Below, piece after piece: positions 1 through 14,558 of a DNA stretch of 14,558 nucleotides (position 1 is the first letter of the stretch; every line of letters begins with the position of its first letter). Source of the DNA: Methanospirillum sp. (lineage in GTDB: Archaea; Halobacteriota; Methanomicrobia; Methanomicrobiales; Methanospirillaceae). Position numbers and translations under genes: made by a program. The stretch covers positions 1 through 14,558 of the forward strand of contig NZ_JAJRBM010000005.1 in the NCBI RefSeq assembly GCF_028679455.1, written 5' to 3'. The notes under the pieces are model-generated. The model worked only from the letters and a program-made list of their open reading frames with translations, had not been told where the DNA came from and did not search any database.

Positions 1-213
1 ATATCTGGCATGGGTCTGAATGCCCGGTCTCAATTCTTGGATCAATTTCAGAACTGATGTTATCAGGAAGGGATTCTGTATAACATCAGGTGTATGATTA
101 GAGATATCTCCTATCTCATTAACCCGCTGATGATATAAATCCAAAATGCTATACGAATATATGATAGTTGTTCCGGGTCTCTGATATATGAGAACGAGCG
201 AGCCGGATCTGAC

Positions 214-594
214 TTGGTTTCAGGTGATTATCTGTCAGTCATTCTGGTAATTGATGACTCAATCAAAGATCGCGAATTACTCGCACAGATGCTTATTCAG
301 GCAGGATACCAGGTGTATGCAAAATCTGATGGAGAGTCAGGAGTCTCCTTCTGCCAGAACCAGCAGCCGGATATGGTTCTTGTGGATATGGTTATGCCTG
401 GGATGAACGGGATAGAGGTTCTCAGGTCTCTCAAGACTATGCATCCCACTATCAAGGTTATTCTTTGCACCGCTGCCGGGAGCGAAGTATCAGTAGCCCT
501 TGCCATGCGGGAAGGAGCCGCCGGGTATGTCGTTAAACCTTATAATCAGGATAAGATCCTGATGAATATTCAGCGGGCACTTGGGCTCATGTGA
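214..594 (+). CDS. Single-domain CheY-like response regulator receiver protein
   Basis: 126-aa ORF with the receiver signature: acidic pair in 'VIDDS', phospho-acceptor Asp in 'MVLVDMVMPGMNG', Thr in 'ILCTAAG', Lys in 'YVVKPY'. No output domain. The TTG at 214 is the first start in frame; the exact start is uncertain because there is no strong RBS. Confidence 0.8.
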   Translation: MVSGDYLSVILVIDDSIKDRELLAQMLIQAGYQVYAKSDGESGVSFCQNQQPDMVLVDMVMPGMNGIEVLRSLKTMHPTIKVILCTAAGSEVSVALAMREGAAGYVVKPYNQDKILMNIQRALGLM

Positions 595-607
595 TCTGTG
601 GTCTGGT

Positions 608-634
608 GTAACCGTGCTCTCTGGCAACCGGTTA
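608..634. terminator. Inverted repeat GTAACCG(608-614)/CGGTTAC(628-634) with a 13-nt loop, between convergent gene ends
   Basis: Seen directly. It lies between the receiver stop (592-594) and the minus-strand stop at 632-634. There is no T-tract, so a terminator role is only a possibility. Confidence 0.2.
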
Positions 635-1069
635 CTCCTCTTCTTCTGGTGCAGGAGCCGGTGTGGGTGTTCCAACAGGGATTGGATCCGTGGTGAGAAG
701 TGAATACTCTACGGTCATGAAGTTGCCATCTATCTTCAGGTAGTATAAGCCTGTACCATGGATAAGGATCTTCTGGTTGGTGCTGGCCGGATAATGCCTG
801 TTGTACCCGCCGTCTGCGATGAGGTTCTCCCAGGGATCCCGGATCTCAATCGTTACCCACCCATAGGTTGGATCACTCACCTTTGGATGCACCGTGTAAT
901 CGATGATGAATGGTCCGTTCAGAACCTTCAGAATACGACCCTGCGGTGTCCCGTTCAACTCAATCCCCTGTTCTGAATACACGGCATGGGGGACAACCCG
1001 TGTCCCGGTTGTATTGGTATACCCGACTGATACTCGTGGTGACGGGTTGAAATTCGCGGTCCGGTCCAT
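632..1069 (-). CDS. Hypothetical secreted, probably N-glycosylated protein (C-terminal part, counted from the first ATG after an in-frame stop)
   Basis: 145-aa ORF with N-x-S/T sequons (NTT, NGT), a beta-rich composition and a PTPAPAPEEEE tail. The same frame stays open upstream to 1186 with no ATG/GTG/TTG, and continues beyond a TAA into the signal-peptide ORF at 1187-1291. Confidence 0.5.
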   Translation of the reverse strand: MDRTANFNPSPRVSVGYTNTTGTRVVPHAVYSEQGIELNGTPQGRILKVLNGPFIIDYTVHPKVSDPTYGWVTIEIRDPWENLIADGGYNRHYPASTNQKILIHGTGLYYLKIDGNFMTVEYSLLTTDPIPVGTPTPAPAPEEEE

Positions 1070-1291
1070 TGGGTACCTGGTGACCGAAGAGGTGGGAACC
1101 GGGGTAGGGGTCGCGGTTGGCAGGACGAGTTCGGTGATATTTTCTATCGACTCGGTTGTGATGTCTGACAGCGATGTATTGTTTAATTATAAGGATTCTG
1201 CTGCCTGGGTCATACCCACGGTGATTGCGATGAACTGAACCAGTATCAGGAAGATAACGATGACTGAACTGAGTGGTGTTTGTATACGCAT
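632..1291 (-). pseudogene. Secreted glycoprotein gene interrupted by one in-frame TAA (at 1187-1189); alternatively a sequencing error or two separate ORFs
   Basis: The ATG at 1291 encodes MRIQTPLSSVIVIFLILVQFIAITVGMTQAAESL, a charged N-terminus with a hydrophobic core that reads as a signal peptide, followed by TAA. After the stop the same frame continues LNNTSLSDITTESIENITELVLPTATPTPVPTSSVTRYP-MDRT… with sequons and a PT linker. 1291-1069 = 222, so the two ATGs are in phase. Confidence 0.45.
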
Positions 1292-1299
1292 GATGCTTA

Positions 1300-1884
1300 T
1301 CATGACTGGTAGATTCTGATCTCTTTCATTATTTCTTCGGTAAATTGTTCAATGCTTACCAATCCAAGTTCTCTGACCACCGGCCTGATAGGCCACCGTG
1401 TGGTTACCATCCCGACAAATTCCCGTCTGACCGTCCATACCATAGGGGGATGTGGTTGTTTCATCAGTATGTCAATAGATCCTCCCCAGACAGCACCCTG
1501 CACATCAAACCTCCCAACCTCATCAATTACGAGAATATCGGTTGTCTCTGGATTGAAATCAAGAATTGCCCGATTCCCGAATGACAGTCCTTCGGGTCTA
1601 AAAAAAAAGCGGGCGTGTTGTTCAGAGCCCACGTCAGGAGTTGTGGAACAGAGTTCTTCTGATATTCCGGTACCAAGATCCACCACTGAAAATCCTGACC
1701 TTGCCCCGTCTTTGAAATAACCGGGTGCCACAATCCCACGCATCCTCACTTCCTCTGTCCGAAGGCGATCCAGCATCTCCATTAGGAATGTAGTCTTGCC
1801 CTCTGCCTGTTCTCCTGATATAATATACACGGGTGGTTGCCGGGATGCAGGTATGCTGATATCGTTGTTCCTGGTATCAATCAT
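1300..1884 (-). CDS. P-loop NTPase of the THEP1/NTPase_1 family
   Basis: 194 aa. Walker A is 'ISGEQAEGKTTF' and Walker B 'ILVIDEVGRFD', comparable to 'IIDEIGKME' in THEP1, and the size is typical of archaeal NTPase_1 proteins. It ends 8 nt before the ATG at 1291, so it probably forms an operon with the secreted-protein gene. Confidence 0.7.
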   Translation of the reverse strand: MIDTRNNDISIPASRQPPVYIISGEQAEGKTTFLMEMLDRLRTEEVRMRGIVAPGYFKDGARSGFSVVDLGTGISEELCSTTPDVGSEQHARFFFRPEGLSFGNRAILDFNPETTDILVIDEVGRFDVQGAVWGGSIDILMKQPHPPMVWTVRREFVGMVTTRWPIRPVVRELGLVSIEQFTEEIMKEIRIYQS

Positions 1885-2080
1885 GGTTTCACGTTCTATT
1901 AGTATTTGATTGGTCTTGAGAAGATTAGTAAACCATTTCTATTTACTCGCATCAAATCAATAACGGATCTTTATTATTTTCGTACGAGTAACTACATAAG
2001 TATACGCATTCAGGTGCCGTATTTGCATCATGTAAAAAATGGAATAAACCTGAACAAGGATACCAACGGAACAAACAACG

Positions 2081-3781
2081 ATGATATGTAATTATTGTGA
2101 ACGGACCTGTGATATCGCGGAAGGGATCTCCGGGTACTGCAGGATGTACCGGAGCGAAGCGGGAGCCATTATTGAGAACTACCCAGATGCCTTTCTCAAC
2201 ATATACCCGGTCTCAAGCGAATCCATTCCGATGCTCCATTTCTATCCGAATAGTATCTTTCTGCTCGTCAGTACCATCGGGTGTAATTTTGCCTGTGATG
2301 GATGCATATCAGAGTTCCAGACCACCAGGCCGGGAACGCTGGAGAAAGTTCTGACCCCGCACACTCCTGATGAGATCCTTGCCATCGCCAGAGAAAGTTC
2401 CTGCAGGGGAATTACCTTCTGTCTCAATGAGCCCACGGTCTCACTCCCTACTTTCATCAGGCTGGCAACCGCTGCAAAAAACGAAGGATTTCTTGTCGGG
2501 TGTTCGAGTAACGGGTACATGACCGAAGATACGATACGGCAGATAATTCCGTTCCTTGATTTTATCAACATCGGGCTGAAAGGGAGTTCTGATGAACGGT
2601 ACCGGGAATGCGGAGTAGTATCCGGAGATCCGGTCTTTCGGAACCTGAAGATCCTGCACGATGCCGGCGTATTTATTGAGGTCTCTATCATGTACCTCTT
2701 TGGGAGAGAAGACGAGATTTATGGGGCTGTTGACCGCATCCGGAATATATCCCAAACGATCCCGATTCAGGTAATGCGGTTCATCGCAACACATGAGGAA
2801 CTCAATGCGTTTCAACCAACTAAAGAGCAGGCCGAGGCGATGTGTAAAACCCTGCAAAAGACTCTCGATCATGTATACCTCTTTAATACTCCGGCAACAA
2901 GCGAACTAGACTCGCGGTGTCCGGTTTGTGGGGAGACGATTGTACACCGGGTCTTTTTTGGCCCGATGGCAGCCCGGGTACTATCCTGCAGATCTGACGG
3001 AGTATGCAACTGCGGATACCGCTATCCTCACCAGGGAGATATCGTCCCGGTTCCAATTGAAGATACCCAGGTTCTTGGTGGGTACCGGTCGATCATGGGT
3101 GCCAAATTTATCGCCTCATTTCTCAACGTACTCGGCATCACCGACGAATCAGAGATTGACCAACTCTGTAACACGGTGATCATCAACGGGTACCTCCGGT
3201 ATCTGCAGGATCAACAGGATTCTCTTGAAACATTCACCTCAATGACCCGGTATCTTGCAGATCTCTCAGGGAGGCATGAGGTGGGTGAACGTCTTATCGG
3301 GTATGCTATGCAGGTGGCAACCGAAATTGCAGAACAGGTGCAAAACGCAGAAAAACCACGGGTATGCGGGGTCTTCTGTCACCCGCTCTCTCCCATGTAT
3401 GCCACCAAGTTTGGCAATACACTTGTAGAGATGACCGGCGGATTAAGCCTGAACAAGCAGGAGAATTTCAGAGAGAGTTCTCATGCTGAGTACACCGTTG
3501 AGGAGTTTAACCGGCTAAATCCTGATATGATCCTCATCTCCGGTCATTTTGCACCGTCTATCGATGATTTTCTCACCACCTGCCGTGATTTAGGCATTTC
3601 GTGCCGGGCGATATCAGAGAAGAAGGTGTATGTCATGGATAGCGAGTATTCTTCAGGGAACCTTGGCTGGCTGATCAGTCTGATGGACGTAGCCAACATT
3701 ATGCATCCTGAATTATTCAGTTATTCCCTTGAGAAAGAGAAGGCCCGGCTTGAAACGTTCATCGCTACCGTATCAGCTTGA
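2081..3781 (+). CDS. Radical SAM enzyme of the PflA/AmrS-like activase subfamily, fused to a C-terminal class III periplasmic-binding-protein-like (FecB/BtuF-type) domain
   Basis: 566 aa. The N-terminal Cys-rich segment CNYCERTC…GYC and the 'HFYPNS…STIGCNFACDGC' CxxxCxxC motif (nt 2282-2305) are typical of PflA/AmrS-type radical SAM enzymes. 'LNEPT' sits where GGEP is expected. A Cys cluster CPVC…C…CNC lies at nt 2918-3013. The C-terminal ~250 aa carry 'PDMILISGHFAPS' and 'KVYVMDSEY…WLISLMDVANIMHPELF', reminiscent of Peripla_BP_2 proteins. The stop overlaps the next start (TGATG, 3779-3783). Confidence 0.8.
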   Translation: MICNYCERTCDIAEGISGYCRMYRSEAGAIIENYPDAFLNIYPVSSESIPMLHFYPNSIFLLVSTIGCNFACDGCISEFQTTRPGTLEKVLTPHTPDEILAIARESSCRGITFCLNEPTVSLPTFIRLATAAKNEGFLVGCSSNGYMTEDTIRQIIPFLDFINIGLKGSSDERYRECGVVSGDPVFRNLKILHDAGVFIEVSIMYLFGREDEIYGAVDRIRNISQTIPIQVMRFIATHEELNAFQPTKEQAEAMCKTLQKTLDHVYLFNTPATSELDSRCPVCGETIVHRVFFGPMAARVLSCRSDGVCNCGYRYPHQGDIVPVPIEDTQVLGGYRSIMGAKFIASFLNVLGITDESEIDQLCNTVIINGYLRYLQDQQDSLETFTSMTRYLADLSGRHEVGERLIGYAMQVATEIAEQVQNAEKPRVCGVFCHPLSPMYATKFGNTLVEMTGGLSLNKQENFRESSHAEYTVEEFNRLNPDMILISGHFAPSIDDFLTTCRDLGISCRAISEKKVYVMDSEYSSGNLGWLISLMDVANIMHPELFSYSLEKEKARLETFIATVSA

Positions 3782-4563
3782 TGAGAATTATGTGTTCCTT
3801 ACATCATACTTCAAAAACTGATCCAGATTTTGATCTTGAATCTGTCTTTGATGCAGATGACTACCTTTACTTTTATGGGGAAGGGCTGAAGGACGAGTAT
3901 ACCGATGAAGAGGTTTCATTCCTTATCAGGGAATTCTGCCTTGATGCACCGAAACAGGTTCTTGACCTTGCCTGTGGACATGGGAGACATGCAAACAGGC
4001 TTGCAGGGTTTGGGTATACGGTTACGGGTGTTGACCAGAGCCGCGATTTTATCGCAATTGCCAGGAGTGATGCAGAGAAAAGAGGAGTCAGTGTCCGGTA
4101 TCTCTGCGGTGATGTGCGAAAGTTTTCAGACCCTGTGGCATATGACGGTGTCATTCATCTGTTCAGTTCCTTTGGATATTTTTCAGATGAGGAGAACGAG
4201 CTGGTGATCAGAAACGTTTCACTGTCACTACGGAAAAACGGAGTGTTTTGTCTTGATATCCTGAATCGTGATGCCTTTTTGAAAAATTATCCTCGTTGCT
4301 CGGTACGGGAGAAGAATACAGATCTGATGATCGACCGGAACCGGTTCGATCCGGTATCGGGGAGATTGTATAACTCACGCATCGTTATCAGAGATGGGAA
4401 GCGAAAAGATACCCCGTTCTTTCTCAGACTCTATAATCCGAATGAGATCCTTAGGATCCTTACCGCAGAAGGACTGGTTGTCACAAAGATCTTCGGAGAC
4501 TGGAAGGGTAATACGTTTGATGAGAATTCAAGGCGGATGATTCTTGTTGCCAGAAAAGAATGA
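3781..4563 (+). CDS. Class I SAM-dependent methyltransferase
   Basis: 260 aa. Motif I 'VLDLACGHGRHA', an acidic residue ending beta2 ('VTGVDQS'), motif II 'CGDVRKF' and 'DGVIHLFSSFGYF'. It is translationally coupled to the upstream radical SAM gene. TTG at 3778 and ATG at 3790 are also possible starts. Confidence 0.85.
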   Translation: MRIMCSLHHTSKTDPDFDLESVFDADDYLYFYGEGLKDEYTDEEVSFLIREFCLDAPKQVLDLACGHGRHANRLAGFGYTVTGVDQSRDFIAIARSDAEKRGVSVRYLCGDVRKFSDPVAYDGVIHLFSSFGYFSDEENELVIRNVSLSLRKNGVFCLDILNRDAFLKNYPRCSVREKNTDLMIDRNRFDPVSGRLYNSRIVIRDGKRKDTPFFLRLYNPNEILRILTAEGLVVTKIFGDWKGNTFDENSRRMILVARKE

Positions 4564-4582
4564 GTGACAGTCAGGAACCAGG

Positions 4583-4603
4583 GTGATGATATCATGTCAT
4601 CAC
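4583..4603 (+). terminator. Hairpin GTGATGA-tatcatg-TCATCAC about 20 nt after the methyltransferase stop
   Basis: Perfect 7-bp inverted repeat, read directly from the sequence. It could contribute to 3' end formation together with the T-tract at 4670-4676. Confidence 0.3.
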
Positions 4604-4669
4604 GGTTTCAAGAGAAGAAGGTACCTGAAATGATAGTATTATTGGAATAATCCTGAGTAACCTATGGTC

Positions 4670-4676
4670 TTTTTTT
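4670..4676 (+). terminator. Oligo-T tract (T7), archaeal-type intrinsic terminator for the radical SAM/methyltransferase transcript
   Basis: 'ggtctttttttcacc' lies about 107 nt downstream of the stop at 4563. Archaeal RNA polymerase terminates at T-runs. Confidence 0.45.
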
Positions 4677-4705
4677 CACCCTACATAAATCGCTAAACTT
4701 AAATC

Positions 4706-4720
4706 TTTATTTAGTATATA
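4706..4720 (+). promoter_or_regulatory. Candidate TATA box (CTTTATTTAGTATATA) for the SPFH gene
   Basis: A/T-rich TATA-like element about 50-60 nt upstream of the ATG at 4769. The RBS-like 'AAGGGATGA' at 4755-4764 precedes the start. Confidence 0.35.
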
Positions 4721-4731
4721 GTGCTTTGCCA

Positions 4732-4747
4732 TATCTCATACATGAGA
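4732..4747. promoter_or_regulatory. Perfect inverted repeat ATCTCAT-AC-ATGAGAT between the putative TATA box and the SPFH start; candidate operator
   Basis: 7-bp arms with a 2-nt spacer, read directly. It sits where an archaeal TSS or repressor site would be expected. Confidence 0.3.
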
Positions 4748-4768
4748 TTATCTAAAAAGGGATGAATA

Positions 4769-6589
4769 ATGGATTTTTTAGTTCGATTGTTGTTAGTCAT
4801 ACTCGGAATACTAGTAATCTGGGTGTTATTGAAAGGACTGATCCTGATTCATGCGAATGAAGTAGGTATTGTAACCAAGTGTATGTTTGGGAAAAAATTA
4901 CCGCAGGGCAAAATTATCGCAACCAAAGGAGAGATTGGTGTTCAAGCGGACATTCTCATGCCTGGGTTATATTACTATATACCCATTATCTGGAGAGTAA
5001 AGCGGGAAAAAGTCATTGAAATCAGGCCGGATAATGTTGGCATTGTCTCTGCGATTGAAGGATTACCCATCCCATCCGGTCGATTGCTTGGTGATGAAGT
5101 GCAAAGCAACTCGTTTCAGGATGCTCGGATGTTTCTTGAAAATGGCGGGTGTAAAGGGCCACAAATAGCAATCCTGAAGCCGGGAACATACCGCGTAAAT
5201 ACCCATATCTTCACGGTATTGGAAAAACCCATTACAGCGGTCCAACAGGGGAAAGTAGGGATTGTGAATGCTCTTGATGGTATCCCGCTTCCTTCCAGGT
5301 TTGCAATTGCTCCGGCTCCGCTCGGAGATCACAGCCATTTCCAGAATGGACAGGTATTTATCCAGAGCAATGGATATAGGGGTACCCAACTTGAGACCCT
5401 GCAACCCGGGGATTACTATATAAACCCACTTCTATTCGATGTTGTCCCAGTGGCCATGACCGTTGTCCCACCAGGAAATGTTGCCGTTATTACCTCAAGC
5501 GTTGGAGAAGAACTTGAAAAATCTCCAGATACTGCTCCTGCTTTAGTAACACCATCCAATTTGAATCAGCCGATTCATGAGAATGCAGAACATCTCCTGA
5601 TTACAGATAAAACCAAAAGAGGTATCCTCCGCAATCCCATTGCGCCAGGGCAATACAATCTGAATACAGCAGCATATCGGAGTGATATTGTACCGACGAG
5701 TGCGGTGACCATTGACTGGGCAAGTCCTGAAGGGGCGAAAGAAACCCTGCAGTTTACCCAGAAAAACAAGGGTGAGAGCGTCTCGGTTGCAGAGTTCTTT
5801 AAATTCGGACAGTTACGCGTCACATCCCAGGATGGATTTCAACTTGAAGTCGATGTCAGACTGATTGTCCGGATTCCTGCGGATAATGCACCATTTGTAA
5901 TCGCACGGTTCGGAAGTGTATACAATCTGATTGAACAGGTAGCCCACCCACTGATCGATGCTTCATTTAGGAACGAGGCAGGAAATCAACTAGCACTGCA
6001 GTTTGTTCATGATAGGACAAAACTTCAACAGACGGCATTCGAAAGGGCACAGGAAGAGTTTAAAAAGTATCAGGTTGAGGTTCAGGGACTATTAATCGCG
6101 TATATTAAAGTGGATGAAACCCTTCTGCAGACCCAGACCCTCAAAGAGATCGCAGTCCAGCAACAGCAGCAGTACCAACAGGAGGCTAAAGCGCAAGAGG
6201 AGAGGATCGCGGTTGCTGAAAAGACAGCTCGTGCCGATATGCAGGGACAGGTTATCGCAGCAAAGTTGTCTATTGATATCAACAAGGATAATGCACAGGC
6301 TGCACGTGAATCCGCATACGGTACCCGTGATGCAACCAAAGCGAATGCTGAAGGAGCCGCATATGCAAATGAACAGGTTGGTATCGGGACCGCGAAAGCA
6401 TACATCGCACAGAAAGAAGCCCTAGGTCCTGAAAATGTGGCGATGTTGCAGGCAATCCAGAAGATTGCAGATGGGAAGATCCTTATCACCCCGAATATTC
6501 TGGTAACCGGTGAGGGTTCTCAGGGAGGTAGTCTCCTTACTGCATACTTCGCTTCGTTGCTTGAACAAACAAAACAGAAAACTCAATAA
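4769..6589 (+). CDS. SPFH/band-7 (flotillin-like) membrane protein with four tandem N-terminal repeat modules
   Basis: 606 aa. N-terminal transmembrane helix (LLLVILGILVIWVLL), the 'LIHANEVGIV' SPFH entry motif, an SPFH core around residues 320-450, and a Q/E/A-rich coiled-coil tail (QQQQQYQQEAKAQEER…) typical of flotillin/YqiK-like proteins. Four ~70-aa repeats share 'VGIV…G.PLP.G…PG.Y..N' motifs. Confidence 0.85.
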   Translation: MDFLVRLLLVILGILVIWVLLKGLILIHANEVGIVTKCMFGKKLPQGKIIATKGEIGVQADILMPGLYYYIPIIWRVKREKVIEIRPDNVGIVSAIEGLPIPSGRLLGDEVQSNSFQDARMFLENGGCKGPQIAILKPGTYRVNTHIFTVLEKPITAVQQGKVGIVNALDGIPLPSRFAIAPAPLGDHSHFQNGQVFIQSNGYRGTQLETLQPGDYYINPLLFDVVPVAMTVVPPGNVAVITSSVGEELEKSPDTAPALVTPSNLNQPIHENAEHLLITDKTKRGILRNPIAPGQYNLNTAAYRSDIVPTSAVTIDWASPEGAKETLQFTQKNKGESVSVAEFFKFGQLRVTSQDGFQLEVDVRLIVRIPADNAPFVIARFGSVYNLIEQVAHPLIDASFRNEAGNQLALQFVHDRTKLQQTAFERAQEEFKKYQVEVQGLLIAYIKVDETLLQTQTLKEIAVQQQQQYQQEAKAQEERIAVAEKTARADMQGQVIAAKLSIDINKDNAQAARESAYGTRDATKANAEGAAYANEQVGIGTAKAYIAQKEALGPENVAMLQAIQKIADGKILITPNILVTGEGSQGGSLLTAYFASLLEQTKQKTQ

Positions 6590-6648
6590 TCATAAAATAT
6601 CTCAAAAATGTCATTTTCAAAACCTGAATATTAACCGGGAAATATGGA

Positions 6649-6972
6649 ATGAAAAAATCGGGAAGGATACTTCGTTGCCCGGTATGCAATGGCCGGATGG
6701 AATATAAAGCGATCGATTACTGGTGTGACAGACCAAAAAATGTCTGCTCACGGTGTGGGTATGATGGTTCGTTTGCCTTTGAATGGGATAATGATGATCT
6801 TATGGAGGATTATCGGCCAAAGAACGGTAAACAACGAAAGAAAAGGGCAGTATCGATTGAAGATGATAAACTTCGCTCCATTACCCGATTTTATGCAATA
6901 CTCTACATCATTACATTCATTATTTTATGCGGGCTGGCTATCATAGGATTCATCAAGATGAATGTCATGTAA
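6649..6972 (+). CDS. Tail-anchored zinc-ribbon protein (CPVC…CSRC) with a C-terminal transmembrane helix
   Basis: 107 aa. Cys pairs at residues 10/13 and 33/36, a K/R-rich linker, and a C-terminal hydrophobic helix 'FYAILYIITFIILCGLAIIGFI'. It lies 59 nt downstream of the SPFH gene on the same strand with similar A/T-rich composition. Confidence 0.55.
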   Translation: MKKSGRILRCPVCNGRMEYKAIDYWCDRPKNVCSRCGYDGSFAFEWDNDDLMEDYRPKNGKQRKKRAVSIEDDKLRSITRFYAILYIITFIILCGLAIIGFIKMNVM

Positions 6973-6990
6973 GGAATATTATCCTTATCC

Positions 6991-7857
6991 TTACAGGAAT
7001 TCGCTCGTTCCCACATTGTATTTTCTCTGATGTTTTCGAAGAGCAGTCTCCATATCAGGTGCATTCATCACGTCAAACTCAAATTTTTCAGGGTCACTGA
7101 TGGCAACCGACATAACAATGTTGATCCCGTTCTCGAAGAGCACATCAGGGATCAACTGGGCACTGGATCCATAGAGTGCCCGAATCCGGGCATTTTTAGC
7201 ATACCTGACTACCTCTTCAAATGTTCCGTTCACGAGGGTTGAACCGGTGATGATGGCGACATCAGCATCGACAAGTACCTCGCGGTTCTCATCAGCCGGG
7301 TGAACGGTGATTCCTGCCGGGCCATGGGTGATCGTCTCACCGACAATGGTGGTTCTGAATACCTCCGGAGGCCGCTGGTCAGTGACATGGAGTTCCCGGC
7401 ACCGGCCTGCATAACTCTTGATGAGGCCGCCATATCCCACAATAACCAGGTTATCATCACTCCTGACCAGGTCTTTTACTTCAACCCCTGTAGTAAATCC
7501 TTTATCCTGCAGGACTTCATCGGTTACCAGCGGCTGTGAGAGGGCGTTGAGTGCGGTCAAACCGATAGAACGCTGACTGATCGAAGGTTTTGCAATGGTT
7601 TCCCTGGCAACCTCAACGAGTGGTCTGCCGATGCAGGTCTGGAGATATATGAAATCAAGACCGGTCTGGTCAGCGCCGTACCGGGGGTTGTTGTCCTGAA
7701 AACTCATCGCTACCCCGCAGCAGCCGTTCGTTCCGATGACTGCGTTCCATCCCGGATTAAGACCGAATTTCCTGACTCTTCCTTCAGGGAGATCCAGTCG
7801 CTGGTATTCCTGAATGATTTTTTGATATCCTTTCTCAAGGATGGTTTTAGAGTTCAT
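6991..7857 (-). CDS. DUF364/DUF4213-type protein (putative heavy-metal chelation, Rossmann-like domain)
   Basis: 288 aa. 'VIVGYGGLIKSYAGRCRELHVTDQRP' is a glycine-rich Rossmann segment typical of DUF364, with an N-terminal DUF4213-like part. It is transcribed divergently from modA; such proteins are often linked to Mo/W or other metal uptake loci. Confidence 0.65.
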   Translation of the reverse strand: MNSKTILEKGYQKIIQEYQRLDLPEGRVRKFGLNPGWNAVIGTNGCCGVAMSFQDNNPRYGADQTGLDFIYLQTCIGRPLVEVARETIAKPSISQRSIGLTALNALSQPLVTDEVLQDKGFTTGVEVKDLVRSDDNLVIVGYGGLIKSYAGRCRELHVTDQRPPEVFRTTIVGETITHGPAGITVHPADENREVLVDADVAIITGSTLVNGTFEEVVRYAKNARIRALYGSSAQLIPDVLFENGINIVMSVAISDPEKFEFDVMNAPDMETALRKHQRKYNVGTSEFL

Positions 7858-7944
7858 ATTTCTGTTCTTATCCTAATGATTTATTTGATGTGATCATAAA
7901 GACGTACACTTTAGCTTCACTTTATGATAGGGACTCATAGTTTA

Positions 7945-7956
7945 TTAATCGATTAA
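7945..7956. promoter_or_regulatory. Perfect 12-bp palindrome TTAATCGATTAA in the divergent DUF364/modA promoter region
   Basis: Read directly. It lies about 90 nt upstream of the DUF364 start and about 115 nt upstream of modA. Candidate regulator binding site. Confidence 0.25.
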
Positions 7957-8071
7957 ATATATTGTAGTAATCTCTTTTAATTTACCTTAGTATTAATAGT
8001 GTATAGTTCTTTTTACAGTTCGGTTTTTCTCCTTCGATATCATATACGCTATTGACTGTTAGGTGAATTTC

Positions 8072-8878
8072 ATGAAAAAGATTATTACGTACAGTATTAT
8101 TGGACTTTTCATGGTCCTGCTGATTGCACAGATCGGCTGTGTATCAGGGGCAGAAACGAATGCATCTGAAATTACTATCTTTGCAGCAGCATCGCTGACC
8201 GGTGCTATCGGAGATCTTACTCCTATCTTTGAGGCTGCTCACCCAGGGGTAAAGGTTACCTCAAACCTTGATAGTTCAGCAACGCTGGAAACCCAGATCA
8301 AAGAAGGAGCACATGCAGATCTCTTCCTTCCGGCCAGCGACAAGAACCTGAACAACCTGGTAAAAGAGAAGATGATTGATAATTCAAGCATCACTCCGTA
8401 TGCAACCAACAAACTTGCACTCATTGTCCCCGCAGACAACCCGGCAGGTATCACTGGTCTTGCAGATCTGAGCAAAGATGGCGTGAAGATCGTCAGTGAG
8501 ACCTCTGAAGTCCCGGTCAGGAAATACACCGACCAGATGCTGAACAAGACCGTCAATGATACTGCATACGGACAGGCATTTGTTGATGGATTCAAGAAGA
8601 ACATCATCTCAGAAGAGACCAATGTTGCCGGAGCAACCACCAAGGTCTCACTGGGAGAAGCAGATGCAGGAATCACCTATTACTCTGATGTGACCAAGGA
8701 CCTTGCAGACAAGGTAAAGATCATCGAGATTCCGGAAAAACTCAATGTCGTAGCCTCATACAAGGCTGGAATTATTACCGATGCAGAGCATGCCGATATG
8801 GCAAAGGAGTTTGTCACCCTGCTCACCTCTGATGAAGGAAAGACTGTACTGAAAGACTATAAGTTCAGCCCGGTTTGA
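8072..8878 (+). CDS. modA: Molybdate/tungstate ABC transporter substrate-binding protein (ModA type)
   Basis: The 'ITIFAAASLTGA' motif is diagnostic of ModA-family binding proteins. There is a signal peptide with a possible lipobox (IAQIGC), and the RBS AGGTGA (8061-8066) precedes ATG 8072. The GTG at 8063 in the ORF track is a less likely start. Confidence 0.9.
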   Translation: MKKIITYSIIGLFMVLLIAQIGCVSGAETNASEITIFAAASLTGAIGDLTPIFEAAHPGVKVTSNLDSSATLETQIKEGAHADLFLPASDKNLNNLVKEKMIDNSSITPYATNKLALIVPADNPAGITGLADLSKDGVKIVSETSEVPVRKYTDQMLNKTVNDTAYGQAFVDGFKKNIISEETNVAGATTKVSLGEADAGITYYSDVTKDLADKVKIIEIPEKLNVVASYKAGIITDAEHADMAKEFVTLLTSDEGKTVLKDYKFSPV

Positions 8879-8962
8879 ACGTAGATACGAATGGCCGGAA
8901 TCACCAGAATGAGGGGCATACCCTCCTTCTGTTTCCTGCCTGATTACGGTCTGATGATACCT

Positions 8963-8968
8963 TTTTTC
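8963..8968 (+). terminator. Oligo-T tract (T6) downstream of modA, preceded by the GAGGG-gcata-CCCTC hairpin (8912-8926)
   Basis: 'gataccttttttctg'. A second T6 tract sits at 9043-9048. Confidence 0.4.
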
Positions 8969-9202
8969 TGAATTGATGTCAGTTTCGGATAATTATGGTA
9001 TAGCATTCTCAGCCTGTATCATTTCTAAAAGAGATTCAACCCTTTTTTGTCACGAATGACCTGAAAATGGACTTAATCTTCCTTCAGTCTATTTATATGT
9101 GCTGTTAACACCCAGTGTCGATACCTATGTCAATGCATATGCGCGAGAATACTGCTTTATTAAGAAATAACAATAGATATGATTGGCATACTTGGGATAT
9201 AT

Positions 9203-9210
9203 TTATATTG
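9203..9210 (+). promoter_or_regulatory. TATA box TTTATATT for the mop gene, with a strong RBS AAGGAGG at 9249-9255
   Basis: The TATA element is 54 nt upstream of ATG 9264. The RBS is followed by an 8-nt spacer before the ATG. Confidence 0.4.
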
Positions 9211-9263
9211 ATATATGTCTAGTATCCTGTGCCGCGATCTGTGGCAATAAGGAGGAACTAACA

Positions 9264-9473
9264 ATGAAAATCAGTGCACGTAATGCCTTGAAAGGAACCA
9301 TAAAATCTATTACCAAAGGTCCGGTTAACGCAGAAGTCGTCATAGACATCGGTAATGGTGTCCTTGTCACTGCAATGATCACTGCCCACGCAGTAGAAAA
9401 CCTTGCTTTAAAAGAAGGAAAGGCTGCCTACGCAGTAGTGAAGGCAAGCGAAGTAATGGTTGCAGTTGATTAA
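9264..9473 (+). CDS. mop: Stand-alone TOBE (Mop) domain molybdate/tungstate-binding protein
   Basis: 69 aa: 'MKISARNALKGTIKSITKGPVNAEVVIDIGNGVLVTAMITAHAVENLALKEGKAAYAVVKASEVMVA'. It shows the canonical 'SARN.l.G.V' TOBE start, and ATG 9264 has a strong RBS. The 96-aa ORF from 9183 is an artefactual 5' extension. Confidence 0.85.
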   Translation: MKISARNALKGTIKSITKGPVNAEVVIDIGNGVLVTAMITAHAVENLALKEGKAAYAVVKASEVMVAVD

Positions 9474-9519
9474 TCACATTGATCATACAAACCATTTAGA
9501 TTCACTATTCGTCTCTCTC

Positions 9520-9525
9520 TTTTTT
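9520..9525 (+). terminator. T-rich tract (tctctctcttttttat) downstream of mop
   Basis: T6 preceded by a CT repeat, 47 nt after the mop stop. Confidence 0.35.
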
Positions 9526-9618
9526 ATAGTGGTAGCTATACAATAGGCGTATCTACTTTGTTTTACACGTTCGCCTCATATCATGAGTCGTATGGATCAT
9601 ATCATATCAGATACATCC

Positions 9619-9630
9619 GGTTATATAACC
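9619..9630. promoter_or_regulatory. Perfect 12-bp palindrome GGTTATATAACC containing a consensus TATA box (TTATATAA); candidate modBC promoter
   Basis: Read directly. It lies about 82 nt upstream of the modB ATG at 9711. Confidence 0.35.
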
Positions 9631-9710
9631 AATAAAAGCAAACGAGTCACGGTCAGAGAATTGTTCCCAGACGAATCAGATACACATGGTTTGCGGGAGT
9701 TATCCGGATC

Positions 9711-10523
9711 ATGAAATCAGGAAGCATATATTCTGGAATAAGAAATAAACAGATTTCAAAAATATTATTGGGCCTGGTAGTACTCATCACGATACTCTTC
9801 TTCACGCTTCCCCTGCTCTCACTCCTTCTGCGTATAACTCCGGATGAGTTCATCGCTGCAATCCTGAAACCTGAGGTTCAAAGTGCCATATATCTGTCAC
9901 TGCTCACCGCAGCTGCATCAACCGTGGTTATCGTCCTGATTGGAACGCCGCTTGCGTACCTGAATGCACGGGTTTCCTATCGTGGCAGGGACTTCGTTGA
10001 AACCCTCTTAGATCTCCCGATAGTTCTCCCCCCGTCAGTAGCCGGACTTGCGCTGCTGGTTCTGTTTGGAAGACGTGGTCTTATCGGTGCATACCTGAAC
10101 GATGTAGGAATCGCAATCATCTTCACCACCTTTGCGGTGGTACTTGCCCAGGTCTTTGTTGCCGGGCCGTTGTATATCAGACAGGCAAAAACTGCCTTTG
10201 CGATGGTGGATCAGGTTTATGAATCAGCATCACGAACGCTTGGGGCTTCCCCGCTGATCACCTTCGTGAAAGTGACCATTCCGCTTGCCTGGACTGGTCT
10301 CGTTTCAGGAGTAATATTAGCATTTGCCCGGGCTATCGGAGAGTTTGGAGCAACGATTATGGTGGCGGGAAATCTGCCAGGAAAAACTCAGACCATGCCA
10401 CTTGCAATCTATGGATTGATGCAGAGTGATCTTACTGCATCAATAGCCCTTTCTCTGGTCCTTATCAGTATCTCCTGCATTATTCTGATTACGATACGGT
10501 TGCTTGCCGGGAGGTCTGCCTGA
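9711..10523 (+). CDS. modB: Molybdate/tungstate ABC transporter permease
   Basis: 270 aa, polytopic. The ABC permease EAA-like loop 'ESASRTLGASPLITFVKVTIPLA' is present. The stop overlaps the modC start (TGATG at 10521-10525). Confidence 0.9.
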   Translation: MKSGSIYSGIRNKQISKILLGLVVLITILFFTLPLLSLLLRITPDEFIAAILKPEVQSAIYLSLLTAAASTVVIVLIGTPLAYLNARVSYRGRDFVETLLDLPIVLPPSVAGLALLVLFGRRGLIGAYLNDVGIAIIFTTFAVVLAQVFVAGPLYIRQAKTAFAMVDQVYESASRTLGASPLITFVKVTIPLAWTGLVSGVILAFARAIGEFGATIMVAGNLPGKTQTMPLAIYGLMQSDLTASIALSLVLISISCIILITIRLLAGRSA

Positions 10524-11275
10524 TGCTTACTGCACGAATAGAAAAACAGCTCCGGGATTACCCGTTGATGATCGATCTCACGGTAAACCGTGGGGAAGTA
10601 CTGGTTCTTCTCGGTACAAACGGGTCCGGGAAATCAACGGTGCTCAATCTTCTCGCCGGACTCCTGACACCTGATAAGGGAGAGATCTCGCTCAATGGGA
10701 TACCGATATTCAGGAGTGAGGAGGGGATATCCTGCCCGCCTGAAGAGCGGAATATAGGATATGTCTTTCAGGATTATGCTCTCTTTCCTCATATGACCGT
10801 GTTTGATAATATTGCCTATGGTCTGAAGATGCGAAAGGTTCCCAAAGAAATAATAGAGAATCAGATACAGGCAACTCTACACGATCTTGGTATCTCCCAT
10901 GTTCGAAATGAACGGGTGACCAACCTTTCCGGAGGACAACGGCAGCGGGTGGCTCTTGCGAGAGCCCTTATTATCCAGCCGCATCTGTTACTCCTGGATG
11001 AACCTCTCACGGCTCTTGATCCTCAGGCCAGGGATAAGATCAGAATCGAACTCCGAGAGCAACTGATTACCAGCAATCAGCCATCAATTCTGGTCACGCA
11101 CTCCATAAAAGATGCCCAGATCATTGGAGATAAGGTAATAATGCTGGAAAAAGGATCCGTTATCTGGACCGGGAGACCTGAGGAACTTGAATCCGGAAGC
11201 GGGGTTCCTGACCTGGAACCTCTCAAGTGTGAGTGCGACGAGTACCGGGATTTTGGAGCGATTGCGATAGACTGA
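10523..11275 (+). CDS. modC: Molybdate/tungstate ABC transporter ATP-binding protein lacking the C-terminal TOBE domain
   Basis: Walker A 'GTNGSGKST', ABC signature 'LSGGQRQRVALARAL', Walker B 'LLLLDEP' and the H-loop 'LVTHS'. At 250 aa it has no room for the C-terminal TOBE domain found in ~350-aa ModC proteins. Confidence 0.9.
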   Translation: MLTARIEKQLRDYPLMIDLTVNRGEVLVLLGTNGSGKSTVLNLLAGLLTPDKGEISLNGIPIFRSEEGISCPPEERNIGYVFQDYALFPHMTVFDNIAYGLKMRKVPKEIIENQIQATLHDLGISHVRNERVTNLSGGQRQRVALARALIIQPHLLLLDEPLTALDPQARDKIRIELREQLITSNQPSILVTHSIKDAQIIGDKVIMLEKGSVIWTGRPEELESGSGVPDLEPLKCECDEYRDFGAIAID

Positions 11276-11323
11276 TTCGGTTGATTCCCTGGTATCATCG
11301 GTCTGATTTTGGGCTGAAAATGT

Positions 11324-11336
11324 TAAAAAGGGAAAA
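11324..11336 (-). terminator. Two T5 tracts on the minus strand (A5…A5 on plus) just after the DUF4013 stop
   Basis: Plus-strand 'gttaaaaagggaaaaagagg'; the minus strand reads CTCTTTTTCCCTTTTTAAC, 8 nt after the stop. Confidence 0.35.
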
Positions 11337-11344
11337 AGAGGGGT

Positions 11345-12010
11345 TCAGTCTGCTGCATCGTAGATGAGCGAGTAGTACCTTCCTCCCACGATTGAAAGGT
11401 ACGGGGCTACAATCAGAGATAATAGCCAGCCGATCACCGGGATTACGTTCAGAATAATCTGGATAACCATCATTACCACACAAAGGACAATGATGGCGAG
11501 GATATACGTTACCCATCCGATGGATCCGATTTTTGCGAAAATTTCACTGAATTCGAATGCAGATCCCATACTTCCAGAGCGTGCAAACCTCATGATTCCA
11601 ATAATCTCAAAGAGACCGAATATGAAGGCCAGGATGAAGAAAGCCAGGAATGAGATGCCCACCGTTCCAATAAGGAGTCCGATGTATGCACCTGGATCCC
11701 CGACATCCATTCCTAGCATGGTCAAGGCTCCGAGCCCTCCGCTCATCACAAAAATGATAAGTCCGATAATACAGGGGATGATCATATAGACGATGCCGAT
11801 GATAAGCATCTTGATTCCGTCGATGAACATTCCTCCGTAATTATCAGTTTCCGGGGCAGGGGTGATTCCTTTCATTACCCGGAGCGTGTAACCCATGATC
11901 AATGGGAAAATGATGGTTCCGATGATCAGGACGATCCATCTTCCCCACTTCCCGACTAATCCTTCCGTTGCATACCCGAAGGACTCCTTAATACTTGCAA
12001 TTATGTCCAT
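11345..12010 (-). CDS. DUF4013-family integral membrane protein
   Basis: 221 aa from ATG 12010, which is preceded by GGTGGAATC. 'GYTLRVMKGITPAPETDNYGGMFIDGIKMLIIGIVYMIIP' matches my recollection of the DUF4013 core, with 5-6 transmembrane helices. The ATG at 12049 in the ORF track adds 13 aa and is less likely. Confidence 0.65.
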   Translation of the reverse strand: MDIIASIKESFGYATEGLVGKWGRWIVLIIGTIIFPLIMGYTLRVMKGITPAPETDNYGGMFIDGIKMLIIGIVYMIIPCIIGLIIFVMSGGLGALTMLGMDVGDPGAYIGLLIGTVGISFLAFFILAFIFGLFEIIGIMRFARSGSMGSAFEFSEIFAKIGSIGWVTYILAIIVLCVVMMVIQIILNVIPVIGWLLSLIVAPYLSIVGGRYYSLIYDAAD

Positions 12011-12332
12011 GATTCCACCATGATGATATTGGATGCATTGGCTATTCATAGGTAATATACTTATTTATTGCATCGCCGGCTCGCCTGCTGCAATCCGGAA
12101 TGATATTCGCCAGATTGGTTGTGATAACTCGGTTTAGACATTTTGGTTGAATTAGTATTACTCTGGTTGTGTTGCCTAATTATCACTCGGGCCGGATATT
12201 TCATACCCCTGAATATGGTGATAGCGATCCTCGCATGTCATTGTGAGGTGTATACGTTCGTGAAAGACATGTTGGGGATATCACAAAAACACCCGAATAT
12301 TGTGAGTTTTTTAACCTCTTCCTTCCTGTTAA

Positions 12333-12340
12333 TTTATAAT
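12333..12340 (+). promoter_or_regulatory. Consensus-like TATA box TTTATAAT, 32 nt upstream of ATG 12372 (leaderless arrangement)
   Basis: Read directly. The spacing fits a transcription start at or just before the ATG at 12372. Confidence 0.35.
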
Positions 12341-12371
12341 AATGTATTTATTGTCACCTTATAGACATATT

Positions 12372-12569
12372 ATGATGAGTTTTGAGCATTTCTCCGAAGG
12401 AAACCAGTATGAAGTACTGGTAAAATCAAGTGAGTACTTCCAATTGAAAAAGAAGTTAGCAAAGGGTATCTACCAGACCATTATACGCTACGTTGATGGA
12501 AAACTCCGTACCTGTGTTGTAGTTGGTCTTTCAAACAATCTGAAGGTCCTGGTCATAGCAATTAATTAA
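12372..12569 (+). CDS. Candidate small protein (65 aa, unknown function) in an A/T-rich 560-bp gap
   Basis: The ORF MMSFEHFSEGNQYEVLVKSSEYFQLKKKLAKGIYQTIIRYVDGKLRTCVVVGLSNNLKVLVIAIN is bracketed by a TATA box (12333-12340) and a T7 tract (12597-12603). I recognise no homology, so the call rests on signals only. Confidence 0.3.
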   Translation: MMSFEHFSEGNQYEVLVKSSEYFQLKKKLAKGIYQTIIRYVDGKLRTCVVVGLSNNLKVLVIAIN

Positions 12570-12596
12570 CTCTGATTTCATCAGACTATTATCTCC

Positions 12597-12603
12597 TTTT
12601 TTT
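12597..12603 (+). terminator. Oligo-T tract (T7) on the plus strand after the small ORF, preceded by the TGATTTCATCA mini-palindrome
   Basis: 'tatctcctttttttagc'. The orientation fits a plus-strand transcript, not the minus-strand permease. Confidence 0.35.
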
Positions 12604-12613
12604 AGCTTCCCTG

Positions 12614-14317
12614 TTAATGATCCATATGGATTTTCAATACTGACTGGCCATTGAGGGATGATGAACTTACGTTGTCTGCATGTTTTCTGATAAGAAATCC
12701 TCCAAGCCCGGTCATCATAGAGGGGTCATTGAGGATCTCCTCTTCACCTGGTGGTTTTTCTGGTAAGGGGAGGAGTTCTCCGGCATAGGACACCTGAGCA
12801 TCCAGATTATACTCATCGAATGAGAGCGATATCTTCACCGGACCGGAAGAAAGCAGGTGATACACAATCAGTTCTGCTCCCTCGGTCAACGCGGTTGCCA
12901 TCCGGGTGATAACCTCTTTTCTCGCAGCCCAGGCTTCACCCTGTCTCTCCATTAGGGTGAAGATCTGGTCATAGATACTGCCTTCTGGATCGATGGTGAT
13001 TGTGACTTTTTCCCTGATCCCGATCCGCATCACCAGATTGAGAATTATGGCGATAATCGTTGCAAGTGAGAGCGCTGAATCAAATATCGGTTTTATGAGT
13101 GTGGGAACGCCAGAATAGGCATTTGGGATGAGATAAACACTGATTCCGAAGATAAAGGAAATTCCGATCACTAATATCTTCCGGGAATCGAGCATCCGGG
13201 AAGTGATCGTCTGGATACCTCCGACGACAATAAAGCCGGCAACATAAATAATCGTCCCCCCGATTACCGGACCTGGCATGATAAGGAAAATTGTGGCGAG
13301 AATGGGTAGAAAGGCGAGAGTGATGAGAATTCCGCCGGTAACAAATCCGATGTACCGGCTGGTCGCACGGGTGGCTATTGAGAGGCCGATATTTGAAGAA
13401 GAACCCGTCTGGCCCATTCCCCCTACAAGACCTCCAATGCACGATGCAACGCCATCTGCAAAGAGGCCTGACCTGATATTCATCATATCCGGTCGTTTCC
13501 ATTCTGGGTTGTTGATTCGTTGACAGATCGAAAATTCACCGATACTTTTTACAAATGTAACAAGAGCAGCTATGGTAAATGGAATTATAAGTTCGGTTTT
13601 GAATGAAAGGCCGAAATAATTGATGTTGGGCAGCGCAACCAATGGTGAAGTTGCAATTTTGCCTAAGGGGTCATCACCGGCAATACCGAGACTAATGCAT
13701 AAGACATACCCCACCGCCATGCCGACGATAACAGGAAAGAGTTTCAGACTACCTTTCCCCCAGACGGTCACACTTACCGTAACCAGGAGGGTAATTATGG
13801 CGATAAGTGTTGCTAAAGGATTGGGAGTTGCGTTCACGCTACTCATGCCAAAAAAGTTGGGCAATGCATAGGGAATCACCGTCACTCCAAGCATCATGAT
13901 CACAAGGCCTGTCACTTCAACCGGGAAGAGAACACGAAGTTTATGGACTATCCGGGAGAGGACAGCCTGTAGTATCCCGGAGAATGCAGTCATCCCACAA
14001 AGAAGTGAAAGACCTCCGCCCTGAAGGGCTAATACGGAAGCAGAAACAAAATTCGGACCATTGACACGGGGAATGAGAAACCCGGATCCAAACTCCGGGT
14101 GTTTTATTGCCTGAAAAATGCATGCAATACCGTTTGAGAGCATGGACATTGAGACAAAAAAGGCTGCAGCACCGGCCTCAAGATTTGCAGTCCTGGCGAC
14201 AATGATGGGAAAGATGAATGCAGTGGCTACGATGCCCAGATGTTGCAGCCCAAGCAGGAACATCGTCGGAAATGGAGGTTTATCATCTGCGGCGTATTCA
14301 AGATTCGAAGGCTGCAT
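12614..14317 (-). CDS. NCS2-family nucleobase (xanthine/uracil-type) permease with a C-terminal ~135-aa RsbW-like GHKL (HATPase_c_2-like) domain
   Basis: 567 aa. 'FLLGLQHLG' is the TM1 signature. 'GQTGSSSNIGLSIATR' matches the QN.GL motif. 'MPGPVIGGTIIYVAGFIVVGG' matches the PROSITE NCS2 pattern. The C-terminal tail 'EGAELIVYHLL…VKISLSFDEYNLDAQVSYAGE…MTGLGGFLIRKHADNVS…GQSVLKIHMD' aligns by eye to RsbW/SpoIIAB N, G1 and G2 boxes. Confidence 0.85.
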   Translation of the reverse strand: MQPSNLEYAADDKPPFPTMFLLGLQHLGIVATAFIFPIIVARTANLEAGAAAFFVSMSMLSNGIACIFQAIKHPEFGSGFLIPRVNGPNFVSASVLALQGGGLSLLCGMTAFSGILQAVLSRIVHKLRVLFPVEVTGLVIMMLGVTVIPYALPNFFGMSSVNATPNPLATLIAIITLLVTVSVTVWGKGSLKLFPVIVGMAVGYVLCISLGIAGDDPLGKIATSPLVALPNINYFGLSFKTELIIPFTIAALVTFVKSIGEFSICQRINNPEWKRPDMMNIRSGLFADGVASCIGGLVGGMGQTGSSSNIGLSIATRATSRYIGFVTGGILITLAFLPILATIFLIMPGPVIGGTIIYVAGFIVVGGIQTITSRMLDSRKILVIGISFIFGISVYLIPNAYSGVPTLIKPIFDSALSLATIIAIILNLVMRIGIREKVTITIDPEGSIYDQIFTLMERQGEAWAARKEVITRMATALTEGAELIVYHLLSSGPVKISLSFDEYNLDAQVSYAGELLPLPEKPPGEEEILNDPSMMTGLGGFLIRKHADNVSSSSLNGQSVLKIHMDH

Positions 14318-14488
14318 ATCTTTTTATATGCCTACTTCCTCTATTAATCCAATTCCATTTGATAGTAGGCCATAAGGATATAGAATTTCGTATTCCCTCT
14401 TCCTGTTTCATCACTAAAAACGATGCAGGATGAAAGACCAGGGTCTTTATTTATGAGTAGGTATTCATCACCACATTCCAGAAATTTG

Positions 14489-14508
14489 TCATGAGGCCTT
14501 CCTCATGA
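14489..14508. promoter_or_regulatory. 20-bp palindromic element TCATGAGG-CCTT-CCTCATGA upstream of the permease
   Basis: Perfect 8-bp arms, read directly, about 170 nt upstream of the permease ATG at 14317 on the minus strand. Confidence 0.25.
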
Positions 14509-14558
14509 GGTGCACCAGATACCTGCAAAAATTATCTGAGCGATTAAAAATATTATTG

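Follow-up and report, generated by a model that had tools for sequence, protein, structure and literature searches.

A conserved radical SAM enzyme fused to half of a binding protein, and a possible role for it and its methyltransferase in tungsten/molybdenum acquisition

What does an anaerobe do with a radical SAM enzyme that carries part of a metal-chelate-binding protein, and which genes act with it? The question is raised by a 566-aa protein encoded in a 14,558-nucleotide stretch of Methanospirillum DNA (the window). A Methanospirillum MAG encodes a 100% identical protein under the bare name "radical SAM protein," and relatives of the fusion, which we found in 351 species-level genomes of strict anaerobes, bear database names no more specific than that or "pyruvate-formate lyase-activating enzyme." The family is real and conserved. 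No NCBIfam model matches the fusion at or above its cutoff and our literature search for its pathway returned nothing, in agreement with the earlier note, which could assign it to no described pathway. The features discussed below are as follows.

632–1069, minus strand: ORF called a "secreted glycoprotein" in the earlier note
1300–1884, minus strand: THEP1/NTPase_1-type P-loop NTPase, 194 aa (ORF list, PF03266)
1885–2080, no strand: presumed divergent promoter region, A/T-rich, 196 bp
2081–3781, plus strand: gene for the fusion of radical SAM and binding-protein-derived parts, 566 aa
2087–2140, plus strand: N-terminal Cys4 motif C3/C6/C10/C20, candidate auxiliary cluster or zinc site
2267–2716, plus strand: radical SAM core
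2282–2305, plus strand: CX3CX2C motif C68-C72-C75, within the core
2918–3013, plus strand: Cys4 ribbon C280/C283/C309/C311, closing the AmrS-like module
3077–3778, plus strand: binding-protein-derived domain, residues ~333–566 (helical linker and C-lobe)
3778/3781–4563, plus strand: class I SAM methyltransferase, 260–261 aa (PF13649)
6991–7857, minus strand: DUF4213/DUF364 gene (PF04016, PF13938)
8063–8878, plus strand: ModA (TIGR01256)
9183–9473, plus strand: Mop/TOBE molbindin (TIGR00638)
9711–10523, plus strand: ModB, ABC importer component
10523–11275, plus strand: ModC, ABC importer component

The three-part architecture proposed for the protein was borne out by domain matches, conserved motifs, profile matches, and an AF2 model (pLDDT 89.2, pTM 0.84). 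PF04055 matches residues 63–212 above its gathering score (60.7 bits), confirming the radical SAM core, and the model shows a partial TIM-barrel fold. Alignments of 25 and 83 homologues demonstrated that the cysteine motifs read from the sequence are genuine: C68-N-F-A-C72-D-G-C75, the motif for the SAM-binding [4Fe-4S] cluster, and C280/C283/C309/C311 are invariant in the 83, while C3/C6/C10/C20 is invariant in the 25 and at least 90% conserved in the 83. Within the Cys4 ribbon, the model places a beta-hairpin region at 286–303. By motif and fold the fusion is a radical SAM enzyme, and it is predicted to cleave SAM.

The suggested kinship with AmrS held in extent but not in score, as TIGR04337 aligns over residues 2–314 at 106.5 bits against a cutoff of 220. 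AmrS relatives align with the fusion from residue 3 on, including P0179, a Memo-AMMECR1-radical SAM fusion that is 29% identical. Genuine AmrS proteins are the nearest outgroup from outside the family (26–35% identity), and the best structural match is PFL-activating enzyme. We take the AmrS/PflA branch of the superfamily to be the origin of the catalytic module. Narrower assignments were rejected. An AmmeMemoRadiSam radical SAM enzyme is disfavored by the TIGR04337 score and by the lack of AMMECR1 and Memo genes in the window and among the annotated recurrent neighbor clusters. For a glycyl-radical enzyme activase, TIGR02493 and TIGR02494 score 23.6 and 30.6 bits against cutoffs of 231.75 and 174.35, and neither Pfam scans of the window nor the annotated recurrent neighbors include a glycyl-radical enzyme (formate C-acetyltransferase) family. 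The fusion also falls below the cutoffs for MoaA (GTP 3',8-cyclase; 284 bits) and TIGR04317, a model for the radical SAM maturase of a tungsten-cofactor oxidoreductase (380 bits), and no N-terminal B12-binding domain (PF02310) was matched, as a class B cobalamin-dependent radical SAM methylase would require.

The C-terminal part was described earlier as a FecB/BtuF-like domain. Its class III homology stands, but what is present is the C-lobe rather than the whole fold. Matches reach only residues ~110–330 of binding proteins, which is their second half. After five helices at 336–420, the model shows just one alpha/beta lobe, of three strands. Both model and match coverage lack an N-lobe sheet, and with it the class III hallmark, a backbone helix that connects two alpha/beta lobes. 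The anticipated PF01497 match came out in the same divided way: the domain belongs to Peripla_BP_2 by sequence and fold, but the window's own sequence scores 20 bits, below the cutoff of 27.5. The fused domain is 26–34% identical to the C-terminal half of the secreted binding proteins encoded at loci of the family. Other matches include IsdE, HutB, ShuT, and BtuF, the last among the weakest, and MolA is no better a match than binding proteins whose ligand is unknown (4ovk, 4hn9, 4pag). As predicted, the protein is cytoplasmic, judging by an N-terminus that lacks any hydrophobic segment (12-residue hydropathy peaks at 0.43, versus 2.87 for ModA). It neither carries an export signal nor serves an ABC permease outside the membrane; its N-terminus is an Fe-S enzyme. 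We read the fused domain as a substrate-docking module domesticated from the MolA/FecB-type binding proteins of type II ABC importers, of which it retains the linker helices and C-lobe.

The ORFs of the NTPase, fusion, and methyltransferase lie at the coordinates and on the strands first described. The methyltransferase gene is translationally coupled to the fusion gene: the fusion stop codon TGA (3779–3781) shares one base with the methyltransferase ATG at 3781 (TGATG); TTG 3778 and ATG 3790 are alternative starts. The methyltransferase exceeds the Pfam thresholds for a Rossmann-type SAM-binding domain (PF13649, 62.7 bits, cutoff 27; PF08241, 45.7 bits, cutoff 21.2) but stays below the cutoff of every specific NCBIfam equivalog. 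Its nearest solved relatives (TylM1/DesVI, CcbJ, GSMT, and cypemycin NMT) are mostly small-molecule N-methyltransferases. The proposed coupling of the two enzymes extends well beyond this locus: of 76 family genes, 46 adjoin a class I methyltransferase gene, usually in the same orientation and in many cases overlapping by 4 bp, and 56 have one within 5 kb, in counts that exceed the number of independent events because the loci are phylogenetically related and that rest on crude ORF calling, with antisense ORFs hiding genes in GC-rich genomes. Among loci of the window's own clade (the close group), a methyltransferase lies within 3 kb at 13 of 15, and it is adjacent at 41 of 57 loci of the distant group, whose fusions are 37–42% identical to ours. 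Members of the window's own methyltransferase subfamily lie 3' of the fusion gene at L002, L003, L007, and L012, and P0041 unites radical SAM, binding domain, and methyltransferase in one protein. The partners fall into three unrelated subfamilies with no or marginal pairwise similarity, and a GNAT acetyltransferase takes the methyltransferase's place in some Geobacteraceae. Moreover, a class I methyltransferase is often missing at the loci most directly linked to Mo/W (L052, L069, L077, L080, L043, L048), which weakens the case for one obligatory enzyme pair. We conclude that the fusion and the overlapping-gene methyltransferase form a conserved two-enzyme unit.

The divergent NTPase is a looser associate. 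It matches PF03266 (50.7 bits, cutoff 23.9) and has the Walker A sequence GEQAEGKT, and it scores 54.7 bits against the NCBIfam equivalog NF010248 (cutoff 156). A homologue adjoins the fusion gene at 7 of the 15 loci of the close group and at 2 of the 57 of the distant group, and 8 of those 57 carry one within 3 kb; all are Methanomicrobiales. Of the trio envisaged earlier, then, the methyltransferase is widely conserved, but the NTPase belongs to the unit in Methanomicrobiales alone. The intervening region 1885–2080 has a GC content of 34%, versus 46% for the window, and alignment with its equivalents from L002, L003, L006, L007, and L015 revealed a common A/T-rich stretch resembling a TATA element but nothing that is clearly an operator. 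The ORF at 632–1069 has no signal peptide, family match, or counterpart in related loci, and its description as a secreted glycoprotein does not hold.

The earlier note also allowed for modification of a protein or RNA, which our results as a whole neither favor nor contradict. A protein-directed maturase would be one way to read such a pair: the radical SAM module would modify a W/Mo enzyme or cofactor chaperone, and the methyltransferase the same target. PFL-activating enzyme and, presumably, AmrS offer the analogy. We consider this quite unlikely, as no protein that could be the substrate recurs next to the fusion gene, importers and their binding proteins being its strongest associates; the solved relatives of the window methyltransferase mostly point to small molecules; and a ligand-binding lobe of solute-binding-protein origin speaks for a small ligand.

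Gene neighborhoods link the family to tungsten and molybdenum. Judged by profile matches, 8063–11275 encodes a molybdate/tungstate ABC importer with a molbindin (ModA, TIGR01256, 143.9 bits, cutoff 62.5; Mop, TIGR00638, 82.1 bits, cutoff 55; further matches to PF00528, PF00005, and PF03459), which forms the context of the fusion. The DUF364 gene (PF04016, 86.8 bits; PF13938, 38.3 bits) is probably functional context as well: such genes are found at 7 of the 15 close-group loci and 7 of the 57 in the distant group, and earlier genome-context work tied DUF364 to molybdate/tungstate transporters (PMC2954201). Across the family, the neighbors comprise MolA-like type II importers, ModABC, Mop, XdhC-like, FmdE-like, and DUF364 genes. 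ModA/B, Mop, XdhC-like, or FmdE-like genes are present at 13 of 15 close-group loci, a Mod/Mop/FmdE-type gene at just 8 of 57 distant-group loci, and ModA or ModB within 8 kb of the fusion gene at about 12 of 81 loci, in several arrangements. Distant-group loci frequently encode an importer permease FecCD (36 of 57) and a secreted Peripla_BP_2 protein (39 of 57), and some bacterial loci also a TonB-dependent receptor, for example in the single-strand cluster at L033.

Regulation points the same way at some bacterial loci. Moco-motif riboswitches (RF01055; 63–70 bits, cutoff 36) are present at five of 21 bacterial loci examined and absent from the other 16; all five are in the distant group and none in the window's clade, and four are from Geobacteraceae. 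At L077 the riboswitch lies directly 5' of the fusion gene. It is followed by a binding protein and the fusion at L069, by a decayed binding-protein remnant and the fusion at L080, and by a binding protein, two small ORFs, GNAT, and the fusion at L052; at L064 it leads into an importer operon convergent with the fusion and methyltransferase. The riboswitch-controlled binding proteins match MolA with E values of 8e-24 and 1e-11. All five riboswitches lack the P3 stem, and the P3-less class has been correlated with tungsten-cofactor metabolism (Regulski et al. 2008; PMC2408646). RF01055 has no match in the archaeal window, and for the window's own clade the putative Mo/W link is one of gene neighborhood.

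These results bear on the role first suggested, tailoring of a corrinoid or tetrapyrrole cofactor, and on a related one, a new kind of B12-dependent radical SAM methylase with a BtuF-like cobalamin holder. The fold of the fused domain does bind B12 and haem elsewhere, as the four matched proteins named above illustrate, chelatase genes resembling CobN and ChlI/ChlD are found immediately upstream at three Geobacter loci, and the methyltransferases weakly resemble CpaM and BchM. However, BtuF is a weak match, the B12 domain is lacking, the neighbors are of Mo/W type, and cobalamin riboswitches are found at none of the 21 bacterial loci, versus Moco/Tuco riboswitches at five. We regard both as very unlikely.

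From the architecture, the conserved enzyme pair, the homology of the lobe to importer binding proteins, the Mo/W context, and the riboswitch control, we tentatively propose (probability about 0.42) that the unit is part of tungsten/molybdenum acquisition in strict anaerobes and processes an imported W/Mo species in the cytoplasm. The lobe would capture, inside the cell, the type of ligand that paralogous secreted binding proteins bring to the importer, most likely a W/Mo species with an organic or thio ligand rather than the bare oxyanion. It would hand this ligand to the radical SAM active site, conjecturally through a cleft between barrel and lobe, where the 5'-deoxyadenosyl radical would change or cut it. 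The partner transferase (the methyltransferase in most lineages, GNAT in some Geobacteraceae) would then cap the product, and the metal would be freed for cofactor synthesis. Because bare molybdate or tungstate is usable without radical chemistry, the model needs an unknown ligand, and the classical targets of PflA/AmrS-type enzymes are proteins, which counts against it.

The same Mo/W context and riboswitch control would also apply if the fusion, methyltransferases, DUF364, and partners instead built or tailored a W/Mo metallophore or pterin cofactor, with the lobe recognizing the product or a precursor. Metallophore clusters typically have importers and TonB-dependent receptors beside their biosynthetic genes, and close-group loci do resemble small clusters (DUF364, XdhC-like, NTPase, fusion, one or two methyltransferases, FmdE-like). 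The sole characterized DUF364 enzyme acts on SAM itself, cyclizing methylated SAM (PMC12930334). Nevertheless, we judge biosynthesis unlikely: neither an exporter nor a recognizable enzyme for building a scaffold (NRPS, NIS synthetase, nicotianamine/opine synthase) recurs among the neighbor clusters, the L077 riboswitch drives the fusion gene alone, and homology to importer binding proteins suits an imported ligand at least as well.

Two further proposals draw on the methyltransferases. In the first, the lobe's ligand would be an oxyanion or metalloid, which the pair would alkylate and methylate, by analogy with arsinothricin or arsenosugar pathways. Arsenite methyltransferase models give the distant-group methyltransferase its highest score (59 bits), the window's exceeds the Pfam TehB threshold (24.4 versus 20.4), and GNAT replaces the methyltransferase in Geobacteraceae. 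We find it highly improbable, since these scores are far under the NCBIfam cutoffs (263–510), ars genes do not recur nearby, the riboswitch is Moco/Tuco rather than an arsenic sensor, and, on chemical grounds, W(VI) and Mo(VI) oxyanions would be poor radical acceptors. The second, RiPP maturation or an anti-phage defense module, has hardly any claim on us. It would account for the weak likeness of the window methyltransferase to daptide and cypemycin N-methyltransferases, weak PADLOC matches to pVip and mad2, and the small unannotated ORFs of the L052 operon, but those PADLOC matches are to generic domains (27 and 68 bits), family loci share no conserved small ORF that resembles a precursor, and the family's context is metal transport rather than mobile or defense islands. 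On the W/Mo-processing reading, the family probably marks an undescribed step in W/Mo handling by strict anaerobes.

How does the unit compare with known systems? The whole of the fusion's N-terminal 314 residues, from the region of the N-terminal Cys motif to the C-terminal ribbon, aligns with the AmrS model TIGR04337, and PFL-activating enzyme is the best structural match. The fusion differs from AmrS in its sub-cutoff score and an appended binding-protein-derived domain of ~250 residues, and from both in lacking AMMECR1, Memo, and glycyl-radical enzyme genes in the window and among the annotated recurrent neighbors. As AmrS itself has no known function, homology to it does not give the chemistry. 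Compared with MolA and other class III binding proteins (FecB/BtuF/IsdE/CeuE), the fused domain keeps the linker helices and C-lobe only, is cytoplasmic, has neither signal peptide nor lipobox, and is joined to an Fe-S enzyme. Class B methylases (Mmp10, and MgmA/QCMT, the MCR glutamine C-methyltransferase) have a B12-binding domain, whereas the fusion has none and pairs with a separate SAM methyltransferase, and neither the window's domains nor the riboswitches of the 21 bacterial loci give any cobalamin signal. In ArsL/ArsM (arsinothricin) and ArsS/ArsM (arsenosugar), a radical SAM enzyme and a class I methyltransferase take successive steps on a substrate of the inorganic oxyanion type, and the product goes to a GNAT (ArsN). 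A radical SAM enzyme is paired with a class I methyltransferase here as well, but there is no specific sequence relationship or ars context, arsenite methyltransferase models score far below cutoff, and the riboswitch is of the Moco/Tuco class. ChuW/HutW, the radical SAM methyltransferase of haem-uptake operons, degrades haem anaerobically, and its O2-independent radical and methyl chemistry frees the metal from an imported chelate. The likeness is one of mode rather than of homology, in that genes for TonB/ABC uptake accompany the radical SAM gene: ChuW is HemN-like and holds both activities in one protein, whereas the fusion is AmrS-like, has a separate class I methyltransferase, and is under regulation that points to W/Mo instead of iron.

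ORF calling recovered the NTPase, the 566-aa fusion and the methyltransferase described in the earlier note, as well as the proposed overlap of the last two, the final base of the fusion gene's TGA stop being the first of the next gene's ATG. The unit consists of three called ORFs:

1300-1884, minus strand: NTPase, 194 aa
2081-3781, plus strand: fusion, 566 aa
3781 (or TTG at 3778)-4563, plus strand: methyltransferase, 260/261 aa

The NTPase and fusion genes diverge from a 196-bp spacer (1885-2080), whose GC content is 34% against 46% window-wide. Alignment of the NTPase/fusion spacers from six Methanospirillum-type loci revealed an A/T-rich patch only, and no operator was found. The ORF at 632-1069 (minus strand, 145 aa), previously read as a secreted glycoprotein, lacks a signal peptide, a family match and a counterpart in related loci, and may be no real gene; its product has a Pro/Thr/Ala-rich tail and EEEE at the C-terminus. 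Elsewhere, the window encodes a stand-alone response-regulator receiver domain (214-594, plus strand), a DUF4013 membrane protein (11345-12049, minus strand) and a xanthine/uracil-type permease with a C-terminal extension of ~170 residues (12614-14317, minus strand), for none of which we saw a recurrent link to the fusion gene.

The fusion protein matches PF04055 over residues 63-212 (60.7 bits). The AmrS model TIGR04337 aligns with residues 2-314 and scores 106.5 bits there, under half of its cutoff of 220, while activase, MoaA and tungsten-maturase models all score far under their cutoffs. Homologue alignments identify conserved cysteines at C3/C6/C10/C20, C68/C72/C75, C108, C141 and C280/C283/C309/C311. 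PF01497 scores 20 bits, under its gathering threshold of 27.5. A profile built from 25 homologues had PDB matches to class III binding proteins only, the best being 4ovk (1.6e-15), followed by 4hn9, 4pag and IsdE, with BtuF at 5e-3. The aligned part is always the second half of these proteins (their residues ~110-330), and in the predicted model the C-terminal region consists of five helices (336-420) and then a single small alpha/beta lobe (427-566). Thus, the FecB/BtuF-like domain of the earlier note is right as to class III homology and wrong as to a whole fold: the domain is half a binding protein that has lost its N-lobe sheet. No N-terminal hydrophobic segment was found in the fusion, which bears out its proposed cytoplasmic location.

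A Methanospirillum MAG protein with 100% identity to the window protein is named only "radical SAM protein," and the family carries no database name other than this or "pyruvate formate-lyase activating enzyme." No NCBIfam model claims the fusion, and literature searches found no published description of the family. Among 1.84 billion representatives searched, only about 15-20 clusters, with identity down to 30%, contain both domains; the next relatives are AmrS-type proteins of ~330 aa that align with residues 1-315, one of them a Memo-AMMECR1-radical SAM fusion. The family is therefore a compact side lineage of the AmrS branch, distinguished by a C-terminal domain that is new there. Four further proteins (P0146, P0150, P0154 and P0157; 723-734 aa) have an AmrS-like N-terminal 315 residues, 31-35% identical to the fusion, and may represent another fusion on this branch; the C-terminal part of ~400 residues had no Pfam match in the two scanned, P0146 and P0150.

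A scan of GTDB species genomes placed relatives of the fusion in 351 genomes, from which 80 loci (designated by L numbers) were retained. The 59 archaeal loci are mostly from Methanomicrobiales, with Methanohalophilus, ANME-1 and Methanolliviera also represented, and the 21 bacterial loci come from Desulfobacterales, Desulfatiglandales, Geobacteraceae, Syntrophobacteraceae and one Spirochaetia. Neighbor genes were called as approximate ORFs, clustered and checked for presence by tblastn; the loci are not phylogenetically independent, and all neighborhood counts are raw. Relative to the window protein, group A (at least 57% identity) is confined to Methanomicrobiales and group B (37-42% identity) is widespread, and both co-occur in some genomes. 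In one locus, L035, the fusion gene is broken into ORFs of 353 and 213 aa (8001-9737), likely by a frameshift or assembly error.

Of 76 family genes, 46 adjoin a class I methyltransferase and 56 have one within 5 kb, counts that are too low in GC-rich genomes. These partners fall into three subfamilies:

Subfamily 1: the window type, also in L002, L003, L007 and L012
Subfamily 2: a ~290-aa type in Methanoregula
Subfamily 3: a ~217-aa UbiE/ArsM-like type directly 5' of the fusion gene, often with a 4-bp overlap, in 41 of 57 group B loci

The window methyltransferase has no BLAST similarity to subfamily 2 and matches subfamily 3 only at E 0.002; its solved relatives are mostly small-molecule N-methyltransferases. 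In the 856-aa protein P0041, the radical SAM module, the binding domain and a subfamily-2 methyltransferase form one chain, and in Geobacteraceae a GNAT acetyltransferase holds the partner position. The Methanoregula loci L043, L048 and L078 have Mod operons abutting the fusion gene with a TrmO_N-type SAM-binding gene (~160-190 aa; L078 8163-8717, for example) between ModB and ModA; a search out to 3 kb from the fusion gene found no class I methyltransferase in L043 and L048, and L078 has an adjoining one. This variety indicates that a transferase partner is selected for, yet not any single orthologous gene, so that the functional unit proposed earlier holds as a conserved pairing but not as a fixed pair of orthologues. 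Similarly, the NTPase of the proposed conserved trio does recur, but only in Methanomicrobiales: it adjoins the fusion gene in 7 of the 15 loci of group A, and 8 of the 57 in group B have it no more than 3 kb away.

The usual group B operon runs from a secreted Peripla_BP_2 protein through a FecCD permease, ABC ATPase and methyltransferase to the fusion gene, with the permease present in 36 and the binding protein in 39 of 57 loci; some Desulfobacterales loci, such as L033, also contain a TonB-dependent receptor. Compared with the C-terminal half of the neighboring secreted binding proteins, the fused domain shows 26-34% identity (best E 1e-17 to 1e-21), and the window protein itself best matches the L064 binding protein (E 4e-10). 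Several loci (L003, L010, L015, L032 and L060) have three to four tandem paralogous Peripla_BP_2 genes alongside the fusion gene; in L060 the same strand run includes an enterochelin-esterase-type gene (PF00756) and a PAP2 gene. A recurrent neighbor, c26 (426 aa in L051, 5133-6413; homologues of 390-437 aa in L060, L063 and L068), adjoins binding-protein genes in Desulfobacula and Desulfuromonadales loci and has no match in Pfam, NCBIfam or the PDB.

Neighbors in group A loci are DUF364 (7 of 15), XdhC-like maturation-factor, FmdE-plus-zinc-finger, Mop and ModA/ModB genes; 13 of the 15 loci have one or more Mo/W-type genes no farther than 8 kb from the fusion gene (raw count). In four loci, Nik/Opp-type importers take the place of Mo/W-type ones. 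The window contains two such features:

6991-7857, minus strand: DUF4213/DUF364 gene, adjoining ModA
8063-11275, plus strand: complete operon of ModA, Mop (TOBE molbindin), ModB and ModC

The listed start of Mop is a TTG; since residue 28 (MKISARN...) is where the Mop domain sets in, translation probably starts at the ATG near 9264. DUF364 lies near the fusion gene in 14 of 72 loci. A 2010 structure paper tied this family to molybdate/tungstate transporters through genome context (PMC2954201), and its only characterized enzyme cyclizes 4''-methyl-SAM to methylazetidine carboxylate (PMC12930334). Between the methyltransferase and DUF364 genes stand two that are not conserved in related loci. 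The first (4769-6589, plus strand) encodes a membrane-anchored SPFH/Band 7 protein of 606 aa whose long C-terminal part is coiled and Gln/Ala-rich, the second (6649-6972, plus strand) a zinc-ribbon protein of 107 aa with a transmembrane helix at its C-terminus. A defense-system reading (PADLOC) was rejected, as it had generic domain matches only.

Scanning all 21 bacterial loci with Rfam at gathering thresholds identified five Moco-motif riboswitches (63-70 bits against a cutoff of 36):

L052 5201-5318: precedes a binding protein, two small ORFs, GNAT and the fusion gene, all on the same strand and no more than 25 bp apart
L069 6376-6494: precedes a binding protein and the fusion gene
L077 7649-7767: precedes the fusion gene directly
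L080 7307-7425: precedes a decayed C-terminal remnant of a binding protein and the fusion gene
L064 14504-14624, minus strand: precedes an importer operon convergent with the fusion and methyltransferase genes

All five lack the P3 stem, and P3-less Moco-motif riboswitches are reported to show a near-perfect correlation with tungsten-cofactor metabolism (Regulski et al. 2008, PMC2408646). The riboswitch-controlled binding proteins match MolA (8e-24 and 1e-11), and MolBC-A is a characterized type II importer for molybdate/tungstate (PMC4031551, PMC4245157). This riboswitch evidence is confined to group B, mainly one family; in the window's own clade, the Mo/W link comes from gene neighborhood only. 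The controlled binding protein of L080 is reduced to its last ~90 residues (7354-7983), and the fusion gene is intact. The L064 importer operon, from the Spirochaetia locus, includes a 307-aa stand-alone radical SAM gene (12238-13161, minus strand), which we rejected as a fusion relative because it is BioB/HmdB/PylB-like.

The same scan found no cobalamin riboswitch in any of the 21 bacterial loci. Together with the BtuF match, which is among the weakest to binding proteins, and the lack of a B12 domain in the fusion, this result counts against the earlier proposal that the fusion tailors a corrinoid or tetrapyrrole cofactor. That proposal draws its sole support from three related Geobacter loci (L069 99-6306 and the upstream regions of L077 and L080), where chelatase genes, CobN-like (1125-1483 aa) and ChlI/ChlD-like AAA-VWA, stand immediately 5' of the riboswitch. 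In these loci, class I tetrapyrrole chelatase or dechelatase genes adjoin a W/Mo-regulated operon; HmuS offers a comparison for the dechelatase possibility (PMC12583661).

We favor a W/Mo role for the fusion unit. To judge from the TonB-dependent receptors and type II importers, the ligand is more likely a bulky complex than a bare oxyanion, and the N-methyltransferase-like relatives of the window methyltransferase, along with GNAT, hint that an amine is involved. Two rivals are live, a biosynthetic role in making a metallophore or tailoring a cofactor, and a role as a protein maturase; over both we adopt a processing model. Here, the domesticated lobe would receive, in the cytoplasm, the ligand brought by paralogous secreted binding proteins, the radical SAM module would alter it, and the methyl- or acetyltransferase would cap the product. 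The full reading, to which we give roughly a three-in-ten chance, is of a W-cofactor-responsive pathway of strict anaerobes (methanogens, ANME/alkane-oxidizing archaea, Geobacter, sulfate reducers and syntrophs) in which a radical SAM enzyme with a captured half binding protein takes an imported W/Mo complex in the cytoplasm and dismantles or remodels its ligand before the transferase finishes the product.

Tungsten or molybdenum is required by formylmethanofuran dehydrogenase, formate dehydrogenase, aldehyde oxidoreductase and class II benzoyl-CoA reductase; to our knowledge, how anaerobes acquire these metals in sulfidic, metal-scavenging settings is poorly understood. Thiomolybdate use in a methanogen has been discussed (PMC11484787). 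If true, the reading would add a previously unrecognized enzymatic step linking W/Mo uptake to cofactor assembly, and would imply that in sulfidic habitats W/Mo enters these organisms in a form different from the free oxyanion. The conserved enzyme pair, tungsten-cofactor-class riboswitch and MolA-like importers provide a testable handle on this acquisition.

Within its known superfamily, the fusion is new in its accessory domain and its regulatory context: half of a solute-binding protein is a new accessory-domain type for radical SAM enzymes, and an offshoot of the enigmatic AmrS branch thereby receives its first functional context. The processing logic has precedents in ChuW, which releases iron anaerobically from imported heme, and in Escherichia coli, where deferri-ferrichrome is acetylated once its iron has been released.

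Follow-up and report, generated by a model that had tools for sequence, protein, structure and literature searches.

Membrane-anchored cages of the SPFH family share a common layout. In the structures that we used for comparison, i.e., HflK/HflC (7vhp), QmcA (8z5g), stomatin (9oh9) and PH1511, prohibitin (9o9z), erlin (9o9u), and flotillin (9l3g), an N-terminal anchor is followed directly by one SPFH1 lobe and then by SPFH2, a coiled-coil helix, and a conserved C-terminal strand. The vault has been described as the exception among SPFH assemblies, as it has no membrane association (PMC12624060). According to PMC12915596, repeats R1 to R9 of MVP are homologous to SPFH1 domains, the MVP shoulder corresponds to SPFH2, and the cap helix to the coiled coil; in recent vault papers, the array of repeats is treated as a peculiarity of vaults.

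Prokaryotic relatives of both kinds have been reported. In ECOD, the N-terminal lobe of archaeal SPFH proteins is placed in the MVP-repeat H-group (PMC13607799), and stomatin-like archaeal proteins are classified as one MVP repeat plus SPFH/Band 7. The same 2026 survey reported a single MVP-type repeat in archaeal SPFH proteins versus eight counted in the eukaryotic vault (PMC13607799). As far as the sections of the reports considered here go, several MVP-type repeats lie ahead of a shoulder of the Band 7 type and a helical region in the Asgard archaeal homologs of MVP, which have five repeat domains (Kostlbacher et al. 2026, PMC12962969), and in "MVP-like" proteins of bacteria, Borgs, and phages (PMC3762200; bioRxiv 10.1101/872010, 10.1101/2024.11.05.622173, 10.1101/2023.11.10.566534). 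Published bacterial "MVP homologs" include A9AUD4, H6L4P8, A1ZGE7, H8MNI3, and A6FXM1. In those sections, the proteins were identified as homologs or structural best matches of eukaryotic MVP (PMC12962969, PMC3762200), and they were not described as membrane anchored.

An SPFH protein with tandem modules behind its membrane anchor

The window, which is the whole 14,558-nucleotide stretch of DNA that was analyzed, contains an open reading frame at positions 4769..6589 of the plus strand (stop codon included) that encodes an SPFH-family membrane protein of 606 residues. The original prediction placed four tandem modules between the transmembrane helix and the SPFH core of this protein (positions 4853-5716, residues 29-316), and BLASTP, hhalign, and a repeat HMM all bore this out. 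The predicted transmembrane helix (residues 2-22, 4772..4834, plus strand, as are all parts below) corresponded to the most hydrophobic 19-residue stretch of the protein, was modeled as a helix by AF2 (pLDDT 87-89), and was predicted to be an N-out/C-in signal anchor; as far as prediction goes, it supplies the membrane anchor that SPFH proteins carry N-terminal to the SPFH domain. Next came module R1 (residues 29-86, 4853..5026), a short, membrane-proximal copy of 58 residues with no helix insert (pLDDT about 90), followed by two full internal copies, R2 (residues 87-159, 5027..5245; 73 residues, short helix at 119-124, pLDDT >90) and R3 (residues 160-234, 5246..5470; 75 residues, short helix at 194-199), and by the degenerate copy R4 (residues 235-316, 5471..5716). 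These boundaries matched the predicted ones, the motifs PGLYYY, PGTYRVN, PGDYYIN, and PGQYNLN were all present, and VGIV/VAVI was found at every restart.

Behind the modules, a linker predicted to be disordered (residues 317-346, 5717..5806; pLDDT <50 over 312-346) led into the SPFH2 α/β core (residues 347-449, 5807..6115). Then came a Q/E/A-rich AF2 helix of about 118 residues (450-567, 6116..6469), the counterpart of CC1/CC2 in SPFH cages or of the vault cap helix, and a C-terminal tail (residues 568-606, 6470..6586) with a conserved GKIxITPxVLVTG strand. Among 34 orthologs, P575 and G581 of this strand were invariant and I573, T574, and V579 were nearly so. The SPFH domain was therefore followed, as in other SPFH proteins, by a long helix and a short conserved element around I573-G581. 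By analogy with the HflK/C, erlin, and vault caps (PMC12915596, PMC12624060), the strand is a candidate cap-closing element.

The only Pfam family detected on the protein at E ≤ 1 was Band_7 (PF01145), which scored 63 bits, above its gathering cutoff, and was confined to residues 307-476 and profile positions 37-175. Searches of Pfam with single repeats returned nothing at E ≤ 10, and tRNA and Rfam scans of the window gave no match.

The four modules are homologous to one another

In single-sequence BLASTP, with E-values computed against the 606-residue protein itself, R2 and R3 were 36% identical over 74 columns (51 bits, E 1e-13), R1 matched R3 at 25 bits (E 1e-4), and R3 matched R4 at 25 bits over 80 columns (E 3e-4). 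The internal similarity anticipated by the original prediction was also significant in hhalign comparisons based on a 34-sequence family alignment. Here, the R2-R3 probability was 99.6% (E 9e-24, 73 columns), R1-R3 and R1-R2 reached 97.2% and 92.5%, respectively, and R3-R4 reached 59% (P 9e-5, collinear over 71 columns), while control comparisons of each repeat with the SPFH core gave P values of at least 0.035. Ten giant relatives, of which those named are bacterial, served as the sole source of a repeat HMM, which was hence independent of the family of the 606-residue protein and recovered residues 30-85 (7e-12), 88-158 (4e-28), and 161-232 (3e-22), plus a partial match at 278-304 (2e-3) in the fourth place. 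Repeat HMM scores were 65, 96, and 97 bits for R1, R2, and R3, respectively. Over R4, the repeat HMM aligned to residues 236-306 (E 3.6e-4), and R4 alone scored 7 bits with the family repeat HMM; it carries an insertion of about 40 residues (250-290, pLDDT 50-60) and retains its strands in the AF2 model. The AF2 secondary-structure pattern was identical from module to module. These results showed that the four modules are homologous, that R1 to R3 are unambiguous repeats, and that R4 is real but degenerate.

There is next to no chance that the "repeats" are no duplication but a short PG-x-Y motif that happens to recur in a β-rich region. Such recurrence would fit the low score of R4 alone and the fact that the motif yields chance PDB matches (PsaE and leukocidins), but it was refuted by the 36% identity of R2 and R3 and their hhalign probability, by the HMM from unrelated giants, which recovered these four units and their boundaries, by the shared AF2 pattern, and by relatives in which 12-13 units of 73 residues lie back to back. 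A recent duplication was likewise ruled out by the absence of tandem or direct nucleotide repeats at the DNA level. R2 was 49-62% identical to R2 of the orthologs and only about 33% identical to R3, which indicated that the duplication is old and was fixed in the family.

The modules were predicted to resemble the N-terminal β-hairpin part of an SPFH domain, and the position of the Band_7 match, a Geomonas relative, and structural matches all agreed with this. Because the Band_7 match begins at profile position 37, R4 fills the place of the missing positions 1-36. In a seven-module relative from Geomonas (P0130 cluster, WP_224962355.1), Band_7 began to match at residue 513 (profile position 18), which lies within the final, partial repeat (residues 500-538, repeat-HMM positions 33-71). 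R4 is thus the SPFH1 element of the SPFH domain itself and not an addition to it. The proposed fourfold reiteration therefore held for the number of homologous modules, but the number of extra modules is three.

The repeat family is widespread and variable in copy number

More than 1188 homologs of the 606-residue protein were found, and most of the 120 listed were full length (about 583-680 residues, 54-91% identity); genome loci were confirmed for 119 homologs. The four-module ortholog was present in methanogens, Bathyarchaeia, Thermoplasmata, and many anaerobic bacteria. When the repeat profile was compared with 1.84 billion representatives, 1480 clusters at 50% identity were recovered, with 2-15 matched stretches per repeat protein and, in some relatives, arrays of up to 12-13 back-to-back units with a 73-residue period. 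The family survey suggested with the original prediction thus revealed a large, conserved, and uncharacterized family in which the module copy number is evolutionarily dynamic.

Band_7 was detected in 66 of 68 scanned relatives (60/61 and 6/7), and the repeats lay upstream of the SPFH core in the 96 relatives in which both were detected. One relative in the set of seven showed no SPFH core and is possibly incomplete. A hydrophobic N-terminal segment preceded the first repeat in 71 of the 96; most repeat proteins had a transmembrane anchor and some did not. STAND/AAA ATPase domains were found in some relatives and a peptidoglycan-binding domain in one, and several giants gave weak whole-protein matches to the CshA adhesin-repeat family of Pfam. 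The module is, in short, a widespread accessory of variable copy number that occurs almost only ahead of Band_7.

The gene neighborhoods were not conserved. After all flanking open reading frames were clustered, no real family was present in more than 10 of 81 loci, no conserved NfeD or protease partner was found at these loci, and no paralogous or heteromeric partner gene was found nearby. The larger clusters of flanking open reading frames consisted of antisense frames within the gene itself. A homolog with 86% identity had a wholly different gene context.

Like the canonical cage proteins, the 606-residue protein has an N-terminal anchor, SPFH1-SPFH2, a coiled-coil helix, and a conserved C-terminal strand; unlike them, it has four SPFH1 lobes in tandem behind the anchor. 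It was not assigned to HflK/HflC since the hflC model (NCBIfam TIGR01932) scored 14.7 bits against a cutoff of 134.4 (E 0.01, residues 6-79 only) and no paralogous neighbor was present. The JGI annotation names it a flotillin/YqiK-type protein. Against this name stood the roughly 280 residues of repeats that separate the anchor from the Band_7 match, the lack of a further Pfam domain, and the lack of a conserved NfeD-family (yqiJ-like) neighbor, and no collinear fit to ordinary YqiK-type proteins without duplication was found. The archaeal stomatin-like proteins of the ECOD survey share the building block, namely, an SPFH1 lobe before the core; they have it once, whereas the 606-residue protein has it four times and relatives have it up to 15 times.

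The predicted module rod resembles the vault repeat array

In the full-length AF2 model, pLDDT was about 80-94 (mostly about 90) over residues 1-240, and a repeat-only model had a pLDDT of 82.9 and a pTM of 0.73. The modules built a stacked β rod. A Foldseek search with the repeat-only model returned MVP at ranks 1-15 (E 5.5e-5 to 7e-3, 230-304 columns) and SPFH cage proteins at ranks 16-40 (about 70-90 columns). Overall, the SPFH matches that ranked behind MVP covered 70-104 residues, or about one module, and HflC and HflK were among the structural matches. On MVP, 199 residues superposed at 3.7 Å as a rigid multimodule rod; the TM-scores, which were normalized to the query and obtained with predicted rather than solved query coordinates, were modest (0.36-0.46). 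The predicted rod superposes better on MVP repeats than on anything else in the PDB and, as modeled, its closest solved analog is the vault repeat array.

In MVP (PDB 3gf5, 4v60/4hl8, 6bp7, 9bw5), the parts also come in the same overall order: small tandem β modules lie N-terminal to a shoulder of the SPFH type, behind which come a long helix and then a short element at the C terminus. The two proteins differ in module number and size (four of 58-82 residues versus nine of about 55 in MVP), in the short extra helix of R2 and R3, and in the shoulder, which matched Band_7 and not MVP_shoulder. They also differ at the N terminus. The free, soluble end of MVP makes the vault waist, whereas a predicted transmembrane helix leads directly into R1. 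The repeat family thus appears to be a prokaryotic counterpart of the vault that is tethered to a membrane. [quoted passage not shown]

Sequence comparisons gave a different picture. The Vault, Vault_2-4 (PF01505, PF17794-6), and MVP_shoulder (PF11978) models had no match on the 606-residue protein at E ≤ 1 or on the repeats at E ≤ 10, and a Vault domain was found in 0 of 68 scanned relatives. The repeat HMM did not match human MVP (100% identical in sequence to PDB 11dr_A), and a profile of 831 repeats reached E 0.22, with only a PGxY...V stretch aligned. Comparison by hhalign with profiles of MVP R1 to R9, which were shallow (cut from tetrapod homologs only, all at least 67% identical), gave no match (best P 0.012). 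In a control, several MVP repeats likewise missed each other, so these comparisons leave room for homology between the module and the MVP repeat. Given the lack of sequence-level similarity, common descent with the vault array is unproven, and module amplification may have been independent of that in MVP. Sequence comparison with PDB chains found no relative, whether the query was the entire protein, the family profile, or the repeat profile; toxofilin, TM0844, PsaE, and leukocidin appeared as chance matches.

It is very improbable that the 606-residue protein is a true MVP-family member that closes a free vault by waist-to-waist pairing of N termini of half shells. The structural ranking, the MVP-like order of parts, and the reported prokaryotic MVP homologs (PMC3762200, PMC12962969) speak for membership, but the vault models and profiles contradict it, and the end that would form the waist is predicted to be embedded in a membrane.

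Proposed assembly and orientation

The explanation that we favor, and consider reasonably probable, is that SPFH1 was amplified in tandem and that the protein assembles at the cytoplasmic side of the membrane into a homo-oligomeric SPFH cage, with a wall made taller by the extra modules. By analogy with every SPFH protein with a solved assembly, the 606-residue protein would form a large ring or cage, in which the transmembrane helices would fence a membrane patch and R1 would sit on the membrane. R2 to R4 would pack laterally with neighboring subunits in the manner of MVP repeats in the barrel of the vault. This would lift the SPFH2 "shoulder" and the dome of helices a few nanometers further from the membrane (our own estimate from vault dimensions) and so enlarge the enclosed volume. 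In the cell, the protein would do what SPFH proteins generally do, namely, sequester or organize membrane proteins or lipids inside the fenced compartment; as no neighboring gene is conserved, gene context points to no specific client.

The model was poor over R4 and over residues 312-346, and if this linker is flexible, the repeat rod might not be coupled to the SPFH2 ring. In a rival explanation, the modules would be a flexible stalk or binding sites for a client protein, a lipid, or a polymer, with the SPFH part alone making the ring. The 35-residue low-confidence linker between R4 and SPFH2, a copy number of 2-15 (typical of spacer or adhesin-like repeats), and the CshA matches of the giants are in line with a stalk. 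We nevertheless regard it as quite unlikely because the intermodule geometry was confidently predicted and the rod superposed rigidly on MVP, because the same fold N-terminal to an SPFH shoulder is the barrel wall in MVP (PMC12915596), and because R1 lies a few residues behind the transmembrane helix, as does SPFH1 in ring-forming SPFH proteins.

We infer that the bulk of the protein faces the cytoplasm from the charge distribution around the transmembrane helix, which gave a weak positive-inside signal, from a relative (P0123) that genuinely lacks the helix and has in-frame stops ahead of its ATG, and from the STAND/AAA ATPase domains of some relatives. In 34 aligned orthologs, the N-terminal flank of the helix had no K/R, and the C-terminal flank had a mean of 1.35 K/R within 12 residues and as many acidic as basic residues. 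In the opposite orientation, the N terminus would be cytoplasmic, and the repeats, SPFH domain, and helix would be external, like periplasmic HflK/C, with the modules as a spacer that lifts the ring toward the S-layer or cell wall. The HflC and HflK structural matches, the weak hflC match, the balance of acidic and basic residues behind the helix, the peptidoglycan-binding domain, and the weak adhesin-repeat matches would suit this orientation. It is unlikely, however, as none of the 34 orthologs has K/R ahead of the helix and most have it behind, there is no signal-peptide-like n-region, relatives that have the same modules but no transmembrane helix must be cytoplasmic, and the ATPase domains need cytoplasmic ATP. 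In addition, the hflC match was far below the cutoff and included the compositionally biased transmembrane segment.

The repeat family, found in methanogens and many anaerobic bacteria, unites a transmembrane anchor with a tandem array of the fold on which the vault barrel is built. If the cytoplasmic cage is correct, module number would offer a way to tune the height of an SPFH scaffold, the question of where the vault barrel came from would become directly testable, and the family would provide a natural set of size-graded protein cages. A bolder idea, possible but doubtful, is that the family represents a prokaryotic "membrane-capped half vault," i.e., tall cages anchored by a ring of transmembrane helices with an SPFH1 barrel wall, that relatives without the helix (up to 15 modules) form free vault-like shells, and that these proteins are the missing intermediate between the SPFH cage and the eukaryotic vault. 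In that case, the barrel of the vault would go back to an amplification of this kind, or else this solution would have evolved on two occasions. Even if the modules form no wall, this is an uncharacterized and widespread SPFH architecture that is as yet undescribed in Pfam.

A rough figure for cage size was also obtained. As the model leaves the CC1/CC2 boundary undefined, a range was derived from the CC1-length regression for SPFH assemblies (y = 0.1782x + 10.22; PMC12624060), and it corresponded, very roughly, to 18-29 subunits.

Tandem modules ahead of the SPFH core

The SPFH-family ORF of the window (4769..6589, + strand) encoded a protein of 606 aa, and the interval 4853-5716 corresponded exactly to its residues 29-316. 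Band_7/SPFH was the single significant Pfam domain (63.3 bits; cut-off, 23.6). Its match at residues 307-476 covered only profile positions 37-175, so that positions 1-36 of the SPFH model were left unaccounted for. Pfam gave no match to the roughly 280 residues that separate the N-terminal hydrophobic helix from the core, and the sole NCBIfam match on the protein was hflC over residues 6-79, far below threshold.

The original prediction placed four tandem repeats in this interval (here R1, R2, R3, and R4, taken as residues 29-86, 87-159, 160-234, and 235-316, respectively), and BLASTP, hhalign profiles, and an independent repeat HMM agreed that they were real. When the originally proposed segments were compared with the protein via BLASTP, R2 and R3 aligned across 74 columns with 36% identity (51 bits), and R1-R3 and R3-R4 each scored 25 bits. 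In addition, an alignment of 34 full-length homologues (A1) was cut at the originally proposed boundaries and the resulting profiles were compared with hhalign, which gave 99.6% for R2-R3 (E 9e-24), 97.2% for R1-R3, 92.5% for R1-R2, and 59% for R3-R4 (P 9e-5, collinear across 71 columns); control comparisons of each repeat with the core yielded P >= 0.035 in all cases. When copies of R1, R2, and R3, each taken from 12 family members, were stacked, they produced a clean 73-position consensus, xxxVGIVxxxDGxPLPxGxIIA...FQDxxxF...GxxGxQxxTLxPGxYxINPxxFxVxxxxVxxVP, in which R1 was without the central helix-bearing insert. The repeat HMM was built only from ten giants, relatives with many tandem copies of the module (the named ones being bacterial), and was thus independent of the family of the window gene. 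It matched the window protein at 30-85, 88-158, and 161-232 and partially at 278-304.

No nucleotide-level repeat was found in the gene, and R2 was 49-62% identical to the R2 of orthologues versus ~33% identical to R3. Together, these comparisons indicated that the duplication is older than the radiation of the family.

Each repeat had also been likened to the N-terminal beta-hairpin of an SPFH domain, and this likeness was borne out at two points. R4 occupied the exact place of Band_7 profile positions 1-36. Moreover, the seven-module Geomonas relative P0130 carried six clean repeats with a 73-aa period and then an incomplete seventh (residues 500-538; positions 33-71 of the repeat HMM), which overlapped the start of the Pfam Band_7 match (residue 513 is profile position 18). 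This overlap argued that the C-terminal half of the repeat (PGxYxxN..F.V) and the 'pGlhf..P....v' hairpin at the start of every Band_7 domain are one and the same element. R4 was the native SPFH1 element (the N-terminal beta lobe), and the additions were R1-R3.

Predicted fold and relation to the major vault protein

An AlphaFold2 model based on A1 contained a transmembrane (TM) helix at 2-22, with R1 beginning within a few residues of it, and four modules that shared one strand pattern. The pLDDT was about 80-94 (mostly ~90) across residues 1-240. An insertion in R4 at 250-290 had low confidence; R4 was followed by a disordered linker (312-346), after which came the alpha/beta core of the SPFH domain (347-447), a ~118-residue helix (450-567), and a short tail. 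Residues 23-320 were also modeled alone (pLDDT 82.9, pTM 0.73). In a Foldseek search of 350,542 chains, ranks 1-15 were all major vault protein (MVP; E 5.5e-5 to 7e-3, 230-304 aligned columns), and ranks 16-40 were all SPFH cage proteins aligned over about 70-90 columns, approximately the length of one module. The models and the Foldseek ranks indicated that the modules are predicted to have the SPFH1/MVP-repeat fold and to be arranged in a rod, as in MVP.

Sequence comparisons gave no link to MVP. Neither the window protein, its repeats, nor the 68 scanned relatives matched the Vault or MVP_shoulder Pfam domains. The repeat HMM found nothing in human MVP (a sequence identical to PDB chain 11dr_A), even at a search space of one, and an 831-repeat profile aligned only to the PGTY...V stretch with which MVP R3 ends (E 0.22). 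Against profiles of MVP R1-R9 from 15 tetrapod MVPs, the repeats of the present family reached P 0.012 at best. In a control comparison, the repeats of MVP itself found one another only inside the subgroups R3/4/5/7 and R2/6. Because of this, the missing match would be compatible with homology to MVP, yet it lends no support to membership in the MVP family.

The MVP repeats have already been termed homologous to SPFH1 (PMC12915596), and ECOD assigns the N-terminal lobe seen in archaeal SPFH proteins to its MVP-repeat group (PMC13607799). Earlier reports describe MVP-like proteins with multiple repeats in some bacteria, Asgard archaea (five repeats), Borgs, and phages. Literature text searches, with incomplete coverage, returned no account of SPFH proteins that combine a TM anchor with tandem modules of the SPFH1/MVP fold, nor of their range of 2-15 copies. 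This combination was apparently new, with priority resting on those searches. [quoted passage not shown]

Distribution and copy number

Searches for homologues, genome loci, and repeat-profile matches indicated that the repeats were widespread. There were >1188 whole-protein homologues; among the 120 listed, most were about 583-680 aa with 92-100% coverage, and their database names were only 'SPFH domain-containing', 'YqiK' or 'HflC-like'. The genome scan confirmed 119 loci. Archaeal hosts were Methanospirillum (90% identity), Methanoregula, Methanocellaceae, Bathyarchaeia, and Methanomassiliicoccales/Thermoplasmata; bacterial hosts, at 47-55% identity, were Chloroflexota, Thermodesulfobacteriota/Smithella, Nitrospirota, Zixibacteria, Kiritimatiellia, Verrucomicrobiota, Acidobacteriota, and CPR. 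Four-module full-length orthologues (L002-L081) occurred patchily in methanogenic and other anaerobic archaea and in at least eight bacterial phyla, including CPR. This patchy spread across both domains at 47-55% identity suggests horizontal exchange among anaerobes in anoxic sediments and peat.

The repeat profile alone matched 1480 proteins among 1.84 billion cluster representatives, 844 of them at E <= 1e-10, and each protein had 2-15 matched stretches. Band_7 was present in 66 of the 68 relatives scanned with Pfam, several of which had C-terminal VWA domains and a few STAND/AAA ATPase domains. In the 96 matches having both repeats and core, the repeat count was 2-14 (modes, 3-4), and 71 had a hydrophobic N-terminal segment ahead of the first repeat. 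Five A1 orthologues (P0069, P0094, P0102, P0111, and P0119) started with 'MFGFKLV...' or 'MSFFGF...', just past the point where their relatives have the TM helix. Their start codons have probably been mis-called, and TM-less counts from protein databases would therefore be inflated.

The giants P0123, P0121, P0122, and P0127 were 1300-1800 aa long, with 9-15 tandem modules followed by Band_7 and a C-terminal VWA domain. Where placement was possible, they were cyanobacterial (P0121, Symploca; P0127, Iningainema; P0123, with a GUN4 neighbor). The internal repeats of giants were up to 70-75% identical to one another, which indicates that amplification is recent and ongoing in them. P0123 (L082:3001-8382; 1793 aa, 14-15 modules) had in-frame stop codons just upstream of its ATG, and so at least one giant is genuinely TM-less. 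Next at this locus were a further VWA gene and a gene for a caspase-like Peptidase_C14. A few of the 61 repeat-family relatives in another alignment (A4) contained STAND NTPase (nSTAND1, AAA_16), other AAA ATPase domains or zinc ribbons. Judging from the length of their C-terminal tails, these relatives are probably those that lack the TM helix (starts like MGIPGLVEIGADEVGIV), and the pattern resembles that of conflict or signalling systems.

Proposed assembly and orientation

All SPFH proteins with a solved assembly form rings or cages in which SPFH1 lies at the membrane and SPFH2 (the alpha-beta core) above it, CC1 helices make up the wall, and CC2 together with a C-terminal beta strand forms the cap; a special case is MVP, in which nine SPFH1-like repeats make the barrel below the shoulder (PMC12915596; PMC12624060). 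The window protein shared all elements of the solved cages and had three additional SPFH1 modules. The most economical reading, by analogy, is a homo-oligomeric cage anchored in the membrane, in which R1-R4 would heighten the wall; its shape would be that of a half vault with the membrane as cap. When subunit number was estimated from CC1 length with a published regression (y = 0.1782x + 10.22; PMC12624060), the result was about 29 subunits with CC1 taken as the whole 450-552 helix and about 18 with CC1 stopping at the low-confidence stretch near residue 495.

In all 34 aligned orthologues, K/R was absent from the N-terminal flank of the TM helix, and K/R followed the helix in most. This pattern, together with the TM-less and ATPase-fused relatives, weakly favors an N-out/C-in orientation with the bulk of the protein in the cytoplasm.

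Gene neighbourhood

ORF clustering across 81 loci revealed no conserved neighbor, as no real neighbor family occurred in >10 loci, and an 86%-identical homologue had wholly different neighbors. Upstream of the window gene was a radical SAM/class I SAM methyltransferase pair (2081-4563, + strand, radical SAM gene first). The TTG start of the methyltransferase overlapped the radical SAM stop by 4 nt, so the two genes probably form an operon. At its C-terminus, the radical SAM protein (566 aa) weakly resembled a periplasmic binding protein (Peripla_BP_2, E 5e-4, below the cut-off).

Downstream, the SPFH gene was followed after 60 nt by a 107-aa ORF (6649-6972, + strand). This ORF had no Pfam match and encoded a small membrane protein with a zinc-ribbon motif of four cysteines at the N-terminus (CPVC...CSRC) and a hydrophobic helix at the C-terminus. 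A functional link with the SPFH gene is unlikely because no equivalent was conserved beside SPFH homologues. Further downstream, a DUF364/DUF4213 'heavy-metal chelation' gene (6991-7857, - strand) faced the gene for an SBP_bac_11 binding protein (8063-8878), which was followed by a ~830-nt stretch without annotated function and then by the permease (9711-10523) and ATPase (10523-11275) of an ABC transporter.

Follow-up and report, generated by a model that had tools for sequence, protein, structure and literature searches.

Partner switches built from a STAS protein, an RsbW-type serine kinase and a PP2C phosphatase are not confined to the control of sigma factors, as SiaA/B/C/D, SypE/SypA, BtrU/V/W and HsbR/HsbA each direct such a set of proteins at a non-sigma target, and the STAS protein MlaB regulates a transporter in the MlaB-MlaF pair. 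RsbT is an RsbW paralogue which activates the PP2C phosphatase RsbU, while Rv1364c of M. tuberculosis unites RsbU, RsbW and RsbV in one multidomain protein. STAS/RsbW/PP2C modules with no sigma factor close by are found in archaea as well as in many bacteria; to our knowledge, archaea have no sigma factors. Among membrane carriers, the SLC26/SulP-STAS proteins draw their C-terminal domain from the same partner-switching toolkit, being 7+7 inverted-repeat elevator transporters in which a cytoplasmic domain directly follows TM14. We know of no dedicated regulatory cytoplasmic domain in the NCS2/SLC23 carriers, as opposed to their fold relatives SLC26 (STAS) and SLC4, and no description of an NCS2-RsbW fusion or of a permease-linked partner switch was found in the titles and abstracts of the literature searched.

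The stretch of Methanospirillum DNA analyzed here (the window; 14,558 nucleotides) contains such a fusion. A complete gene of 567 codons in the open reading frame list, with an ATG start and its stop codon at 12614..12616, occupies 12614..14317 on the reverse strand, to which all coordinates below refer, and its product is an elevator-type NCS2/SLC23-fold permease followed, after only five residues, by a cytoplasmic RsbW/SpoIIAB-like C-terminal domain. The membrane core (residues 1-430; 13028..14317) possesses 14 transmembrane helices in the 7+7 inverted-repeat arrangement, and its membership of the NCS2/NAT/SLC23 superfamily is apparent from the Pfam profile Xan_ur_permease PF00860 (residues 19-398, E 3.9e-52, 177.7 bits against a cut-off of 27) and from the NCBIfam model NF037981 NCS2_1 (78.1 bits against a cut-off of 40). 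UraA, UapA and SVCT1 are its best PDB sequence matches, the alignment to UraA (8omz/3qe7; E 1e-18) reaching approximately residue 445. The NCBIfam NCS2 models match as far as residues 426-432, and the last transmembrane helix spans residues 415-430 in the full-length AF2 model. An Rfam search of the window returned no match.

Relative to the characterized NCS2/NAT permeases (UraA, XanQ, UapA and SVCT1), with which it has in common the fold of the core and the greater part of the TM10 signature (N-x-G-x4-T-[GR]), the family represented by this protein has 137 extra C-terminal residues (residues 431-567; 12617..13027), forming a HATPase_c_2-type GHKL domain. The tail is joined to TM14 by the linker RIGIR (residues 431-435; 13013..13027), and the full-length model (pTM 0.78) passes from helix 415-430 to strand 436-442 with block pLDDT values of 78-88. 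The sequence-only reading had proposed an NCS2 permease carrying a C-terminal RsbW/SpoIIAB-like GHKL domain, with about 135 residues beyond TM14 at 12614-13026; the architecture is borne out by PF00860, by the modeled fold and by profile comparison, the count was right, and the coordinates were accurate to within one base.

The tail adopts the RsbW/SpoIIAB-type GHKL fold, an assignment which rests on an AlphaFold model (tail pLDDT 91.7) and on comparison of profiles. Its succession of strand, helix, helix, strand, strand, helix, helix, strand, strand corresponds to the Bergerat alpha/beta sandwich of HATPase_c_2, including the beta1-alpha1 element which the RsbW subgroup has at its N-terminus, so that both fold and topology are those of RsbW, SpoIIAB and UsfX. 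Alignment of the tail family to stand-alone RsbW-like kinases with hhalign gave a probability of 96.6% (E 5e-10) across 128 columns. The window tail alone matched positions 21-119 of the 127-position profile PF13581 at E 0.0013, its 19.2 bits lying below the Pfam gathering threshold of 27.4, whereas the HATPase_c_2 relationship is significant at the level of the family: 14 of 36 diverse family tails matched PF13581 at E <=1 (best E 5.3e-7), and one homologue (P0027) has a precomputed PF13581 match. The best PDB sequence match of the family profile was RsbW (6m36), at an E value of only 0.042.

Full-length homologues (n = 112; 44-94% identity, 97-100% query coverage) were retrieved from both Archaea and Bacteria, ranging from 549 to 596 aa and mostly 567-571 aa in length, and the tail aligned over 135-137 of its 137 residues in every one of them. 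Its origin as a frameshift or read-through artefact, which its absence from orthologues would have suggested, is thereby ruled out, the extension being present in close and distant orthologues alike. These homologues derive from whole-protein and exhaustive profile searches, a word-indexed search with the tail only having returned five fragments; at E <=1e-10, 547 clusters (50% identity) were found.

Key catalytic residues of RsbW-type kinases are lost from the tail. Its N-box-like helix, KEVITRMATALTEGAELIVY (residues 467-486; 12860..12919, placed by hhalign and HMM), keeps Glu479 but has Leu483 at the position of the Mg-binding Asn, a column occupied by Ala, Leu, Ser, Thr, Val or Met and by Asn in none of 36 family tails. 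At the G1-box position, aligned to the ieDdG of neighboring kinases, Tyr511-Ala-Gly513 (12779..12787) stands in place of Asp-x-Gly, the adenine-binding Asp being replaced by Tyr in 34 of the 36 tails, while the Gly is present in all and Pro or Leu mostly takes the place of the second Gly. The G2-box position (TGLGGF, residues 536-541; 12695..12712) is G2-like in the clade of the window, where the protein itself reads TGLGG, but is degenerate across the family as x-[RK]-L-[SGA]-G-[FY]. Since ATP- and Mg-binding residues have been lost, the tail is, as judged from its motifs, a pseudokinase rather than an enzyme. The sequence-only reading had matched these motifs by eye, and hhalign and HMM alignments show them to be well placed (TEGAELIVYH on the N-box helix, SYAGE at G1 and TGLGGF at G2); its suspicion that the N-box Asn was missing and the domain non-catalytic is likewise upheld.

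These losses bear on the possibility that the tail is an active serine kinase or ATPase which phosphorylates either a STAS protein or the very transporter that bears it. The GHKL fold, the G2-like TGLGG and the N-box Glu in the window's clade would accord with such an activity, but the substitution of the Mg-binding Asn and of the adenine-binding Asp, the family-wide degeneration of G2 and the presence in linked operons of a separate, motif-intact kinase render it most improbable, and it was rejected.

Residues which contact the STAS protein in the RsbW-RsbV complex, including the N-box Glu touching the STAS phospho-serine (PMC7340262), are retained in part. The equivalent of RsbW Glu49 (Glu479) is Glu in 32 and Gln in 4 of the 36 tails, that of Tyr118 (aromatic 541, in the G2 helix) is Phe or Tyr in 35, and that of Ser48 is Thr, Asn or Ser in 30. 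Asp42 and Lys44 are not retained, their equivalents being Arg, Lys or Gln and mostly small or aliphatic residues (Ala, Thr, Ile, Ser, Gly), respectively, and the equivalent of SpoIIAB Arg20/RsbW Arg23 is Gln in the window protein, with no conservation in the consensus of the family (hhalign). The tail possesses, in addition, motifs of its own which RsbW, SpoIIAB and UsfX lack: W-[GA]-A-R; FDE[FY]NLD, near-invariant and present here as FDEYNLD in the beta2-beta3 hairpin (residues 500-506; 12800..12820); and a C-terminal H-x-[DE]-H, here HMDH (residues 564-567; 12617..12628), whose final His occurs in nearly every family member, tail His134 and His137 both being at least 90% conserved. Strand beta1 (EKVTITI, residues 436-442; 12992..13012) was assigned from secondary structure and is the equivalent by hhalign of RsbW beta1, the strand through which, along with alpha1, RsbW homodimerizes (PMC7340262).

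The substrate site of the permease is atypical. Lys257 in TM8 (13547..13549) aligns with Glu241 of UraA, the essential Glu of nucleobase-specific NCS2 transporters, and this position is Lys in all 113 family sequences; the position of UraA His245 is Asp or Glu in the family. The nucleobase NAT signature, [TS]-[FY]-[AS]-[QEP]-N-x-G-x4-T-[GRK], has an aromatic residue at position 2 and Gln, Glu or Pro at position 4 (PMC5972032). The corresponding TM10 region here, SSSNIGLSIATR (residues 306-317; 13367..13402), departs from it, the motif reading G-S-S-S-N-I-G-L-S-I-A-T-R with S-S-S-N at the specificity positions against [FY]-[AS]-[QEP]-N; Ser fills position 2 in all 113 sequences and position 4 in 108 of them. 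Ascorbate carriers, with S-S-P at signature positions 2 to 4, come closest, Ser replacing their Pro in the window family. Scores remained below the NCBIfam cut-offs for the pbuX xanthine-permease subfamily (TIGR03173; 252.6 against 414), the uracil-permease equivalog (NF007995; 82.6 against 477) and the RutG equivalog (TIGR03616; 45.9 against 759). Given the Lys in place of the TM8 Glu and the SSSN motif, the earlier label "nucleobase permease" is unsafe, and the database names "xanthine permease" and "uracil-xanthine permease" probably give the wrong substrate for the tail-bearing family. Neighbor clustering offered no metabolic hint of the substrate, periplasmic binding proteins occurring in at most 11 loci alongside metallo-beta-lactamase and TctC.

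The genomic surroundings of family members connect the tail with partner switching. In 39 of 78 GTDB species-level loci, the permease gene has a STAS, RsbW-kinase or PP2C gene no more than 500 bp away; 58 module genes are on the same strand as the permease and 9 on the opposite strand, and the density of matches falls from 59 within 500 bp to none beyond 8 kb. Where at least 4 kb of flanking sequence was available on both sides (43 loci), 23 loci were linked, 11 of them containing all three genes and 20 a STAS gene. Loci were sampled with a 14-sequence alignment and the pattern [SR]FDE[FY]NLD, which biases the set toward canonical tails but not toward any neighborhood, and the HMMs applied to neighbors were built from domain-limited seeds and checked against Pfam. 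Linked loci with Pfam annotation come from Methanothrix (L003), Thermodesulfobacteriota (L006), a Methanospirillum paralogue (L088) and Methanoculleus (L089). The stand-alone kinases encoded nearby retain DE..N, D.G and GGLG, the STAS proteins retain the phospho-site motif Y-I-S-S-x-G, and the PP2C proteins carry HAMP, PAS or 5TMR-LYT sensor domains. PP2C-RsbW fusion proteins also occur among the neighbor proteins. In unbiased neighbor clustering, module genes were the only widely recurrent neighbors, and the annotated clusters included neither a sigma factor nor any other recurrent candidate output.

Covariation further distinguishes the tail from the membrane core. With the core controlled, tail distances correlated with those of the STAS proteins (partial Mantel r = 0.41) and of the kinases (r = 0.51), values reached in 0 of 2000 permutations in both cases, whereas with the tail controlled the core gave -0.16 and -0.08, respectively. 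The covariation with STAS and kinase thus belongs to the tail and not to the core, although such mirror-tree correlations may also arise where rates or composition are shared, and are no proof of contact. Tail and PP2C did not covary significantly (partial r = 0.10, reached in 315 of 2000 permutations). Both the gene linkage to the module and the tail-specific covariation are new here.

Because relatives adjoin module genes in approximately half of the species, the transporter is probably wired into a partner switch, and we propose, with a probability of about one half, that the tail is a docking module which couples the permease, as the output of the switch, to the STAS/RsbW-kinase/PP2C module. 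The unphosphorylated STAS protein, the RsbW-like kinase or both would bind the tail, whose retained N-box Glu corresponds to the RsbW Glu touching the STAS phospho-serine, and such binding would modify transport by way of the rigid connection between tail and gate domain. Phosphorylation of the STAS protein by the genuine kinase would bring about its release, and the sensor-bearing PP2C phosphatase (HAMP, PAS or 5TMR-LYT) would reset it, so that an SLC26-like complex of transporter and STAS would form reversibly in trans. Within a permease dimer, the two tails probably also pair through beta1/alpha1, as in RsbW dimers. The retained Glu479 and aromatic 541, together with the covariation between tail and STAS, lend indirect support to phosphorylation-dependent STAS binding; that about half of all sampled loci are unlinked counts against coupling to a partner switch.

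The same operons could also be read in the opposite direction, with the transporter sensing for the switch instead of being its target: the permease would perceive its substrate, and the tail would signal transport state to the module, either in an RsbT-like manner or by sequestering the STAS protein or kinase. The linkage data fit this arrangement too, the linked gene in the window's clade is usually a PP2C gene (L017, L019, L020 and L025), and RsbT provides an established precedent for an RsbW-type domain with both STAS proteins and a PP2C among its binding partners. The PP2C proteins, however, own sensor domains which already supply an input, the operons show no recurrent gene for another output, and the tail does not covary with the PP2C; we therefore consider input through the permease distinctly unlikely.

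The window itself belongs to the solitary part of the family. STAS and PP2C profiles had no match in its 14.5 kb, which end upstream of the gene at base 14558, and the sole kinase-profile match is the permease's own tail, so that no partner-switching gene set accompanies the permease within the window. Module genes are likewise lacking within 10 kb in M. lacunae (94% identity) and at the locus of a 92%-identical MAG, the gene residing in three different contexts in these three genomes. In the window's clade as a whole, 5 of 21 loci are linked, mostly to PP2C alone. The partner-switching connection, which the sequence-only reading drew by analogy, is strengthened by the module genes adjoining the permease in roughly every second species of the sample, but finds no counterpart at the window or its two closest orthologue loci. 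As the gene is solitary in this orthologue group, a partner, if there is any, must be encoded elsewhere in the genome; a STAS homology search aimed at M. lacunae and other Methanospirillum yielded four close matches, too sparse a result to judge.

Solitary loci such as these are what would be expected if the tail were an autonomous structural or regulatory domain, dimerizing under the gate domains via beta1/alpha1 and thereby stabilizing or gating the transporter dimer, possibly with a small ligand or metal at the FDE[FY]NLD, Y-x-G and H-x-[DE]-H residues, and dispensing with a partner-switching protein at least in the solitary Methanospirillum/Methanoregula clade. The absence of module genes near the window and its closest orthologues and the unlinked half of all loci agree with this, as does the finding that the most strongly conserved residues are family specific and not the classic RsbV-contact ones; the five-residue linker would, moreover, hold beta1 just beneath the membrane, and RsbW itself dimerizes via beta1/alpha1 (PMC7340262). 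Such a domain would leave unexplained the close and mostly co-directional linkage to module genes seen in 39 of the 78 species and the tail-specific covariation with STAS and kinase, and the conserved residues are common to tails with and without linked module genes, which argues for one shared function. An autonomous role consequently appears unlikely, if credible, and coupling to the partner switch remains the preferred reading.

Viewed against the systems introduced above, the family combines known parts in a different manner. RsbW, SpoIIAB and UsfX stand alone, whereas the tail is fused to a 14-TM permease, retains the N-box Glu and the aromatic of the G2 helix but not the N-box Asn, the G1 Asp or, over the family at large, the G2 glycines of a kinase, and occurs in archaea, where there would be no sigma factor to bind. 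Unlike SLC26/SulP-STAS transporters, it is the kinase-like partner which is fused, the carrier is NCS2/SLC23, and the STAS protein is separately encoded and has a phosphorylatable Ser. As in SiaA/B/C/D, SypE/SypA, BtrU/V/W and HsbR/HsbA, a STAS protein, RsbW-type kinase and PP2C would control a non-sigma target, yet neither these nor MlaB-MlaF possess a permease-pseudokinase architecture, the presumed target here being a secondary-active permease with a built-in pseudokinase receiver; Rv1364c is soluble, has kinase motifs in its RsbW domain and has no transporter part. We tentatively suggest that the family may constitute an unrecognized class of regulated transporter, in which an SLC23-fold permease bears a pseudokinase receiver for a phospho-regulated STAS protein and is switched on or off post-translationally by a full set of sensor PP2C, kinase and STAS.

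Should this be the case, SLC23/NCS2 carriers would gain a dedicated cytoplasmic regulatory domain from the same toolkit as STAS, and the family would represent a trans-assembled counterpart of the SLC26-STAS transporters, the shared toolkit hinting that 7+7-TM elevator carriers and partner switching have a deep-rooted connection. It would also provide the first archaeal partner-switching system with a defined output. Cultured carriers of the tail-bearing permease include Variovorax spp., Sporomusa silvacetica (with two copies), Methanoculleus and Methanospirillum, and the permease offers a concrete, testable candidate output for orphan STAS/RsbW/PP2C modules.

The long ORF called on the minus strand of the window at positions 12614 to 14317 encodes a permease of 567 residues, of which residues 19 to 398 match the Xan_ur_permease model of Pfam (E = 3.9e-52). 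Because the NCS2 models of NCBIfam stop at residues 426 to 432, and because in the full-length AlphaFold model (pLDDT 86.2; pTM 0.78) the last membrane helix spans residues 415 to 430 and the next strand begins at residue 436, a tail of 137 residues (431 to 567; positions 12617 to 13027, minus strand, coordinates checked) lies beyond TM14, where extra residues had been noted in a sequence-only reading. All 112 full-length homologues retrieved aligned over 135 to 137 residues of this tail (identity of 31 to 91%, against 44 to 94% for the whole protein); an artefactual tail was thus ruled out, and its absence from close orthologues, which was looked for, was not encountered. One homologue (P0002; 205 residues, four contigs) has the first ~60 permease residues joined straight to the end of TM14 and the tail, an internal deletion of nearly the whole membrane core which leaves a membrane-anchored tail.

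Against PF13581 (HATPase_c_2), the tail scored 19.2 bits (E = 0.0013; profile positions 21 to 119 of 127), under the 27.4-bit cut-off, and the evidence from this one protein is therefore weak. The profile was, however, matched by 14 of 36 diverse tails of the family, i.e., homologues with both core and tail (best E = 5.3e-7), and at this level profile comparison makes a solid case for RsbW/SpoIIAB-type homology. Alignment of the tails by hhalign to 30 stand-alone RsbW-like kinases, encoded by genes neighboring family members, gave a probability of 96.6% (E = 5e-10; 128 aligned columns), while the best PDB sequence for the family profile, Bacillus subtilis RsbW (6m36), reached only an E value of 0.042. 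The tail model (pLDDT 91.7; pTM 0.84) displays a strand-helix-helix-strand-strand-helix-helix-strand-strand topology, and Foldseek agreed with an RsbW-like fold. Based on this sequence and structural evidence, the RsbW/SpoIIAB-like GHKL fold originally suggested for the tail is right down to the subgroup, of which it represents a divergent member.

GHKL motif positions were mapped onto the 36 tails through hhalign and HMM alignments. The N-box Asn, the Mg2+ ligand of active kinases, is present in none, as had been suspected for this protein, its position being occupied by Ala, Leu, Ser, Thr, Val, or Met (Leu483 here). The adenine-binding Asp of G1 is Tyr in 34 of 36 tails (Tyr511 here), followed by an invariant Gly, and the GGLG of the G2 box reads x-[RK]-L-[SGA]-G across the 36 (TGLGG in the window's clade). 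With its N-box Asn and G1 Asp lost, the tail is predicted to be catalytically dead and falls outside the active GHKL kinases; that it is an active kinase, as the fold by itself might suggest, is considered highly improbable. The stand-alone kinases encoded beside family members retain DE..N, D.G, and GGLG, and neighboring STAS proteins retain the Y-I-S-S-x-G phospho-site motif. The RsbW residues which contact RsbV have been defined, including the N-box Glu, which forms a hydrogen bond with Ser56, the phosphorylatable residue of RsbV (PMC7340262). This Glu is retained in 32 of 36 tails (Glu479 here) and is Gln in the other four, the Ser48 position is polar, and that of Tyr118 is aromatic in 35 of 36; the equivalents of Asp42 and Lys44 are altered, and that of Arg23, by hhalign, is a Gln here and lacks conservation in the family consensus.

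The family's own strongly conserved motifs are W-[GA]-A-R, FDE[FY]NLD, P-x-x-[RK]-P, A-D-x-V, and, at the C terminus, H-x-[DE]-H. Neither the FDE[FY]NLD hairpin (residues 500 to 506; positions 12800 to 12820, minus strand), which is nearly invariant, nor the invariant H-x-[DE]-H with which the protein always terminates (residues 564 to 567; positions 12617 to 12628, minus strand) has a counterpart in RsbW-type kinases, and these residues may bind a metal, a ligand, or a partner. A ligand site of this kind would suit a tail acting as an autonomous dimerization or ligand-binding domain, an explanation which is regarded as rather doubtful.

When 1.84 billion cluster representatives were searched exhaustively with a profile, 889 clusters matched at E ≤0.001 and 547 at ≤1e-10; among the best 150, nearly all matches run to the C terminus of a ~570-residue protein or a fragment thereof. 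Scanning a single genome for each GTDB species gave 349 confirmed matching stretches, from archaea (Methanomicrobiales, Methanothrix, and Methanophagales) and from bacteria of many phyla (e.g., Burkholderiales, among them cultured Variovorax; Sporomusa silvacetica, with two copies; Deltaproteobacteria, Binatia, Rokubacteria, Vicinamibacteria, Nitrospirae, Bacillota, Dehalococcoidales, Aminicenantes, and Alphaproteobacteria). Database names of homologues include "xanthine permease" and "solute carrier family 23 protein," and only 1 of the 120 homologues listed has a precomputed PF13581 match.

The main new result is the linkage of these permeases to partner-switching genes encoding a STAS protein, an RsbW-type kinase, and a PP2C phosphatase (the module). 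ORFs of 78 species loci, picked by tail motif alone, were searched with profiles for the three proteins built from neighbors and verified against Pfam. At least one module gene was located within 500 bp of the permease in 39 of 78 loci; with the window's clade set aside, the figure is 34 of 57. Matches numbered 59 within 500 bp, 12 at 0.5 to 1 kb, and none beyond 8 kb; by strand, those within 500 bp comprised 58 on that of the permease and 9 on the opposite one. Of the 43 loci flanked by 4 kb or more on each side, 23 were linked, 11 of them to all three genes and 20 to STAS, the most constant partner. Pfam-annotated arrangements include STAS, SpoIIE-type PP2C with a 5TMR-LYT sensor, a 142-residue HATPase_c_2 protein, and permease on one strand (Methanothrix, L003); permease, STAS, PP2C, and HATPase_c_2 (Methanoculleus, L089); PP2C and permease followed, on the opposite strand, by HATPase_c_2 and STAS (a Thermodesulfobacteriota MAG, L006); and a 45%-identical paralogue divergent from STAS and PP2C (uncultured Methanospirillum, L088). 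Upon unbiased clustering of all neighbors, module genes were the only widely recurrent ones, and the annotated clusters included neither a sigma factor nor any other gene recurring as a candidate output.

Ten of the 78 loci (L029, L034, L035, L036, L039, L052, L054, L057, L070, and L076) carry two tail-bearing permease ORFs, so heterodimers are possible; the pairs are mostly adjacent tandem copies, those of L052 and L057 lie ~5 to 6 kb apart, and the second ORFs of L036 (76 residues) and L057 (236 residues) are fragments. Directly upstream of the permease, L039 encodes a 710-residue protein (2027 to 4156, plus strand) with a nitrile-hydratase-alpha-like region, STAS, a PLP-dependent enzyme domain (PALP; E = 1.5e-83), and ACT, which would make it a metabolic enzyme with a fused STAS domain; these Pfam domains were read from L039 only, and the 709-residue copy in L055 (235 to 2361, plus strand) has its STAS match at the same position. 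A 775-residue protein of L083 (10481 to 12805, plus strand) combines HAMP, SpoIIE-type PP2C, and a motif-bearing HATPase_c_2 kinase, the Pfam check being on L083 only; similar ORFs occur in L029, L040, and L042. They lie 70 to 120 bp downstream of the permease in L040, L042, and L083 and, in L029, ~1.7 kb from the closer of the two permease copies, and the tail HMM also picks up the L029 and L040 copies.

Partial Mantel tests on linked loci (2,000 permutations) associated the tail, with the core controlled, with STAS (partial r = 0.41) and kinase (0.51), values reached by 0 of 2,000 permutations each, and gave 0.10 for PP2C (315 of 2,000). With the tail controlled, the core yielded -0.16 for STAS (1,958 of 2,000) and -0.08 for kinase (1,529 of 2,000). 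This pattern is suggestive, not proof, of contact between tail and partners.

Within the window itself, profile searches detected neither a STAS nor a PP2C gene, and the sole kinase match was the permease's own tail; the permease neighbors a DUF4013 membrane protein and a molybdate/tungstate-type ABC transporter. The 564-bp gap which separates the permease stop codon from the DUF4013 gene (12050 to 12613) is AT rich (GC of 0.38, against 0.46 for the window), with no Rfam match and no ORF of at least 100 residues. The orthologues of Methanospirillum lacunae (94% identity) and of a MAG (92%) occupy two further unrelated contexts without module genes; as these orthologues (window, L001, and L086/L087) thus have three unrelated neighborhoods in three Methanospirillum-type genomes, the gene resides in variable genome regions, and near the L086 copy are an IS66 transposase and a toxin-antitoxin pair. 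Elsewhere, the window encodes a 566-residue protein (2081 to 3781, plus strand) with radical-SAM (residues 63 to 212) and weak Peripla_BP_2-like C-terminal (E = 4.9e-4) regions, followed by an overlapping methyltransferase gene (3778 to 4563), and an unusually long SPFH/Band-7 protein (4769 to 6589, plus strand; 606 residues) whose Band_7 match covers only residues 307 to 476. Linkage in the window's clade is limited to 5 of 21 loci, and the linked gene is mostly a PP2C gene on its own. Because linked and unlinked tails conserve the same residues, one molecular function is assumed for both, with any partner encoded elsewhere.

The core was aligned to UraA and positions were counted over 113 family sequences. 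TM8 Lys257 (13547 to 13549, minus strand), at the position of the essential UraA Glu241, is Lys in 113 of 113, the UraA His245 position is Asp or Glu in 113 of 113, and the first NAT-signature specificity residue, Ser308, is Ser in 108. The signature region (13367 to 13402, minus strand) has the extended motif x-S-S-S-N-I-G; nucleobase carriers possess [TS]-[FY]-[AS]-[QEP]-N and ascorbate carriers S-S-S-P-N (PMC5972032). The "NCS2" of the original description holds. As three binding-site positions differ and the permease scores below the cut-offs of the NCBIfam xanthine-permease subfamily model and the uracil-permease and RutG equivalogs, its "nucleobase permease" is unsafe. The substrate site is, by this alignment, atypical for NCS2, and database names of the xanthine/uracil permease kind are probably wrong about substrate.

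The linkage would also be expected were the permease a transceptor feeding the switch; archaea lack sigma factors, to our knowledge, and, among the annotated clusters, nothing else recurred as a candidate output, which argues for the permease as output and leaves the transceptor unlikely. It is proposed, with a probability of about one half, that the tail is a pseudokinase receiver tethering the permease to the STAS/RsbW/PP2C switch, with the transporter as its output. Input would come from sensor-bearing phosphatases, the five-residue linker to TM14 would couple the tail mechanically and directly to the gate domain, and, by analogy with the beta1/alpha1 dimer interface of RsbW, the tails would pair beneath a permease dimer. 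A full-text literature search retrieved no publication whose title or abstract describes an NCS2-RsbW-like fusion or its module linkage. In architecture, the permease resembles SLC26-STAS with the roles swapped; as the output of such a switch, it would also parallel SiaABCD and SypE/A, partner switches with non-sigma outputs, and MlaB, a STAS protein which regulates an ABC transporter.
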